A stretch of DNA of 64,000 bases from an uncultured Pseudomonadota bacterium (GTDB lineage Bacteria; Myxococcota_A; Polyangia; Fen-1088): assembly GCA_963847705.1 (NCBI GenBank), contig CAWKBC010000027.1, positions 544,001 to 608,000 on the forward strand. The letters run 5' to 3'. Shown here one piece after another: positions 1 through 64,000 of the stretch. How positions within the stretch are numbered: position 1 is the first letter of the stretch; the number at the start of each line of letters is the position of its first letter. A program made the translations under genes and the position numbers. Under the pieces are notes generated by a model. That model ran no database searches, had not been told where the DNA came from, and was given only the letters and a program-made list of their open reading frames with translations.

Positions 1-366
1 ATCTACAGCGCCAACGGCTACTCGCACGGCTGCCACCGGCTCCCCAACCACCTGGCGATCCGCCTCTACTCCTTCATCCTGCGGCACCGGCACATGAAGG
101 TGGCGGGCGACCAGCCGATGGGTTTCACGCGGCAGTTCCTCTGGAAGAACACCGTCTATGAGATGCGGATCCCGTCGCGCGGCTATCTCTACGAGATGGA
201 TCCGCCCGTGCCGGTCAACGTGCTCGAGGGGAACATCATGGGCGATCAGAAGAAGCCGATCCTCGACTACGTCCCCGAGCCCTGGAACAAGTACCCGCCC
301 GGCCCGCCGCCGCCGGCGCCCACGACCGGCGACAAGGCCGGAGGAGGCAGCTGTTGCGGCGAGTAG
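1..366 (+). CDS. L,D-transpeptidase (YkuD-like), C-terminal part; 5' end outside window
   Basis: Frame 1 is open from base 1: IYSANGYSHGCHRLPNHLAIRLYSF..., with the SHGC-x-R catalytic motif of L,D-transpeptidases. Pro-rich tail ends GSCCGE; TAG at 364-366. Confidence 0.75.
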   Translation: MYSANGYSHGCHRLPNHLAIRLYSFILRHRHMKVAGDQPMGFTRQFLWKNTVYEMRIPSRGYLYEMDPPVPVNVLEGNIMGDQKKPILDYVPEPWNKYPPGPPPPAPTTGDKAGGGSCCGE

Positions 367-845
367 TGGTGAGGGGCGCGGGCGCAGCGATCATCGCCGG
401 GCTGGTGATCTTCGCGCTGGCGCCGTTCGCCCTCCACGCGGCCTCCGACGGCGGCACCGCGCCCCCGGTCGGCGTGGCCGCCCCGGCGGCGCCGGCCGAG
501 CCATCGCCGAACGTGCGCATCGTCTTCACCATCGTGCCGAACACCAAGAAGGCGATGGTCTTCTGGGGGAAGAAGCGCCTCGGCCTCATCGCGCCGCACG
601 CGCCGCTGATCGTCACCCGCCCGCGCGACTCCGGCCCGCTCGACGTGGTCGTGAAGTCCGACGGCTACGTGACGGTTCAGACCCGCGCCTACACCTTCGC
701 CGACAACAAGGTCTCCGTGAAGCTGACCGCGCTCGACGAGAAGAACACGCTGCTCGGCTACCGCGAAGAGCTCCCCCCCGACGGCGGCGCGCCACCCGGC
801 GGCGGCGCGCCATCGGGCGGCGTTCCCGACGGTGGCCTGCCCTAG
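354..845 (+). CDS. Exported hypothetical protein with a PEGA-like beta domain
   Basis: N-terminal hydrophobic segment (AIIAGLVIFALAPFALHA), Pro/Ala linker, then VFWGKKRLG..APL...VVVKSDGY, resembling PEGA domains. Start may be GTG 366 or 369. Confidence 0.6.
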   Translation: MRRVVVRGAGAAIIAGLVIFALAPFALHAASDGGTAPPVGVAAPAAPAEPSPNVRIVFTIVPNTKKAMVFWGKKRLGLIAPHAPLIVTRPRDSGPLDVVVKSDGYVTVQTRAYTFADNKVSVKLTALDEKNTLLGYREELPPDGGAPPGGGAPSGGVPDGGLP

Positions 846-961
846 GCGAAGCTTTCCTTTCAGGGGCCGCTGCAGATTCCGCAAGACGGTCGCGGCGGGG
901 CTCACGCCCGAGCGCACACAGATGCTGCTCGAGATCCTCGAGGAGTTGCGCACCCCCTCCA

Positions 962-977
962 CGGGGCTGCAGCCCCG
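962..977. terminator. Perfect 16-bp palindrome between convergent genes (terminator or REP-like hairpin)
   Basis: CGGGGCTGCAGCCCCG is its own reverse complement and lies between the stops at 845 (+) and 1004 (-). No poly-T tail. Confidence 0.35.
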
Positions 978-1003
978 CTTGCCCGTCGATCCATCACCGC
1001 CCG

Positions 1004-2332
1004 CTACGGCCCGCCGGAGACCGGCCAGCCGTTCGCGTCCCAGGCGATCTCCGAGATGCGCAGCGTGGCGGCGCCGCTCGAGCTCCCCTTGAGCGCGTGG
1101 TAGATGTTGTAGGTCTTGTTGTCGTAGGTGATGACCGCGTTGTGGCCGGGGGCGATCCAGTCGCTGTTCCCCTGGACGAGCAACGTCCCGCCCCCCTTCA
1201 TGAGGTCCGTGCCCGCCTCGTCGACATAGGGCCCGGTCACGGTCGTCGAGCGTCCCACGCGGATGTTGTAGTCGTAGGCGCCGCTGCAGCAGGCGCCCCA
1301 CGAGGAGAACAGGTAGTAGTACCCGCAGCGCTTGAACACCCAGCCCCCCTCGAGGCTCCCCTTGGAGTTCGCTCCGTTCGCCAGGGAGTAGAGCGTGGTG
1401 TCGGCGCGGAGGCCGTTCGAGGCGTCCAGCTTCACCATCTTGAGGCCGCTCCAGAAGCTGCCGAGCTCGAGCCAGGGCGTTCCGGCGTCGTCGATGACGA
1501 CGTTCGGGTCGATGGCGTTCCAGTTGTCGGTCTCGCCCATGTTCGAGCAGAGCACCATCCCCTGGTCGGCCCAGCTGCCGCTGTCGAGCGCCGCGCGCGT
1601 CGCCTGGCCGATGCACGACTTGTTGCTGCCGAAGGTCGAGGCCGCGTAATAGAGGTGATACACGCCGCCGAAGTAGGAGATGTCCGGCGCCCAGAGGTTG
1701 GTCGCACCGGTGGCCGTCGCGGCCCAGGCCGGCAGCGCCAGCGGCGTGGGGGCGTTGTTCCAGGTCGTCAGGTTGGTCGACGTCTTGGCGATGAGGCCGG
1801 TCGCGGCGAGGTAGATCGTGCTGCCCAGGACGTAGGCCGCCGGATCGTGGGCGCCCAGGCTCCCGGACAGCGTGAGCGCCTGTGGTGGATTGCTGGCGTC
1901 GTAGGTCGCGCCGGGGCAGGACATTGAACCACCACCGCCACCGGAGCCGGTCGTTCCGCCGGTGCCGGTCGCGCCCGACGAGCCACCTTGGCCCTTGCCG
2001 CCGGCGCCGCCAGTCCCCGTGCTGCCGCCCGTTGCCCGCGCGCCCGCAGCGCCGCCTGTTCCACGCGCGCCGGCTGCGCCGCCCGTTCCCGTCGCGCCGC
2101 CGGTCGCGCTCGCCCCGCCTGTTCCGTTGACGCCGCCGGTGCTCGAGACACCGCCGGTTCCGGTGATGCCGCCCGTGCCCGCGACGCCGCCGGCTCCAGT
2201 CTCGCCGCCGGTACTCGTGACGCCGCCAGTGCCCATCGCGCCGCCGGTTCCAGTCTCGCTGCCGGTCCCCGATTGCCCGCAGCCGAGGAGGGCGCCCATC
2301 CCCAGGAGCGCCATCGTCCGGCGAAGTCTCAT
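1004..2332 (-). CDS. GH43 endo-1,5-alpha-L-arabinanase-like lipoprotein with Gly/Thr-rich linker
   Basis: ATG 2332 overlaps the upstream stop (ATGA). Lipobox ALLGC, TGG-rich linker, and GH43 motifs AHDP, WAPDI, NAIDPN, GSFWSGL, SLEG, GPYVD, APGHN. Confidence 0.88.
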   Translation of the reverse strand: MRLRRTMALLGMGALLGCGQSGTGSETGTGGAMGTGGVTSTGGETGAGGVAGTGGITGTGGVSSTGGVNGTGGASATGGATGTGGAAGARGTGGAAGARATGGSTGTGGAGGKGQGGSSGATGTGGTTGSGGGGGSMSCPGATYDASNPPQALTLSGSLGAHDPAAYVLGSTIYLAATGLIAKTSTNLTTWNNAPTPLALPAWAATATGATNLWAPDISYFGGVYHLYYAASTFGSNKSCIGQATRAALDSGSWADQGMVLCSNMGETDNWNAIDPNVVIDDAGTPWLELGSFWSGLKMVKLDASNGLRADTTLYSLANGANSKGSLEGGWVFKRCGYYYLFSSWGACCSGAYDYNIRVGRSTTVTGPYVDEAGTDLMKGGGTLLVQGNSDWIAPGHNAVITYDNKTYNIYHALKGSSSGAATLRISEIAWDANGWPVSGGP

Positions 2333-4284
2333 GATCCCGTCCTCACGAAGGTGAAGTCGTCGAGCGTGACCGACTGGTTGGCGGCGGCCGTGGCAGTGAC
2401 GCCGATCTGGCAGGTCCCGTTCGTCACCGCGATGCCGGTGATCGACACCTGGGTGAACCCGGTCATCGCCTTGGTCAGGGAGGCGTCCTTCTCGCTGCCG
2501 CCGTATCCCTTGGCATAGAGGTTCGCCGTCGTCTGGCCGCCCGTGCTCTTGGCCCAGACCGACAGCGTGTACGTCCCGTCGGGCAGGTTCGCCACCGCCT
2601 GGTTGAGCGTCGCCTGGTAGGCGGCGCTGTCGGTGAGCTGCCAGCTCCAGTTGCCGGTGTGGCCGCCGGAGACATTGGTATAGGGGGTGCCGCCGCTCGT
2701 GGTGGTGGTCGTCCACCCTGCCGGCTGGGTCATCGCCACCCGGTCGGCCTCGAAGCTCGGGTTGAGCGCGTAGTTGTTGTCGGGCCCGACGGTCCAGGTG
2801 CCGGCGGCGGCGTTGAGCGACCACTCGCTCATCGACGCCATGCTCGGCGTGGTCCCGCTGAAGGTGAGCGGGCACCACTGGTTGTAGCCGAGCCCGTTGC
2901 CGGCGAAATCGCTCCAGCGATCGCCGGCGAAGATGACCGTCGTCCCGGCCGTTCCCTTGACGGTGATGAAGAAGCCCGTCTGCGATACGTGGCTGAAGTC
3001 GTCGTCGGTGTTGCCGATGACGCCCTCGGCGCCGTAGGGGCCCATGATGTTGGTCGCCGCGATGTAGTAGCTGTGCGAGGCGTTCCAGCCGTGCAGATCC
3101 GACGAGCAGAAGTAATAGCTGCCGTTGTACTTGAACATCGTGTTCCCCTCGCGCCCCGCGCCGCCGAAGATGCGCGTGGCCGCGTCGATGCTCAGCGAAT
3201 CGGAGGCGTGCACCGGCGCCACGTAGAGGTTGCTGCGCCCGCTGCTCGACGAGCAGATGAGGTAGGACTTGCCGTCGTCGTCGGTGAAGATCGTCTGGTC
3301 GCCGGTGGTCATGTTGGCCACGTTGGTGACCACCGCCTGCACGTGATCGAAGGCGAACGTCCCGGTCGGCGTGTCGCTGGTGGCGAACAGCTCGCCGGTC
3401 CCCGCCGGACCACCCTGGTACTGCGAGATGAGCACGTATTTCTTGGTGGTGGCGTTGTAGACGACGCCCATGCGGCCGATCCAGGTCCCCGAGTCGACGT
3501 TCGCGCCGAGGCTGGCGGTGGTCAGGACGTCGTTCTCATGCTTCCAGGTGACCAGATCCGTCGACGAGTAGCAGGTGATCGCCGCGAAGCTGGTGTCGCT
3601 GTTCTTCTTCAAGCTGGTGACGTAGCTGACGGCGCCGTTGTATTTGACGCCGTACCAGTAGTACGTGCCGTTGAAGCTGAAGACGCCGCCCCCCTGCGAG
3701 TAGATCGGCGTGCCGGAGGTGTCCTTCCAGAAGGTGTCGTTGTGAATCAGCGCGCCAGCTCCAGGCGTGCCCCCGGTCGCGGAGGTCCCGCCAGTTCCAG
3801 GCGTGCCGCCGGTCGCGGAGGTCCCGCCAGCTCCGAGCGCCCCGCCGGTTCCGGAGGCGCCCGCGTGCCCTGCAGCGCCTCCGCTGCCGCCCGCGCCCGC
3901 GCGTCCTCCGCCAGAGCCGCCGCTCGCGCTTCCGTTGCCGCCGGTGGCGCCACCGCCTGTCCCGCCTCCGGTTCCGAGGGCACTGCCGCCTGTGCCACCG
4001 CCGGCGCTCGCGCCACCGGCTCCCGTCGCGCCGCCCGAGGCGGTCGCGCCACCGGTTCCCGTCGCGCCGCCCGAGGCGGTCGCGCCGCCGCTGCCGGGTG
4101 CGCCGCCGGTCGCGCCGGTCTCGCCGCCTTCACCGGTCTGCCCCCCCGAGCCCGCGGTCGAGCCCGAGCTCCCGCACCCGAGCGAGCAGAGCGCGACGCC
4201 GAGCGCCAGGAACGCAACCGATCGGGGCCGCGAAGCGAGGCGATGCCCATCGAACCGATGCCAGGGGTAGGGGCGGGTGTGCAT
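2329..4284 (-). CDS. GH43 (probably subfamily 24, exo-beta-1,3-galactanase-like) lipoprotein with C-terminal CBM-like domain
   Basis: Lipobox SLGC and a long Gly/Thr/Ala linker, then WKDTSGTPIYSQGGG..YYWYG, CYSSTDLVTWK, GREG, SHVSQ, GDRW. The C-terminal NPSFEAD...LDDF segment looks like a CBM beta-sandwich. Start 4284 (SD-like GAAGGG) or 4299. Confidence 0.8.
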   Translation of the reverse strand: MHTRPYPWHRFDGHRLASRPRSVAFLALGVALCSLGCGSSGSTAGSGGQTGEGGETGATGGAPGSGGATASGGATGTGGATASGGATGAGGASAGGGTGGSALGTGGGTGGGATGGNGSASGGSGGGRAGAGGSGGAAGHAGASGTGGALGAGGTSATGGTPGTGGTSATGGTPGAGALIHNDTFWKDTSGTPIYSQGGGVFSFNGTYYWYGVKYNGAVSYVTSLKKNSDTSFAAITCYSSTDLVTWKHENDVLTTASLGANVDSGTWIGRMGVVYNATTKKYVLISQYQGGPAGTGELFATSDTPTGTFAFDHVQAVVTNVANMTTGDQTIFTDDDGKSYLICSSSSGRSNLYVAPVHASDSLSIDAATRIFGGAGREGNTMFKYNGSYYFCSSDLHGWNASHSYYIAATNIMGPYGAEGVIGNTDDDFSHVSQTGFFITVKGTAGTTVIFAGDRWSDFAGNGLGYNQWCPLTFSGTTPSMASMSEWSLNAAAGTWTVGPDNNYALNPSFEADRVAMTQPAGWTTTTTSGGTPYTNVSGGHTGNWSWQLTDSAAYQATLNQAVANLPDGTYTLSVWAKSTGGQTTANLYAKGYGGSEKDASLTKAMTGFTQVSITGIAVTNGTCQIGVTATAAANQSVTLDDFTFVRTGS

Positions 4285-4469
4285 GGATGGTCCCTTCAAT
4301 GAAGCAAAGGGTTCGGAGGGGCGAATCTGTGCCTCTCGGGCTCCGGATCGGATACTTATTTTGCGGACGTTGACGCCGAAAAAGGCCGCCTCGCAGGCGC
4401 TTTTGTCCGGCCGGGGTGATACTATTTTCGGACTATCTTTACGTGGACTGCTTTAAGCGGACAGAACGA

Positions 4470-5174
4470 ATGAGAGCGGGTCGCGTTGTCCTCTACGGCC
4501 TGTTGGGCAGCCTGGCAATGTTCTGGTCCGCCTCCTGCCAGGGGCCCCAGGAGTTTTTCCGCGACAACGCGCTCAGCATGGGGACCGGCGGCGTGGTCTC
4601 GACGGGCGGCGGGCCAGGCACCGGCGGCGCCCTCGTCAGCGGATCGGGCGGAACCGGAACGGGCGGTGGGGTCTCGACCGGCGGGGTGACCGGAACCGGC
4701 GGCCACACCACGGGCGGCGTGACGGGAACTGGCGGCATCGTGGCGACGGGCGGCGTGACCGGGACGGGCGGCATCGTGGCGACCGGCGGCGTGCCGGGGA
4801 CTGGCGGCATCGTGGCGACGGGCGGCGCGCCGGGGACAGGCGGCATCGCGGCGACGGGCGGCGTGCCGGGGACGGGCGGCGTACCCGCGACCGGTGGGAC
4901 GACGGGCGCGGCCGGATCGTCCGGGACTGCGAGTAACTGCGTCGACGCCATCAAGCTCGCCGGGTACGCGGCGGGCGGGCAAGCCTGCAGCGCTTGCAAG
5001 GAAAACGGGGCCGACAAGTCGATGAACTGCATGAAGGTGATCGACTGTCTCGACACCAACTATCCTTGTGGCTCGGCCAACAACTGCGCCCTGCAGTGCA
5101 ACAATTCGGGCAGCGCCGACAGCATCGTCAGCGCGTGCGTGACCACGCTGCTCTCCGCCGCTGCTTGCATGTAG
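4470..5174 (+). CDS. Lipoprotein with tandem TGG repeats and a C-terminal 10-Cys domain, function unknown
   Basis: Signal peptide ending SASC, repeats of TGG(I/V)VATGG(V/A)(T/P)G, and a ~80-aa C-terminal domain with 10 Cys. ATG 4470 preferred over GTG 4416. Confidence 0.75.
   Translation: MRAGRVVLYGLLGSLAMFWSASCQGPQEFFRDNALSMGTGGVVSTGGGPGTGGALVSGSGGTGTGGGVSTGGVTGTGGHTTGGVTGTGGIVATGGVTGTGGIVATGGVPGTGGIVATGGAPGTGGIAATGGVPGTGGVPATGGTTGAAGSSGTASNCVDAIKLAGYAAGGQACSACKENGADKSMNCMKVIDCLDTNYPCGSANNCALQCNNSGSADSIVSACVTTLLSAAACM
4730..4905 (+). repeat. Coding tandem repeat with a 36-bp (12-aa) unit
   Basis: About five degenerate copies of ACNGGCGGCATCGTGGCGACNGGCGGCG...CCGGG, encoding TGGIVATGGVPG-like units. 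Confidence 0.8.
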
Positions 5175-5219
5175 CGCGCAGCTTGCGCCACGACGAATGA
5201 GCCCGTAACTTCCGGGCCC

Positions 5220-6077
5220 ATGAAAAAGCCCTTTCTTCTGTCTGCTGGCACCGCCGCGCTGTCGTTCTGTCTCCTGGGCGGCCTGGCGCGCGCCGATCTC
5301 GACCTGCCGCGGCCGAGTCCGTCCGCCAAGGTGGTTCAGACGGTCGGGCTGACCGACATCACCGTCGACTACAGCAGCCCGGGGGTGAAGGGGCGAAAGA
5401 TCTGGGGCGCCGTGGTTCCCTACGACCAGCTGTGGCGCGCGGGCGCCAACAACCCGACCAAGATCACCTTCAGCCGTGACGTCAGCTTCGCCGACAAGCC
5501 GGTGCCGGCCGGGACGTACGCCTTCTTCGTCATCCCGACCAAGGGGGCCTGGACGGTCATCCTCAGCAAGAAGACCGATCAGGCGGGGACGGGGCGCGAC
5601 TACAAGCAGGCGGACGATCAGCTGCGCGTGCAGCTGACGCCGAAGGCGGCGCCCTTCCGCGAGCGGCTCGCCTACCTCGTCACAGACTTCACCGACGACA
5701 AGGCGTCGCTCGATCTCGAGTGGGAGAAGCTGCGCCTGGCGATCCCGATCGCGGTGCAGACCTCCGCCCAGGCGCTGGCCAACATCAACAGCACCATCGA
5801 CGGCACCTGGCGCACCTACGCGAACGCGGCGCGCTACCTGCTGGAAAACAAGAAGGACTACGACACCGCGATGAAGTACGTCGACCAGTCGCTGGCGCTG
5901 AAAGAGGACTGGTACAACGTCTGGATCAAGGCGGAGCTGCAGGCGGCGAAGGGGAACACCAAGGACGCGCGCGCCACCGGCCAGCACGCCTACGAGCTCG
6001 GCAAGAAGAGCGACGGGTTCTTCCTGGAGGGTGAGGTCAAGAAGACCCTCGAGGCGTGGAACAAGAAGAAGGCCTAA
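5220..6077 (+). CDS. DUF2911 domain exported protein with C-terminal TPR-like helices
   Basis: Signal peptide; PRPSPSAKVVQTVGLTDITVDYSSPGVKGRKIWG..VPY..LWRAGAN is typical of DUF2911. Confidence 0.85.
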   Translation: MKKPFLLSAGTAALSFCLLGGLARADLDLPRPSPSAKVVQTVGLTDITVDYSSPGVKGRKIWGAVVPYDQLWRAGANNPTKITFSRDVSFADKPVPAGTYAFFVIPTKGAWTVILSKKTDQAGTGRDYKQADDQLRVQLTPKAAPFRERLAYLVTDFTDDKASLDLEWEKLRLAIPIAVQTSAQALANINSTIDGTWRTYANAARYLLENKKDYDTAMKYVDQSLALKEDWYNVWIKAELQAAKGNTKDARATGQHAYELGKKSDGFFLEGEVKKTLEAWNKKKA

Positions 6078-7282
6078 CCTTCGGGACGGTCGCTCAGCAC
6101 CCGGCGGTAAACCGCGACGTAGCGGTCGACCGCCGGCTCGATCCGGTAGCGGGTCTCCGCCAGGTGCCGGGCGGCCAGCGAGAGGCGCCGGTGAAGGTCG
6201 TCGTCGCCGAGCAGCCGGCCCGCGGCCGCGGCCATCGCCTCGACATCCCCGAGCGGACAGAGAAAACCGACCTCGCCCTCGGGGATCACCTCCGGGAGAC
6301 CGCCGACCGCCGAGGCGATCACCGGGACGCCGCAGGCCATCGCCTCGAGCGCGGCGAGGCCGAAGCTCTCGGTCTCGCTGGGGAGCAGGAAGAGATCGGC
6401 GTCGCGCAGGATGCCCGGAAGGTCGACGCGCTCGCCGAGAAACTCGACGTCGGCGGCGAGACCGAGCGCGGCGACCTGGGCGGCGATCCGGGGCCGCTCG
6501 GGACCATCGCCCACCAGGCGAAGGTGGGCCGGGCGGGCGGCGCGCAGGCGGGCGAACACCTCGACGACGTCCTGAACTCGTTTGACCGGACGGAAGTTGG
6601 AGACGTGAACGACGATCGGCCGCTCCGGCAACGGACGCGCCGCGGGGCCGGCCGGCGAAAACCGATCCGCGTCGACGAAGTTGGGAATGATGTCGATCGC
6701 CACCGTGTCGGGGACGCCCAGCGACTCGTGCGTGGCGCGGGCGAGCCAGGCGGACGGGGTGGTCACCGCGTCGCTGGCGGCGATCGAGAACCGGGTGAGC
6801 GGCAAGAAGCTCGGATCGCCCCCGACCAGGGTGATGTCGGTGCCGTGGAGCGTGGTCACCAGCTTGGGGGCGGCGGCCCGGCCGCCAGCGTCGGCGGCCA
6901 GCACCTCGCGCGCCAGGTGGGCGCTCACCGCGTGCGGGATCGCGTAGTGGGCGTGCACGACGTCGAGCCGTTCGCGGCGCGAGACCTCGACGATCTTCGA
7001 GGTGAGCGCCAGCGTGTAAGGCGAGTGTTTGAGCTGGGGGTAGGCAGGGGGCGCGACGCGGTGGAAGGTGACGTTCGCGCGCGCCGGGTCGAGGCGGCCA
7101 GGGACGTCGTCGCTGAAGACGTGAACGGCGTGCCCGCGCCGCGCCAGCGAGGTGGCGATCTCCGCCGCCACGACGCCGCTGCCGCCGAAGGTCGAGAAGC
7201 AGACGATGCCGACCCGGAGCGGCGCCCGCGTCTGGCCGGGCTCGCCCGGCCTGTTGCCTGCCTTGCCGGGCCCAACCGTCAT
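6074..7282 (-). CDS. bshA: N-acetyl-alpha-D-glucosaminyl L-malate synthase BshA (GT4)
   Basis: GGSGVVA, HAHYAIPHA, TTLHGTDITLVG, HVSNFRPVKR, ESFGLAALEAMACG; overlaps the bshC stop. Confidence 0.92.
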   Translation of the reverse strand: MTVGPGKAGNRPGEPGQTRAPLRVGIVCFSTFGGSGVVAAEIATSLARRGHAVHVFSDDVPGRLDPARANVTFHRVAPPAYPQLKHSPYTLALTSKIVEVSRRERLDVVHAHYAIPHAVSAHLAREVLAADAGGRAAAPKLVTTLHGTDITLVGGDPSFLPLTRFSIAASDAVTTPSAWLARATHESLGVPDTVAIDIIPNFVDADRFSPAGPAARPLPERPIVVHVSNFRPVKRVQDVVEVFARLRAARPAHLRLVGDGPERPRIAAQVAALGLAADVEFLGERVDLPGILRDADLFLLPSETESFGLAALEAMACGVPVIASAVGGLPEVIPEGEVGFLCPLGDVEAMAAAAGRLLGDDDLHRRLSLAARHLAETRYRIEPAVDRYVAVYRRVLSDRPEG

Positions 7283-8934
7283 GGCTCGAGGTCCTGCAGC
7301 GCCGTCGTGAACGGGCCGACGGCGGTGAGGCGCGCGAACACCAGCGCCTTCAAGGCCGCGGGGCCCAGCCGACCGGCGAGCGACGGCCAGGCGTAGGCCC
7401 GCTCCTGCGGGACGCCCCCGGGCGCGAGCGCGTTCTGCACGCGCGCGAGCCGGCCCAGGGCCACCCCCTCACGCTCGGCCAGCTTGCGCCCGTAGCGCCC
7501 GGTCAGCCGGGCGAGCGCCCGGGCGACCTGCGCCCGCGTGCGCTCCGCCGCGCGGGCGAGGTTTCGATCCTTGGGATTGAGGGCGGTCGCGGCGGCGGCG
7601 ATCTGCTCGACGGCGGGGGCGATCTCGGCGGCCACCCGCGCGGCCAGGTCGGCGGCGGATGGGAGCTCTGGCGATGCGGTGTGAGGCAGCCGCGCCAGGA
7701 GCTCGGCCTGGGGGCGCGCGACGTCGTCGGCGGCCAGACCGAGCTCCCTCAGCCGGCGCCGCGTGTGCGCGTCGAGACAGCGAAAGCGCCCGCGCGGGAC
7801 GATGAGCGGCATCGCCAGGCGGAAGTGTTCGTAAAGCGGTCCCGTCTGGGCGAAGTAGCTCACCTCCGCCAGGCCCCCGACGTAGGCCGCCGTCGGCAGC
7901 AGCGTGTCCTGGACGATCGGTCGCAGCAGCGCGGAGGTGGAGAAGCGGAGCGGTTCGTGCGCCAGCGCCTGGGCAACCTCCTGGTCGGAGAAGGCGCCGT
8001 CGGCTCCGGTCAGCCTCCAGGCCGACGTCCCGCTCCCCTCGGTGCGCTCCATCCGAAAGCGAGGGCCGTGCGCCGAACCGCGGTGACCGAACACCAGCGC
8101 GCAGCCGGGCCGCAGCGGGATCTGCCGTTCGAAGCCCGCCTCCGCCAGGGCCGCGCCTTGCTCGTCGAGGCGCTGGCCGAGCGTGGTGCAGGCGCCGAGC
8201 GCTTCGCGGTAGATCGGGGCGGCCAGGGCGGCGACGCGCGCCTCGCGGGGGTCGAAGATCAGCAACCCCTCATCGGCGAAGAGCTCGGCCAGGACGCCGG
8301 CGAACGCCTGCGCGATGGGGCGTCCGACGGTGTAGTGGGCGCGCAAGAGAGCCAGCGTCTCCTTCGCGGCTGGTCCGGCCCCCAGCAGCTCGGCGAGCGT
8401 GTCGAGGAGCGCGCCGACCTCCGCGGGGAGCCGGCGGTGCGCAACCGAGACGCGCGCCTCCGCGGGCGGCTCGCCCGGGAGCGACAGCTTGACCGGCGCG
8501 CCGCCGCCACCGGCGACCGTCGCCGAGGCGATCTCGGTGAAGTCGTGGTCCTCGGTCTGCAGCCAGAAGAGGGGCACGCAGCGGACGCCCGACTCCGCCT
8601 CCAGCGCCCGCGCCACCGCGATCGCGGATGCTGCCTTGTAGAATCCGTAGAGCGGCCCCAGGAAGAGACCGACCTGCTGGCCGGTCGCCACCACGGCCGT
8701 TCGCCCTGCACCCAGCGCCGCCAGATTGTGCGCGCGCGCACGGCTGGGCGGGAGGGCGGCCTGTTGATCGCGCAGCACCGGGAGGAGCTGGGGTGAGATC
8801 CGGCGCTCGGCCGCGGCGCGAGCGCGCGCCACCCGGTCGGCGCCCGATCGGAAGTCGAGCGCGATGAACCTGCGCGCGATCTCCTCGCCGGCAAGGTAAG
8901 AGCTGGAGAATGGCCGGGGCACCGAGAGCATCAA
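7279..8934 (-). CDS. bshC: Bacillithiol biosynthesis cysteine-adding enzyme BshC
   Basis: TGQQVGLFLGPLY..YKA, FWLQTEDHDFTEI, RFSTSALLRPIVQDTLLPT..YVGG..E, PQER. Start could be 8934, 8931 or GTG 8922. Confidence 0.92.
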   Translation of the reverse strand: MMLSVPRPFSSSYLAGEEIARRFIALDFRSGADRVARARAAAERRISPQLLPVLRDQQAALPPSRARAHNLAALGAGRTAVVATGQQVGLFLGPLYGFYKAASAIAVARALEAESGVRCVPLFWLQTEDHDFTEIASATVAGGGGAPVKLSLPGEPPAEARVSVAHRRLPAEVGALLDTLAELLGAGPAAKETLALLRAHYTVGRPIAQAFAGVLAELFADEGLLIFDPREARVAALAAPIYREALGACTTLGQRLDEQGAALAEAGFERQIPLRPGCALVFGHRGSAHGPRFRMERTEGSGTSAWRLTGADGAFSDQEVAQALAHEPLRFSTSALLRPIVQDTLLPTAAYVGGLAEVSYFAQTGPLYEHFRLAMPLIVPRGRFRCLDAHTRRRLRELGLAADDVARPQAELLARLPHTASPELPSAADLAARVAAEIAPAVEQIAAAATALNPKDRNLARAAERTRAQVARALARLTGRYGRKLAEREGVALGRLARVQNALAPGGVPQERAYAWPSLAGRLGPAALKALVFARLTAVGPFTTALQDLEP

Positions 8935-8989
8935 CTATACTCGGTCGCGTCGCTGCCGCCCGTCCCGCCTGCTTGCTTGCGATCCCTCC

Positions 8990-11566
8990 ATGCATCACCG
9001 CGCCCCCCGCCTTATTCTTTCGGTTCTCCTCTCGCTGCTCATGTTTCGCCACGCTGTCCTGGCGGCCGGTCCTCCGCCGCAACCGAACGCCGCGCAGATC
9101 GCCCTCGGCCTGCGCAAGCTCGGCGTCGCCGGCAGCGTCCTCTACGTGGCGGCGCACCCCGACGACGAGAACACCGCGCTGCTCGCCTATCTGGCCAACG
9201 GGGCGCTCTTGCGCACGGCTTACCTGTCGCTCACCCGGGGTGACGGCGGCCAGAACCTGATCGGCTCCGAGCAGGGGCCGGCGCTGGGCCTCATCCGCAC
9301 GCAGGAGCTGCTGGCGGCGCGCCGGATCGACGGCGCGGAGCAGTTCTTCACCCGCGCGCGCGACTTCGGCTTTTCCAAGAGCCCCCAGGAGACGCTGCGC
9401 ATCTGGGGCAAGGACGCCGTGCTGGCCGACGTGGTGGCGGTCATCCGGAAGTTTCGCCCCGACGTGATCGTCACCCGCTTCTCGCCCGAGCCGGCGGAGA
9501 CGCACGGGCACCACACGGCCTCGGCCATGCTGGCGCTGGAGGCGTTTCATGCGGCCGCCGATCCCAAGTTTCACCCCGAGCAGCTGGTGGGCGGCGTCGG
9601 CGTCTGGCAGGCGCGGCGGATCTTCTGGAACCGATCCTCCTTCTTCATCAAGCCGACCGACGACGTGAGCGGCGACGCCAAGCTGGACGTCGACGGCTAC
9701 AACCCCCTCCTGGGCGAGTCGTACGGCGAGATGGCCGCCGACGGCCGCAGCATGCACAAGAGCCAGGGGTTCGGCGTGGCGCGCACGCGCACGCCGATCG
9801 TCGAGTACTTCAAGCTGCTGGCGTCGTCGGACCCGAAGGAGATCGGGGCCGGGAAGCCGCTGGCGGGAATCCTGGCCGGCATCGACGTCACGCTCAAGCG
9901 CTTCGCCGGGGCGGCGCGGCTGCGGGGCCTGGTCGACAGGGCGATCGCGAAGTTCGACCCTGCCGCGCCGTACGCCTCGGTGCCGGCGCTGGCCGCCGTC
10001 GACGGCGCGCTGTCGGAGATCTCCGACGCCGGCTGGCGTGGGGAGAAACAGCGCGAGGTCGGCGAGCTGGTCGTCGCCTGCGCAGGGCTGTTCGTCGAGG
10101 CGACGGCGGCCGATTACCGCGCGGCGCCCGGGACGGCCGTCGAGATCACGGCCACCGCCGTCGACCGCTCACCGGTGGCGGTGACGCTCGACGAGGTCCG
10201 GTTCCCGTTCGAGGCCACCGGTCATGCCGTGGCGCACAAGCTGGAGACGCCGAAGCAGGACGGGCAGCGGATCTCCGGCGCCGCGGCCCCCTTCGAGCTC
10301 AAACAGAGCGTGAAGCTGCCTGCCGAGCTGGCCCCCACGACGCCGTACTGGCTCGAAGCGCCGCCCGACGCCGGCCTCTATCACGCCGCTCCGGCGTTCA
10401 TCGGCCTGCCCGAACGCGCGTCGCCCGTCGAGGTCACGTTCGGCTTCACGATCGGCGGTCGCCGTTTCACCGTCGCGCGTCCGGTCAGCTACAAGTGGAC
10501 CGATCCGGTGATGGGGGAGCGCTATCGGGCGCTGGAGGTGACGCCGGCGGTGTCGGTTCGCCCCGAGACGAGCGTCTTGATGTTCCCCCGCGGCGCGGTT
10601 CAGACGCTCACGGTGCGATTGGTGGCGGGCGTTGCCTCGGCATCAGGCCTGCTGCGTCCCGAGGCGCCGGCCGGCTGGACCGTCGAACCGGCCTCCGCGC
10701 CGTTCACGCTGGGCGCCGTGGGGAGTGAAGCGGTCGTGAGCTTTCAGGTGCGCGCCAATGCCGGTGCTGGAGCCTCGCCCGCCCCGTTGCAGGTCGTCGC
10801 CGAGCTCGCTGGCGCCCGTCTGTCGCGGGGCGTGGTTCGGATCGAGCACCCGCACATTCCGATCCAGACCTACCTCGTCGCCGCCGACGTCCAGCTGGTC
10901 CCGGTGGATCTCGCCATTGCCGGCAAGCGGATCGGTTACATCCCGGGACCGGGCGACGAGGTCCCAGCCAGCCTGCGCCAGGTGGGTTACGAGGTGACGA
11001 TCCTCGGCGATGAGGCGCTGGCCGCCGGCGCGCCGGCGCTCGGGCGCTTCGACGCGATCGTGGTCGGCGTCCGCGCCTTCAACACCAACGAGCGGCTGCG
11101 CGCCGCGCACGCCGTGCTCATGGCCTACGTCGAAAACGGCGGGACGCTGGTGGTGCAGTACAACACCAACAACCGACTGGCGGCGCTCACCGTCCCGCTC
11201 GGACCCTGGCCGTTCGACATCGGCCAGAAGCGCGTCACCGACGAGACGGCGGCGGTCACCTTGGCGGCGGCCCGTCACCCCGCGCTCACCACGCCGAACC
11301 TGATCGGCCCCAAGGATTTCGAGGGTTGGGTGCAGGAGCGTGGTCTCTATTTCGCCGACAAGTGGGACAGCCACTACGAGACGCCGCTCTCGATGCACGA
11401 TCCCGGCGAGCCGCCGCAATCAGGGAGCCTGCTCTGGGCGCGCTCCGGGAAGGGGACCTTCGTCTACACCGGCCTGGCCTTCTTCCGGCAGCTCCCGGCG
11501 GGCGTGCCGGGGGCCTATCGGCTGTTTGCCAACCTGCTGGCCGGCGGACATCCGCGGGCGCCCTGA
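8990..11566 (+). CDS. Exported PIG-L/LmbE-family deacetylase or amidase with long C-terminal extension
   Basis: Signal peptide; AAHPDDE, TRGDGGQN, RTQEL, DFGFSK, HGHH, RSMHKSQGFG. The C-terminal region (IGYIPGPGD...QERGLYF...FFRQLPAGVPGAYRLFANL) resembles a class I glutamine-amidotransferase-like fold. Confidence 0.88.
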   Translation: MHHRAPRLILSVLLSLLMFRHAVLAAGPPPQPNAAQIALGLRKLGVAGSVLYVAAHPDDENTALLAYLANGALLRTAYLSLTRGDGGQNLIGSEQGPALGLIRTQELLAARRIDGAEQFFTRARDFGFSKSPQETLRIWGKDAVLADVVAVIRKFRPDVIVTRFSPEPAETHGHHTASAMLALEAFHAAADPKFHPEQLVGGVGVWQARRIFWNRSSFFIKPTDDVSGDAKLDVDGYNPLLGESYGEMAADGRSMHKSQGFGVARTRTPIVEYFKLLASSDPKEIGAGKPLAGILAGIDVTLKRFAGAARLRGLVDRAIAKFDPAAPYASVPALAAVDGALSEISDAGWRGEKQREVGELVVACAGLFVEATAADYRAAPGTAVEITATAVDRSPVAVTLDEVRFPFEATGHAVAHKLETPKQDGQRISGAAAPFELKQSVKLPAELAPTTPYWLEAPPDAGLYHAAPAFIGLPERASPVEVTFGFTIGGRRFTVARPVSYKWTDPVMGERYRALEVTPAVSVRPETSVLMFPRGAVQTLTVRLVAGVASASGLLRPEAPAGWTVEPASAPFTLGAVGSEAVVSFQVRANAGAGASPAPLQVVAELAGARLSRGVVRIEHPHIPIQTYLVAADVQLVPVDLAIAGKRIGYIPGPGDEVPASLRQVGYEVTILGDEALAAGAPALGRFDAIVVGVRAFNTNERLRAAHAVLMAYVENGGTLVVQYNTNNRLAALTVPLGPWPFDIGQKRVTDETAAVTLAAARHPALTTPNLIGPKDFEGWVQERGLYFADKWDSHYETPLSMHDPGEPPQSGSLLWARSGKGTFVYTGLAFFRQLPAGVPGAYRLFANLLAGGHPRAP

Positions 11567-11567
11567 G

Positions 11568-11729
11568 ATGGCTCCCGAGCTGGAAGACGACGGCAAGGAG
11601 CCCGCGGCGCGCGCCGAGCTCGACGACGCGCCGCCGTTCCTCACCTGGCGCGCGATCTATCTCATCGTCCTCGGCGCGCTGGCTGTGGAGGTGTTGCTCG
11701 GCGCCGCGTTGACCCTGGCCGCCTCGTGA
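11568..11729 (+). CDS. Small single-TM membrane protein (53 aa) coupled to the symporter
   Basis: MAPELEDDGKEPAARAELDDAPPFLTWRAIYLIVLGALAVEVLLGAALTLAAS; starts 1 nt after the PIG-L stop and overlaps the symporter start (GTGA). Confidence 0.7.
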   Translation: MAPELEDDGKEPAARAELDDAPPFLTWRAIYLIVLGALAVEVLLGAALTLAAS

Positions 11730-13441
11730 GCACGCTCGACTGGGCCGTCCTGTTCGGGACGCTGGCCGCCATCGTCGCTTACGGCATCTGGAAGACGCGC
11801 GGCCCGTCGAGCATGACCGACTACGTGCACGGCGGTTACCGCGACCGCTGGCTGACGATCGGCCTCGGCGTGATGGCGACCCAGGCCTCGGCCATCACCT
11901 TCCTCTCGATGCCGGGGCAGGCCTACGAGGACGGCATGCGCTTCCTGCAGTTCTACTTCGGCCTGCCGATCGCGATGGTGATCCTCTCCGTCGCCTTCAT
12001 CCCGCGCTTCTACAAGCTGCGCGTGCTCACCGCGTACGAGTACCTCGAAGGGCGCTTCGATCTGAAGACGCGGCAGCTGGCGGCGCTCCTGTTCCTCCTC
12101 CAGCGCGGGCTCTCCGCCGGGATCACCATCTACGCGCCGGCCATCGTGCTCTCCAAGGTGCTGGGCTGGCCGCTGAACCTGACCTGCGTGGTGATCGGTG
12201 GCCTCGTCATCCTCTACACGGTGGCGGGTGGGACGCGCGCGGTCAGCCAGACGCAGCGGCAACAGATGGTGGTGATGCTGGGCGGGATGGTGGTGGCGTT
12301 CGTGGTGATCGTCCACAAGCTGCCGGCGGAGCTGTCCTTCCGACACGCGGTGTCGCTGGCCGGGACGCTGGGGAAGATGAACGTCGTCGACTTCTCTCCC
12401 GATCTCGGGAACCGCTACACCTTCTGGTCGGGCCTGGCCGGCGGGGGCTTTCTGGCGATGGCCTACTTCGGGACCGACCAGTCGCAGGTGCAGCGCTATC
12501 TGTCGGGAAGGTCTGTGACGGAGAGCCGGCTGGGGCTGCTGTTCAATGGCCTGCTCAAGGTCCCGATGCAGTTCCTGATCCTCTTCGTCGGGGTGATGGT
12601 CTTCGTCTTTTATCAATTCAACCAGCCGCCGCTCTTCTTCAACGAGTCGGAGCTGGCGCGCGTCGCCCAGACCTCGCGCGCGCCAGAAATGCAGGCGCTG
12701 GAGGCCGAGCACCGGCTGGCCTTCGCCAGGAAGCGCGTCGAGGTGGCGCGGCTGGCGGCGGCGCTCGACGGGGGGGACGCACCGGCGATCGCGGACGCCC
12801 GCGCGGGCCTGCGCGCGGCGGCCGCCGGCTCGGAGGCGATTCGTGAGAGGGCGCGGAGGCTCATCGCCGCCGCGGTGCCGCGCCCCGAGATCCACGACGG
12901 CGACTACGTCTTCCTGTCGTTCGTGATGGCCAATCTGCCGCGTGGCCTCATCGGGCTCCTCCTGGCCGTCATCCTGTGCGCCGCCATGTCGTCGACGGCC
13001 AGCGAGCTGACGGCCCTGGGCGGCTGCACCGTGGTCGACTTCTACCGGCGCAGCTTTCGCCCGGAGGCCACCGACGCGCACTACCTGCGGGTCGCCAAGA
13101 TCGCCACCGGCGTCTGGGGGCTCCTGGCGGTGGCCTTCGCCGGGTTCGCCTCGCTGGTCGACAACTTGATCCAGGCGGTCAACATCCTCGGCTCGCTCTT
13201 TTACGGCACCATCCTGGGGATCTTCCTGGCGGCCTTCTTCTTTCGCCGCTTGCGGGCGACGCCGGTCTTCGTCGCCGCGATCGTCTCCGAGTTGCTGGTC
13301 GTCGGGCTCTGGCTGGGGACGAAGATCGGATTCCTCTGGTTCAACGTGATCGGCTGCGGCGCCGTGTTGCTCTTGTCATTGCTGCTGAGCGGGTCAGACT
13401 TCGGCCGCCACTCAACCCGGACCAGGGAGCCCTCCCCATGA
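11726..13441 (+). CDS. Sodium:solute symporter (SSS) family transporter
   Basis: Many TM helices; MATQASAITFLS.PGQAY, TAYEYLEGRFD, YFGTDQSQVQRYL, AAMSS. Confidence 0.92.
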   Translation: MSTLDWAVLFGTLAAIVAYGIWKTRGPSSMTDYVHGGYRDRWLTIGLGVMATQASAITFLSMPGQAYEDGMRFLQFYFGLPIAMVILSVAFIPRFYKLRVLTAYEYLEGRFDLKTRQLAALLFLLQRGLSAGITIYAPAIVLSKVLGWPLNLTCVVIGGLVILYTVAGGTRAVSQTQRQQMVVMLGGMVVAFVVIVHKLPAELSFRHAVSLAGTLGKMNVVDFSPDLGNRYTFWSGLAGGGFLAMAYFGTDQSQVQRYLSGRSVTESRLGLLFNGLLKVPMQFLILFVGVMVFVFYQFNQPPLFFNESELARVAQTSRAPEMQALEAEHRLAFARKRVEVARLAAALDGGDAPAIADARAGLRAAAAGSEAIRERARRLIAAAVPRPEIHDGDYVFLSFVMANLPRGLIGLLLAVILCAAMSSTASELTALGGCTVVDFYRRSFRPEATDAHYLRVAKIATGVWGLLAVAFAGFASLVDNLIQAVNILGSLFYGTILGIFLAAFFFRRLRATPVFVAAIVSELLVVGLWLGTKIGFLWFNVIGCGAVLLLSLLLSGSDFGRHSTRTREPSP

Positions 13442-14064
13442 AGATGCGATCCTCTCTCCTGATTGCCGCCGTGGCCACCCTCGGCCTCGGGGCCTTCGTG
13501 GCGCGCGCGGAGGCCAAGAAGGCCGCCACGCCGGCCGGCGCCAGCAACGGATTCCAGACCGACTTTCTCGGCCTGCTCGACGACGTGCAGAAGAAGATCT
13601 TGTCGCTGGAGGACGCCATCCCGCAGGACAAGTTCAAGTGGCGGCCGGGCCCCGGCGTCCGCTCGGTCTCCGAAGCCTTCCTGCACATCGCCTACGGAAA
13701 CTACGGTTTCACCAAGGGCGCCACCGGCAAGGCGCCGCCGGCCGACGTCGGCTGGGGAGCGGACCACGCCAAGTGGGACGCCAAGACGACCGACAAGGCC
13801 GAGATCAAGAAGACGCTCGAGGCCTCCTTCGAGCAGGTGCGCGCGGCGATGAAGGACGTCACGGACGCCGACCTCGACAAGAAGGTCAACGTGTTCGGGC
13901 ACGACCTGACGGAGCGCGCGGTCTGGATGGCGCTCCTCGGCCACCTGAACGAGCACATGGGGCAGGAGGTCGCCTACGCCCGCGCCAACGGCGTCGTCCC
14001 GCCCTGGAGCATGCCGAAGGGCGCAAATGGCGCGAACGGCGCAAACGGGGCAAACGGTGGTTGA
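13438..14064 (+). CDS. Exported DinB/YfiT-superfamily protein
   Basis: ATGA overlap with the symporter stop; signal peptide ending ARAEA; WRP..GVRS.SE.FLHIA and HLNEHMGQ..Y.R.NG.VPPWS (three-His metal site); GAN repeats at the C-terminus. Confidence 0.85.
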   Translation: MKMRSSLLIAAVATLGLGAFVARAEAKKAATPAGASNGFQTDFLGLLDDVQKKILSLEDAIPQDKFKWRPGPGVRSVSEAFLHIAYGNYGFTKGATGKAPPADVGWGADHAKWDAKTTDKAEIKKTLEASFEQVRAAMKDVTDADLDKKVNVFGHDLTERAVWMALLGHLNEHMGQEVAYARANGVVPPWSMPKGANGANGANGANGG

Positions 14065-14107
14065 CCGCCGCGGTCGCCGCCGGCGTTCAGTCACCACGCG
14101 GGCCTGA

Positions 14108-14920
14108 CTAGCGCGCCGTCCAGCCGCCGTCGATGAGCAGCGTGGTGCCGGTGATCATGGCGGCCGCCGGCGAGCAGAGGAAGACGACGGAGGCGGCGAC
14201 GTCCGCCGGCTCACCGACGCGGCCGAGCGGGATGCGCGCCAGGAGATCACGGCGGAAGTCGTCGTCCTCGAGCCACTTCACCGTGCCAGGGGTGCGGATG
14301 AAGGTCGGCGCGACGGCGTTGACGTTGATGCCGTACGGCGCCCACTCGACCGCCAGGCACCTGGTGAGGTGGGCGATGGCCGCCTTGGTCATGCAGTAGA
14401 CCGACTCGGTCGGCAGCGCCACGAAGCCAGCCTGCGAGCTCAGGCTGACGATCCGGCCGCCGCGCCCGGCGGCGATCATCGCGCGCCCGACCGCCTGGCT
14501 GACGAAGAACGTTCCCTTGAGGTTGACGGCCACCGTCGCGTCGAAGTCGGCCTCGGTCACCGACTCCGCAGCGTTGGGCGGACCGATGCCGGCGTTGTTG
14601 ACCAGGATGTCGAGGTGGCCGAAGTGACCGACCGCCTGCGCGACCGCCGCCGAGACCTCCGCCGGCCGCGCGACGTCCATCTGCAACGGCAGCGCGTGGC
14701 GGCCGAGCGCGCGGACGACGTCGGCGACATCACCCGCCGCGCCGAGATCGCGAAAGCCCAGCGCCAGATCGGCGCCGGCCCGGGCCAGGGCGATGGCCAC
14801 CGCGCGGCCGATCCCGCGCGCGGCGCCGGTGACCAGCGCGATTCGTCCGGTGACGTCGAAGGGCCGTGCGGCGTCCGTGCCGGAAGGCGCGGTCGTCATC
14901 GAGGTTGGCGTTTCATTCAT
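14108..14920 (-). CDS. SDR family oxidoreductase
   Basis: [25 protein letters not shown]. Confidence 0.9.
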
Positions 14921-14936
14921 TGGCGGAAGGTATCGC

Positions 14937-14961
14937 GTAACCACCTGCGACGGGCGACGTA
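14937..14961 (+). promoter_or_regulatory. Candidate ECF-sigma promoter upstream of the bufferin-like precursor
   Basis: GTAACC-N15-CGTA ending 58 nt before ATG 15020; resembles the SigF/ECF16 consensus GTAACC-N16-CGAA (consensus recalled, match imperfect). Confidence 0.45.
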
Positions 14962-15019
14962 GCACCGGTGAACGAGGACCGGGCCGCGGTGGCCCTTCGA
15001 CCTAACCCAGGAGAGAGAC

Positions 15020-15265
15020 ATGAGCATCAAGGGAGCAATGATCGCCGCTTCGGTGGCCGGGCTGTTCACGATGGGCGTCGCCGGCATGGCTTCGGCGAAA
15101 AAGGGAGACGACGTCATGTGCAGCGGCGTCAACGCCTGCAAGGGGCAGAGCGCCTGCAAGGGTGGCGACAACGCCTGCAAGGGGAAGAACGGCTGCAAGG
15201 GGCAGGGGAACATGAAGATGAGCAAGGCCGACTGCGAGACCAAGGGCGGAAAGGCCGTCAAGTAA
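15020..15265 (+). CDS. bufA2: BufA2-like bufferin precursor peptide (Cys-rich, exported)
   Basis: SD AGGAG; signal peptide; core CSGVNACKGQSACKGGDNACKGKNGCKGQG...CETKGG with 6 Cys; directly upstream of an MNIO gene. Confidence 0.85.
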   Translation: MSIKGAMIAASVAGLFTMGVAGMASAKKGDDVMCSGVNACKGQSACKGGDNACKGKNGCKGQGNMKMSKADCETKGGKAVK

Positions 15266-15288
15266 CGGGCAAAGAGACGTGAACGACA

Positions 15289-15318
15289 GGCCGGCGGCGC
15301 CTCGACGCGCCGCCGGCC
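15289..15318 (+). terminator. Strong intra-operon stem-loop between the precursor and MNIO genes
   Basis: GGCCGGCGGCGC-CTCGAC-GCGCCGCCGGCC, a 12-bp perfect stem with no U-tract. Confidence 0.6.
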
Positions 15319-15337
15319 GCTCGTCACCCGAGACGCC

Positions 15338-16195
15338 ATGACGAACACCTCGACAGCGCAGCTGTTCCCCAACCTGGGTCGCGGCCTGGGGCTGCGGCGC
15401 GAGCACTACCAGCACGTCGTCGAAAATCGGCCGCCGGTCGGCTGGTTCGAGGTGATCTCGGAGAACTTCCTGGGCGCCGGCGGCAATCCGCGGCGCGTGC
15501 TGGAGGCGGTCCGCCGCGACCACCCGGTCGTCCTGCACGGCGTGTCGCTGTCGATCGGTTCGACCGACCCGCTCGACGAGCGCTATCTCACCGAGCTGGA
15601 CGCGCTGGCGCGGGCCGTCGAGCCGGCCTGGATCTCGGACCACCTCTGCTGGGGCGCGGCGCACGGGATCAACGCGCACGATCTGTTGCCGCTGCCGTAC
15701 ACCGAGGAGGCGCTGGCCCACGTCGCGCGCCGGGTGGAGATGGTCCAGGAGCGGCTGGGACGGAGAATCCTGCTGGAGAACCCTTCCAGCTACCTGGTGC
15801 TCGAGGGCGACATGCCGGAGCACGAGTTCTTGGCCGCGCTGGCCCGGCGCGCCGACTGCGGCATCCTGCTCGACGTCAACAACGTCTTCGTGAGCGCCCA
15901 CAACCACGGATGGGATCCGCAGGCCTACCTGGCGGCGATGCCGGCCGAGCGGGTCGGTCAGATTCACCTGGCCGGTCATTCCGAAGAGGGCGCGCTGCTC
16001 ATCGACACCCACGACGGACAGGTCGCCGACGGCGTCTGGCAGCTCTATGCCGAGGCGGTGAGGCGGTTCGGGGCCCGATCGACGATGATCGAATGGGACG
16101 CCGACGTCCCGGCGTTCGAGGAGCTGGAGGCGGAGCTCGGTCGGGCGGCGCGGTGGGAGAAGATGGCGCTGGGGGAGCGACGCGATGCGGCCTGA
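15338..16195 (+). CDS. bufB: Multinuclear non-heme iron oxidative enzyme (MNIO, DUF692), BufB-like
   Basis: GLGLR..H, FEVISENF, LHGVSLSIG, SDHLCW, LLENPSSY, LLDVNN, IHLAGH, IDTHD, IEWD. Confidence 0.92.
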   Translation: MTNTSTAQLFPNLGRGLGLRREHYQHVVENRPPVGWFEVISENFLGAGGNPRRVLEAVRRDHPVVLHGVSLSIGSTDPLDERYLTELDALARAVEPAWISDHLCWGAAHGINAHDLLPLPYTEEALAHVARRVEMVQERLGRRILLENPSSYLVLEGDMPEHEFLAALARRADCGILLDVNNVFVSAHNHGWDPQAYLAAMPAERVGQIHLAGHSEEGALLIDTHDGQVADGVWQLYAEAVRRFGARSTMIEWDADVPAFEELEAELGRAARWEKMALGERRDAA

Positions 16196-17003
16196 GCGCG
16201 CGCCACGGCCCTCGCTGGCGGCCGTCCAGGCGGCGCTGCTGTCGCGGATCACCGGCCAGGAGCTGGGCGCGCCAGCGTGGGACACGACGTCGTTGATTCA
16301 GGGAGACGCGCGGGCGAGCGCCGAGGAGCGGCTGGCGATCTATTCGTTCATGTACGGCGCGCGCTTCGTCGAGGCGCTGGAGTCGCAGTTCCCGCGGCTG
16401 GCGCGCCAGATCGGCGCCGATGCGTTCGCCGACCTGACGGCCAACTACACGGCCGCTCGCCCGTCGCGCCACCCGTCGCTGCGTGAGCTGGGGCGCGCGC
16501 TGCCCGGCTGGCTGGCGGCGCAACAGCCCGACACACCGGCGCTGGCGGCCCTGGCGGCGCTCGAGTGGGCGCGCGCCGACGTCTACGATCTCGCCGACGA
16601 GCCCGCGATGACGCTGGAGGCGCTCCGCGCCTTTCCGCCTGAGCGCTTCGGCGAGCTGCCGCTCAAGTTGATCGCGGCGCACCGCTTCGTGGAGGTCGAG
16701 CGCGGGACCGAGGCGCTGTGGGACGGGCTGGCACCAGACGCGGGCGAAACGCCGGACCTGCTCCCGGCATCGCCGCAGGCCGGTCCGGGCGCGACGCTGC
16801 TCGTCTGGCGCCAGGAGATCGCCGTCTACCACCGCGCGGTCGATCCAGAGGAGCGCGCGGCGCTCGCCTTGATGTCATCCGGCAGCCGGTTCGGGGTCAT
16901 CTGCGACGCACTCTCCGCGGCGCATGGCGACGAGACCGCCGCGACGCGGGCGTTCGCCTGGCTCTCGACCTGGATCTCTGACGGCCTGCTGACCGAGCTC
17001 TGA
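16185..17003 (+). CDS. bufC: MNIO partner protein (DUF2063, BufC/HvfC-like)
   Basis: ERLAIYSFMY..RF.EAL...FP, F..L...Y....PS....L...G, LAALEWA; overlaps the MNIO stop. Confidence 0.85.
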   Translation: MRPERAPRPSLAAVQAALLSRITGQELGAPAWDTTSLIQGDARASAEERLAIYSFMYGARFVEALESQFPRLARQIGADAFADLTANYTAARPSRHPSLRELGRALPGWLAAQQPDTPALAALAALEWARADVYDLADEPAMTLEALRAFPPERFGELPLKLIAAHRFVEVERGTEALWDGLAPDAGETPDLLPASPQAGPGATLLVWRQEIAVYHRAVDPEERAALALMSSGSRFGVICDALSAAHGDETAATRAFAWLSTWISDGLLTEL

Positions 17004-17023
17004 CACCTTCCGCCTCAGTCGCG

Positions 17024-18154
17024 CTACAGCGCCAGCGGCAGCGCCGGCGGTTGCAGCGGCGTTCCGCCGCCGCCGATGGTGCTGGGCGCGTTGTTGTCGA
17101 CCACCGCCAGCGCGCCGAACAGACGATCCATGTCGCGCGCCCAGGGGGTGTCCTTCGACGACGGCGTCATGCTGAATCCCCAGTCGCTCTGAAACTGCTG
17201 CGTGAAGTCGCCGTCAGGGCCGAGCTCGACGCAGAGAGCGTAAACGGCCCAGGCGGTGTCGTCGACCACGTAGGCGCCGTAGTTTTGCAGCGTGAAGCCC
17301 AGGGCGGCCGCGGCGGCCGTCTCCAGCCCCAGGCCGGCGACGTCGGTGCCGATCGGGATCGCCAGCAGGGCGCCCGGCTCGAGCGCGGCGTTCGGCCCGC
17401 CGTAGCTCGTCGTCGCGTAGGTGTCGGCCTGGATGGCGGGCCAGCGGTAGCAGCTGCTGTACGTGGCGCACCTGCCGTAGTTGATCGCAGCGTCGAGCTC
17501 GATCTTGAGCGCGTGCCGCACCGGCGGGCCGCCCGGACGCAGCTCGCCCACCCGCAGGGTGCCCCCGATCGCGGACAGCCCCGAGCCGCCGTGCGCGCCG
17601 GTGATGCCGTCGCCGGCGATGTCGACGTCGGCGAAGTCGTAGTGCGACGTGGCCGGACCCCCGGCGGTGCAGCGCGAGAACGGCTGCGTCTGCTTGAGCG
17701 TCCGTCCGTCGGCGGCCAGGATCGCCGCCGACGCGTTCGGGGTGTTCGGCAGCACCGGCTTGAAGACGAAGTCATCCGGGACCGGCGCCGAGAACAGCGC
17801 CGGCGCCGACGCCGGACAACGATCCATCGTGTCGTTCCAGTCGGCGGTGCTGGTCATGACCGCCAGCGCCGGGGCGCCCGGCCGCATGACGATCAGATCT
17901 TGATCGACCGTCATCCCGTACGCGGTCGCCGGCGTGATCTGCGCGGCGACATAGACGGCGCCGCTGCCGATCGGCGTGTTCCAGATGCTGGTCGGCGAGA
18001 AGGGCCAATGCAGCGGATCGCGCGTCGCCGCCGCATCGACACCCGTTGCGCCGTCGTGGCTGGCCGCCCCGTCGCCAGAAGGATGACTGCCGGCCGCGCT
18101 CCCGGCGCTGCACGAGGCGGTGGCGACCAACCAGGCAACCGCGATCGCGCGCAT
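17024..18154 (-). CDS. Uncharacterised lipoprotein or secreted protein
   Basis: Lipobox-like ATASC; globular domain RDPLHWPFSPTSIWNTPIGS...GAHGGSGLSAIGGTLR.GEL...YRWPA..AD...LQNYGAYVVD; strong coding-type codon usage. Confidence 0.75.
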   Translation of the reverse strand: MRAIAVAWLVATASCSAGSAAGSHPSGDGAASHDGATGVDAAATRDPLHWPFSPTSIWNTPIGSGAVYVAAQITPATAYGMTVDQDLIVMRPGAPALAVMTSTADWNDTMDRCPASAPALFSAPVPDDFVFKPVLPNTPNASAAILAADGRTLKQTQPFSRCTAGGPATSHYDFADVDIAGDGITGAHGGSGLSAIGGTLRVGELRPGGPPVRHALKIELDAAINYGRCATYSSCYRWPAIQADTYATTSYGGPNAALEPGALLAIPIGTDVAGLGLETAAAAALGFTLQNYGAYVVDDTAWAVYALCVELGPDGDFTQQFQSDWGFSMTPSSKDTPWARDMDRLFGALAVVDNNAPSTIGGGGTPLQPPALPLAL

Positions 18155-18174
18155 GTCCCTATTTTAATCGGGGG

Positions 18175-18665
18175 TCAGCGCTGAATCTCGACCAGCAAGA
18201 CCCAGGAATTGGCGATCGCCGCGGCGAAGGAGAGCAACGCGCCAGCGGCCAACCAGTAGAGGCCACCTCCGGCGCCCAGCAGCAGCGAGACGCCACAGAC
18301 GACGAGCGGGACCGTTCCTATCTGGTGGGTGAGCGCCCGGGTCAGCGCCCAGTGAAGCGGGGCGTTCGGTATGACGGCGCGCTTCTGGAGCACCATCGGC
18401 CAGATCCAGACCAGCGCGGCCACGGCGAGGATCTCCGCGCCCAGGGCCACCCGCGGCTGCCCGGGAATGAGACCCAGCGAGGCGATGACCAGGACGGCCA
18501 TCAACATCATCAGCGACTTCCGGCACGGCCCGGGAGCTGCGGGAACGCCAGCACCTTCGTCAGGTTGATCGAGACGGCCACGAACAAGAGCCCGGTCAGC
18601 GCGGCCGCCGCGCCGACCTCGGCGACGAAGAAGGTCTCCCATCCCGCCGTGGCGTAGGGGCTCAT
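18175..18665 (-). pseudogene. Small multi-TM membrane protein split by a 1-nt frameshift (possibly a sequencing error)
   Basis: ATG 18665 gives MSPYATAGWETFFVAEVGAAAALTGLLFVAVSINLTKVLAFPQLPGRAG then a premature TGA at 18510-18512. The next frame continues SLMMLMAVLVIASLGLIPGQ...NSWVLLVEIQR. One extra base near 18518 would join them as GRAGESLMML. Confidence 0.75.
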
Positions 18666-18777
18666 GCGCCGCGCAGCCTATCACGGTCGAAAACCGCGCC
18701 ACACCGCGTGTAAGATGAGCTCGCGTGGCGAACCTGCGATTCGGTGCTGCTTGCGCGGGGCTGCTCACCGGCGCGCG

Positions 18778-19989
18778 ATGAGGTTGCACTTCAAGGACGA
18801 GCTCTACGACGCGCAGCTGTTGCGCGCGGTCAGCCACGCGACCTATCACGGGGCCGAGCTCGGCGAGTGTCTGGCGACGGTCGCAGGGGTGAGGGAGCTC
18901 GACGCCGACGGCTGGTACGACGCCTGGATGAAGTCCGCCCGCCGGGTTCAGGCGCTCGGCGACGAGAGCCTCGCCGCCGGGCAGTCGGTCTCTGCCCGCG
19001 GCGCCTACCTGCGGGCCTCGAACTACTACCGGACCGCCTACGTCTTCATTTTCAAGAAGCCGCTCGACGAGCGTCTGAGGGCTGCCTACGATGGGCAGTC
19101 GGAGACGTTCCGAAAGGCGGCGGCGCTGTTTCGTCCGGCGTTCGAATTCGTCGGCGTTCCGTACGAGAGTGGCGCGCTGCCCGCGTACGTCGCCAGGGTC
19201 GACGATCGAAGGCGTCCGCTCTTGATCCTCGTGGGCGGATACGACAGCACGATGGAGGAGTCGTACTTCTTCAACGTTCAGGCGGCGCTCGCGCGCGGCT
19301 ACCACTGCCTCTGCTTCGACGGGCCAGGGCAGGGGGAGATGCTGGTCAAGCGCGCGACGCCGTTTCGCGCCGACTGGGAGGCGGTCGTGCGGCCGGTGGT
19401 CGACTACGCGCGAACCCGACCGGAGGTCGACGGGGACAACATCGTCTTGATGGGTCTCAGCTTCGGCGGCTACCTGGCGGCGCGCGCGGCCGCCGGCGAG
19501 CCGCGGCTTCGCGCCTGCGTCGTCGATCCGGGACAATTCGACATCCATGACGCGATCGTCGCCCGGCTGCCGGGGCCTCTGCGCGGTTTCGTGGGGAGCA
19601 CGAACAGGCTCAAACGCGCGCTGCTGCGCGCCATCTTCAAGTCGGTGCTCGCCCATCCCAGCAAAGGGTGGGCGATGCGGCGCGCGCTGCTGGTCCACGA
19701 TCTGCCGACCGTCGAGGCGTACCTCGACCTGATGCGCTCGTACACGCTGCGGGGGTTCGCCGAAAAGATTTCGTGCCCGACGCTGGTCTGTGACGCCGAG
19801 AACGATGATATCGCCGCCTTCGCCCGGACCTTCTTCGAGCAGCTCACCTGTCCCAAGGCCTATCTGCGATTCCTGGGGAGCGAAGGGGCAGGAGCCCACT
19901 GCGAGATGGGAGGCCGCGCGCTCTTCCATCAGAAGGTCTTCGCCTGGCTGGAGGGGCTCGGTGGGGCCCTGGCCAGCCCGGGCGGGTAG
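18778..19989 (+). CDS. Alpha/beta hydrolase (2,6-dihydroxypseudooxynicotine hydrolase/S9-like)
   Basis: YLRASNYY, GGYDS, FDGPGQG, nucleophile elbow GLSFGG, C-terminal GAGAHCE. Confidence 0.85.
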   Translation: MRLHFKDELYDAQLLRAVSHATYHGAELGECLATVAGVRELDADGWYDAWMKSARRVQALGDESLAAGQSVSARGAYLRASNYYRTAYVFIFKKPLDERLRAAYDGQSETFRKAAALFRPAFEFVGVPYESGALPAYVARVDDRRRPLLILVGGYDSTMEESYFFNVQAALARGYHCLCFDGPGQGEMLVKRATPFRADWEAVVRPVVDYARTRPEVDGDNIVLMGLSFGGYLAARAAAGEPRLRACVVDPGQFDIHDAIVARLPGPLRGFVGSTNRLKRALLRAIFKSVLAHPSKGWAMRRALLVHDLPTVEAYLDLMRSYTLRGFAEKISCPTLVCDAENDDIAAFARTFFEQLTCPKAYLRFLGSEGAGAHCEMGGRALFHQKVFAWLEGLGGALASPGG

Positions 19990-20001
19990 AGTCACCTCAT
20001 C

Positions 20002-20643
20002 GTGGCGTTCTTCGATCCACCGCCCGCTCCCTCGGGGGGGCTGCACGCAGCCGCCACCGAGCGGAACCGTGGGCCCATCCTGGAGGTTCTCCGGCGTGTC
20101 CTTCCGCCCGCCGGGGTGGTGCTGGAGATCGCCAGCGGAACGGGGCAGCACGCGGCGTTCTTCGCGTGCGAGCTGCCCGCGCTCGGCTGGCAGCCGTCGG
20201 ACCCGTCGCCCGCCCACCTCGACAGCATCCGCGCCTGGACGGTCGCCTCCGGCGCAAGCAACATCGCGGCGCCGTTGCCGCTGAACGTCGAGCGCCTGCC
20301 CTGGCCGATCACCCAGGCCGACGCGATCTTGAACATCAACATGATCCACATCGCCCCCTGGTCGGCGGCCGAGGCGCTGTTTCGCGGGGCCGCGCGCCTG
20401 TTGCCAGCGGCCGGCGTGCTCTTTCTTTACGGTCCCTTCAAGCGCGAGGGGCAGCACACGGCGGAGAGCAACGCGCGCTTCGACGAGCGGCTGCGCGGCG
20501 AGGACGCCCGCTGGGGCGTGCGCGACCTCGGCGACGTTCAGACGCTGGCCGCCGCGGCCGGATTCGGGGCGCCCGAGGTGATCGCCATGCCAGCGAACAA
20601 TCTCTCGCTGGTGTTTCGCCGGAGCGGGCGCGCCGGGTTCTAG
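20002..20643 (+). CDS. DUF938 family SAM-dependent methyltransferase
   Basis: ERNRGPILEVL, VLEIASGTGQH, WQPSD, NMIHIAPW, LYGPF, WGVRD, MPANNL. Confidence 0.9.
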   Translation: MAFFDPPPAPSGGLHAAATERNRGPILEVLRRVLPPAGVVLEIASGTGQHAAFFACELPALGWQPSDPSPAHLDSIRAWTVASGASNIAAPLPLNVERLPWPITQADAILNINMIHIAPWSAAEALFRGAARLLPAAGVLFLYGPFKREGQHTAESNARFDERLRGEDARWGVRDLGDVQTLAAAAGFGAPEVIAMPANNLSLVFRRSGRAGF

Positions 20644-20662
20644 CGCAGTCCTGAGCGCAGTC

Positions 20663-22159
20663 CTAGAGCCGGCTGGCGTAGGCCGTCTTCATCAGGGGGT
20701 AGAGCGCCAGGTCGGGCAGGGCGGTGTAGCTGTTCCCCGACCGCTGCCAGAGCGCGTGGGTCGTGGTCGAGGAGTCGGACGGCTGCGCTTCGTTCCAGTC
20801 CCCTTGCGTGGTCGGCTCCCAGTCGAACGTTCCCAGCCCCTGGTTGTTGGGCAGCCCGAACACGACGTCATTGATCTGCCGCTCCATCGGGCCGTACTCG
20901 GCGGCGAAGAACCGGATGTTCGGATAGTTTGTGGCCAGCTGCGAGAACGTCGTCTGCCAGCCGTTCTGCGTGTTGGTCTGGCTGTTGATGTCCCCTTGGT
21001 ACTGCTGGTAGCAGGACTCGCCGAAGGTGTCCGGGGTGGCGCCCTGTTTGATCGCGCTGTCGAGCCAGCTCTTGCTGGTCGAGTAGGTGCTGCCGCGATC
21101 GATGTGGAACGAAATCAGGATCCCGGTGTCGACATCCTTGACGCCCTGGATGCCGGCCTTGAGCAGCATGCCCAGGTTCGGCCAGCCCGCGGTCGAGGCG
21201 GCGCCGGTGACCTTCGGTGTCATCCCGTCGATCGGCTGCCCGCCCGAGTCGCAGAGGTGGAGCAGCATGCCGGGCGTCGTCTCGTTGCCGATCTGGACCA
21301 TGTCCGGCCGCGCGCCGCCCGCGATGAGTGCGGTGATCGAGCTCTTCACGTAATCGTGCAGCGCCCCCGAGAGGTCGGCGATGTTGGTGTAACCCTGCCA
21401 GGCGACCGGCACGCACTGCTTGCCCGGGTCGGCCCAGTTGTCGCTCATGTGGAAGTCGATGAGCAAGCCCATCCCGGCGGCCTTGACCAGCGCGCCGAAC
21501 GCGACGGTGTGCGTGATGTCGTCGTAGCCGTTGGTCCTGTCGTATCCGTCGGCGGCCTTCGGGTCGACGAAGGTCCGCAGGCGGACGAAGTTGAAGCCGT
21601 TGGCCTTCATCGAGGTGAGCAGGTTGTTGATGGCTGTCGTTCCGGCCGGCTCCTGATCGGTGACGTCGGCGCCCAGGAAGTAACTCGGCAGAGTGCTCGT
21701 TCCCGCGCCGCCGGTTCCGGTCGCGCCGCCGGTCGCCTTGGCACCGGCCGCGCCCCCGGTTCCGGTGGTTCCGCCGCTGGCCTTGGCGCCCGCGGCGCCG
21801 CCGGTTCCGGTGGTTCCGCCGGTGGCTGCGGCGCCGCCGCTGCCTTTTGCGCCGGCCGCGCCCCCGCCGGTTCCCGTGACGCCGCCGGTGGCTGTGGCGC
21901 CGCCGGTGCCTTTTGCGCCGGCCGCGCCCCCGCCGGTCCCCGTGACGCCGGTGCCCCCGGTCCCGCTGCCGCCGGCGCCCGAACCACCTGTTCCGCTCGC
22001 GCTACCTCCCGAGCCGCTGCCACCGCTGCCGGTACCGCCGCTGGCCGTCGCTCCACCGGTGTCGGAAGCACCGCCCTCACCCGTGTCGCCGGTCCCCTGG
22101 CCGTTGGTGCAGCCCCAGAAGGTCGCCGCGAGGAGAAGGACACAGGTGGATTTGTGCAT
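20663..22159 (-). CDS. GH53 endo-1,4-beta-galactanase lipoprotein with Gly/Thr-rich linker
   Basis: Lipobox FWGC; TGG linker; GADV, NFVRLR.FVDP, DFHMSDNWADPGKQ, MVQIGNE (acid/base), AAEY (nucleophile), WEP. Confidence 0.9.
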   Translation of the reverse strand: MHKSTCVLLLAATFWGCTNGQGTGDTGEGGASDTGGATASGGTGSGGSGSGGSASGTGGSGAGGSGTGGTGVTGTGGGAAGAKGTGGATATGGVTGTGGGAAGAKGSGGAAATGGTTGTGGAAGAKASGGTTGTGGAAGAKATGGATGTGGAGTSTLPSYFLGADVTDQEPAGTTAINNLLTSMKANGFNFVRLRTFVDPKAADGYDRTNGYDDITHTVAFGALVKAAGMGLLIDFHMSDNWADPGKQCVPVAWQGYTNIADLSGALHDYVKSSITALIAGGARPDMVQIGNETTPGMLLHLCDSGGQPIDGMTPKVTGAASTAGWPNLGMLLKAGIQGVKDVDTGILISFHIDRGSTYSTSKSWLDSAIKQGATPDTFGESCYQQYQGDINSQTNTQNGWQTTFSQLATNYPNIRFFAAEYGPMERQINDVVFGLPNNQGLGTFDWEPTTQGDWNEAQPSDSSTTTHALWQRSGNSYTALPDLALYPLMKTAYASRL

Positions 22160-22325
22160 TTTTGGAGGCTCTCACCTTCCAAGGGGCAGCGAATCGATTT
22201 CGTTGCTCGGGAGCGGTCGGTCATGGCGCGATACGTCAGCGGCGCCCGGATCTCCTTCCCTGGCGATCCCACCTCCGGAAGCGAGAGAGCCGAAGAGTGG
22301 CCGCTGGGAAACAAATTTGCCCGAG

Positions 22326-23960
22326 ATGAACCCTCTGGATGATGTGGGCTTCAGCGTGAGACCATCGCGGGCTGGGTCGTTGGCGCTGGCGTTCGCCTTG
22401 GTGGCGATCGGGTGCTCGTCGGGAGCGTCGCCAGACGACGGCGGCGAAGGCTCGGGAACGGGGGGACACCTCACCGCGGGCAGCGGAGGCCAGGGCGGGG
22501 GTGGCGCGACCGGGGAGATGAGCGGCGGGACGACCGGCCTGGGAGGCACTGGCGGCAAAGGGGGCGGGGCCGCCAGCGGCGGCTCGGTCGGTTCGGGCGG
22601 AGCAAGCGGTGGGGGCGGAGGGTCGTCCGGCGGGACCGCCGGCGCTGCCGCTGCGACCGGCGGGGGCGCGGGCGATGGCGGCGGGAAAGGCGGCGGCGCG
22701 GGCAACGGTGGGGTCGCCAGCAAGGGCGGCAACGGTGGTGCGGGCAACGGCGGCGTCGCCGGCAAGGGCGGCAACGGTGGCGCGGGCAACGGCGGCGCCA
22801 CCGGCAAGGGCGGCAACGGCGCCGCGGGCAACGGTGGCGCGAGCACCTGCGGCGGCGGCAACGGCGCCCTGCCCGCCACCGGCCTGGCGGTGCGCTTCGC
22901 GAACGCCGTGATGTCGCGCTGGCCCGATCCGGCCAACATCACGAGCCAGAGCGGCTGGGAGTACAACCACGGGATCGTCCTGCGCGGGATGCAGCAGGTC
23001 TGGTCGCACAGCTGCGACCCGAAGATCGTCAGCTACATCCAGAAATACGCCGACGAGTCCGTCAACGCCGCCGGTACCGTGAACATCCCGGCGGCGCACA
23101 GCTTCGACAACATCGAGCCGTCGGTGCTGCTGCCGTTCCTCTATCAGCAGACGGGGATGGCCAAGTACCACACCGCCGCCGACCAGATCCGCGCCCGCTA
23201 CGACACGATCCCGACCAACGCCGACGGCGGCTTCTGGCACAAGCAGACCTACCCGAACCAGATGTGGCTCGACAGCATCTACATGGGCGAGCCGTTCCTC
23301 GACCAGTACGGCGTCGTGTTCGGCTCGTGCGGGACGTTCTGCTCCGACACGATCTTCAAGCAGATGCTGCTGCTGTCCCAGCACGTGCGCGACACGACGA
23401 CCGGGTTGCTGTACCACGCCTGGGACGACAGCCCCGCCGGCCAGAAGGCCGCCTGGGCCGACCCGACGACGGGGCGGTCGTCGGTGGTGTGGGATCGGGC
23501 CCTCGGTTGGTACGCGATGGCGCTGGTCGACATGCTCCCCGACCTGCCGGCGGGCGCGAACCGCGACAGCCTGCTGGCGATCCTGGGCGGCATCGCGGCC
23601 GCGCTGAAGAAGGACCAGGATCCGGCGACCGGCCTCTGGTTCGAGGTGGTCGACGCGGGGAGCATGAGCACCGACTGGGTCGAGACCTCGGGAAGCGGGA
23701 TGTTCGTCTACGCGCTCAAGGTCGGGGTGAACCGCGGCTACCTCGATTCGAGCTACCTGGCGGTGGCCAACAAGGGGTGGCAGGGCCTGCAGACCAAGGT
23801 GACGACCGATTCGGGCGGTCTGCCGACCATCACCGACGCGGTCCAGGGGGTCAGCGTCGGGGACAATTACGCGGCCTACATCAACCAAACGACGCTCTCG
23901 AACTCGAGTCACGGCCTGTGCGCAATCTTGCTGGCCGCGTCGGAAATGGAGGCGCAGTAG
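22326..23960 (+). CDS. GH105 unsaturated rhamnogalacturonyl hydrolase lipoprotein with Gly-rich linker
   Basis: Lipobox AIGC; WEYNHG, GGFWHK..YPNQMWLDSIYM, TGLLYHAWD, W.RALGW, ETSGSGMF.Y. Start 22326 or GTG 22356. Confidence 0.88.
   Translation: MNPLDDVGFSVRPSRAGSLALAFALVAIGCSSGASPDDGGEGSGTGGHLTAGSGGQGGGGATGEMSGGTTGLGGTGGKGGGAASGGSVGSGGASGGGGGSSGGTAGAAAATGGGAGDGGGKGGGAGNGGVASKGGNGGAGNGGVAGKGGNGGAGNGGATGKGGNGAAGNGGASTCGGGNGALPATGLAVRFANAVMSRWPDPANITSQSGWEYNHGIVLRGMQQVWSHSCDPKIVSYIQKYADESVNAAGTVNIPAAHSFDNIEPSVLLPFLYQQTGMAKYHTAADQIRARYDTIPTNADGGFWHKQTYPNQMWLDSIYMGEPFLDQYGVVFGSCGTFCSDTIFKQMLLLSQHVRDTTTGLLYHAWDDSPAGQKAAWADPTTGRSSVVWDRALGWYAMALVDMLPDLPAGANRDSLLAILGGIAAALKKDQDPATGLWFEVVDAGSMSTDWVETSGSGMFVYALKVGVNRGYLDSSYLAVANKGWQGLQTKVTTDSGGLPTITDAVQGVSVGDNYAAYINQTTLSNSSHGLCAILLAASEMEAQ
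22701..22841 (+). repeat. Coding tandem repeat with a 42-bp (14-aa) unit in the GH105 linker
   Basis: GNGGVASKGGNGGA / GNGGVAGKGGNGGA / GNGGATGKGGNGAA / GNGGA. Confidence 0.8.
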
Positions 23961-24089
23961 CCGGGCCCTCCCCGTAACTTGCGGAATTCCCAATAAAAAA
24001 TAGTTACCCACCTGTCGTGATTCGTGTTGCTTGAACCTACCAGGGGCGTAGATTGGGCCTCGATCGAGGTTGACGACGGGGGTAAGGAA

Positions 24090-24896
24090 ATGCGTAAGAC
24101 ACTTTTTTCGCTGGTGGCGGTGACGGTGGGTCTCTCGGCAGTCGGATCGCCGGCGCGCGCGCGGAAGGTGTCCGAGGAGACGCAACGACGCGCGTTGCTC
24201 AGCCAGCTGGCGGCGGCGTCGGCCGAGGTGGCGCCCGAGGAGCGCACCGACGCCGACCTGATGTACGAGGCGATGCGGCAGTGGCACGGCGATCCGCGTG
24301 GAAGCGCCGCGGTCGATCGGGCGCTCGCGCAATCGAAGAAGGACATCGGGCTCGATCGCAAGCAGATCGCGGAGAAGGTCCGCAGGCTGTTCTGGAAGGA
24401 TCCCTTCTCCGACGAGGTGGTCCCGGTCTCGAAGTCCGACCGCGATCTCCTGCGGGCGCACGCCGCGCGGGAGTCGCGCGTGCGCGACGACGCGCGTGAG
24501 GACGAGGTCGCGCGCCTGCGGGCCGAGGTCGCCGCCACGCGCGCCGAGAACGCGCGTCTGAGGTCGGAGCTGGCCCGGACCGACGAGGGCGCGAGCAGCA
24601 GCGAGACGGTCGTTGCGCAGACGGAGTGCGCGCTTCCCAGCCGACGTCTTCACGCGGGCAACGCGAGCGGCGGGCATTCCCGGCGCGACGGCGGTGAGCT
24701 GGAAGCTTTGAACGCGCCGGCGCACCACCGCCGGTCGGGGGCGTCGAAGATGCCCGTGCAGCCCGAGGCGCCGGCCGAGCCCGTTGCTGCCGCGGCTCCT
24801 GCAGAGGCCGTCACCGGACCTCCGGCGGGATGGCAGAGCAGCGATCCGCGCGGGATCATCGTCGTCCCGATCACCGCCTCCATCCACGGGCACTAG
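24090..24896 (+). CDS. Exported hypothetical protein with a coiled-coil segment
   Basis: SD TAAGGA; signal peptide ending SPARA; heptad-like EVARLRAEVAATRAENARLRSEL; Pro/Ala-rich tail. Confidence 0.65.
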   Translation: MRKTLFSLVAVTVGLSAVGSPARARKVSEETQRRALLSQLAAASAEVAPEERTDADLMYEAMRQWHGDPRGSAAVDRALAQSKKDIGLDRKQIAEKVRRLFWKDPFSDEVVPVSKSDRDLLRAHAARESRVRDDAREDEVARLRAEVAATRAENARLRSELARTDEGASSSETVVAQTECALPSRRLHAGNASGGHSRRDGGELEALNAPAHHRRSGASKMPVQPEAPAEPVAAAAPAEAVTGPPAGWQSSDPRGIIVVPITASIHGH

Positions 24897-24960
24897 GCGC
24901 GCGCGTTGAGCGCCGGGTGGCGCCAGGGCGGCGCGGCGAAACGCCGCGCGGTGCGCGTGG

Positions 24961-25680
24961 CTACTGGTCCGCGCGCGAAACGAGACGCCTGACGAAAGCG
25001 GTGGCCGGCTCCGCGGCCAGAGCTGCCAGCTGTCCGCGCTGCACGACGGCGCCGGCCTCGAGCACCACCACGTCCCCCTCGAGGGCTTCGGCGTCGGCGC
25101 GATCGTGGGTCACCACCACGGTCGGCAGCGACCAGGCGCGCAAGCGCGCGGCCAGGAAGCGCCGCATGTCGCGGCGGAGCGAGACGTCGAGCGCCGCCAG
25201 CGGCTCATCGAGCAGGAGCGCGCGCGGTCGCGCGGCCAGCGCGCGGGCCAGGGCCACCCGCTGCGTTTCACCGCCCGACAGCTCGGCGGGATGCCGCGTC
25301 GCCAGCGCCTCGACCTCGAGATCGCGCAACATCTCGCGCGCCAGCCGCAGGCGCTCCGCGCGAGCGGGCGCGGCCACCCCGTAGCCGACGTTGGAGAGGA
25401 CATCGAGATGCGGGAAGAGGGCGTAGCGCTGGGGAAGAAACCCGATCCGGCGCTGCTCCACCGGGAGATCGAGCCCGCGCTCGGCGTCGAAGAGCGGCGC
25501 GCCGTCGAGGGTGACGCGGCCGCGGCTCGGTCGGGTGGCGCCGAGGATCATCATGAGCGTCTGGGTCTTCCCCGCACCGTTGGGTCCGACCAGCACCAGC
25601 GGCCTGGCCTCGGCGCGAAAGGCGACCTCGATCGCCAGCGTTCCGGCCGTTCCCTGCAGCGCAACCTCGAGCCCGCTCAC
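24961..25680 (-). CDS. modC: Molybdate ABC transporter ATP-binding protein (no obvious TOBE domain)
   Basis: [34 protein letters not shown]; in operon with modB and modA. Confidence 0.88.
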
Positions 25681-26504
25681 CGCCGCGCCCCCGCGCGGAT
25701 GGCGACCAGCAGCGCGAAGGCGACCGCCACCAGGAGGATCGAGAGGCTCTGGGCGGTGCGGAGATCAGATTCGAGCGCCGTGTAGATGGCCAGCGGCATC
25801 GTCTGCGTTCGTCCGCTCATGTTGCCGGCGAACATCAACGTGGCGCCGAACTCGCCGAGCGCACGGGCCCAGCTCATCGCTGCCCCGCCCGCCAGGCTGG
25901 GCCACGAGACCGGGATGGCGACCGTGAAGAGGAGGCGCGGGGGGGAGGCGCCCAGCGTGCGCGCCACCAGAACCAGATCGGGATCGAGGCGACGAAAGGC
26001 TGCGATGGCGGCTTGCAGATAGAAGGGCGCGGCCACGAACGTCTGGGCCACGACCACGGCCGCCCGGGTGAACGGCAGACCGATTCCCGCCGCCGCCAGC
26101 CCCGGGCCGAGCAGGCCCCGGCGCCCGAAGGCCAGCAGCAGCGCCACGCCTGCCACCGCGGGCGGCAGCACCACCGGCAGCTCGACGAGGGTCTCCAGCA
26201 GGCGCCAGATCCGGCCCGCGTTTTCCCCCCGGTCGACGCGGCCGGTGCGGCGGGCGATCAGCCAGCCGAGCGGTGTGCCGCAGGTCAGGATCACCAGCAG
26301 GCTGACCGTCGTGGTGAAGAGCGTCAGGCGCAGCGCCGGGACGACCAGCGGATCGGAGAGGCCGGCGAGGAGCTGGCGCGGCGACGCGGAGAACAGCAGC
26401 CCGGCGACCGGGAGCGCGACGAGAAGCAGAAGCAGGCCCGACAGAAGTCCGAGCGCGCCCGGCCAGGCGATCGCCAGGAGCGCACGACGCCGCGCCGCGC
26501 TCAC
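25677..26504 (-). CDS. modB: Molybdate ABC transporter permease
   Basis: [47 protein letters not shown]. Confidence 0.93.
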
Positions 26505-27307
26505 CGACCGGGACAGGAGACGAACCCTGCCTCGCGCAGCACGGTGGCACCCGCCGGCGAGCGCACGAGGTCGATGAAGGCGCGCGCCAGGGTGGGGTTG
26601 GGCGCCGCCTGCAGCGCGGCGATCGGGTAGGCCGCCGTCACGTTGAGCTCCGGGGGGATCTCCACCACGGCGACCTTGCCCTTGGCCGCGAGCGCGTCGC
26701 TGCGGTAGACGATCCCCGCGTCGGCCTCGCCGAGCACGACCTTGGCCAGCACCTGGCGAACGTTCAGCTCGCGCGAGACGATCTTGGCCTGGAGACGCGT
26801 CGCAAAGTCGGGCCCCAGCTTGGCCGACGCCTTCTGCCAGATCTGCAGCGTGTAGGCGCCGATGGGGACCTCGGGCGCGCCGACCACGATGCGCTCGGCG
26901 CGCGGCAGGTCGGCGAAGCTCTTCAGCGAGGCCCCGAGGGCGCTGCGAACGACGATGACCGGCTCGTTGCAGGCGAAGAGGGCCGGCCCGACGACCAACC
27001 CCTCGCTGGCGAGCGCGTCCATGTGGCGCTGGTCGGCCGAGGCGAAGACGTCGGCGACGGCGCCATGCTCGAGCTGCGCGCGAAGCTCCTGGCTGCCCGC
27101 CGTGTTGGCGACGACGTGGGTCCCGGCGTGGTCCTTTTCGAACCGCGCGGCCAGCGCGGCGAACGCCTCCTTCAACGACGCGGCCTCGAACACCACCAGC
27201 TCACCCCCCGGCGGATTGGCCGCGACGGCCAGGCCGCGCCCGAGGGTTGTGGCGAGGAGGACGGCCGCGAGAAGAGACGCGATCAGGAAGCTTGGAGGTC
27301 GGCGCAT
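26501..27307 (-). CDS. modA: Molybdate ABC transporter substrate-binding protein
   Basis: Signal peptide; [15 protein letters not shown]...[32 protein letters not shown]. Confidence 0.92.
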
Positions 27308-27315
27308 GCCTGTTT

Positions 27316-28674
27316 CTACCCCGAGGCGCCTCCCGGGGGCGCGTCCAACTCGACCTCCACGGTCGTCCCCGCGCCCGGCGCGGAGGTCAGCTTGAACCGG
27401 CCGCCGCGGGCCCTGATTCGCTCGCGCATTCCCAGCACGCCGAGGTGGCCGTTCGCCGCCGCGTCGTCGAGCGTGCCGAGGTCGAAGCCCCGGCCGTCGT
27501 CCTCGACCGAGAGCGAAATTCGGGTCGCGGAGCGGACGATGCGCACGTCGAGCCGCCGGGCCGAGGCGTGGCGGAGGGCGTTGGTGATCGACTCCTGCAC
27601 CACGCGGAAGCAAGCGATCTCCAGGTCGGACGGCAGGCGCGCCATCGTTCCCGGGCCGGGCTCCTCGGCGCGCAGATCGATCGCCAGGCCGGAGATCTGG
27701 GCCTGGGTCTCCAGATAGACCCGCAGCGCGGAGACCAGCCCGACCTCGTCGAGGAGCGGCGGGCGAAGATCGACCGAGATCTTGCGGACGCGGGAGATCA
27801 AGTCGTCGACCAGCGCGATCGGTTCGGTGGTGGGGTTCGCCGGGTTGCTCGCCGGCCCGCCCGCGCGCTCGCCGAGCTGAAGGCGCAGCTTGAGCGCCGT
27901 GAGCGTCTGTCCGAGCTCGTCGTGCAGCTCGCGCGAGAGGAACCGGCGCTCCTCCTCCTTCGTCGCCTCCAGCTTCTGGTGAAGCCGGCCCAACCTGTCG
28001 TAGGCCACCCGCAGGTCCTGTTCCTGTTTCGCCCGCTCGGCCGCGGCGACCTGCAGCCGCACCAGCGCCTCGGTCACGGCGCGCCCGTTGGCCTCGACGT
28101 GGCGGATGACGAAGTCGATCACCGACATCAGCAAGACCGACAGCAACGACGAGGTCGTCCCCATCCGGAGCCAGTTGCGAAAGCGATAGGGATCGGTGTC
28201 CGCCGCCGTCAGCGTCAAGACGTGGTGCGAGGCCAAGAAACCGATGCAGACGTAGGCGGCCGCGGTGACGCCGATGATGGCGAATCCGATCCGGCGGCTG
28301 GCTGCGATGAGAGCCAGGACGGAGAACGTCGCCAGCGAGACGCTGAGGCCGGCGGTGAGGCCAATCCGCCCCAGCAGGAAGATGCTGGTGGTGCAGGCGG
28401 TGGCGAGCATCAGCAGGGAGCGCGTCGCCAGTGATCCGCGCATGAGCCGGTAGAAAGGGAGCAAGAGGCCGATCGCCAGCAGCATGGCGTCGTCGAGCCA
28501 GGAGCGCGGGCCGGCGCGAAGCAGGAACGCCGAGGTGACCACCGGCGGCGCGAGGAGCGCGGCCATGGTCAACATCCCGAGCCGGACGCTCTCCCTCCAG
28601 GCGTCGGGCCTCGGCGCGCCCGGCAAGCTCGGCTCCTCCGGCAAGCTCGGCAAGTTTGGGTCCTCTGCACCCAT
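27316..28674 (-). CDS. Membrane sensor histidine kinase (HisKA_3, NarX/UhpB-like)
   Basis: Several N-terminal TM helices; EERRFLSRELHDELGQ.LT, LRPPLLD, FRVVQESITNALRH, EDDGRGF, HLGVLGMRER. Confidence 0.9.
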   Translation of the reverse strand: MGAEDPNLPSLPEEPSLPGAPRPDAWRESVRLGMLTMAALLAPPVVTSAFLLRAGPRSWLDDAMLLAIGLLLPFYRLMRGSLATRSLLMLATACTTSIFLLGRIGLTAGLSVSLATFSVLALIAASRRIGFAIIGVTAAAYVCIGFLASHHVLTLTAADTDPYRFRNWLRMGTTSSLLSVLLMSVIDFVIRHVEANGRAVTEALVRLQVAAAERAKQEQDLRVAYDRLGRLHQKLEATKEEERRFLSRELHDELGQTLTALKLRLQLGERAGGPASNPANPTTEPIALVDDLISRVRKISVDLRPPLLDEVGLVSALRVYLETQAQISGLAIDLRAEEPGPGTMARLPSDLEIACFRVVQESITNALRHASARRLDVRIVRSATRISLSVEDDGRGFDLGTLDDAAANGHLGVLGMRERIRARGGRFKLTSAPGAGTTVEVELDAPPGGASG

Positions 28675-28754
28675 CTCGGCCGCGCCGACTCTATCCGAAT
28701 CCTGCCCAGCGATGACCAGGCTGGATTTGGGTGTATGCTGGTGCAGGTTTCGGG

Positions 28755-29417
28755 ATGCGGGTGCTGCTGGCGGACGATCACGCGTTGGTGCGGGCTGGGA
28801 TTCGTGCGCTCCTGGTGGCGCTCCCCGAGGTCGAGAGCGTGACCGAGGCCGGCGACGGCCAGCAGGCGCTGGCGCTGCTGCTGGAGACGCGGCCCGACGT
28901 GGCGCTGATCGACATCGGGATGCCCGGGCTCAACGGCCTGGAGCTGGCGACGCGTGTCCAGCGCGAGGCGCCGGGGACGCGGCTGGTGATTGTCTCCATG
29001 CACGGCACGCCGGGGCACGTCGCCCAGGCCTTGCGCGCAGGCGTCAGCGGCTACGTGCTCAAGGACGCGGCGGCGGACGAGCTGCCCGTGCTGCTGCGCG
29101 CGGTGATGCGCGGCGAGACCTACCTTTCGCCGGCCATCTCCAAGCAGGTGGTCGAGGGGTATCTCGGCCGGGCGCCTTCTGGCGGGACCGGAACGGGGGA
29201 GGGCGAGACCCCCGAGGTCTTGACCTCGCGCCAGCGCGAGATCCTGCAGCTGGTGGCGGAGGGGAAATCGACCAAGGAGATCGCCCAGCTGCTCGACCTC
29301 AGCGTGAAGACGGTCGAGACGCACCGGGCGCAAATCATGGATCGACTGGGAATCCGCGAGCTTGCGGGGTTGGTTCGCTATGCGATCCGGACCGGGCTCG
29401 TCTCCTCGGAGAGGTAG
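28755..29417 (+). CDS. NarL/LuxR-family response regulator
   Basis: VLLADDH.LVR, DIGMP, SMH, GYVLK, and HTH LTSRQREIL...GKSTKEIA..L.LSVKTVETHR. Confidence 0.93.
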   Translation: MRVLLADDHALVRAGIRALLVALPEVESVTEAGDGQQALALLLETRPDVALIDIGMPGLNGLELATRVQREAPGTRLVIVSMHGTPGHVAQALRAGVSGYVLKDAAADELPVLLRAVMRGETYLSPAISKQVVEGYLGRAPSGGTGTGEGETPEVLTSRQREILQLVAEGKSTKEIAQLLDLSVKTVETHRAQIMDRLGIRELAGLVRYAIRTGLVSSER

Positions 29418-29501
29418 ATCGACCCGGCAGATCGACAGCGCGACGGGAGCGCGTCGACCGCGTCTCGGGGTTCATACCCCCGGTTCTAGGGGAGGTCACC
29501 G

Positions 29502-30008
29502 ATGGCCCCCCCTGGCCGACTGGAGGACCCTCAGGGTGTGAAGAGCGAAAGACCGGACCCGCAGCGCATCGTGGTCGTCGACGACTCGGACGGGTTTCGC
29601 TCGCTCTTGCAGTGGTTCCTGGGCTCGCTGCCCGAGGTCCAGATCGTCGCCGAAGCGCGTGACGGCGTCGACGCGATCGCGCAGGTGGAGCGGACCAAGC
29701 CTGACCTCGTGTTGATGGACGTCTGCATGCCGAAGCTCGACGGCCTGCAGACCACCCGCAAGCTCCGGACTGGCGGAGAGTCGGCGCGCATCGTCCTCCT
29801 CACCGCCTACGGCGACACCATCCCGCGCTGGCTGGCCGAGGAGGTCGGGGCCGACGACGTGCTCGACAAGTCGAACCTCGGAGAGCGGCTGCGCGAGGCG
29901 GTCGTGAGCGGCGCCCGCCGGCCCCCCAGAGCCCAGGAAAAGGCCGCTCGACCGAACGAAGACAGCCAGGAGAGCAAAAGAGTGGGCAAGAGGACGGGAG
30001 AGAAATGA
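29502..30008 (+). CDS. Stand-alone receiver-domain response regulator
   Basis: SD GGAGG; VVDD, LMDVCMP.LDG, LLT, LDK; no output domain. Confidence 0.85.
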   Translation: MAPPGRLEDPQGVKSERPDPQRIVVVDDSDGFRSLLQWFLGSLPEVQIVAEARDGVDAIAQVERTKPDLVLMDVCMPKLDGLQTTRKLRTGGESARIVLLTAYGDTIPRWLAEEVGADDVLDKSNLGERLREAVVSGARRPPRAQEKAARPNEDSQESKRVGKRTGEK

Positions 30009-32449
30009 AGCAGGGGGAACGACACGAGGCGCTGTCGCGCGTGCTCACCAGCCTGGCGGGTGTTCCCCCGTCGGCCGATGACATCAGCGACGATCGGGTG
30101 GCGGCCATCGTCGCCACGGGGCTCTTGACCCTGCCCACGACCGCCATCGACGAGGTGATCCGTCAATCGCTGGCGGCGGTGGGTCTTCAGCGCGGCGTCG
30201 ACCGCGCCTACTACTACCGTCTGGACGAGGCCGCAGGAACGATCGAGCTGACCCACGAGTGGCACGCGCCCGAGGTGGGATCGCTCGGCAGCGTCCCGAA
30301 GTACGCCCGGATGACGCTCGATCTCCTCCCGCCCGCCTTCCTGGCCAATCTGAAGCGGGGGGGGATGTTGCGGCTGCCGAGCACGCGCCAATTTTTGGGC
30401 GGGCCGGTCGAGCAGCTGGTCGCGCCCGACGGAGATCGTGCGCTGGCCCTGGTCCCCGTCCTGGTCGAAGGACTGCTGGTGGGCGTCGCCGGATTCGCCG
30501 CCGCCCCCGGCACCCTCTGCGAGCCAAAGGATCTGGTGCTGTTGCAGGTGGTCGCGCAGGGGGTGGCCCGCGCGGTCGAACGCGGTCGGATCGATCAGGC
30601 GCTGGCGGCCAGCGAGGGGCGCTTCCGCGCCACCTGCGAGGCGTCGCCGTTCGGCATCTTCCTGTCGGGGCCGCGCGGCGAGTGCCTGTACGTCAACGCC
30701 GCGGGACAGCGAATCCTCGGGCTCTCCGCGGACGACGCGCAGGGGCGGGGATGGATGAGCGCGCTGCACCCCGAGGATCGCGACCGGATCATTTCTTATT
30801 GGGGGTCGGCGGTCGAGACCGGCGCGGGTTACACCACGCCGATCCACCGGTTCGTCCACCCGAACGGCGCGGTCGCGTTCGTCGAGGTGCGGGCGGTGCC
30901 GGTGACCGGCACGCTCGGCGACCGGAACTTCCTGGGGATCCTCGAGGACGTCACCGGGCGAATCGCCGCCGAGCGGGAACGACAGGAGCTCCTGGCCAGC
31001 GCCGAGGCGGCCCGCATCGAGGCCGAGACCGCGCGCAAGGAGGCGGAGAACGCCCGCTCCGAGGTCGCCAGCATCCTCTCGCGCATCTCGGATGCCTTCA
31101 TCGCGCTCGATCTGGAGGGGCGGTACACCTACGCCAACGATCGCGCCATCGCGATGATGGGGCTGACGCGCGAAAATCTCCTGGGCCAGGCCGCCTGGTC
31201 GCTCTTCCCGCACATCCAGGGGAGCGCCTTTCAGCAGGCGTTCGAACAAGCGGTGCGGGAGCAGCGTCCGGTCGCCGTCGAGGGGCGCGCCACCAACGAC
31301 AACCGCTGGTTCGACGTGCGCGTCTATCCTTCCGCCACCGGCGTGTCGATCTTTTTCGAGGACGTCTCCGATCGCAAGCGCCACGAGGAGGAGCTGACCG
31401 CCGATCGCGACTACCTGCGCCAGGAGCTGGGCGGGCGCGACGCGGAGTCCGAGGTGGTCGGGCTCGATCCGGGCCTGCGGCGGGTGATGGAGACGGTCGC
31501 GCGCGTGGCCGGCACCAACACCAACGTCCTCATCACCGGCGAGACGGGGACCGGCAAGGAGCTGGTGGCGCGGGCGATTCACGACGCCAGCCCGCGGCGC
31601 GAGCGGCTCCTGGTGAAGGTGAACTGCGCGGCGATCTCGGCGGGGCTCGTGGAGAGCGAGCTGTTCGGTCATGAAAAAGGGGCCTTCACCGGCGCCGTGC
31701 AGCGGCGCAAGGGGCGGTTCGAGCTGGCCCACGGCGGCACCCTGTTCCTCGACGAGGTGGGCGAGCTCCCTCCGGAGACACAGGTCAAGCTGCTGCGGGT
31801 CCTGCAGGAGCGCGAGTTCGAACGGGTCGGCGGCAGCGAGACCGTGCGCATCGACGTGCGCCTCATCGCCGCGACCAACCGCAACCTGCGCGAGATGGTG
31901 GCGCGCGGGCGCTTCCGCGAAGATCTCTATTACCGGCTGGCGGTCTTCCCGGTCGCGCTCCCTCCGCTGCGCGAACGGGTGGCCGACATCCCGCTCCTGG
32001 TGCGCTCGTTCCTGCTGCGCTTCGCGCGCCAGGCCGGGCGGCCGATCCAGGACGTCACCTCCGAAGCGATGGACGAGCTCGTGAGCTACCGGTGGCCAGG
32101 GAACGTCCGCGAGCTGCAGAACGTGATCGAGCGAGCGGTGATCTTGGCGCGTGGCCCGCTGGTGGATCTCGACGCGCTCCCCGATCTCTCGGAGGGCGGC
32201 ATGCACGCGTTCTCCGACGAGATCTCGAACGCCCACACGCCGCCGGTGCTCTCCCTCCGCCCGCCGGCCCCCACCATCGACGAGCTGGAGCGCGGTTACG
32301 TGGCGGAGGTGCTGGCGGAGACGAGCTGGGTCATCGAAGGAGAGCGGGGCGCCGCGCGGCGCCTCGGGCTCCACCCGAACACGCTGCGCTCGCGCCTCAA
32401 ACGCTGGGGTTTGACCCGTCCGGTCGATCAACTCGGCCGCTCGGCCTAG
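30005..32449 (+). CDS. Sigma54-dependent activator (GAF-PAS-PAS-AAA+-HTH, FhlA/HyfR-like)
   Basis: [49 protein letters not shown]; [26 protein letters not shown]; PAS motifs such as LHPEDR. Confidence 0.93.
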
Positions 32450-32601
32450 GCCAACTGGGCCGCTCGGCCGAGGGCCTCGACTCGTGGTTTCGCCCACGAT
32501 CGCTCGTGGTGGGTTCGTGGCCACTACGGCGGCTCGTGGCCCCCGACGCGCGCGGGCCGCGGTTTCGGGCAGGTTTCCGCGGCATTTGGCGATGCGGCGA
32601 T

Positions 32602-32617
32602 TGGTATGCCGGTTGCT
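32602..32617 (+). promoter_or_regulatory. Sigma54 (-24/-12) promoter upstream of the sensorless histidine kinase
   Basis: TGGTATGCCGGTTGCT fits TGGCAC-N5-TTGCW with exact GG-N10-GC spacing; ends 56 nt before ATG 32674. Confidence 0.7.
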
Positions 32618-32673
32618 CCTGCGGTTCAGCTCAATCAGTCGGTTGGGGACGGAAAATGACGAAGGAGGACGAG

Positions 32674-33486
32674 ATGCCGCTAGCTCACTCTGCCGCGAAG
32701 CAGGATCTGGAGAAGACCACGGTGGTCGCCCACGAAGCTCTGGTGACCCTCCCGATCGAAGCGGTCGCCCGCCTCGATCGGATGGCCACCGCCAGCCTGC
32801 TCGCCACCGGGCTCGCTCATGAGATCGCCAACCCCCTCAGCTGCTTGATCGCGGCGCTCGACGCGATCGAGGTCCGGGTCGGCTGGTTCCGGGAGCGGGA
32901 AGAGTCGTCCCAGAAGGAGCTGGAAGAGCTGGCGGCCGACGTCGAGCTCGCCTCGGTGAGCGGCAACGAGATCTTCGCGCAGGTGCGCGACTTCCAGCAG
33001 TTCCTGCGACCACGCGAGCTGGAGACGGCGCCCCCCATCGATCTCAAGCCGCCGATCCTGCGGGCGCTCCGGATGGCCCGGGCGCGCCTCGGCGCCAGGA
33101 GCCCGGTCTCGGTCGTGCTCGGGGAGGCGCCGCCGGTGCGCGTGCCCGGGAACCGCATCACCCAGATCGTCCTCAACCTGCTCCTCAACGCGGCGGAGGC
33201 GCTGGCCGATCGCCCCTGGAACGCCAACCAGGTCGAGGTTCGGCTGTCGACCGTCGAGCACTGGGCGGTGATCGAGGTGAAGGACAACGGTCCCGGCATC
33301 GACGCCGCGACCCGGCAGCGTCTGTTCGAGCCAGGCGTCAGCGGCAAGCCGGGCGGGCACTCGCTGGGCCTCGGGCTGGCGATCTGCCGCGAGCTGGCCC
33401 GCGCCGCCGGGGGCGAGATCTCGGTGTCGTCGCCGCTCACCGGTTCGACGCTCTTCCGCGTCGCCCTGCCGCCGGCCGGGGCGTAG
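32674..33486 (+). CDS. Cytoplasmic histidine kinase (HisKA + HATPase) without a sensor domain
   Basis: SD GAAGGAGG; LAHEIANPL, QIVLNLLLNA, DNGPGI, FEP, GLGLAIC. Alternative start 32656. Confidence 0.85.
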   Translation: MPLAHSAAKQDLEKTTVVAHEALVTLPIEAVARLDRMATASLLATGLAHEIANPLSCLIAALDAIEVRVGWFREREESSQKELEELAADVELASVSGNEIFAQVRDFQQFLRPRELETAPPIDLKPPILRALRMARARLGARSPVSVVLGEAPPVRVPGNRITQIVLNLLLNAAEALADRPWNANQVEVRLSTVEHWAVIEVKDNGPGIDAATRQRLFEPGVSGKPGGHSLGLGLAICRELARAAGGEISVSSPLTGSTLFRVALPPAGA

Positions 33487-33499
33487 GCCGGCGCGCGGC

Positions 33500-35671
33500 C
33501 TATCGCCCGGGGAAGATCGTCGTCGAGCGCGCAGGGCGCGGCAGCACGCGATCGAGCTTCCCCTGCCACCAGGCGTAGGCGCCGTAGAGCAACAGGGCCA
33601 GGAAGAGCACCGACTTCCAGGGGGGGGCCTTCTCCGCATAGCGATCGCCGGTGTCGCGGCGCGAGCCACGCGGCAGCTTCGCGACGCTGCTCAGCGTCGC
33701 ACCGAACGGGACGTTGATCTTCGCGCGCGCGTTCACCGCCCAGCCGTTGGCGTCGAGGATCGGCCCCAGGTTCCGCTTGCGCAGCTTGATGTAGGCCAGC
33801 ACCACCGAGGGCATCGAGATGAGCAGCATGATCCCCACAAAGGCGCCGATCGTGGCCAGCGGTCCCATCTGGAAGAGTCCCGTCGCGTAGCCGATGAGAG
33901 CGGTGGCGAAGGCGCCGATGGCGCCGACGGCGACGCCCAGAGCGGCGACCGTTCCGACGTCGATCTTCTTGGTCTCGGGCGGCTTGACGTTGCCGATGTT
34001 GGCGGTCCCCGTGGCCGCCGTGTTGAGCACGGCGTGCGACTCGGCGTCGGCGACGGCCGCCCGCTTGGCCACCTGTTCCTCCAGCAGCCGGACGAACTTC
34101 TTGTAGGGGGCCCAGAAGGCCTGGCGAAGGCTGATCGGGTTGTCGACGATCTTGGTGATGGTGGCGTCCCAGTCGCGCCCCTGCCGGTCGTAGAAGACGC
34201 CGTTGCGTCCGACCATCAGGTTGTCGCTCTCGCCGGCGGTGAAGGCGGCGACAATCTGCACCTTCTCGGCGGTGGCCGGGCGGGTGCAGTCGAGGTAGGC
34301 GAGAAACGCGCCGGCCAGGCCGGCCATCGTCGAATGCTTGGCGGCGTCGGTCACCGGCAGGCAGAGGTGGCAGGCGCGCTGATCGAGGTAGAGGGTGCCG
34401 TACTGAAAGATGGCCGGGCGGCCGTCGTAGAAATCCTCGAAGCTGACGAAGTTGGTGCAGAGGCGGGCCAGATCGCGGTGGTAGCGAACCAGCCGCTCGA
34501 CCTGGTCGATGCTGGTCGCCTCCGCCTCCAGCGCCTTGTCGCGCGCGATGAGTCCGGCCAGCGCATCCGCCCCGCCGGAGGCGAGAATCTCGCGGACACG
34601 GGCGAGACCGAGCTTCTCGACCCGCTGCCCCTCCTTCACGGCGAGCCAGGCGTCGTACGGGGCGAGCTTGTCGCCGATGGCGAGCCAGTCGCTCTCGGCG
34701 AGCTCGGCGCGCGGGCCGAGGAGCGCCGCCACCGCGTCGTCTCGGAGCGTTCGCAGGGCGGCCGCGTGGGCCGGGTTGATCGCGCCGGCCAGCGGCAAGG
34801 GCCGCCCGGCCGCCGCCACGGCCAGGGGGAACCCGGCGACCTCTCCGACGGAGATCGAGAGGTCGGCGGCGGCGATGGGGAGGTATTCCTCCGGGGTGCG
34901 GTTCAAGGCCGGCAGCGCGCGCGGGTCGAACGCCGCCAGACGGCAGCGGCCAAAATAGTCGTCGACCTTGGTCTTGATGGCCGCCACGGCCGCCGCGGCC
35001 GAAGCCGTTCGTTCGGGGCTCAGCGGAAAAACGTGGGCCGGACTCTCTTCGCCCCGGGCGTACCAGGCGCTGTAGGCGCGCGCCTCGGCGAAGAACGCTT
35101 CGGTGATCGCGCCATCGATGCCGGGCTTGCCCGAGCGATCCGGCACCGTGCCGATCGTGTCCGCGATCTCGCCGATCAGCGCCCGGGTGGCGTCGTCCTC
35201 GGCGGCCGTCTCGGTGATGACCCCGTCGCCGTTGAAGACGGTGTCGGCGAAGATGCGGGCCGGATCGCCGACGTCCTCGAGGCTGATCGAGGTGACGTCG
35301 GCCTTGCCGATGTCGGCCAGGATGCGCCGGGCGGAGGCCAGCAGCGTCTTGCCCTCGGGGAGCGCTTCGTTGATCGCGGCCAGCGGCAAGGCGGCTTCGC
35401 CCTTGAACAGATCGTCCGGGTTCCTGAGGTTGTTGCAGGCGAAGGTGGCCGCGGCGATGAGCTCGGGGGCTCGAATCCGGCCGTCCTTGTCGGTGTCGAT
35501 GAGCGCCAGCGTTCGCGCATCGATCTCGAGGCCGTTGGTCGGGCAGGCGAGGGCGACCCAGAGCTTCTGGTCGAGCGCGCCGAGATTCGCCAGATCGGCG
35601 CCTGAGGTCAGCTTGACCTGGTCGAAATCTCCGGCGCGAAAAAATGTCCAGCGGTGCGCGTCGCTGCTCAT
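33500..35671 (-). CDS. Large hypothetical protein with EF-hand-like loops and C-terminal TM helices
   Basis: DTDKDGRIRAPE is an EF-hand-like loop and FNGDGVIT may be a second; hydrophobic helices lie near the C-terminus; strong coding-type codon usage. Confidence 0.8.
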   Translation of the reverse strand: MSSDAHRWTFFRAGDFDQVKLTSGADLANLGALDQKLWVALACPTNGLEIDARTLALIDTDKDGRIRAPELIAAATFACNNLRNPDDLFKGEAALPLAAINEALPEGKTLLASARRILADIGKADVTSISLEDVGDPARIFADTVFNGDGVITETAAEDDATRALIGEIADTIGTVPDRSGKPGIDGAITEAFFAEARAYSAWYARGEESPAHVFPLSPERTASAAAAVAAIKTKVDDYFGRCRLAAFDPRALPALNRTPEEYLPIAAADLSISVGEVAGFPLAVAAAGRPLPLAGAINPAHAAALRTLRDDAVAALLGPRAELAESDWLAIGDKLAPYDAWLAVKEGQRVEKLGLARVREILASGGADALAGLIARDKALEAEATSIDQVERLVRYHRDLARLCTNFVSFEDFYDGRPAIFQYGTLYLDQRACHLCLPVTDAAKHSTMAGLAGAFLAYLDCTRPATAEKVQIVAAFTAGESDNLMVGRNGVFYDRQGRDWDATITKIVDNPISLRQAFWAPYKKFVRLLEEQVAKRAAVADAESHAVLNTAATGTANIGNVKPPETKKIDVGTVAALGVAVGAIGAFATALIGYATGLFQMGPLATIGAFVGIMLLISMPSVVLAYIKLRKRNLGPILDANGWAVNARAKINVPFGATLSSVAKLPRGSRRDTGDRYAEKAPPWKSVLFLALLLYGAYAWWQGKLDRVLPRPARSTTIFPGR

Positions 35672-35712
35672 CGCGCGTTTGTAACACGCCGTGAGCCGGC
35701 GTTCCTGGATCG

Positions 35713-35741
35713 TTGACCGGGCAGCGACTGCTGACTAGATT
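35713..35741 (+). promoter_or_regulatory. Sigma70-type promoter of the DUF481 gene (probably leaderless)
   Basis: TTGACC-N17-TAGATT ending 9 nt before ATG 35751; no SD. Confidence 0.6.
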
Positions 35742-35750
35742 CGCGCCGCC

Positions 35751-36755
35751 ATGAACCTACGCCCCCTCTGGTTTTGCACCGCCTCCCTGCTCTTCGCGGC
35801 GACAGCCGTCGCGCAGACCACCCCGACGTTCACCTACGTCAAGCCCGATGAGGTGAAGGCGGCCGCCCCAGCGCCAACACCGGCCCCGCCGCCGCCACCG
35901 CCGCCCGCCGTGGAGTGGAAGGCGCAGCTCAAAGGGGGCTTCCTCATGACCTCCGGGAACGCCCAGACGACAGGCACCTCCGTGGCCGGGAACGTTTCGC
36001 GCAAGGAAGGAAACAACAGGCTGGCCATCGACGCCGGCGCGGCCTACGGACATGCGAACGTGGTCACCCCCGTCATCGTCACGGACACGACGGTCACGCC
36101 GCCCACCAACACGATCACCAGCATCGGGCGCACGAACATCGAGACCAACAACAACTGGTTCACCAAGGGGCGCTACGATCGGTTCTTCACCGCCAACAAC
36201 TCCGGCTATGTCAGCGCGCAGGCGGCGGGCGATGAGGTCGCTGGCAAGACCTTCTACGGCGGTGGCCAGATCGGTTACAGCCGCCAGGTCTACAAGAGCG
36301 AGATGCACCTGCTCGTCGCCGAGCTTGGCTACGACCTTTCGTATGAGCGGTACACCCAAAGCCCGGGGACGACGCACGATCCAGTGACCGTTCACTCGGC
36401 GCGGATCTTCGCCGGCGAAACCTTGACGTTGACCAAGGCCACCGGAATCACGGCCAGCGTGGAGGCGCTCTTCAACCTGAACAAGGAGGGCTCCGCGCTC
36501 CAGTATCCGAGCGGCAACCTCGGCGTCGACGCCTTCGAGGACACCCGCGTGAACGGGAAGCTCGGCCTCACCACCACGCTCTACAAACGGATGAGCATCA
36601 GCTTTGGCTTTCTGCTCCGCTACGATCAGAACCCGGCGCCGCTTCCCATCCCGTCGGGCTCCCCTGCGAACGCTGCCTTCGCGACCGGATTCGTCCCCTT
36701 CGCCGACCGCGTCGACACGCAGACCACGGCGACCCTGGTCTACACGTTCCTTTAG
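35751..36755 (+). CDS. DUF481/YdiY-like outer-membrane beta-barrel protein
   Basis: Signal peptide; Pro linker; WK.Q...G...TSGN.Q, RYDRFFT, alternating beta-strands, aromatic C-terminus LVYTFL. Confidence 0.8.
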   Translation: MNLRPLWFCTASLLFAATAVAQTTPTFTYVKPDEVKAAAPAPTPAPPPPPPPAVEWKAQLKGGFLMTSGNAQTTGTSVAGNVSRKEGNNRLAIDAGAAYGHANVVTPVIVTDTTVTPPTNTITSIGRTNIETNNNWFTKGRYDRFFTANNSGYVSAQAAGDEVAGKTFYGGGQIGYSRQVYKSEMHLLVAELGYDLSYERYTQSPGTTHDPVTVHSARIFAGETLTLTKATGITASVEALFNLNKEGSALQYPSGNLGVDAFEDTRVNGKLGLTTTLYKRMSISFGFLLRYDQNPAPLPIPSGSPANAAFATGFVPFADRVDTQTTATLVYTFL

Positions 36756-36824
36756 GCCGGCCTGGCGCAAGGTTCCAAAGTGGACCGGTGACGTGACGCC
36801 GGTCCGCCGGCAGCGGATCGAGAT

Positions 36825-36854
36825 TTGACGCGAGTGCGACGGCGCGCCTAACAT
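36825..36854 (+). promoter_or_regulatory. Candidate sigma70 promoter of the PAS kinase operon
   Basis: TTGACG-N18-TAACAT, followed by SD GGGAGG before GTG 36890. Confidence 0.45.
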
Positions 36855-36889
36855 CTGACCCGATTTTCCTTGGGCGGGAGGGCGCAGCA

Positions 36890-38884
36890 GTGACAATCAA
36901 ACCGAACGAGCCGTCCGTCCGGGTGCTGGTCGTCGAGGGAGACGGTCTCGGGCAGGGAACGGTCGAAGGGATCCTGGGCACGACCGCCCCCGGCAAGGTC
37001 GTGCGGGCGGCCTCGGTGACGCAGGCGCGCGAGCTCTGGCGCGGGGGCGGATTCGATCTGGTGGTCGCGGCGGAGACGCGGTTTCGCGACGTGCTCGACG
37101 GGATCTTCGCCTTCGTGGGGCTGTTCTCGACCGACGGGATCGTCCTCGACACCAATCAGGCCCCGCTGACGGCGGGCGGCCTCCTGCGGGGGGAGGTCGT
37201 GGGCCAGCGCTTTGTCGAGCTGCCGTGGTTCAGCCACTCGGAGATCGAGCGGGCGCGGGTCAGCGACGCCATCGCCCGGGCCGCGCGCGGCGAGACCTCC
37301 CGCTTCGAGACGACCGTCCTGTCGGCCAAGAACGGGATCGTCTACATCGACGCCGCCTTCGCCCCGCTGCCGGGGCCTGATGGCGCCATCACCCGGGTGG
37401 TGGGGACCGGCGTCGACGTCACCGTTCGCCGCAAGGCGGAGCACGATCTGAGACGCAGCCAGGAGATGATCGCGGAGGCCCAGCGCCTGGCGCGCCTCGG
37501 GAGCTGGGAGTGGAACGTCGGAAAGGACCAGGTCACCTGGTCGGACGAGCTGTTCCGGATCTACGCCCTCGATCCGACCCGGCACGTCCCGAGCTACGAA
37601 TCGTTCCTCGCCACGGTGCACCCCGAGGACCGCGAGCACACCACGTCCGTCCTGCGGCTGGCGATGGAGAACGTCTCGGCGTTCGTCTACGACCATCGGA
37701 TCGTCCGTCCCGACGGCAGCGTGCGGATGCTGCACACGCGCGGCGAGGTGGTCCCCGGCCGCGACGGCCGCGTCTCCCGCCTGGTGGGAAGCTGCTGGGA
37801 CATCACCGATCGCTGGGAGGCGCTCCGTCGCGCGGAGAAGGCCCGGGCCGAGGCCGAAGCGGCCCGCCACGAGATGGAGAACATTCTCGAGCGCGTCGCT
37901 GACGGCTTCGTGGCGGTCGATCGAGACTGCCGATACCGTTACGTCAACGAAAGCGCGCGCCGGGTCATGGGGCGGGAGCCGCATTCGTTGATCGGGAAGC
38001 GGATGTGGGACGAGTTCCCCGAGGTGCGGGAGCACGAATTCCAGCGCGCTTGCGAGCAGGCCCTGGCGGAGCAGCGACCGGTCCACGTCTGGAACTACTT
38101 TCAGCCCTGGGATCGCTGGTTCGAGGGTCGAATTCATCCCTCGCCGGAAGGCCTCTCGATCTTCTTCACCGACGTGACCGAACAGCAGAAAGCGCAAGAG
38201 AGCCTGCGCGCCTCGGCGGAGCAGCTGAGGGCGCTGGCGACACGCCTGTCCGAAATCCGCGAGGAAGAACGCAAGTCGATCGCCCGCGAGCTGCACGATC
38301 AGGTCGGCCAGGCGCTGACCGCGCTGAAGCTGGATCTCGAATGGACCCGCGGGCAGATCGACGGCGGTGCGCCGGCCGAGACCCGGACGCGCCTGGCCAC
38401 GATGGACGCGTTGCTCGATCAGACGCTCGATACGACGCGGCGGATCTCGGCCACGCTCCGCCCGGCGATCCTGGACGATCTGGGTCTGCCGGCGGCGCTC
38501 CGCTGGCAGGCGGCCGAGTTCACGCAGCGAACGGGCGTGGCCTGCGAGACGCGGCTGCCCGACGCTGACCCGCCGCTCGCGCCCGCGACGGCCCTGGCGC
38601 TGTTCCGGATCTTGCAAGAGGCGCTCACCAACGTGGCGCGCCACGCCGGCGCCAAGAACGTCCGCATCGGGCTCACGCTGGAGGGCGCGTCAGCGATTCT
38701 CACCGTCGCCGACGACGGGCGCGGGATCGCGCCGGAGCTGCTGGCGCGGCAGACCTCGCTGGGGCTGATGGGGATGCGGGAGCGCGCGCTGGCCTTCGGC
38801 GGGACGCTGGAGCTCTCGGCGGAGGTGGGACGGGGGACGACGGTGGTGGTGCGCGTGCCGGTCGGATCCCCCGAGGCGGCATGA
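36890..38884 (+). CDS. Triple-PAS histidine kinase (HisKA_3) with a degenerate N-terminal half-receiver
   Basis: Three PAS-like domains (including GSWEWN...WSDELFRI...VHPEDR); EERKSIARELHDQVGQ, LRPAILDDLGL, QEALTNVARH, DDGRG, LGLMGMRER. Confidence 0.9.
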   Translation: MTIKPNEPSVRVLVVEGDGLGQGTVEGILGTTAPGKVVRAASVTQARELWRGGGFDLVVAAETRFRDVLDGIFAFVGLFSTDGIVLDTNQAPLTAGGLLRGEVVGQRFVELPWFSHSEIERARVSDAIARAARGETSRFETTVLSAKNGIVYIDAAFAPLPGPDGAITRVVGTGVDVTVRRKAEHDLRRSQEMIAEAQRLARLGSWEWNVGKDQVTWSDELFRIYALDPTRHVPSYESFLATVHPEDREHTTSVLRLAMENVSAFVYDHRIVRPDGSVRMLHTRGEVVPGRDGRVSRLVGSCWDITDRWEALRRAEKARAEAEAARHEMENILERVADGFVAVDRDCRYRYVNESARRVMGREPHSLIGKRMWDEFPEVREHEFQRACEQALAEQRPVHVWNYFQPWDRWFEGRIHPSPEGLSIFFTDVTEQQKAQESLRASAEQLRALATRLSEIREEERKSIARELHDQVGQALTALKLDLEWTRGQIDGGAPAETRTRLATMDALLDQTLDTTRRISATLRPAILDDLGLPAALRWQAAEFTQRTGVACETRLPDADPPLAPATALALFRILQEALTNVARHAGAKNVRIGLTLEGASAILTVADDGRGIAPELLARQTSLGLMGMRERALAFGGTLELSAEVGRGTTVVVRVPVGSPEAA

Positions 38885-38888
38885 CGGG

Positions 38889-39257
38889 ATGAAGCGAATC
38901 CTCGTCGTCGATGACAGCGTGGTGCTGCGCGGCTCCGTCTGCGCGCTTCTGGCCCAGGAGTTCCCCGGGGCGATCGTCGGCGAAGCGGCGGCGGCGCTGC
39001 CCGCGTTTGCCCTGGTCGCCCAGGAACACTGGGATCTGGTCCTGCTCGATCTCTCGCTGCCCGATCGGGGCGGGGTCGAGACGCTCCGCGATCTGCGGAC
39101 GCTGCGTCCGAACCTGCCGGTGGTCGTCATGAGCCTGCACGCCGAGGCGGAGTACCGCGCGGCGATGCGCGCGGCGGGCGCGGTCGACTACATCTCCAAG
39201 GGGAGCTCGGCCCAATCGATCGCGGCCGCCATTCGCACCGTCCTCGGGAGCAGCTAG
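38889..39257 (+). CDS. Stand-alone receiver-domain response regulator
   Basis: ILVVDD, LLDLSLP, MSLH, YISK; 122 aa. Confidence 0.88.
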   Translation: MKRILVVDDSVVLRGSVCALLAQEFPGAIVGEAAAALPAFALVAQEHWDLVLLDLSLPDRGGVETLRDLRTLRPNLPVVVMSLHAEAEYRAAMRAAGAVDYISKGSSAQSIAAAIRTVLGSS

Positions 39258-40486
39258 GATTTTCGCTGGTCGAGCAAGCTGCGAAGCAGCTGGTCCCAGC
39301 GGTCGTTGACGACCTGCTTTGAAAACTCGCGCTGGGAGACGGCGAAGGCGTTGGTCTGCCAGCGCCGGAGGTCGTTGGGTTGTCCCAGGAGCGCGTGCAA
39401 CCGATCGACGATCGCGGGGAGTGTGTCGCCGCTGAGAGTGAGGCCGACGTCGTACCTGGCGATCCAGCGGGCGATCTCGGAGTCTCCTGGGCCCGCGTAG
39501 AGCACGGGCCGCCCCACGGCCAGCGAGCCGAAGAACTTCGACGGCACCACGATGCCCGCCCACTCCGGCTGCAGGCTGACGAGGTGAAGGTCGGCGGCGC
39601 CCAGCCGCGCCTGCAGCGCCGCCTCGTCGGCGAACGGAACCAGGGTGACGTTGGTGTCGGCGGCCGTGACCGCCGCCCGCAGCTCCTCCTGCCGGTTGCC
39701 GCGCGACGAGAAGCAGAAGGCGACGTCGTCGCCCGAGCGGGCCCGGCAGGCGCGCGCCAGCGCGAGGAACGCCCGGTGGTCGTGAGCGCGCCCCATCGTT
39801 CCCGAGTAGAGCAGCGCCAGCTTGGCGCGCGGAAAGAGCTCGGCGCGCACGCGGGGATCGGCCGCGGCCGCCTCCGCCGGCGCGGCCAGCGCCCAGGGGA
39901 CCAGCGTGCGCTGCGTGGCGCTGGTGCCGTAGGCGGCCAGGCGCTCTTGCATGCGGGGACCGATGTCCACCAGCGCGTCGTAGGCGCCGTAGGACCACTT
40001 CATGAGCTGACGCGCGGCGGGCACCAGCAGACGGACGGCGGCGTTGCCGTCGCCCATTTCCGCGGCGATCGCTTCCGGGTAGAGGTCGAAGCACCAGTGC
40101 ACGAGCGCGGCGGCGGGCAGCAGCTGGCGCAGCCCGCGGCCGAGCATGGGCGAGAAGGCCGGGTCGGAGCCGACGACGACGGCGTCGAACGGGCCCAGCT
40201 CGGCGATCCGCACCAGCCAGGCCGCCGTCATCCAGCCGCTGTTCGCCAGCCGCTGAAAGGGGCGTGCCTGCGTCCAGGGGGGGCGGAAGAGGCGGTGAAT
40301 CTGGACGCCGTTCCACTCCTCGAACGAATCGAAGCGGCGGGCGGGATCGAAGCACGACCGGTTGCTGGTGACGACGCTGACCTGCCAGCCGCGGCGCTGC
40401 TGCTCGGTGGCGAAGTCGCTGAAGATCCGGGCGCTGACGACGTCGTCGGGGTGGAAGAAGTGATACGCGAGCAGGAGCCGCGGCAA
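39254..40486 (-). CDS. Glycosyltransferase family 4 (WbuB/WcaI-like)
   Basis: FFHPD, DLYPE, LYSGTMGRAH, AADLHLVSL....GIVVPSKFFG.LA.GRP. Confidence 0.85.
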   Translation of the reverse strand: MPRLLLAYHFFHPDDVVSARIFSDFATEQQRRGWQVSVVTSNRSCFDPARRFDSFEEWNGVQIHRLFRPPWTQARPFQRLANSGWMTAAWLVRIAELGPFDAVVVGSDPAFSPMLGRGLRQLLPAAALVHWCFDLYPEAIAAEMGDGNAAVRLLVPAARQLMKWSYGAYDALVDIGPRMQERLAAYGTSATQRTLVPWALAAPAEAAAADPRVRAELFPRAKLALLYSGTMGRAHDHRAFLALARACRARSGDDVAFCFSSRGNRQEELRAAVTAADTNVTLVPFADEAALQARLGAADLHLVSLQPEWAGIVVPSKFFGSLAVGRPVLYAGPGDSEIARWIARYDVGLTLSGDTLPAIVDRLHALLGQPNDLRRWQTNAFAVSQREFSKQVVNDRWDQLLRSLLDQRKS

Positions 40487-40495
40487 CGGTCAGCC

Positions 40496-41458
40496 TCAGT
40501 CGGCGCCGAAGGCGTAGACGACGGTGTGCCGGTAGGTGTCGCCCGGGTGGAGCAGCACCTGGCTGCGCCACTCGGGGATGTTGATGGCGTCCGGGAAGGC
40601 CTGCGTCTCGAGGCAGAGGCCGGCGTGGCGGACATGCTGGACGCCGCGGCCGGTGGTTGCGCCGTCGAGAAACTTCCCCGCGTAGACCTGCAGCCCCGGC
40701 TGATCGCTGCGGACGACCATCGTGCGGCCCGACTTCGGATCGGCCAGACGCGCGACGGTGCGCATCGGCCCGGTGGTGGGACCGACGACGAAGTTGTGAT
40801 CGAGCTCGGGCGACACGAGCCTGGGGGCCCGATAGTCGAGCGGAGTGCCGGCCACCGGTTCGACCGCGCCGGTGGGGACGACCGGATCGCCCGGGGTGAA
40901 GGTGTCGGCGGCGACCGTCAGCAGGTGTCCGAGGATGTTGCCGGCGCCGGCGAGGTTCCAGTACGCGTGACTGGTCAGGTTGATAGGCGTCGGCTGATCG
41001 GCGGTCGCGCTCATCTCGATGCGCAGCTCGTTGTCGTCCGTGAGCCGGTAGGTCGCCCGCGCCTCGACGGCGCCGGGATACCCGGCGTCCCCTTCGGGCG
41101 AACGATGGAGGAGGGTGAGCGCCGCCCGATCCGCCTCCCCGGGCGCGACGGCCCAGTTGGCGCGGTACCAGCCCCGGCCGCCCCCGTGCAGGTGGTGGGG
41201 CGGGTCGTTGGCGTCGAGGTGGTACGTCACGCCGTCCAGCGTGAAGCGGGCGTCGCGGATCCGGTTCGCCACCCGGCCGCAGATCGCGCCCAGGAAGACG
41301 TTCTGTCGGGCGTAGGCCTCCGGATCGTCCAGTCCCAGCACGACGTTGCCGAGCTTGCCGTCGCGATCGGGGACCCGCAGCTCCACCAGCGTCGCGCCGA
41401 AAGGGAGGAGCGTCGCCGACGCGCCGTGCGCGTTGACCAGCCTGTGAAAACCGCTCAT
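40496..41458 (-). CDS. galM: Aldose 1-epimerase (mutarotase)
   Basis: GRVANRI, HLHGG, GYPG, NLTSHAYWNL, LDHNF, QVYAG, CLETQ.FPD. Confidence 0.93.
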   Translation of the reverse strand: MSGFHRLVNAHGASATLLPFGATLVELRVPDRDGKLGNVVLGLDDPEAYARQNVFLGAICGRVANRIRDARFTLDGVTYHLDANDPPHHLHGGGRGWYRANWAVAPGEADRAALTLLHRSPEGDAGYPGAVEARATYRLTDDNELRIEMSATADQPTPINLTSHAYWNLAGAGNILGHLLTVAADTFTPGDPVVPTGAVEPVAGTPLDYRAPRLVSPELDHNFVVGPTTGPMRTVARLADPKSGRTMVVRSDQPGLQVYAGKFLDGATTGRGVQHVRHAGLCLETQAFPDAINIPEWRSQVLLHPGDTYRHTVVYAFGAD

Positions 41459-42924
41459 CGCGCCGCGCGCAGCGCCGGGTAGAGCCGCTGGAAACGCGCG
41501 TAAGGCTCGTCGTAAGCGCGGTGCGCGTCGGGGCGGGGCGCCACGGCCGGACGCCGGCGGATGGTCTTGGCGGCGTCGGCGACGCTGGCGAAGGCGCCCG
41601 CGCCGACGGCGGCCAGCAGCGCGGCGCCGAGCGCGGGGCCCTCGGGCTGATCGACCGGTACCACCGGCTTGCCGTAGACGTCGGCCTGAAGCTGCCGGAC
41701 GAAAGGCGCGTTGGCCCCACCTCCGGTGATCAGCACCTCGGGGACGTCGACGCCGAGCGACTCGATGATCGCCAGGCTGTCGCGCAGGCCGAAGCAGATC
41801 CCCTCCAGCACCGCGCGCGTCAGGTGCGCACGCGTATGCGCCAGCGAGATGCCCACGAAGGCGCCGCGCGCGTCGGCGTCACGATGCGGCGTTCGCTCGC
41901 CCTGGAGATAAGGAAGGAACGTCAGGCCCAGCGCGCCCGGCGGGACGCGCGCCGCCTCCTTGTTGAGAAGCTCGGCGGCGTCCTTCTTCTTGGCCAGCTC
42001 GCGCGCCAGCTCCCGCTGGTGCCAGGCGAAGGCGCCCCCCGCGGTGAGCATCACGCCCATCACGTACCAGGTGTCGGGGGCAGCGTGACAGAAGGTGTGG
42101 GCGCGCATCCCGGGATCGACCTTGGGCGCGGCGGTCGGACAGACGACCGTCCCCGAGGTTCCCCAGCTGGCCACCACGGCGCCCGGCGCGACGGCGCCGA
42201 CACCGATGGCGCCGCAGGCGTTGTCCGCGCCGCCGCCCACGATCGGGGTGCCGGCGGCGAGGCCGGTCACCGCTGCGGCGCGCGCCGAGACGGTGCCGAG
42301 CACGTCGGTCGAGCCCGCAACTTCAGGCAGCAGCGACGGAGCGAGCTCCATCGCGTCGAGCATCTCCCGGCTCCAGCGCCGGTTGGCCACATCGAGCAGC
42401 AGCGTCCCCGCCGCGTCGGAGTACTCCGTGGCCAGCGTCCCCGAGAGCTGCAGCCGGATGTAGTCCTTGGGCAGCAGCACCTTGGCCAGCCGCGCGAAGG
42501 CGGCCGGCTCGTTGTCGCGCAGCCAGAGGATCTTCGGCAGGGTGAACCCCTCCATCGGAGGGTTCGAGACCCAGGCCCGCAGCGAGGCCTCGTCGACCCG
42601 GGCCGCGATGGCGCGGCACTGGGCGGTGGTCCGCCCGTCGCACCAGAGCAGGGCGGGGCGGATCACCTTGTTGGCGCTGTCGAGAAAGACCGACGAGTGC
42701 ATCTGCCCCGACAGACCGACAGCGTCGATCTTCCGCTTGCCGACCGCGCGCTTGATCGCGCGCATCGCGGCCTTCCACCAGTCGGCCGGGCTCTGCTCCG
42801 CCCAGCCGGGCTGCGGGACGCGCATCGCCAGCGGTTCGCTGGCGCGCGCGACCGTCTTACCGCGACCGTCGACGACCAACGCCTTGACGTTGGTCGTCCC
42901 GACATCGATGCCGAGAAAGTTCAC
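41455..42924 (-). CDS. xylB: Xylulokinase
   Basis: LGIDVGTT, GLSGQMHS, ALLWCDGRT, FTLPKILW, LLPKDY, GGGADNA, PYLQGERTPH; downstream of xylA. Confidence 0.93.
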   Translation of the reverse strand: MNFLGIDVGTTNVKALVVDGRGKTVARASEPLAMRVPQPGWAEQSPADWWKAAMRAIKRAVGKRKIDAVGLSGQMHSSVFLDSANKVIRPALLWCDGRTTAQCRAIAARVDEASLRAWVSNPPMEGFTLPKILWLRDNEPAAFARLAKVLLPKDYIRLQLSGTLATEYSDAAGTLLLDVANRRWSREMLDAMELAPSLLPEVAGSTDVLGTVSARAAAVTGLAAGTPIVGGGADNACGAIGVGAVAPGAVVASWGTSGTVVCPTAAPKVDPGMRAHTFCHAAPDTWYVMGVMLTAGGAFAWHQRELARELAKKKDAAELLNKEAARVPPGALGLTFLPYLQGERTPHRDADARGAFVGISLAHTRAHLTRAVLEGICFGLRDSLAIIESLGVDVPEVLITGGGANAPFVRQLQADVYGKPVVPVDQPEGPALGAALLAAVGAGAFASVADAAKTIRRRPAVAPRPDAHRAYDEPYARFQRLYPALRAAR

Positions 42925-42938
42925 GAGGTCAGTCGCTC

Positions 42939-43015
42939 AGCGCGTGGGGGAGAGCCGGCTTTGCCGGCTCGAGCCCTTCGCGGGAGGGTTTGGGAACCCG
43001 TTGCGGGTTCCCATT
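42939..43015 (+). repeat. Structured intergenic repeat, copy 1
   Basis: AGCGCGTGGGGGAGAGCCGGCTTTGCCGGCTCGAGCCCTTCGCGGGAGGGTTTGGGAACCCGTTGCGGGTTCCCATT; homologous to copies at 54806, 57799 and 58978. Confidence 0.85.
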
Positions 43016-44222
43016 ATCCACGAACGCCGAGCAAGATCTCGGTCGTCAGCTGATCGAGGCGCTCGAACTCGAAGCCCTTCACCGCCATCGCCTTGGCGTC
43101 GAAGTCATGCGCCTTGAGCGTCGCGGCCGTCTTCTTGTCGTACTTGAAGTGCGGGCCCAGGCCGCCGGTCAGGGTGGTGTTGCGCACCTCCTGCGTGGCC
43201 AGGATCTCGCGGATCTCGGCGTCGGCGTGGAAGCGCGCCACCTTGTCCTTGAGGATGTTGTAGGACCGCATGCTGTAGTAGGCGAAGTCCCAGACGCCCT
43301 GCTCGTCCTCGGTGCGGTAGGCGTGGCTGTCGAAGTGGCGCATGCCGTCCCAGCGCGAGTCCTCGAGCAGCTTGACCAGGAAGAAGGCGCCCTTCTGATC
43401 TTCGCTGGCGAAGCGGAGGTCCTGATCGTAGCGGCCCGGCTTCTGGCCGTTCAGATCGATGTGGAACAGCTTGCCGCACTCGATGGCCTGACCGACGGCG
43501 TGCGAGAAGTCGAGCCCCGGCATCACCTCGTGCGCGACCTCGGGGTTCACGCCGACCATCTCGTGGTGATCGAGCGTGTAGATGAAGGCCAGCATGTGGC
43601 CGGTGGTCGGCAGGAAGATGTCGCCACGCGGCTCGTTCGGCTTGGCCTCCAGCGCGAACTTCAGGTTGTAGCCGTTGTCGCGCACGTACTCGCAGAGGAA
43701 GTTGATCGCTTCGCGGAAGCGCTTCACCGCGTCGCGCGGATCCTTGGCGGCGTTGGTCTCGAGACCTTCCCGCCCGCCCCAGAAGACGTAAGTGCTGGCG
43801 CCGAGGTCGACGCCGAGATCGATCGCCCGCATCGTCTTCGACAGCGCGAGCGCGCGGATGCCGGCGTCGTTGCTGGTGAAGGCCCCCTCGCGGAAGACCG
43901 GCTGCGAGAAGAGGTTGGTGGTCGCCATCGGGACCTTCATTCCCGTCTCGGCGAGCGCACCCTTGAACTCGCGGATGATCTTCTCACGCTCGGCCGTGGT
44001 GGCCTCGTACGGAATCAGATCCTCGTCGTGCAAGTTGACGCCGTAGGCGCCGAGCTTGCTGAGCTCGTGGACAATCTTCACGGGCGGCAGCACCTCACGC
44101 ACGGCGTGGCCGAACGGATCGCGACCCGTGTTGCCAACCGTCCAGAGACCGAACGTGAAGTGGTCCTCGGGGCGGGGGTTGAACTTATCGTTTGGGTAAC
44201 GTGAATGAGAAGATCGGTTCAT
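43014..44222 (-). CDS. xylA: Xylose isomerase (short, actinobacterial-type class I)
   Basis: FTFGLWTVG..GRDPFG, TTNLF, WGGREG, EAKPNEPRGDIFLPT, NPEVAHE, HIDLNGQ, DQDLRF. Confidence 0.95.
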   Translation of the reverse strand: MNRSSHSRYPNDKFNPRPEDHFTFGLWTVGNTGRDPFGHAVREVLPPVKIVHELSKLGAYGVNLHDEDLIPYEATTAEREKIIREFKGALAETGMKVPMATTNLFSQPVFREGAFTSNDAGIRALALSKTMRAIDLGVDLGASTYVFWGGREGLETNAAKDPRDAVKRFREAINFLCEYVRDNGYNLKFALEAKPNEPRGDIFLPTTGHMLAFIYTLDHHEMVGVNPEVAHEVMPGLDFSHAVGQAIECGKLFHIDLNGQKPGRYDQDLRFASEDQKGAFFLVKLLEDSRWDGMRHFDSHAYRTEDEQGVWDFAYYSMRSYNILKDKVARFHADAEIREILATQEVRNTTLTGGLGPHFKYDKKTAATLKAHDFDAKAMAVKGFEFERLDQLTTEILLGVRG

Positions 44223-44250
44223 GGCGCTTAGGTTACTATCCCGGCCCATC

Positions 44251-45267
44251 ATGACAAAGAACTCAATGCTCGCCCGCGGCGGAATTGCCGCTGAAGTTCT
44301 CATTTCTGTTCTCATTTTTGGCGGCGCCTGCAACCGGACGCCCGCGGGCGCCGGCTCCGGGGGGGCGGCCGCACCGGCGCCCAGTTTCGTGAAGCTCGGT
44401 TTCGTTACCAACAACACCAGCGAATTCTGGAAAATCGCAGGGGCAGGGATCCACAAGTACGAGAAGGAAGCGAAGGTTCAAGTCGACTTGAAGCTGCCGG
44501 CCAGCGGCACCGCCGAGAGTCAGAACCAGATCCTGCAGGATCTCGCCAGTCAGGGGTATGGCGCGATCGCCGTCAGCGCCATCGCGCCGGACGATCAGGT
44601 GCCGCTGCTCGACAAGATCGCCGAGAAGACCAACCTCATCACCTTCGACTCTGACGCGCCCAAGTCCAAGCGGCTGCTCTACATCGGGACCGACAACTAC
44701 GAGGCCGGGAAGGTGCTGGGGGGCCGGATTGTCACGCTGCTTCCCAAGGGGGGGAAGATCGCGGTCTTCGTCGGGACGTTCGCGGCCGACAACGCGGCCC
44801 AGCGTTTCAAGGGGATCGCCGACGTGATCGCCGGGCACAAGATCGACATCATCGACAAGCGCGAGGACAACACCGACCGGGCCAAGGCGCGCTCCAACGT
44901 CGAGGATCTGGTCAACGCGCATCACGACCTGGCGCTGGTGGTCGGTCTTTACAACTACAACGGGCCGGCCATCGCGGCCGCGCTGGACGGGCTCGGCAAG
45001 AAGGGGAAGGTGCTGGCGGCCGTGTTCGACGAGGACGACGGGACGCTGGACGGGATCGAGAGCGGCGCCATCCAGGTCACGGTGGTCCAGAAGCCGTTCA
45101 TGTTCGGCTACCTCGCCTCGAAGTGGATGCATGAGCTGGCCACCAAGGGCGAGGCGGCGAAAGCGGCCATCCCCCCCAATCACAGCATCGACACCGGCGT
45201 CGATTTGATCGATAAGAGCAACGTCGCTGGCTTCAAGGCCAAGCTGGCCGAGCTGAAGCGTTCGTAG
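44251..45267 (+). CDS. Sugar ABC transporter substrate-binding lipoprotein (RbsB-like)
   Basis: Lipobox FGGAC; FVTNN.SEFW, ITFDSDAP, YIGTDNYEAG, FDED, VVQKPF.FGY. Start may be 44266. Confidence 0.9.
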   Translation: MTKNSMLARGGIAAEVLISVLIFGGACNRTPAGAGSGGAAAPAPSFVKLGFVTNNTSEFWKIAGAGIHKYEKEAKVQVDLKLPASGTAESQNQILQDLASQGYGAIAVSAIAPDDQVPLLDKIAEKTNLITFDSDAPKSKRLLYIGTDNYEAGKVLGGRIVTLLPKGGKIAVFVGTFAADNAAQRFKGIADVIAGHKIDIIDKREDNTDRAKARSNVEDLVNAHHDLALVVGLYNYNGPAIAAALDGLGKKGKVLAAVFDEDDGTLDGIESGAIQVTVVQKPFMFGYLASKWMHELATKGEAAKAAIPPNHSIDTGVDLIDKSNVAGFKAKLAELKRS

Positions 45268-45285
45268 CCGACCACCACCACTTCC

Positions 45286-46839
45286 GTGAGCACGACCGAG
45301 ATCTCGACCGACTCTTCTCTCACCGCGGCGCCGCGTCTCGAGATGCGGGGCATCGGCAAGCGCTTCGCCGGCGTGACGGCGTTGCGCGACGTTTCGCTCT
45401 TCGCCCGTGGCGGCGAGGTGCTGGCGCTGATGGGGGAGAACGGCGCCGGCAAGAGCACGCTCATGAAGATCCTGGGCGGCGTTCAGCCCCCCGACACCGG
45501 CGAGATCCGGATCGAGGGCAAGCCGGTCGTCATCGACGGGGTGCGGTCGGCCAAGAAGCTGGGGATCGCGCTCATCCACCAGGAGCTGATGCTGGCGCCG
45601 AACCTCGACATCGCGGCCAACATCTTTCTCGGCACCGAGGGGACGCCGTTCCTCTTGTCTCCGCTGCCGCGGGCGGCGATGAACAGGAAGGCGACGGCGC
45701 TTCTGGCGCGCGTGGGGCTGGAGTTACCGCCCACCACGCTCGTGAGCGACTTGACCGTCGGTCAGATGCAGATGGTGGAGATCGCGCGGGCGCTCTCGTC
45801 GGACGCCCGCATCCTGATCATGGACGAGCCCACCGCCTCGCTGTCGGCGAACGAGTCGGAGAAGCTGTTCGAGGTCATCCGCAAGCTGCGCGCGGACGGC
45901 GTCTGCATCATCTACATCTCGCACCGCATGGAGGAGGTCCAGCTGCTGGCCGACCGCGTGACCGTCCTGCGCGACGGGCGCTTCGCCGGCGACCTGGCGA
46001 AGGCCGAGGCGTCCTCCGACAAGATCGTGGCCTTGATGGTCGGCCGCGAGCTGTCGGGCGCCTACTTCCCCGAGCGGAAGGATCGCGTCTCGGGTGAGGT
46101 GGTCCTCGAGGTGAAGGACCTGCTCGTCCCGGGCGCACCGGCCGGCGTCAGCTTCGTCGCGCGCCGGGGCGAGATCCTGGGCTTCGCCGGGCTGGTGGGG
46201 GCGGGCCGCACCGAGCTGGTCACGACGATCTTCGGCGTCACCCCGGCGCATTCCGGCACGATGCTCCTTGACGGTGTCCCGTTCGCGCCGCGCAACCCGC
46301 GCGACGCCATCAATCGCGGCGTCTACCTGGCGCCCGAGGATCGCAAGCACCACGGCCTGGTGCTGCCGATGTCGATCACCGAGAACACCACGCTTCCTGG
46401 GCTTCGGGCCTACAGCCGCTGGGGTCGCCTCGACGGCGCGGCCGAGCGCCGGGTGGCCGAGGCGGAGGTGGCGCGGCTGGGGACGCGGACCCCCAGCGTC
46501 CGCCAGAAAGTCGTGACACTTTCGGGCGGCAACCAGCAAAAGGTGGTGCTGGGAAAATGGCTGGCGATGAATCCACGGGTGCTGATCCTCGACGAGCCGA
46601 CGCGCGGGATCGACGTCGGCGCCCGGGCGGAGATCTACCGGCACATCGCCAAGCTGGCGGCGGACGGGATTGCCGTGGTGGTCGTGAGCTCAGACATGGA
46701 AGAGGTGATTGGACTATGCGATCGGGTTCTCGTGATGCGTGAGCGGCGAATGACGGGTCTGCTCACAGGCGGTGACATCACCCAGGCGCGCATCGGCGCG
46801 CTCATGACGGGCGCCGTGCGCGCCGAGGCGGCAGCGTGA
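45286..46839 (+). CDS. Sugar ABC transporter ATP-binding protein with two ATPase domains (RbsA/XylG-like)
   Basis: GENGAGKSTL, QMVEIARAL, MDEPT, ISHRM, GLVGAGRTEL, LSGGNQQK, DEPTRGIDVGA. Confidence 0.93.
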   Translation: MSTTEISTDSSLTAAPRLEMRGIGKRFAGVTALRDVSLFARGGEVLALMGENGAGKSTLMKILGGVQPPDTGEIRIEGKPVVIDGVRSAKKLGIALIHQELMLAPNLDIAANIFLGTEGTPFLLSPLPRAAMNRKATALLARVGLELPPTTLVSDLTVGQMQMVEIARALSSDARILIMDEPTASLSANESEKLFEVIRKLRADGVCIIYISHRMEEVQLLADRVTVLRDGRFAGDLAKAEASSDKIVALMVGRELSGAYFPERKDRVSGEVVLEVKDLLVPGAPAGVSFVARRGEILGFAGLVGAGRTELVTTIFGVTPAHSGTMLLDGVPFAPRNPRDAINRGVYLAPEDRKHHGLVLPMSITENTTLPGLRAYSRWGRLDGAAERRVAEAEVARLGTRTPSVRQKVVTLSGGNQQKVVLGKWLAMNPRVLILDEPTRGIDVGARAEIYRHIAKLAADGIAVVVVSSDMEEVIGLCDRVLVMRERRMTGLLTGGDITQARIGALMTGAVRAEAAA

Positions 46840-47891
46840 AGCGCGAGCTGGGGATGGGCGCCGCGTTGGCGGTGATCTGCCTGGCGCTCTTCATTTCGAA
46901 CAGCGACTTCCTGGGCCAGTCGAACGCCGTCAACACGCTCCGCCAGATCTCCATGCTGGGGATCTACGCCATCGGCAGCGGCTTCGTGATCGTGACCGGA
47001 GGGATCGACCTGTCGGTCGGCTCCGTCGTCGGGCTGACGGGCGTCATCATCGCCCGGGTCTCGTCGCAGGCGACGGGTGGAGGCGGGCACTCGCTGCTGC
47101 TGGGGATCGTCGTGGCGCTCGCCGTCGCCCTGCTCATCGGGCTCGCGCAGGGGCTGCTCATCACGCGCCTCAACCTGCAGCCCTTCATCGTCACGCTGGC
47201 GGGGATGCTGTTCATTCGCGGGATCTCGCAGACGGTCGTCCAGGGAGGCACGCTGAGCCTGGGGACGTCGCCGCTGCTGGGTCTGGCCAACGGCGGTCTC
47301 TTCATGCATGGCGGCGACCCGCTGGTCCCGTGGCCGCTGCTGATCTTCCTGGGGGTGATCGCTGTCGGCGGCTACGCCCTGCACGCGACGGTGTTCGGTC
47401 GCTACCTCTACGCCATCGGCGGCAACCGCGAGGCGGCGGCCTACTCCGGGATCCCGGTGAAGCGGATCGAGACCACCACCTACGTCATCTCGGCCGGCCT
47501 GGCCGGGGTGGCCGGCGTCTGCTACGCGGCCTACATTGGCCAGATGTCGCAGCAGGTCGGCGTCGCCTACGAGCTCTACGCCATCGCCGCCGTGGTCCTC
47601 GGCGGCTGCTCGCTGCGCGGCGGCGAGGGGACCGTCCTCGGCATCGTGATCGGCTCGGCGATGATGAAGGTCATCGACAACGGCATCAACATGTTCCAGG
47701 TCCGCTACCAGGACGCCGACGGCGTTCCGAGGCTCTGGCGGCTCGACGCCAACTGGACGTTCATCATCGTCGGCTCGGTCATCCTGATCGCCGTGGTGCT
47801 CGACCAGGTCGTCCACGTGGTGCAGGCCAAACGCCGCCTGCGCCCGGTCGAGGCGCCGGTGGCGCCCGCGCCTTCGATTCCCGCCGTCTGA
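46836..47891 (+). CDS. Sugar ABC transporter permease (RbsC-like)
   Basis: TGGIDLSVGS, PFIVTL, FGRYLYAIGGN..AA.YSGI, YELYAIAAVVLGG.SL.GGEG. Confidence 0.93.
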   Translation: MKRELGMGAALAVICLALFISNSDFLGQSNAVNTLRQISMLGIYAIGSGFVIVTGGIDLSVGSVVGLTGVIIARVSSQATGGGGHSLLLGIVVALAVALLIGLAQGLLITRLNLQPFIVTLAGMLFIRGISQTVVQGGTLSLGTSPLLGLANGGLFMHGGDPLVPWPLLIFLGVIAVGGYALHATVFGRYLYAIGGNREAAAYSGIPVKRIETTTYVISAGLAGVAGVCYAAYIGQMSQQVGVAYELYAIAAVVLGGCSLRGGEGTVLGIVIGSAMMKVIDNGINMFQVRYQDADGVPRLWRLDANWTFIIVGSVILIAVVLDQVVHVVQAKRRLRPVEAPVAPAPSIPAV

Positions 47892-47947
47892 GGCTGGTCC
47901 GGAATCCGTCGGGTCGGACTTGCACGGCCGGAGTGACCCAACACAAT

Positions 47948-48199
47948 ATCATCAGCCGGCAGGAGGTCGTCGAGCTCATCGACACGGTGATGGTGGCGCC
48001 CGTGAGGTCGAGCATTCGCGGGGCACCGTCGGAGGTCGTCGTGGGAACCGTGGAGGGACTCAAGCACGAATCGGGCGTCTCCCTGGACCACGTCCAGACC
48101 GTAGAAAAACGTCGTCTTCGAAGCTGCGTGGGACGTCTCGGGCCGTCGAAGATGGCCGCGCTCTCTCGAGCCCTGGCGGTGGCGACAGGCTGCGTTTAG
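47948..48199 (+). pseudogene. 5'-truncated PemK/MazF-family toxin remnant with no antitoxin
   Basis: IISRQEVVELIDTVMVAPVRSSIRGAPSEVVVG..EGLKHESGVSLDHVQTVEKRRL...VGRL..SKM..L.RALAVATGC resembles the C-terminal two-thirds of PemK/MazF. The N-terminal RG..W...K.RP segment is absent. Confidence 0.7.
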
Positions 48200-48714
48200 A
48201 GCGCGCCCGGCAGGCCGAGCTGGCCCGAAGATGCCGTCCGCGCCTCGAGCTCCAGGAGGAGGCGCTTCCTGGGCAGGCCGCCGCCGTAGCCCGTCATCGA
48301 GCCATCGGCGCCGATGACGCGGTGGCAGGGGATGATGATGGCGATCGGGTTGCGGTGGTTGGCGCCGCCGACGGCGCGCGAGGCGTCCGGCCGGCCGACC
48401 GCGCGGGCGATCTCGCCGTAGGTCGCGGTCCCTCCGAAGGGGATTCGCACCAGCGCGGCCCAGACCTTCCTTTGAAAGGCGGTCCCGGGCGGGACGAGCG
48501 GGAGATCGAAGCGCGTCCGCGCGCCGGCGAAGTACTCCTCGAGCTGCTTCATCGCCGGGCGCAGCCGGCGGTCGTCTCGCCTGCTGTCGGCGCGCATCTT
48601 CGCGGCGAGGGGATCCTGGTCGAAGTAGAGGCCGACCAGATCGTCCCCCTGGCCGACCAGGGTCAGCTGGCCAACCGGGCTCGACATGGTGCTGGAGAAG
48701 GTGCTGTTGCTCAT
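48196..48714 (-). CDS. ogt: Methylated-DNA-protein-cysteine methyltransferase
   Basis: GTAFQ.KVW..L..IPFG.T.TYG, RAVG.AN..NP.AIIIPCHRVIG; SD AGGAG; ATGA overlap with the alkA stop. Confidence 0.93.
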   Translation of the reverse strand: MSNSTFSSTMSSPVGQLTLVGQGDDLVGLYFDQDPLAAKMRADSRRDDRRLRPAMKQLEEYFAGARTRFDLPLVPPGTAFQRKVWAALVRIPFGGTATYGEIARAVGRPDASRAVGGANHRNPIAIIIPCHRVIGADGSMTGYGGGLPRKRLLLELEARTASSGQLGLPGAL

Positions 48715-50273
48715 GGCTGACTTGCTCCTGCGAGTTGGTTGCTGGAACGCGGACGAAGTTGGGCGCCTCGCGTGGCTGCCCGCTGGGTGCCGCGCTCGGT
48801 CCAAAGATGGGTGGCGCCGTAAGCCCGCCAGGGGCTCCAGCGCTGGGCGAGGGCGCGGGCCTGGCGCCCGGAGATGCCGCCGAGCGCCTGGCGCAGGACG
48901 AGATCGTCCTCGGGGAAGGCGTCGGGCCAGCCGAGACCACGCATCGCCAGGCAGTGCGCGGTCCAGGGACCCACGCCCGGCAACGCGACCAGCTGCTCGA
49001 CCAGCCGCGCCGGCTCACCCACGGCGTCGAGCGAGAGCTCCCCGCGCGAGACCGCGCGGGCCAGCATGCGCAACGTCGCGGCGCGGCTGCCGGGGACACC
49101 CAGCGCCGCCAGATCGCGCGCGGTCGCGCCCGCGATGGCGTCCGCGTCGGGAAAGAGGTGCGTCAACGTCGGGGAGGGCGTGGCGATCGCCCGGCCCAGC
49201 CGGCTGGTGAGCCGCCCGGCGATGGTCCCCCCGGCCGCGACGCTCACCTGCTGTCCGAGCACCGCCCGTGCGGCCGCCTCGAACGGATCGAAGGCGCCGG
49301 CCACGCGCAGTCCCGGGCGGGCCCGCACGTGCGGGGCCAGCCGCCGATCGCGCGCGAGGTGAGCGGCGATCGCCGCGGGGCGCGCGTCGAGATCGAAGAG
49401 CCGCCGCAGCCGCGCCACCACCGACATGAGCGCTCCGGTGAGTGAGGTCGAGATCGTCGCCCGCAAGGCCGGCCGTTTGGGATCGGGAGCGGGATCGGGC
49501 GCCACCGACAGCCATCCCCGGTGCGCGCCGACGGCGGCGGTCCGCAGGTAGACGCCGTCGCGCACCAGCTCGACGCCCGGGATGGCGTGCGCGGCGAGGT
49601 AGCCCAGGATCGCGGGCCAGTCGTAAGGCGACCGGTAGGGGAGCCGCACGGTCACCGCCTCCTCGGGTGGTTCGCCGGCGCGCGATTCCCGGTCGCCACC
49701 GCTGCGCCGCATGGCAGAGGGCGGGCGGCCGTAGCGGGCCTGCACGGCAGCGTTGAAGCGCCGCACGCTGCGGAACCCGCTGGCGAAGGCGACCTCGGTC
49801 ATCGGCAGCGCGGTGTCGACGATCAGCTGCCGGGCCAGCGCCAGCCGCCGCGACTCGGCCAGGGGCAGGGGCCCCACGCCGATCTCGGCCTGCATGGCCC
49901 GGCGGAGGTGTCGGCCGGAGACGCCCAGCGCGGCGGCCAGCTCCTCCACACTCGTCCCGTCGGAGAGCGCCCCGTCTTCGATCCGGCGCATCGCCGCGAC
50001 GACCAGACGCGACAGCGCGTCGACCGGCGCCGCGCCGGGCGCCAGCTCGGGGCGGCAGCGGAAGCAGGAGCGGAACCCGGCCGTCTCGGCCTCGGCGGCG
50101 GTTCGAAAGAAGAGGCAGCGATCGCGCCCGGGTGTGCGTGCCGGACAAATCGGACGGCAGTAGATCCCGGTGGTCTTGACCGCGACGAAGAAGATCCCGT
50201 CGAAGCGGACGTCGCGGGCGACGATGGCCCGGTAGCAGGAATCGGGATCGAGAGGCGACACGGGTCCAACCAT
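48711..50273 (-). CDS. alkA: Ada-AlkA fusion (Ada Zn domain, AraC HTH, DNA-3-methyladenine glycosylase II)
   Basis: RD.RFDG.FF.AVKTTGIYCRPICPAR...FRSCFRCRPE, FASGF.S.RRFN, GQQVSV, LPGVGPWT, PDAFP..D. Confidence 0.92.
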   Translation of the reverse strand: MVGPVSPLDPDSCYRAIVARDVRFDGIFFVAVKTTGIYCRPICPARTPGRDRCLFFRTAAEAETAGFRSCFRCRPELAPGAAPVDALSRLVVAAMRRIEDGALSDGTSVEELAAALGVSGRHLRRAMQAEIGVGPLPLAESRRLALARQLIVDTALPMTEVAFASGFRSVRRFNAAVQARYGRPPSAMRRSGGDRESRAGEPPEEAVTVRLPYRSPYDWPAILGYLAAHAIPGVELVRDGVYLRTAAVGAHRGWLSVAPDPAPDPKRPALRATISTSLTGALMSVVARLRRLFDLDARPAAIAAHLARDRRLAPHVRARPGLRVAGAFDPFEAAARAVLGQQVSVAAGGTIAGRLTSRLGRAIATPSPTLTHLFPDADAIAGATARDLAALGVPGSRAATLRMLARAVSRGELSLDAVGEPARLVEQLVALPGVGPWTAHCLAMRGLGWPDAFPEDDLVLRQALGGISGRQARALAQRWSPWRAYGATHLWTERGTQRAATRGAQLRPRSSNQLAGASQP

Positions 50274-50462
50274 GCCCCGTTCGGACGAAACGCGCTGGCC
50301 GTTTTCGGACCTGGCGACAACTTCGTCTCGTCCCGCCCGCCCTGATGACCTGGGCCGGGGTTCGTCCTAACCGAGCGGCAATGCGATCGTGGTCGGAGAG
50401 GACGACTGCGGCAAGGTCCCTCTGCACGAACTGAATCGACGCGGTCGGCGACGACGCCCTCC

Positions 50463-51200
50463 TCAGGGCAGCCGGGTGGTCACCAGCGCCAGGGTCTGAT
50501 CGCCGAGCGGCCCCGCACCCTGCTGCTTCACCAGGCCGACACCCTTGGCGTACCAGGAGATGAGCGGTGGGCGGTGCTTCTGCGCGCGCCGGAGCCGCAG
50601 GCAGGTGAAGGTCCCGGCCGGCACCGACACCTGGTCGGTGAGGGACTCAACCTCCCATTTGGCCTCGGCCCGCTTGCTCTTCGGGTGGCCCTTGGCGTTC
50701 GGGGTGGTGTTGATGAACGCCTCCGGCCATTTGACGCCGACGGCGAGCCGTTCGGACCGCTCGTCGACCACGGTGATCGGCGGGTCGTACGACCTCTCGT
50801 CGAGCAGGTTGCCAGCGCGGTCGTCGATCTCCTCCTGCTCGAGCGCCACGCGCTTCGCCTCGCGCCCCTCCCAGCTCCAGATCGTTCCATCGAGGAGCTC
50901 CTCGCGGATCCGGTACTCGGCCACCGCGCCGTTCGACCCGGCGTAGTCGACGCCGTCGACGCTGACGACGCCCTCTCCCCGGCGGCCGTCGTCGCGGGTG
51001 ATCGCGTAGCGCCAGACCGCCCCGACCTCGAGCGGCAGGTAGCTGGCCGCCAGGGCGGCCCCTTCGTGGCCCTGGGCGACGGAGCTGCAGCCAGACGATC
51101 CCAGGATGCCGAGGCCGGCGAGGGCACAAAGCCCGACGACCATCCCGCCCGCCCTTCCACCCGTCGTTCCACCCATTTTGGCCCGAACCACAGACCACAC
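50463..51200 (-). CDS. Hypothetical exported protein or lipoprotein (DUF3108-like beta fold)
   Basis: Hydrophobic segment ending SSGC; YLPLEVGAVWRY, VSVPAGTFTCL, WYAKGVGLVK. Confidence 0.7.
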   Translation of the reverse strand: MWSVVRAKMGGTTGGRAGGMVVGLCALAGLGILGSSGCSSVAQGHEGAALAASYLPLEVGAVWRYAITRDDGRRGEGVVSVDGVDYAGSNGAVAEYRIREELLDGTIWSWEGREAKRVALEQEEIDDRAGNLLDERSYDPPITVVDERSERLAVGVKWPEAFINTTPNAKGHPKSKRAEAKWEVESLTDQVSVPAGTFTCLRLRRAQKHRPPLISWYAKGVGLVKQQGAGPLGDQTLALVTTRLP

Positions 51201-51283
51201 GACTCTTCACAATAGTCACGGATCGGCGGACCGGGAGCGTGCTCGATCGGGGCCGCCGTTGAAGGTCATCCGCAGCGCTGGAC

Positions 51284-52336
51284 GTGGCCCGACTCGATCG
51301 GGTATCAAAGGAGGGCTTGAAGAAAGCACGCGTGCTCGTTCTCTTCGACACGGACGGCGAGCCGCCCGCGTCGCAGGATTACAAAAAGCAGGTCGAGTCG
51401 ACCGACGAGGCGGAGTTCGACGTGGCCCGCGCCCTCATCTCGAAGGGGCACGAGGTCCGGCTGTTCGGTTTTCGCGACAACCTCGATCAGCTGGTGGCCG
51501 GCCTGCGCGCCGAGCCGGTCGACGTCGTCTTCAACCTGGTCGAGCGGTTCCGCGGCCAGTCGGGGCTCGACTACACGGTGGCCGCCGTGCTGGAGATGCT
51601 GGGCCTGCCGTACACCGGGGCGTCGACCGAAGGGCTGATGCTGGCGCGCGACAAGGCGCTCACCAAGAAGGTGTTCGCTTACCAGGGGATCCGGATCCCG
51701 CACTTCATGGTCTGCAAGCAGAGGACGCCGATGCAGCGGCCGAGCGACCTGCGCTTCCCGCTGATCGTCAAGCCGCTGGACGAGGACGCCTCGGTCGGCA
51801 TCGCGCAGGCCTCGGTGGTGCGCGACGACGACGCGCTCAAGGAGCGGGTCAACTTCATTCACAAGCAATTCAAGACCGCCGCCATCGTCGAGGAGTTCAT
51901 TGCCGGCCGCGAGCTCTACATCGGCGTGTGGGGGAACGATTCGCCGGTGGCGTTGCCGCCGATCGAGATGGTCTTCGGCAGCGAGACGACGGCCGAGAAC
52001 CGGATCGCCACCTTCAAGGCCAAGTGGAGCGTTCGCTACCGTGAGGGGCGGGGGATTCAGAACGAGATCGCCCAGAACCTCTCCGCCGAGGTGCGGCAAC
52101 GATTGGCCGAGGTGGCGTTGCGCGCCTACGAGGCCGCCGGGTTGCGTGACTACGGCCGCATCGACGTCCGGCTGGCCCACGACGACGCCATCTACATCGT
52201 CGAGGCGAATCCCAATCCCTACCTGGCCGATGGCGAGGATCTCGCCTGGGCGGCCGAGGAGGGCGGGAACCTCTATCCCGATTTCATCGAAAAGATCGCC
52301 GAGATGGCGATTATCCGCGGCGTCTCGCGCGGTTGA
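51284..52336 (+). CDS. D-alanine-D-alanine ligase-like ATP-grasp protein (non-canonical)
   Basis: DVVFNL.E, PYTGA, DKALTKK, FPLIVKP..EDAS.GI, VEEFI.GRE, RDYGRIDVRL, IVEANPNPYL; lacks the Ddl N-terminal GGxSxE motif. Confidence 0.85.
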   Translation: MARLDRVSKEGLKKARVLVLFDTDGEPPASQDYKKQVESTDEAEFDVARALISKGHEVRLFGFRDNLDQLVAGLRAEPVDVVFNLVERFRGQSGLDYTVAAVLEMLGLPYTGASTEGLMLARDKALTKKVFAYQGIRIPHFMVCKQRTPMQRPSDLRFPLIVKPLDEDASVGIAQASVVRDDDALKERVNFIHKQFKTAAIVEEFIAGRELYIGVWGNDSPVALPPIEMVFGSETTAENRIATFKAKWSVRYREGRGIQNEIAQNLSAEVRQRLAEVALRAYEAAGLRDYGRIDVRLAHDDAIYIVEANPNPYLADGEDLAWAAEEGGNLYPDFIEKIAEMAIIRGVSRG

Positions 52337-52453
52337 TTGCAGAGCGCGATCTTTCGCCGCTGTGTATGATCGGGCGCAGGTCGGCCAGCGCGTGGAACGG
52401 CCGTTCGCTCGTAGCGGGATCCTCGCTCACGGCTTCGCGCAAAAGGGGTTCGC

Positions 52454-54247
52454 TTGCGGGTGCATCAACTCAGCTTCGTTCTCGCCGTTTCGCTCTGCCT
52501 CGGCGCCGGCTGCTCGTCCGGCGGCGGTTCCCCCAGCTGGATCACGCACGACATCCGCGTCGACACCGTGGGCTACACCACCGGGCACACCAAGGTGGCC
52601 ACCGTGGTCCTGCCGGCCGGCATGACGACCGTCTCCGATGACCTGGCGGAGGTCTTCGACCTGAACGGAGATCTCCAGTGGGGCTGCCAGCTGACCGGCC
52701 CCTTCACCGACCCGGCGCTGAACGTGACGTACTACTTCGCCGACTTCTCGGCGTTCGACGATCCTGGAACGTTCTATGTGAAGGTGAAGTCGCTCGCCAC
52801 CGACGCCACCGACGAGACGGCGCAGTCGGCGCCGTTTCAGATCGGGCCCGGCGTCCTGGCCGGCGCGCTCACCAGCGCGATGACCGGGCTCTACGGCCAG
52901 CGCTGCGGCACGGCGGTGAAGATCACCATGGGCGACGACACCTGGCAGCACGGCGCCTGCCACCAGCACGACGCCGATTCGCTCAAGTACCTCTCCGGCA
53001 GCGACGCGCCGTTCCCCAGCGTGGGCGGCTGGCACGACGCGGGCGACTACGGCAAGTACGTGAACAACGGCGCCTTCAGCGTGGGGATGCTGCTGGCGGC
53101 CTGGGAGCATTTCCAGCCGACGCTGGCGGCGCTGGCGCTGCCGATCCCCGAGCACGGCCAGACCGCCGACGGCGGCTCGGGGCCGCTGCCCGACTTCCTC
53201 TGGGAGGTGAAGTGGGAGCTCGACTGGCTGCTCTCCGCGCAGAACGCCAGCGGCGGCAGCGGCGGTCTCCCCGACAAGCTGACGGCGCTCGATTTCGAGG
53301 CCTACGGGACGATGCCCGACGACGACCACCAGAAGCGCTACTTCTCCGGCCTCGGGACGGCGATGACCGCCGACGTGGTGGCGGTGATGGCCAAGGCGGC
53401 GCGCCTCTACCAGGACGACGCGCCCGCGGACGCCGCCAAGTACCTGGCCGCGGCCCAGCTCGGCTACGCGTACCTGAGCGCCAACGCCGGTCCGGCCGTC
53501 GCCGCCAACGACGACCCCACCTCGGCCAGCAATGTCTTCTCGACGGGCCACTACTTCGAGACCGATCCGGACAACCGCCTCTGGGCGGCGGCCGAGCTGT
53601 GGGAGACGACCGGCGATCCGGCGGTGCTGGCCGACTTCGAGGCGCGCGCGGCGGGGCAGACGGTGGCCGCCGACTTCGACTGGTCGAACGTCGCGAACCT
53701 CGGCATCTACACCTATCTGCTGTCTCAGCGGCCGGACGCGGCGTCACGCGACGCGACGCTGGTGGCCACGCTCTCCGCCAGCCTGCTGACCGCGGCCGAT
53801 TCGCTGGTGACGACCGCCGGGACGCACGCCTTCGGCCGGGCGATCGGGGACAACTTCTACTGGGGATCGAACGGCTCGGTGGCGCGCACGGCGATCTTGC
53901 TCTGGGTCGCCAACCTGCTGGCCCCCGATCCGAAGTACCTGAACACCATCCAGATGCAGGTCGACTTCCTGCTGGGGCGGAACTCCTACGATCGCTCTCA
54001 GGTGACGATGGTCGGCTACCACCCGCCCACCGCGCCCCACCACGGGCCCTCGAGCGGCGACGGGATCTCCGACCCCTGGCCCGGCCTCCTGGTGGGCGGC
54101 GCCAACAGCACCTCGAAGAACGTCGCGCCGTCGGACACCAACTGGATCGACGTCGCCGGCGCCTACGAAGTCAACGAGATCGCCATCAACTGGATCACAC
54201 CCTTCGTCTACGCCACCGCCGCGCTCACCCCGCCGCCGGCCATGTAG
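52454..54247 (+). CDS. GH9 glycoside hydrolase lipoprotein with Ig-like N-terminal domain
   Basis: Lipobox GAGC; IRVDTVGY, ADFS....PG.FY, QRCG, GGWHDAGDYGKY, WAAAELW..TGD, WGSN, NEIAINW. Confidence 0.9.
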   Translation: MRVHQLSFVLAVSLCLGAGCSSGGGSPSWITHDIRVDTVGYTTGHTKVATVVLPAGMTTVSDDLAEVFDLNGDLQWGCQLTGPFTDPALNVTYYFADFSAFDDPGTFYVKVKSLATDATDETAQSAPFQIGPGVLAGALTSAMTGLYGQRCGTAVKITMGDDTWQHGACHQHDADSLKYLSGSDAPFPSVGGWHDAGDYGKYVNNGAFSVGMLLAAWEHFQPTLAALALPIPEHGQTADGGSGPLPDFLWEVKWELDWLLSAQNASGGSGGLPDKLTALDFEAYGTMPDDDHQKRYFSGLGTAMTADVVAVMAKAARLYQDDAPADAAKYLAAAQLGYAYLSANAGPAVAANDDPTSASNVFSTGHYFETDPDNRLWAAAELWETTGDPAVLADFEARAAGQTVAADFDWSNVANLGIYTYLLSQRPDAASRDATLVATLSASLLTAADSLVTTAGTHAFGRAIGDNFYWGSNGSVARTAILLWVANLLAPDPKYLNTIQMQVDFLLGRNSYDRSQVTMVGYHPPTAPHHGPSSGDGISDPWPGLLVGGANSTSKNVAPSDTNWIDVAGAYEVNEIAINWITPFVYATAALTPPPAM

Positions 54248-54292
54248 ATTCCGGGAGTGCGGTAGAGTGCGGGCTTACCAACGGAGAACATC

Positions 54293-54805
54293 ATGCATAT
54301 GACGAAATCGTCCATTGTTCGCGCCTGCGGGGCGGTGGCTGCGCTCTTTCTGCTCGGTTGCGGGAGCAGCTCGATCGCCGGCGATCCGGCGGCGGCGTTC
54401 GCGGGCAACTGGACCTTCGGCTCCGGCTCGATCGACGCGACTTGCAACATCAGCATCCCGTCTTTCGCTCTGACGGGCGACACGCTGACCGTCACCAGGG
54501 TCGATCCCACGCACGTGGCCACGAATCTTCAGGGAAACGGCCTCACGTGCGACGTCAACTTCACGGTCACCGGTACGACCGCGACCGCGTCGACCGGACA
54601 GACCTGCACGGTCATGACCACGGTTTCTGGGGCTTCGGTGACCGCACTCATCACAGTCAGCAGCTGGTCGCTGACCGTTTCCGGCGACATGCTCACCAAC
54701 TCGATGTCAGGGACAGCGACCGCGGCAGGTGGGCTGGTCAGTTGCACCTCGGTGACCGCCGACGGGGCGGCGACCCGCGCCTCCGACGCCGGCACCGGCG
54801 GGTAG
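54293..54805 (+). CDS. Hypothetical Thr-rich lipoprotein
   Basis: SD GGAG; lipobox LLGC; FAGNW; beta-rich with four further Cys. Confidence 0.75.
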   Translation: MHMTKSSIVRACGAVAALFLLGCGSSSIAGDPAAAFAGNWTFGSGSIDATCNISIPSFALTGDTLTVTRVDPTHVATNLQGNGLTCDVNFTVTGTTATASTGQTCTVMTTVSGASVTALITVSSWSLTVSGDMLTNSMSGTATAAGGLVSCTSVTADGAATRASDAGTGG

Positions 54806-54882
54806 AGCGCGTGGACGGAGCCGGGCTTTGCCCGGCGGAGTCCTTAGCGGGAGGGCTTGGGAACCCTTTGAGGGTTCCCATT
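54806..54882 (+). repeat. Structured intergenic repeat, copy 2
   Basis: AGCGCGTGGACGGAGCCGGGCTTTGCCCGGCGGAGTCCTTAGCGGGAGGGCTTGGGAACCCTTTGAGGGTTCCCATT; fills nearly the whole gap between convergent genes. Confidence 0.85.
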
Positions 54883-54885
54883 TGG

Positions 54886-55281
54886 CTAGTAGATCTGGAT
54901 CTCGGGGCGCAGCACCGTGCTGAGGAGGGCCGCCCGGCTCTCCTGCGGCAGAGGCGTCAGGTCACGCAGGAGCTCGTCCAGCGCGGTCGTGTCGGTCTCG
55001 TCGAAGAGGACCGCGAACCCCTTGTAGGCGAGCGTGCGGACCACCCGTCCCGAGGCCTGGCAGGTCTTGCCGCCGGTCGCCGAGAGGACGACCGAGATCC
55101 GCTTGTCGATCGCCATCTCGAGGTTCGACTTGAAGAAGCAGCCGCCGCGCGAGATGTCCTGCAGCTCGGCCTCCACCTGGCCGTTCCGCGACTGACCCCC
55201 GAACTGACTGCCAAGGAAGAGCAGGGTCACCGGAAGCCCCAACCCGAGCCGGGGATACTGCCGCTGCTCCGACCGCCCCAT
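54886..55281 (-). CDS. Single-domain PilZ protein (probable c-di-GMP receptor)
   Basis: RQYPR (RxxxR) and DISRGG (DxSxxG), followed by GRVVR and FAVLF. Confidence 0.88.
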
Positions 55282-55330
55282 CCATGGCAGCATGCCACAA
55301 ACGGGGGGGCGTGGTATCACTCCGCGCGTC

Positions 55331-57520
55331 ATGGCCGCTGCAGTTGAGGGCGTAGCTCGAAGTCGTTCCGGCTTCGTTCCCGTCTCGCCCGATCTGGTCC
55401 CGCGTTCGCTGTTCGCGCGGCGCAAGCACTGGGCCGAGCGGTTCGGCACCGCGCCCGTCCTTCCGACGACGCGCGAGGAGATGGACGCGCTCGGCTGGGA
55501 CAGCTGCGACGTGGTCCTGGTGACCGGCGACGCCTACGTCGATCACCCGAGCTTCGGCATGGCGCTGGTGGGGCGGCTGCTCGAGGCGCACGGGTTCCGG
55601 GTCGGCATCCTGTCGCAGCCTGACTGGCGCAGCGCGGAGCCGTTCGCAGCGCTGGGGCGCCCCACCGTCATGTGGGGCGTCACCGCCGGCAACATGGACT
55701 CGATGGTCAACCGCTACACCGCCGACCGGCGGCTGCGGCACGACGACGCCTACACGCCGGGCGGCGAGGGGGGGCGCCGGCCCGATCGCGCCGTGGTCGT
55801 TTACGCGCAGCGCTGCCGGGAGGCGTTCCCCGACGTCCCCATCGTCCTCGGCGGCATCGAGGCCAGCCTGCGGCGGATCGCGCACTACGATTACTGGTCG
55901 GACAAGGTCCGGCGCTCGGTGCTGCTGGACGCCAAGGCCGACCTCCTGGTCTACGGCAACGGCGAGCGGGCCATCGTGGAGATCGCGCACCGCCTGGCCG
56001 CCGGGGAGGCCGCCGACGAGATCCGCGACCTGCGCGGCACGGCGTTCTCGCGCCCGACCGGCCCGCCCCCCGAGGGCTGGACCGAGATCGACTCGCGCGA
56101 CGTCGACACACCGGGCGCGCCGGCGCCGCGGATCGACCCCTACGCCGACACCACGGCGGGGGCTGCGTGCGAGCCAGCCGCTGCTTCGGTCGAGCCGTCG
56201 GCCGCGACGGCGGCGCCCCCGTTGGTGCCGGCGGCGGCGCTGCTGGGGCGCGCCCGCAAGGCCGATCGCGCCCACACGGTCGTTCGCCTGCCCGACGTCG
56301 ACGCGGTCACGTCCGACCCCATCCTCTACGCGCACGCCTCGCGGCTCCTGCACGTCGAGTCCAACCCGGGGAACGCGCGGGCGCTGGTGCAGCGCCACGG
56401 CGATCGCGACGTCTGGCTGAACCCGCCGCCGCTGCCGCTGTCGACGCCGGAGATGGACCGGCTCTACGAGTTCCCGTACACGCGCCGCCCGCACCCTTCC
56501 TACGGCGACGCCAAGATCCCCGCCTACGACATGATCCGTTTCTCGGTCACCATCATGCGGGGCTGCTTCGGCGGCTGCACCTTCTGCTCCATCACCGAGC
56601 ACGAGGGGCGGGTGATCCAGAACCGCTCGGAGACCTCGGTCCTGCGCGAGATCGGCGCCGTGCGCGACACGGTCCCGGGGTTCACGGGCGTCATCTCAGA
56701 CATCGGCGGTCCGACCGCCAACATGTATCGCCTGGCGTGCAAGAGCCCCGAGATCGAGTCGGCCTGCCGGCTCCCGTCCTGCGTCTATCCGACCATCTGC
56801 CCCAACTTGGGCACCGATCACACGCCGCTCATCAACCTGTACCGGAAGGTGCGCGCCGTGCCGGGGGTGAAGAAGGTGCTGGTGGCCTCCGGCGTCCGCT
56901 ACGACCTGGCGGCGACGTCACCCGAGTACGTCCGGGAGCTGGCCACCCACCACGTGGGCGGCTACCTGAAGATCGCGCCTGAGCACACCGAGGACGGGCC
57001 GCTCTCCAAGATGCTCAAGCCCGGGATCGCCAGCTTCGAGAAGTTCAAGCGTCTGTTTAACGAAGCCTCGGAAAAGGCCGGCAAGAAACAGTATCTGATC
57101 CCGTACTTCATCGCCTCTCACCCGGGGACCACCGACCGGGACATGCTGGCGCTGGCGCTCTGGCTGAAGAAGAACCGCTACCGCGCGGACCAGGTCCAGA
57201 CGTTCCTGCCGTCGCCGATGGCGACCGCGACCACGATGTATCACACGGGGCAGAACCCGCTCTCCAGGCTGCGGCGCCGCGGTGGCGAAACGGTCCCCAT
57301 TCCCAAGGGCATCAAGGTCCGCCGGCTGCACAAGGCGTTCCTGCGCTACCACGATCCCGCTGGGTGGCCGCTGCTCCGTCAGGCATTGCGCCAGATGGGC
57401 CGCGCCGACCTGATCGGCAATGGCCCGCACCAGCTGGTGCCGCTGCGCCAGCCGGTCAAGGGTGAGGCACCCAAGGCCGACCGCAAGGCGCGTCCGTTCC
57501 GGACGCAGCACACGCGCTAG
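55331..57520 (+). CDS. ygiQ: YgiQ/UPF0313 family radical SAM protein
   Basis: [82 protein letters not shown]. Confidence 0.93.
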
Positions 57521-57529
57521 CGGCGGTTC

Positions 57530-57730
57530 TCAGCCCGCGCTCAGGCTGACTTGCCAGCGGGCGATCTCGGGGGCGACGGCGGCGGCCTCTTCGGCGTCCG
57601 CGGCCACCAGCGCCTCGATGCGCGCCAGGATCAGGCGGGCTGCGGCGTCGGCCCCGGCGGGCCGCTCGACGACCAGGCGGCGAAGCTCATGACGAAGGCG
57701 AACCAACTCGCGCGCGGCAGCGTAATCCAT
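57530..57730 (-). CDS. Small hypothetical helical protein (66 aa)
   Basis: SD GAGGAGG and an upstream TTGACG-N16-TACCGT; MDYAAARELVRLRHELRRL...EIARWQVSLSAG. Confidence 0.6.
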   Translation of the reverse strand: MDYAAARELVRLRHELRRLVVERPAGADAAARLILARIEALVAADAEEAAAVAPEIARWQVSLSAG

Positions 57731-57798
57731 CAGCGTGCCCTCCTCGTGTTTCCACGGTAGGGGCCGGCGCGGCGCCGTCAAATTTTCCGATCGATCAA

Positions 57799-57844
57799 CT
57801 CCCGCGACGAGCTCCGCCGGGCGAAGCCCGGCTTCGTTCACGCG
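57799..57844 (-). repeat. Structured intergenic repeat, copy 3 (partial, lacks the second hairpin)
   Basis: Reverse strand reads CGCGTGAACGAAGCCGGGCTTCGCCCGGCGGAGCTCGTCGCGGGAG; overlaps the DUF2332 stop. Confidence 0.75.
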
Positions 57845-58959
57845 ACGAACACGGCCACCGCGTCGGCTTCGGGCGCCAGGAGCTCGGGGTGGTAGCTGCA
57901 GCGGGCGAGGGTGAGGGTCGCCATGCCACCCGCGCGGTCCGCCGGGTCGGCGATGTGGGCATCGAGCGCCATCGGCAGGCCGCCGGGATCCTTCCAGGCG
58001 TCGGGCGCCGCCTCGAGCTCGATCCAGATCCGCCGTGGTCCGCCCGCCGCCTCCGCCTCCACCCAGTCGGTCATCCCCTTGATGTAGCGGGCCTTCGGTT
58101 CATCAGCCAGGTAGTCGCGGACGACGGTCTGGTAGGCGAGCAACACGGTCTCGGGCGCGGCCGCCTGGGCAAGCCGCTCGAGGCGCGCAGGGACGTCCAC
58201 CAGGTCAGCGATCTCCAGCCGCGGTGGCGTCGGCCCTGAGGCTGCAGCGCGGAAGGCCTCCACCGCGGCGCCCAGGCGCTCGAGGCGCGCGTTTTCGCCG
58301 GGCCAGATGCAGGCGCGCAGCCAGTTCATGTCGTCGGCGCGGCCGACGTCGAGCGGCTGAACGTCGAAGCCGTGGCGCGCCACGATGTTCGCCCCTGCCG
58401 CGACGGGAATGGGCGCGCCCGCCGGATCGCGCCAGGGCGCCGGCAGGCCCCCGGCGCAGAGGTTGAGCCCGGCGCTGCACCCCACGTCGAAGAGCGCCAG
58501 CGGACGCTTGCCGTCCGCGCACCCCGCCAGCGCCGCCGGCCAGAGCCAGGCCACGGCGCGCGAGGTCTCGTTGGTTTGAACCCGCCGGGTGGCCAGCTCG
58601 GCGTAGAGGCGCGGCGGCGCGTCGGCCAGCGCCGTCGCCAGCGCCTCCCGCGTGGCCGCCTCCGGACGGACGTCGGTCGCGCCGACCGCCTCGTAGAGCG
58701 GGTGGCGCGGGCCGGCCCGCAGCGCCTCCGCCCGCAGGGCCGCCATCAGCAGCAGCGGCCGATCATAGCCGGCGGAGAGGCGCCGCTCCCGCCAGGCGGC
58801 CTCGACCCGCGCGCGGGCCGCCTCTTCCAGGCTGCCGACGGGCTGGTCGAAGAGCTCCCCGGCGGCGGCCAGCAGGCGATCGTAGACCGGGGAACGGGCG
58901 CCGACGGCCGCCCGCCAGGCGTCCGCATCCTCGTGGAAGGCGTCGAGTCCCCGTCGCAT
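57838..58959 (-). CDS. DUF2332 family protein
   Basis: SPVY..L, PLLLMAAL, VQTNE..R, DVGCSAGLNL, G.D..P.D, WL.ACIWP....R..RL..A. Confidence 0.82.
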   Translation of the reverse strand: MRRGLDAFHEDADAWRAAVGARSPVYDRLLAAAGELFDQPVGSLEEAARARVEAAWRERRLSAGYDRPLLLMAALRAEALRAGPRHPLYEAVGATDVRPEAATREALATALADAPPRLYAELATRRVQTNETSRAVAWLWPAALAGCADGKRPLALFDVGCSAGLNLCAGGLPAPWRDPAGAPIPVAAGANIVARHGFDVQPLDVGRADDMNWLRACIWPGENARLERLGAAVEAFRAAASGPTPPRLEIADLVDVPARLERLAQAAAPETVLLAYQTVVRDYLADEPKARYIKGMTDWVEAEAAGGPRRIWIELEAAPDAWKDPGGLPMALDAHIADPADRAGGMATLTLARCSYHPELLAPEADAVAVFVA

Positions 58960-58977
58960 CGCCGGGGACTATATAGC

Positions 58978-59050
58978 TCGGAACCCTCGAAGGGTTCCGA
59001 ACCTCCCGCGATGGGCTCCGATGGGCGAAGCCCATCTGCGCCCGACGCGC
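58978..59050 (-). repeat. Structured intergenic repeat, copy 4
   Basis: Reverse strand reads GCGCGTCGGGCGCAGATGGGCTTCGCCCATCGGAGCCCATCGCGGGAGGTTCGGAACCCTTCGAGGGTTCCGA. Confidence 0.82.
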
Positions 59051-59110
59051 ATGCGCCCTTGGGTCGACCGCGCAGGTCGGGCCAAAAAGCGCTAGATTCC
59101 CTGGCCCTCC

Positions 59111-60169
<1,059 letters not shown>

Positions 60170-60186
60170 CAGCGACGGTGAACGTT

Positions 60187-60208
60187 TCGATCTCGTCGAC
60201 GAGATCGA
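60187..60208. promoter_or_regulatory. Perfect 22-bp palindrome downstream of the DAHP synthase gene
   Basis: TCGATCTCGTCGACGAGATCGA is its own reverse complement; CGTTTCGATC occurs at both 60183 and 60223. Confidence 0.45.
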
Positions 60209-60264
60209 CGCATGAAAAATTGCGTTTCGATCCCGGCGTGGTTCGATGGACGCGAGGGATCACG

Positions 60265-60504
60265 ATGGACATCAGGACGATTTACCTGCCGTCGGGGGGA
60301 CTGGCGGAGACGCACGGAAACCTGGTTCGCCTGACGACGCCGTCCGACGGGGCACTGGCGGCGCTCCGACAGATCCGCAGCGCGATTCAGGCGGCGACGG
60401 TGGCCGAGGCTGAAGCGGCGATCGGGCGGCGGTTGGTCCCGGGGCTCTGGTGGCTGACCACCGGCGGCGCCAAGACCACGGCGGTTCCGGCCGTCGAGGC
60501 ATGA
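60265..60504 (+). CDS. Small hypothetical protein (79 aa)
   Basis: SD-like GAGGG before ATG 60265; MDIRTIYLPSGGLAETHGNLVRL...; fills the gap before purU. Confidence 0.45.
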   Translation: MDIRTIYLPSGGLAETHGNLVRLTTPSDGALAALRQIRSAIQAATVAEAEAAIGRRLVPGLWWLTTGGAKTTAVPAVEA

Positions 60505-60541
60505 CCGGCGCCCGACCGCGCGCCGGGATATTCTGAGGTCG

Positions 60542-61423
<882 letters not shown>

Positions 61424-61447
61424 CCCGCTCCTTCGGGTTGACGACTC

Positions 61448-61918
61448 TCAGCCGCTGAACGCGCTCGCCGGCAGCCAGCGGATGTCGCCGAAGCCGGCGA
61501 TGAAGCGGGCTTCCTCGATGTCGAAGCGCCAGAAGGAAAAGTCGTGGAGCGCGACCGTGTCGACGGTCCGGGGCCAGCGGGCGAGATAGCGGACACGGGC
61601 GTCGGCTTCGTCATCGGCGCCCACAGGGGACGCGCGTCCCATGAGGGAGAGCCGCGCGCCCGCCTGCGGATCGGCGACGGCGGTGTGGTCGCCCACGAAG
61701 AGGCCGGCCCGCGGGTCGGCGCGGAGGTTGTGGGTGTGCGCGGCGAGGCCCGAGAGCAGCAAGAGGGGCGCGCCCCCGGCCGACAGCGCGTAAGGCGTGA
61801 GGGAGCCGTAGGGCGTCCCGGCGCGACGAACCGAGATCGTCGACAACAGGCCCACCGACTCGGTGGCCAGCAGGGCACGGGCGGCCGCGGCGGCCTTTTC
61901 GATTTTCTCCTCGGCCAA
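61448..61918 (-). CDS. Pyridoxamine 5'-phosphate oxidase-like / HugZ-family protein
   Basis: G.LST......PYGS, LLLSGLAAHT.NL.ADPR.GL, RLSL.GRA, HDFSFWR, ARFIAGFG.I.W; TTG start. Confidence 0.85.
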   Translation of the reverse strand: MAEEKIEKAAAAARALLATESVGLLSTISVRRAGTPYGSLTPYALSAGGAPLLLLSGLAAHTHNLRADPRAGLFVGDHTAVADPQAGARLSLMGRASPVGADDEADARVRYLARWPRTVDTVALHDFSFWRFDIEEARFIAGFGDIRWLPASAFSG

Positions 61919-61964
61919 GGACCTAGTTTAGCGTCGAGCGGGGGGATCGAGATAAAACTCGACC

Positions 61965-62756
61965 ATGGAAGTCATCGTGGTCGCGACCGCCGAGGCCGCC
62001 TGCCTGCGCGCGGCGCGGATCGTCGGGCGTCTCCTGCGCGCCAAACCCGACGCGGCGCTGGCCCTCCCGACCGGGAGCACGCCGCGCGCGATCTACGCGG
62101 AGCTGGTGCGCCAGCACCGCGACGAGGGGCTCTCCTTCGCGCGCGTCACGGCCTTCAACCTCGACGAGTACGTCGGGATCAGGCCCGATCACCCCGGCAG
62201 CTTTCGGCGGGCGATGCACGACACGCTCTATCGATACGTCGATCTGCCGCCCGAGCGTGCGCACGCGCCCGACGGGCAGGCGGCCGACCTCGCCGCGGCC
62301 TGCGCGCGCTACGAGGCGGCGATCGCGGCGGCGGGCGGCCTGGAGCTCGCGCTGCTCGGCCTGGGGACCGACGGACACATCGCCTTCAACGAGCCGACGT
62401 CGTCGTTCGGCTCACGCACGCGCCTCAAGACCCTCACGGACGAAACACGGGCGGCCAATCAATCGGCCTTTGCGGCCTTCGGCGCCGAGCCGGTTCCCCA
62501 TCATGCGCTCACCGTCGGCATCGCCACGATTCTCTCGGCGCGGCGTTGCCTGCTGGTGGCGTTCGGCGCCGCCAAGGCGGCGGCGGTGGCCAAGATGGTG
62601 GAAGGGCCGCTGGCCGCGCTGGTCCCCGCCTCTGCGCTCCAGTTGCACCCGCACGCCACCGTGATCGTGGACGAGGCGGCCGCCGAGGGGCTCGCGCTGC
62701 GCAGCTACTACGACGCCGTCGCGGCCGCCAAGCCGGCCTGGCAACGCGAAGACTGA
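61965..62756 (+). CDS. nagB: Glucosamine-6-phosphate deaminase
   Basis: LPTGSTP..IY, FNLDEYVG, GG....LLGLG.DGHIAFNEP, SRTR, T.GIATIL, EGP.....PASALQLH. Confidence 0.93.
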   Translation: MEVIVVATAEAACLRAARIVGRLLRAKPDAALALPTGSTPRAIYAELVRQHRDEGLSFARVTAFNLDEYVGIRPDHPGSFRRAMHDTLYRYVDLPPERAHAPDGQAADLAAACARYEAAIAAAGGLELALLGLGTDGHIAFNEPTSSFGSRTRLKTLTDETRAANQSAFAAFGAEPVPHHALTVGIATILSARRCLLVAFGAAKAAAVAKMVEGPLAALVPASALQLHPHATVIVDEAAAEGLALRSYYDAVAAAKPAWQRED

Positions 62757-62834
62757 CCGAGACCGGCGAGGTCTGCTTGACAGGCTTTGCGGCGGGTGGT
62801 TGAAGCGGGATCGAAGTCTGAAAATTGAATAAGC

Positions 62835-63014
62835 GCCTTCGGTGCCCATCCGGGCATAAAAGGGAAGCCGGTTGAAGTCCGGCGCGGTCCCGCCACTGTA
62901 AGTGGAGGCCGCCCTCGCGAACCCACTCGACCAGGTCGGGGAAGGGGAGGGCAGCCGCGAAGCACGAAGTCTTTTCGCGCTCGCGCTCCACGAGTCAGGA
63001 GACCTACCGAAGGC
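62835..63014 (+). ncRNA. Cobalamin (B12) riboswitch
   Basis: P1 GCCTTCGGT/ACCGAAGGC; AAAAGGGAAGCCGGTTGAAGTCCGGCGCGGTCCCGCCACTGTAA; GGGAAG; B12 box GAGTCAGGAGACCT; upstream of a BtuC-like gene. Confidence 0.93.
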
Positions 63015-63080
63015 CGACGCTTTTTTCTCCGCGCGGACGGAGGGTGGTCGTCGGTCTCGTCGTTCGAGGCCGACCCCCGT

Positions 63081-63105
63081 CCCCTCGTTTGTGCAGAGCG
63101 AGGGG
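63081..63105 (+). promoter_or_regulatory. RBS-sequestering hairpin (riboswitch expression platform)
   Basis: CCCCTCGTTT-GTGCA-GAGCGAGGGG pairs over the GAGGGG SD, which ends 7 nt before ATG 63113. Confidence 0.65.
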
Positions 63106-63112
63106 ATTTTCC

Positions 63113-64000
63113 ATGCCGTCCGACACGGCGCCCGCGGCGGGGACCGAGACCGGCCGGGCGCCCGCCACCACCGCCGAGATCGAGAGCGCCCGCCGCCGCG
63201 CCGCCCGCGCGCGCCTGGCGGTCGGACTCGGGCTGGCTGTGGTGGTCGCCGGCGCGGTGGTGGTCGCGCTGCTGGTGGGGCCGACGCGGCTGTCGGTCGG
63301 GGAGGTCGTGGGGGCGCTCGGGCGGCGGCTCGCCGGGCGCCAGGCGGCCTCCTGGAGGGACACCGTCGTCGTCTCGGTCCGGTTGCCGCGCGCGCTGGTG
63401 GCGCTGCTGGTCGGCGGCGGGTTCGCGGTGGCCGGCGCGGCGCTGCAGGGGCTCTTTCGCAATCCCCTGGCCGATCCGGGCGTCCTCGGCGTGTCGTCGG
63501 GCGCCTCGCTGGGCGCGGTGGTGGCGATCTCGGCGGGGATCGCCGGCCGCGCGATCTGGACGTTGCCGCTGGCGGCCTTCGTGGGCGCCGCCGCCGACGT
63601 GCTGCTGGTCTTCGCCATCGCGGCGCGGCGCGGGCGGGGGCGGCTCTTCTCGGGGACGTTGCTGCTGGTCGGCGTGGCGGTCGGCGCGCTCAATGTGTCG
63701 CTCACCACCTTCGTGCTGTCGGCGGCGCTGGCGCGCTACGACGCCGGTCGGCAGATCGTCTACTGGCTCTTGGGCGCGCTCGAGGCGCGCACCTGGGATC
63801 ACGTCCTCCTGGGTGCGCCGGCCGTGCTGGTCGGCGTGGCGATCATCGGCGCCCACGCCCGCGCGCTCGACGCGCTCTTGCTGGGCGAGCTGGGGGCCGC
63901 CTCGGTGGGCGTCGACGTGGCGCGGGTGCGGCTGCGCGTCGTGCTGGCGAGCGCGCTGGTGGTCGGCGCGTCGGTGGCGGTCGCCGGGCCGATCGGGTTC
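63113..64000 (+). CDS. btuC: BtuC/FecCD-family ABC permease (cobalamin uptake); 3' end outside window
   Basis: Translated from ATG 63113: VRLPRALVALLVG..FAVAGAALQGLFRNPLADPGVLGVSSGASLGAV, LLLVGVAV, WLLG.L, LDALLLGE..AASVGV, GPIGF. Confidence 0.88.
   Translation, partial: MPSDTAPAAGTETGRAPATTAEIESARRRAARARLAVGLGLAVVVAGAVVVALLVGPTRLSVGEVVGALGRRLAGRQAASWRDTVVVSVRLPRALVALLVGGGFAVAGAALQGLFRNPLADPGVLGVSSGASLGAVVAISAGIAGRAIWTLPLAAFVGAAADVLLVFAIAARRGRGRLFSGTLLLVGVAVGALNVSLTTFVLSAALARYDAGRQIVYWLLGALEARTWDHVLLGAPAVLVGVAIIGAHARALDALLLGELGAASVGVDVARVRLRVVLASALVVGASVAVAGPIGF

Follow-up and report, generated by a model that had tools for sequence, protein, structure and literature searches.

A large LmbE/PIG-L hydrolase and a sodium:solute symporter are linked to the bacillithiol genes bshA and bshC in Myxococcota, and nearly all bshC-positive genomes of the host's family give no hit for BshB1. 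The best reading of this arrangement is a periplasmic amidase combined with re-import of glucosamine-malate. In its complete form, our proposal is that the locus unites bacillithiol (BSH) synthesis with an extracytoplasmic salvage module and that a cytoplasmic form of the hydrolase, started at Met18, replaces BshB1; this complete form we regard as evenly poised between right and wrong. The cluster lies in the window, i.e. the whole 64-kb stretch of DNA that was analysed, and comprises the following features:

5220..6077, plus strand: gene of a DUF2911 protein (285 aa, PF11138), abutting bshA
6074..7282, minus strand: bshA, GlcNAc-malate synthase (TIGR03999, 457.7 bits; cut-off 273.7)
7279..8934, minus strand: bshC, cysteine-adding enzyme (TIGR03998, 373.1 bits; cut-off 265.8)
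8935..8989: divergent intergenic gap of 55 bp between the bshC start (8934) and the PIG-L ATG (8990)
8990..11566, plus strand: LmbE/PIG-L hydrolase, 858 aa (PF02585; PF10633 weak)
9041..9043, plus strand: in-frame second ATG (hydrolase Met18), at the end of the hydrophobic core of the signal peptide
11568..11729, plus strand: 53-aa single-pass membrane peptide, a predicted symporter subunit
11726..13441, plus strand: sodium:solute symporter (SSS; PF00474, 121.7 bits; TIGR00813, 214.6 bits)
13438..14064, plus strand: signal-peptide DinB protein (PF12867, 54 bits)

The first-pass annotation had described bshC-bshA as divergent from a PIG-L operon across about 55 bp. The gap measured exactly 55 bp and both bsh genes scored above their NCBIfam cut-offs, with bshA directly after bshC and no bshB1 in between. 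The tight coupling of the four genes on the other side was borne out as well: a single base separates the PIG-L stop from the peptide ORF, whose end overlaps the first bases of the SSS gene, and the DinB ORF overlaps the SSS stop. Signal peptides were assigned by eye (basic start, hydrophobic core, A-x-A) and by conservation in homologues, and those reported earlier for the PIG-L and DinB proteins held on this basis. No short cytoplasmic bshB was present in the window, in agreement with the annotation, and the check for a copy elsewhere found none in the source assembly (completeness 84.7%, contamination 6%). In the gap, overlapping -10-like hexamers were seen by eye on both strands at about 8934-8941; a sigma-70 consensus scan returned 0 sites and no full promoter, so that the hexamers are only a lead.

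Whole-genome sampling covered Myxococcota and Bacteroidota, with 161 genomes of the phylum Myxococcota and 46 of the host's order; the genomes of the host's family were all MAGs. The hydrolase was found in every bshC-positive genome of the phylum sample (17/17) and of the order sample (32/32). Among 158 bshC-negative genomes only two carried it, both as eroded copies on long branches and without a symporter orthologue; the genomic link to bacillithiol thereby withstood the annotation's refuting condition, an operon that lacks bsh linkage and is common in BSH-negative taxa. The hydrolase and bsh genes lie together in three different gene orders, including the single-strand row DUF2911-bshC-(bshB1)-bshA-hydrolase-SSS, and in genome G049 the parts of the module are scattered yet retained. 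The hydrolase gene is followed by a symporter gene at 60 of the 62 Myxococcota loci and at 32 of the 33 loci in Bacteroidota. The linkage with bsh genes that had been expected for the trio of PIG-L, SSS and DinB genes thus stands for hydrolase and symporter, but for DinB in the host's family only. The Myxococcota copies of the hydrolase form one clade, and much of the co-occurrence therefore reflects shared descent of one cassette. The Bacteroidota add little evidence, because bshC is near-universal there (241/251), the hydrolase is matched in only 95 of 251 genomes, and neither bshA nor bshC stood beside it at any of 26 loci; none of 11 bshC-negative Bacteroidota carried the hydrolase. Acidobacteriota was the phylum most commonly named in the Atlas clusters, and the homologue search returned close relatives only, under generic names. 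Among the openly accessible papers found by literature searches, none describes the module in its title or abstract. In the host's family, gshB exceeded its cut-off in three of nine bshC-positive and three of six bshC-negative genomes tested; its presence in both classes rules out that bacillithiol and glutathione are mutually exclusive there. YpdA and BrxA/B were not detected above the cut-off in five of five genomes.

The hydrolase consists of a signal peptide (residues 1-26), a PIG-L domain (about 33-309), a helical linker, two beta-sandwich domains and a C-terminal domain (644-858) that resembles class I glutamine amidotransferases, has no Cys inside and is also similar to glycosidase accessory domains. 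Its AF2 model (pLDDT 91.8) displayed the Rossmann-like deacetylase fold of the LmbE/PIG-L superfamily, with MshB as best structural match (1q7t; Z 19.5, rmsd 3.9, 241 aligned); a further match was 2gk3 (Z 16.0, rmsd 3.1, 190 aligned). PMC4101496 defines the superfamily by an HxD1D2 + H metal motif and names an Arg, an Asp and a His as GlcNAc-binding residues of MshB. The motif is intact in the hydrolase (H56, D58, D59, H175) and kept in 61 of 62 aligned sequences, being lost only in genome G106, and R103, D125 and H172 align with the substrate-binding R68, D95 and H144 of MshB. The scores remained far below the cut-offs for BshB1 (TIGR04001, 28.9 bits; cut-off 182.5), Bca/BshB2 (TIGR04000, 18.1 bits; 195.25) and Mca (TIGR03446, 42.9 bits; 277.15). 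A shorter paralogue of the hydrolase sat apart from bsh genes and had an ABC importer as a neighbour at 3 of the 9 loci inspected.

The symporter belongs to the SSS family by PF00474 and TIGR00813, and its S422 and S423 align with the Na2 serines S342 and S343 of the sialic-acid symporter SiaT, its nearest solved relative (5nv9, E 5.7e-44). Two carboxylate contacts of SiaT, S60 and T63, are kept. T58 is replaced by Q53, R135 by S130 and the Na3 residue D182 by Q177, Q82 falls in a gap, and the combination of Neu5Ac site and Na3 D182 that marks a SiaT orthologue is absent; an invariant Arg lies three residues before the R135 position, one helical turn away. Glucosamine-malate is the predicted cargo. 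In the 53-aa peptide, W27 and Y31 were conserved in 48 of 48 aligned sequences. Modelled on the symporter, the peptide reached a complex score of 0.81 (best control 0.00) and is accordingly predicted to be a symporter subunit; the passages of PMC7918813 that were retrieved make no mention of small SSS subunits.

The DinB protein fits the BstA/YfiT group by family and by the three-His site, which had been reported as intact: H83, H169 and H173 do not vary among the 21 orthologues aligned. Its PDB matches were the uncharacterised DinB proteins 3gor, 3dka and 3di5, and the matches to mycothiol transferase models were weak and under the cut-off. As a partner of the module it was upheld in part. 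It tracks bshC within the host's family (order sample: 25 of 32 genomes with bshC, 0 of 14 without it), but no ortholog was found in the 160 other genomes of the phylum sample, 16 of them with the cassette. Together with its position directly after the SSS gene in just 11 of 52 loci, this rules out DinB as a core part of the module; it is an accessory limited to the host's family. The 12 unlinked DinB genes likewise follow bshC and shared no common context in the 32 flanking ORFs scanned. DinB is a candidate exported thiol S-transferase, and of the steps in the earlier reading its proposed conjugation in the periplasm is the weakest. DinB is also absent from the other cassette-bearing families.

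The DUF2911 gene beside bshA had gone unmentioned in the annotation. Its product carries a signal peptide and combines a beta-sandwich with TPR-like helices (AF2 pLDDT 90.4); the model gave no Foldseek match at E<=0.001 and the sequence no PDB match. The gene neighbours the module in Myxococcota as well as at 21 of the 28 Bacteroidota loci whose flanks were long enough, and the source genome contains two further paralogues. DUF2911 recurs in most related loci and is a more constant partner of the module than DinB.

BshB1 hits were lacking in 31 of the 32 bshC-positive genomes of the host's family, the exception being G581. A true BshB1 coexists with the hydrolase in 11 genomes, placed between bshC and bshA, which rules out that standing in for the missing BshB is the primary role of the hydrolase and argues for a function outside synthesis. 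A start at Met18 is predicted to yield a cytoplasmic form, suggesting that the hydrolase may not be solely exported. A second Met in the slot from -11 to -5 was present in 27 of 32 dereplicated hydrolase signal peptides compared with 1 of 14 DUF2911 controls, and in 40 of 56 Myxococcota copies compared with 5/40 in Bacteroidota, 3/29 in DUF2911 and 12/144 genome-wide. The salvage module might operate without such a start if GlcNAc-malate lost its acetyl group to an unrelated cytoplasmic deacetylase or to traces of the hydrolase prior to export. This explanation would account for G572, G574, G163 and three more genomes with neither a BshB1 hit nor the second Met, for the Met in 7 of 11 BshB1-positive genomes, and for the Shine-Dalgarno sequence, which is absent before Met18 in the window and inconsistent elsewhere. 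It does not account for Met being the most frequent residue at this slot, ahead of Leu, in signal peptides that average only 22% identity, nor for the mRNA at this site (median MFE -3.2 vs -10.5 kcal/mol), where structure is weaker than at true DUF2911 starts; moreover, G581, the sole BshB1 genome of the host's family, is without the Met. We consider it unlikely. The second Met does not track the loss of BshB1 cleanly: outside the host's family, only 2 of 6 genomes lacking BshB1 have it.

Two further explanations of the module both appear rather improbable to us. Prey or lysed cells could be the source of bacillithiol or GlcNAc-malate that the module scavenges, or the module could deacetylate in the periplasm, making BshB1 dispensable. 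In agreement with this, carriers of the cassette have lost BshB1 on three occasions or more, and importer and BshC would presumably complete BSH from imported glucosamine-malate; however, the BshB1-less genomes tested retain an intact bshA next to bshC, which pure scavenging would not need, and the periplasmic detour would require a hypothetical GlcNAc-malate exporter. Alternatively, the cargo could be another N-acetyl amino-sugar, such as a cell-wall or chitin fragment or a sialic-acid-like acid, with the bsh link due to an inherited cassette or to co-regulation. The chitobiose deacetylases among LmbE enzymes, the kinship of the symporter with SiaT, the missing bsh adjacency in Bacteroidota, the paralogue paired with an ABC importer and the single Myxococcota clade are all compatible with such a cargo. 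Yet the bsh link survives repeated rearrangements, the loss of bshC goes along with decay or absence of hydrolase and symporter, even unlinked DinB genes follow bshC, and no catabolic sugar gene was found among the recurrent neighbours.

In the salvage reading that we prefer, bacillithiol or its S-conjugates would be cleaved in the periplasm, at the cysteinyl-glucosamine amide, by the LmbE hydrolase with its signal peptide. Glucosamine-malate would return through the symporter and its 53-aa partner to serve BshC. Translation from Met18 would give a cytoplasmic hydrolase in place of the BshB1 missing from most of the host's family, where exported DinB may add periplasmic electrophile conjugation. 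A broader version, possible and rather doubtful, is that diderm bacillithiol users run a periplasmic bacillithiol cycle of export, optional DinB conjugation, cleavage by the giant LmbE amidase and re-import through the SSS-peptide complex. One two-start gene would then make both periplasmic amidase and cytoplasmic BshB in the host's family, allowing the loss of bshB1.

Bacillithiol is predicted in many diderm phyla (PMC6282198). According to a 2018 review, its import and export were unknown and no route like that of periplasmic glutathione was established for it (PMC5790435). The module offers candidates for the enzyme, the transporter and a partner peptide of such a route, and bacillithiol salvage is testable since the cassette occurs in the cultured strains Cytophaga aurantiaca DSM 3654, Segetibacter koreensis DSM 18137 and Flavihumibacter petaseus NBRC 106054. 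The dual start, if true, would explain BSH synthesis in genomes with bshA and bshC and without bshB, which bears on gene-content predictions. It would also be one of few bacterial enzymes known to reach two compartments through a start codon within their own signal peptide. The long and short forms of Salmonella SseL (PMC13515050) are comparable in that an internal in-frame start drops the targeting signal and gives a cytoplasmic form; the hydrolase differs in its Sec-type signal peptide, metabolic function and predicted role in filling a pathway gap, and its short form is predicted from conservation only.

Bca/BshB2 and Mca share with the hydrolase the LmbE fold, the HxDD+H metal site and the proposed cleavage of an N-acylglucosamine amide with recycling of the sugar. 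In the descriptions consulted they are small, single-domain proteins with no export described, unlike the hydrolase with its 858 aa, signal peptide, two beta-sandwiches, GATase-like domain and coupled importer. S. aureus BshB and Mca also act as deacetylases (PMC5790435, PMC4101496); in the former source, the single BshB of S. aureus combines both activities, deacetylase and amidase, and Mca can substitute for MshB. DinB resembles the YfiT/BstA S-transferases in its family match and three conserved His, and differs in its signal peptide and in PDB matches other than YfiT/BstA. The symporter agrees with SiaT (5NV9) in S60, T63 and the Na2 serines, and departs from it in the Gln at T58, Ser at R135 and Gln at D182, the small partner peptide and the gene context. 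In glutathione salvage, a periplasmic gamma-glutamyl transpeptidase, an Ntn hydrolase, works together with an importer. The hydrolase is PIG-L by Pfam and by fold and not a GGT-type cutting enzyme. PMC5790435 states that E. coli exports GSH to its periplasm. Enzyme fold, transporter and thiol distinguish glutathione salvage from the module, and the proposed logic is alike: the thiol exits, an exported amidohydrolase cuts a protected amide and the fragments are re-imported.

The gene positions proposed in the first-pass annotation were borne out, and their coordinates match the sequence of the window. In profile searches bshA and bshC passed their NCBIfam cut-offs, the 571-aa protein was assigned to the SSS symporters and the 208-aa protein to DinB_2; the peptide, SSS and DinB genes abut or overlap. 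The 858-aa signal-peptide protein is a PIG-L hydrolase which scored far under the cut-offs for BshB1 (the true bacillithiol-synthesis deacetylase), BshB2, Mca and MshB. The annotation had seen no short bshB in the window and proposed looking for one elsewhere: the hydrolase is the sole PIG-L match in the assembly, and an unfiltered BshB1 profile search of all six frames likewise retrieved no other. This genome, G000, is 84.7% complete with 6% contamination, and its closest relatives are MAGs that carry Polyangia or Myxococcales labels. The features concerned are:

5220-6077, convergent with bshA: DUF2911
8990-11566, + strand: hydrolase
14108-14965, - strand: SDR oxidoreductase, convergent with DinB, kept in the closest relatives only
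15020-17003, + strand: Bufferin-type RiPP cluster
1004-5174 and 20663-23960: several lipoprotein-like ORFs in which, by eye, glycoside-hydrolase-like domains come after long Gly/Thr/Ala-rich linkers

The RiPP cluster, likely a second envelope-stress locus, encodes an 81-aa Cys-rich signal-peptide precursor, an MNIO BufB over its cut-off (379.5 vs 310) and a DUF2063 partner; the closest relatives (L004, L005, L008, L009, L030) retain it on the downstream side of the cassette.

The module of hydrolase, 53-aa peptide and symporter is real and conserved. In Myxococcota loci with enough flank, some genomes being counted twice, SSS follows the hydrolase in 60/62 and bshA or bshC adjoins it in 60/64. 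Three gene arrangements occur: that of the window, a single-strand row DUF2911-bshC-(bshB1)-bshA-hydrolase-peptide-SSS (L025, L032, L035, L090), and SSS followed by DUF2911 (L092, L094, L099, L101, L129, L135). Bacteroidota have the hydrolase followed by SSS in 32/33 loci and DUF2911 beside the module in 21/28, with bsh genes beside the hydrolase in 0/26; one further genome carries bshC 7 kb from it, with unrelated genes between. In 3/9 loci of a shorter paralogue (L105, L107, L108) an ABC importer takes the place of SSS downstream; it comprises ATPase and permease, with a solute-binding protein recognised in L107 and L108.

Among 161 Myxococcota genomes the hydrolase was present in 18 and bshC in 17, all 17 having both, and among 46 genomes of the order in 33 and 32, all 32 having both; kin are not independent in these counts, and the Myxococcota hydrolases form one clade. 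The bshC-hydrolase distance was at most 7 kb in 14/16 genomes of the phylum sample besides G000. The symporter orthologue is kept, though unlinked, in G008, G049 and G089, and is missing from the bshC-negative hydrolase carriers G106 and G559. G106 (99% complete, no bshA over cut-off) has lost every metal ligand, and G559 (89% complete) keeps the ligands and has lost three other conserved motifs; both form long branches (2.45 and 0.82). The G106 copy (L096:8079-10547), a full-length homologue adjoining an acyl-CoA synthetase in a genome with no bsh genes, is possibly a pseudoenzyme. Two overlapping Bacteroidota samples, whose class tallies include genome G487 (no conclusion depends on it), gave bshC in 241/251 and 146/151 genomes and hydrolase matches in 95/251 and 85/151, the 95 being 71 full orthologues and 24 weaker matches, most of them to a shorter paralogue. 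The module thus depends on bacillithiol genes, which do not depend on it. Had the operon been unlinked to bsh genes and common in bacillithiol-negative taxa, the annotation's reading would have failed by its own criterion; instead linkage was found in three gene orders, and the hydrolase in none of 11 distinct bshC-negative Bacteroidota genomes.

The AF2 model of the hydrolase (pLDDT 91.8) comprises a PIG-L domain (Z 19.5 against MshB), a helical linker, two beta-sandwiches and a GATase-like C-terminal domain (Z 16.0 against 2gk3). H56, D58, D59 and H175, with R103, D125 and H172, correspond to the MshB residues that bind metal and GlcNAc, following the roles in the available text of PMC4101496, where identified superfamily members cut N-acetyl- or N-acyl-glucosamine cores. 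A glucosamine-malate compound would therefore fit as substrate, as would other amino sugars.

In 11 cassette genomes a true BshB1 is encoded between bshC and bshA. It passed the cut-off in 1/32 bshC-positive genomes of the window's own family (G581 only) and in 0/5 genomes tested of family f17. On a quick hydrolase tree of 72 rows, 40 of them unlabelled for BshB1, four changes of this label occur, of which no fewer than three are forced. Since bshA is retained in the BshB1-less genomes tested, deacetylation is still needed; PMC5790435, as far as its available text goes, provides a precedent for one enzyme as both deacetylase and amidase.

A cytoplasmic form could start at Met18 (9041..9043). 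Hydrolase homologues have a Met where the hydrophobic core ends, and database gene calls often begin there. Scored as a Met that lies 4-16 residues ahead of the predicted cleavage site and is preceded by a hydrophobic stretch, it occurs in 40/56 dereplicated Myxococcota hydrolases (51/71 undereplicated), compared with 5/40 in Bacteroidota, 3/29 DUF2911 proteins from the same loci and 12/144 heuristically picked G000 signal peptides. Near the own family, with membership of named loci inferred from similarity and tree, slot -11..-5 holds Met in 27/32, the slot upstream in 4/32 and DUF2911 in 1/14, in signal regions that on average share 22% identity. Folding of the surrounding mRNA is weak (median -3.2, n=33; DUF2911 medians: -10.5 in the same slot, -6.2 at true starts). 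Internal starts changing protein location have precedent in the accessible part of PMC13515050. Against a second start weigh the missing SD ahead of Met18 and the counts by tested BshB1 status: the Met is present in 16/19 BshB1-less own-family genomes, 7/11 BshB1-positive and 2/6 other BshB1-less. Among the leaders of L011, L124, L125, L126 and L137, some have twin arginines ahead of the hydrophobic core and in several the first Met lies so far upstream that the leader overlaps the region of the bshC start; genera may thus differ in export route and in true start.

SiaT is the closest solved relative of the symporter. Its S60, T63 and Na2 serines are kept (sites from the available text of PMC5931594), whereas R135 is Ser, with an invariant Arg three residues earlier, and the Na3 Asp is Gln. 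An anionic sugar is a plausible cargo. The 53-aa peptide is conserved across both phyla, and its modelled complex with the symporter scored 0.81 (best control 0.00), at least 76% of contacts agreeing between runs and partner pLDDT being at least 68; the score mark is reached by 116/157 solved pairs vs 2/215 mismatched pairs. The model supports binding of the peptide to the symporter.

The proposed trio of PIG-L, SSS and DinB with bsh genes held for PIG-L and SSS; DinB is not a general member, with no orthologue in 160 other genomes of the phylum sample. Within the order it occurs in 25/46 genomes, every one bshC-positive (0/14 bshC-negative), on other contigs in 12 of the 25; in three genera with both bshC states the counts are 8/12 vs 0/5 (p 0.03, related genomes not being independent). 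For a distant DinB, at 41% identity, 1/16 metagenome loci (L164) places the symporter immediately upstream. DinB is thus an accessory that is probably linked to thiols. It is a candidate transferase. YpdA-type reductase and BrxA/B, which bear on how this family reduces BSSB, were not found over cut-off in G000, G555, G560, G566 and G578.

In our best reading, which has about an even chance of being right, the hydrolase would act as a periplasmic amidase, glucosamine-malate would be brought back into the cell and re-cysteinylated by BshC, and the Met18 form would carry out the BshB step. Salvage without a dual start agrees with the missing SD and leaves the frequent second Met of Myxococcota aside; we consider it rather unlikely. 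Scavenging or periplasmic deacetylation is slightly less likely still, and so, to the same degree, is uptake of an unrelated amino sugar.

No description of the module was found in the titles and abstract openings of the literature searched; PMC6282198 and PMC6336425 treat bacillithiol in diderms, and the module is absent from their available text. That the module's role is linked to bacillithiol in one way or another is quite probable. The module is uncharacterised and would be a variant of known thiol-salvage logic, for which GGT-type glutathione salvage is the analogy.

Follow-up and report, generated by a model that had tools for sequence, protein, structure and literature searches.

The window, a stretch of 64,000 nucleotides, carries three full copies and one partial copy of a short repeat (Table 1). 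The coordinates, strands and stems that a first-pass annotation had assigned to these four copies were all confirmed, as were their contexts within the xylA–xylB operon, between convergent genes and between divergent genes. The site of copy 1 was inspected in 18 other genomes, of which two were filled, one held a remnant and 15 were empty; in four DNA sequencing runs of relatives' contigs, the sequence at this site was replaced, with no clean skip. Set against the closest relative, copy 2 is an insertion of 76 bases; its basal stem has one mismatch. Copy 3 has an A–C mismatch in its outer stem, which also contains the TGA at which the DUF2332 gene stops. This copy is largely missing from the closest relative, in which copy 4 has kept hairpin 2 and lost hairpin 1.

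Table 1. Repeat copies and neighbouring genes in the window.
Feature	Coordinates	Strand	Context
Full copy 1	42939..43015	+	Directly past xylA stop codon; antisense to xylA–xylB operon
xylA	43014–44252	-	Gene next to copy 1
xylB	41455–42924	-	Gene next to copy 1
Full copy 2	54806..54882	+	Between convergent stops
170-aa ORF	54293–54805	+	Gene convergent on copy 2
PilZ gene	54886–55281	-	Gene convergent on copy 2
Partial copy 3	57799..57844	-	Hairpin 1 and linker only
DUF2332 gene	57838–58959	-	Stop supplied by copy 3
Full copy 4	58978..59050	-	In the gap between the divergent DUF2332 and DAHP synthase genes
DAHP synthase	59111–60169	+	Divergent neighbour at copy 4

Family size, age and fold

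Further copies had been expected on scanning the genome, and an iterated profile search of the 6.1-Mb sequence returned about 218 copies at E<=0.01 (an approximate count) at 158 loci, while the same profile retrieved 0 copies from the reversed genome. The four window copies are not due to chance and are members of a large repeat family. The element measures about 72–82 bases (typically ~80), with a core of mostly 69–72 nt, and its genomic loci include 37 head-to-tail arrays and one inverted pair within 150 nt. It was present in all 24 same-genus genomes, in 15 of the 17 genomes of its family and in three Polyangia families; as it spans three families of the class, the repeat family is old. Identity to the nearest paralogue had a median of 89% and reached at least 97% in only 2/118 cases, which argues against a recent burst.

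Viral contigs contained no exact match to the element, and the exact 3' pattern was found in 0/150 other genomes of a phylum sample, a pattern that diverged forms would escape. The comparison with Rfam proposed by the first-pass annotation yielded no family at or above the gathering threshold: the four window copies had no match, and a five-copy stretch had a best E of 0.11, far below that threshold. Repeats reportedly described earlier include an 87-bp one in Myxococcus and RIME, a retron-derived repeat, in Nannocystis. No account of the present family was found among the papers that literature searches listed.

The element is predicted to fold into two hairpins on the same strand, which carry the conserved 5' feet nGAT and GGRGG, respectively. 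The compensatory stem changes claimed from the four copies were borne out by strong covariation. Among 251 non-redundant copies, 12 of the 14 top mutual-information pairs were nested pairs of the fold, and the covariation of a 23-copy alignment was reached by 0/500 shuffles. Watson–Crick pairs occupied 5495 of 5939 stem cells, and G–T (82) and A–C (62) mismatches were about equally frequent and so do not discriminate between a DNA and an RNA fold. One long-range covariation was detected in the family, between the GGRGG linker and the TYCC arm of hairpin 2. The GA-rich internal loop pointed out earlier is common but variable, with GNA/GNA in 90 of the 251 copies, tandem GA in 46 and other sequences in 115. 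Kink-turns are asymmetric loops with a 3-nt bulge and tandem G–A pairs; such a motif was ruled out here because the loop is symmetric and the GA pattern is absent from those 115 copies.

Insertion sites and in-frame inserts

The description of the repeat as intergenic holds for the window copies but not for the family: 117 of the 158 loci are intergenic, 82 of these within 15 nt of a stop codon, and 38 lie inside predicted ORFs, where all six frames are used, with the proviso that 12 of these 38 are close to predicted starts and may be miscalled. Convergent gaps were enriched for the element (p = 7e-7), and many loci are inside operons. TAG stops were enriched beside it (p = 7e-4), with all three stop types flanking the element. 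Orientation relative to transcription had no significant bias (42 sense out of 103, p = 0.08). Enrichment between convergent genes and near stops is what a family of bidirectional intrinsic terminators would produce. However, a T-tract follows hairpin 2 in only 7/159 copies and occurs on the other strand in 5/159, and neither the loci inside ORFs nor those within operons fit such a role, so that we give this explanation hardly any credence. The T-tract count and the lack of significant strand bias uphold the earlier remark that a plain terminator does not explain all copies.

Six insert-bearing genes were examined, all with a precise in-frame insertion that left the gene intact. The insert measures +81 nt in recR, where it is absent from 23/23 orthologues, as well as in lipB and an rsmI-like gene, and +78 nt in birA, a peptidase gene and a DUF790 gene. 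Five of the six genes are single-copy in the assembly, and dN/dS outside the insert was 0.06–0.30. At the level of predicted proteins, this shows that the core enzymes RecR, LipB and BirA persist with an insert of 26–27 residues. An AlphaFold model of RecR with its insert was of low confidence (mean pLDDT 45) and was set aside.

The empty orthologous sites that had been recommended as a check were found in 97 of 134 comparisons; a further 31 sites were filled in the same orientation and six in the opposite one, the latter denoting independent insertions. Element ends vary from copy to copy. The best-resolved junctions (recR, rsmI-like, C27:893275, C27:701324, L238 and L149) leave 0–2 ambiguous bases and no regular target duplication, alongside a weak average duplication signal (mean shared word of 3.52 vs 3.26 +/- 0.07). 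No fixed target tetranucleotide was apparent among 29 empty sites. GATC, present at six of them, was rejected as a target, as GAT is in many cases part of the inserted sequence itself. IS608-type elements prefer the lagging template; here, strand set against GC skew was concordant in 68 cases and discordant in 53, with little bias. The repeat is likely a REP-like mobile element. Of the initial assignment to a REP/MITE-like family, the REP-like and mobile character and the lack of an Rfam match stood, but a strict MITE did not, given the absence of terminal inverted repeats and of a regular target duplication.

Search for a mobilising enzyme

No RAYT or IS200 gene was detected by Pfam in the genome itself. 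At 90 Y1, Y2, IS110, TnpB and reverse transcriptase (RT) loci from the genus (for IS110, 30 of the 41 listed matches), no full copy was found within about 1.5 kb, and one lone hairpin 2 was encountered. The same distance contained a full copy at 0/30 PF01797 loci of 26 genus genomes, which were 68–95% complete, and no full copy was found near IS91 loci. Conversely, none of 183 element loci encoded a relative of the Y1, Y2, IS110, TnpB or RT proteins, and no pair of half-elements surrounded a transposase in the genome. By eye, the nearest of 22 tyrosine recombinase matches was about 2.5 kb from a copy, and genes between paired copies had the appearance of ordinary host genes. The search covered the enzyme families named above, and Pfam scans took in a minority of the single-copy neighbours. 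As the RAYT or IS200/IS605 partner flanked by the element that had been suggested was found neither in the genome nor at the genus loci, spread by an HUH enzyme is something that we infer.

Three near-identical Y1-like transposons with terminal inverted repeats were located in the genome by tblastn. Together with the enrichment of TAG stops and the weak duplication signal, they would accord with the element being a MITE-like passenger of this three-copy tyrosine transposase, or of a DDE transposase. We consider this quite improbable, as the element lacks terminal repeats (8/159 copies reach 8 of 12 matches), is flanked by all three stop types, and has no profile match at the three transposon loci, the nearest copy being 2.2 kb away. 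In addition, the distributions differ: the transposase occurs in 4/17 genomes of the family and in 12/16 of an element-free family, in contrast to 15/17 for the element. The Y1-like genes were rejected as a partner and assigned to a separate transposon.

Retro-copying is said to have been proposed once for msDNA-like repeats in Nannocystis. A long imperfect hairpin, partial copies and sloppy ends would suit repeat transcripts that are reverse transcribed and then inserted, but insertions occur in both orientations, and the only RT found in the assembly is 7 kb from the nearest copy, with no copy in its locus. Such a route is very doubtful.

Proposed mobility and relation to known repeats

We regard it as somewhat probable that the element is a non-autonomous mobile repeat that is moved as folded single-stranded DNA by an HUH-type enzyme encoded elsewhere. 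The kind of enzyme and a single-stranded intermediate are both suggested by the two same-strand hairpins with their 5' feet, the sloppy ends and the lack of duplication. According to PMC6006769 and PMC3333891, a short guide located 5' of a hairpin foot, on one strand, is used by REPs and by the ends of IS200/IS605 elements. The folded single strand would be the transposition intermediate, which a hairpin-recognising enzyme would cut and rejoin. Insertions would survive mainly where they fall shortly after a stop codon or keep the frame within a variable loop, and slippage would cause local growth and decay of arrays. REPs are known to provide RNA hairpins that protect transcript ends, as well as protein-binding sites. 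Resident copies may likewise bring a secondary benefit, most likely as RNA hairpins guarding transcript ends or else as a protein-binding site. Standing against the HUH reading are the failure to find an enzyme at the loci searched, the lack of a fixed target and of a recent burst, the little strand bias, the weak duplication signal and the similar numbers of G–T and A–C mismatches.

Orthologous resident copies were 90% identical (156 differences over 1551 positions in 22 pairs) as against 71% for fourfold sites (5349/7523), with 25 double compensatory changes; these pairs are not independent (one locus contributes eight), and separate insertions may account for some of them. Moreover, the read strand folded better as RNA in 220/251 copies. 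Such conservation, the age of the family, the scattering of filled alleles on the xylA, xylB and rsmI gene trees, and the failure to find an enzyme from the 90 transposase/RT and 183 element loci would be compatible with an RNA or DNA structural module kept by the host. It would have no dedicated enzyme, arise by rare illegitimate recombination or template switching, be kept by selection because it protects transcript ends or binds protein, and have its filled or empty alleles exchanged by homologous recombination between related species. We deem this unlikely, as most orthologous sites are empty, orientation to transcription is not significantly biased, the clean any-frame insertions in recR, lipB and birA look selfish, and the pairs are subject to the dependence mentioned.

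Resident copies are better conserved than synonymous sites, yet filled alleles are scattered on the gene trees, a puzzling combination.

The rsmI junctions are identical in non-sister genomes, and the xylA copies are 96% identical where synonymous sites are 61% identical. These two observations led us to contemplate a domesticated mobile module, in which a host enzyme without flanking repeats would precisely excise the element from, or copy it into, the same site across species, with the GGRGG linker as an internal guide pairing with the TYCC arm. This proposal is speculative, and we rate its chances as rather low.

Whatever the enzyme, repeats like REPs and like Rickettsia palindromic elements (RPEs) are already known as general phenomena, and this family is a further variant of that kind. 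REP/BIME elements and REPINs with RAYT (PMC3733652, PMC3333891, PMC6006769 and PMC12306157) share with it a high copy number, an irregular hairpin with a conserved short foot 5' of it, stop-codon proximity, local arrays, site polymorphism and some intragenic copies. Like REP/BIME, the present element is a high-copy hairpin, mostly extragenic and near gene ends. REP units are 20–65 nt long and usually form inverted dimers, whereas this element is about twice as long and bipartite, and its arrays are head-to-tail. Its foot is nGAT rather than GTAG/GTGG or CGTC (GAT in 56, GTAG/GTGG in nine and CGTC in one of 159 copies), and no RAYT gene flanked by it was found in 26 genomes. CGTC-tagged REPs (PMC3733652) similarly have intragenic copies and apparently lack a dedicated transposase, but their tag, size, fold and type of array are different. 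The ends of IS200/IS605 elements and of non-autonomous derivatives of these (PMC6006769) resemble the element in shape only, with two same-strand hairpins bearing 5' feet and no regular duplication. In contrast to them, the element has no fixed target tetranucleotide, its ends vary, replication-strand bias is slight, and no element with such ends was found around tnpA or tnpB here. Finally, the RPE, as summarised in PMC10969869, is also a palindromic repeat found in frame in unrelated conserved genes. It is described as about 150 bp long, with a conserved peptide, and as resident in a reduced intracellular genome; the present inserts differ from this description in measuring 78–81 bp, in using all six frames and in belonging to a 69% GC, 6-Mb genome with 38 of 158 loci in ORFs.

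For annotation, an insert splits protein matches, and in-ORF loci near predicted starts may be miscalled (12/38). The family bears on the spread of REP-like and RPE-like repeats that have no flanked transposase, as it supplies numerous natural pairs of filled and empty sites within coding DNA of a GC-rich lineage. If the domesticated-module reading were true, an unrecognised single-strand mobility system would have been adding loops of 26–27 residues to core proteins across the lineage.

Fold and range of the element

The four copies reported by the first-pass annotation were verified in the window sequence for position, strand and stems (see the table of coordinates), and gene calls with Pfam bore out their settings: within xylA-xylB, between two convergent genes of which one encodes a PilZ protein, and between the divergent genes for DUF2332 and DAHP synthase. 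Only hairpin 1 is present in copy 3, which includes the DUF2332 gene's stop codon. At the site of copy 4, decay through deletion of one hairpin is seen: the closest relative retains hairpin 2 and has lost hairpin 1. The view that these copies belong to a repeat family was upheld by an iterated nhmmer profile, which, with a cut-off of E<=0.01, detected 218 copies in the genome (6.1 Mb, 69% GC, 85% complete) and 0 once the genome was reversed. They occupy 158 loci, comprising 121 single copies and 37 head-to-tail arrays of 2-4. A cobalamin riboswitch (105.8 bits) also lies in the window.

On the read strand, in which the consensus is written, a GAT foot leads into hairpin 1, which the linker GGRGG joins to hairpin 2 (GGRACCCT-NNN-AGGGTYCC); a short tail of variable sequence comes last. 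Hairpin 1 comprises a basal CGCG stem, a small bulge, a GRR/YYC stem, a symmetric internal loop, a 7-bp stem and a pyrimidine triloop. The earlier observation that stems vary while pairing is kept was confirmed with 251 non-redundant copies, in which nested pairs of the fold account for 12 of the 14 position pairs with the highest mutual information (z 6.8-18); pairing is Watson-Crick in 5495 of 5939 stem cells. In a 23-copy alignment retaining the kinship of copies, two-sided changes were found at 12 pairs, the covariation score was reached by 0 of 500 shuffles, and slid controls gave 0.05-0.09 versus 0.33 in register. The other two top pairs tie the linker purine to an R-Y pair of hairpin 2 (model positions 56, 66 and 80), with the combinations A-A-T in 129 and G-G-C in 96 of the 251 copies. 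This covariation could stem from a base triple, from alternative pairing or from the inheritance of modules; the last would fit the weakness of the link among the closest copies (2 concerted, 10 not). At the internal loop, 90 copies show GNA/GNA, 46 show a tandem GA, and the remaining 115 have neither pattern. Folding favours the read strand in 220/251 copies as RNA and in 201/251 as DNA; G-T and A-C stem mismatches are nearly equal (82 and 62), so that neither DNA nor RNA is favoured as the folded form. Some copies carry a second hairpin of ~40 nt nested within hairpin 1, at a position that differs between copies and in either orientation; its matches lie in or beside the main repeat in 5/7 cases in the genome and 3/3 in loci of other genomes.

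The exact 3' pattern was present in 24/24 same-genus genomes and 1/16 other class members, in 0/150 other genomes of the phylum, and in none of the viral contigs. Where the titles of 80 listed records that carry the pattern name a class or order, it is Polyangia or Myxococcales; the others give only (delta)proteobacterium. A covariance model, with only 29 candidates scored per genome, matched 19/151 class genomes in three families (15/17 in the window's family, 2/2 and 1/3 in two others) and none in the remaining 27 families. Rfam gave no match.

Table of coordinates. Features located in the window, in its own genome (G000, with contigs C) and in individual loci (L)
Feature	Location	Strand
Window copy 1	42939..43015	+
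Window copy 2	54806..54882	+
Window copy 3	57799..57844	-
Window copy 4	58978..59050	-
Cobalamin riboswitch	window 62823-63025	+
Copy between mglB and mglA-like gene	G000 C1:6622-6690 (L056)	
RecR with insert	L056:1065-1736	
GIY-YIG domain protein	L058:2908-4644	
Protein kinase with array	L067:193-1992	
Peptidase S58 with array	L073:146-1498	
Nested second hairpin	L001:1799-1923	
Nested second hairpin	G000 C27:914370	
Nested second hairpin	G000 C29:192507	
Nested second hairpin	G000 C29:367242	
Nested second hairpin	G000 C32:143267	
Y1/HUH-like transposon (L389-L391)	G000 C47:~43500-44750	
Y1/HUH-like transposon (L389-L391)	G000 C29:~169300-170500	
Y1/HUH-like transposon (L389-L391)	G000 C2:~31300-32400	
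Reverse transcriptase	L002:940-2742	

Placement relative to genes

By our own gene caller, on which position and orientation counts depend, the 158 loci comprised 39 convergent, 65 codirectional and 13 divergent gaps, 38 predicted ORFs and 3 contig edges, with over-representation in convergent (p 7e-7) and under-representation in divergent gaps (p 3e-6). A stop codon lay within 15 nt of 82/117 intergenic loci; TAA, TAG and TGA all adjoin the element, with TAG enriched and TGA depleted. Orientation to transcription was not significantly biased (sense in 42/103, p 0.08), and concordance with GC skew was weak (68 v 53). One copy lies between mglB and an mglA-like gene, named from reading the proteins, and is retained, having undergone compensatory changes, in 8 of 19 comparisons with orthologous sites of the genus.

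Of the 38 in-ORF loci, which together use all six reading frames, 12 are internal, 14 lie towards the C end and 12 towards the N end, where the start may have been miscalled. Orthologue comparison of six of them gave predicted in-frame inserts of +81 nt in RecR, LipB and an RsmI-like methylase, and of +78 nt in BirA, a prolyl oligopeptidase and DUF790. The assembly has a single copy of five of these genes, and dN/dS outside the insert is 0.06-0.30 across the six. The RecR insert lies in the Toprim domain and is carried by 0/23 orthologues, 5 of which have small natural length changes at that spot; the BirA site of one relative holds a separate copy in opposite orientation. In the insert-bearing RecR, TSTG replaces TSPS ~15 residues past the insert, TSPS being invariant in the 8 orthologues aligned. 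Further in-frame copies were seen after the domain of a GIY-YIG protein and in a GH3 glycosidase 2 kb away, and in-frame arrays of four and three copies in a protein kinase N-terminal and a peptidase S58 C-terminal region, respectively.

Turnover and candidate mobilisation

In 134 comparisons of orthologous sites over 53 loci, the site was empty 97 times; it was filled in the same way 31 times, and 6 times the copy there lay in the opposite orientation. At xylA-xylB, 18 other genomes gave 2 filled sites, 1 remnant and 15 empty ones; filled alleles do not cluster on xylA, xylB or rsmI trees, a pattern that requires alleles to have been exchanged, or the copy to have been lost repeatedly or gained repeatedly at a single site. 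Shared copies are 90% identical versus 71% at fourfold sites of neighbouring genes, and changes in 22 non-independent pairs were 25 double compensatory, 8 wobble and 26 breaking. Paralogue identity averages 72%, with no recent burst. From 212 filled sites, 51 with a usable empty partner, 29 passed the junction filter. Many junctions were ambiguous; the best shared 0-2 bases, and their inserts, which often take in the GAT foot, measure 75-82 nt. On average, a weak duplication signal was seen.

The suggested RAYT or IS200/IS605 partner did not emerge: in the incomplete genomes of the genus, 0 of 90 Y1, Y2, IS110, TnpB or RT loci had a full copy within ~1.5 kb, and 183 element loci held no relative of these proteins. 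The assembly's sole RT match is a 600-aa reverse transcriptase. Pfam PF01797 missed three Y1/HUH-like transposons of near-identical sequence in the genome, which are bounded by ~18-bp terminal inverted repeats, carry short internal tandem repeats and are TIRYT-like. Relatives occur in 37/151 class genomes, a distribution that does not track the element, and these transposons are unlikely to be its mover. The main rival to the mobile-element reading given below would be a module that the host retains and that recombination spreads, with no enzyme of its own.

The REP/MITE-like label stood in part. The element works in the same way as REP/BIME and RPE (PMC3733652, PMC10969869), but differs from REPs in its foot tag, in not being arranged as dimers and in the lack of a RAYT gene among the loci surveyed; it also departs from MITEs, having neither terminal inverted repeats nor a regular target duplication. 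Literature searches turned up no description of it, and we regard it as a previously undescribed variant of the known REP/BIME and RPE kind. For IS200/IS605 and REP/BIME, PMC6006769 and PMC3333891 describe a single active strand, guide sequences lying 5' to the feet of the hairpins, and excision and insertion with subsequent local amplification; PMC12306157 states that REPs <=15 nt from a stop can lower translation. On our best reading, the repeat would be a non-autonomous element that a putative HUH-type enzyme moves in the form of folded single-stranded DNA. Selection would filter insertions down to stop-adjacent and in-frame sites, local amplification may follow, and some copies would then be retained for a REP-like side benefit.
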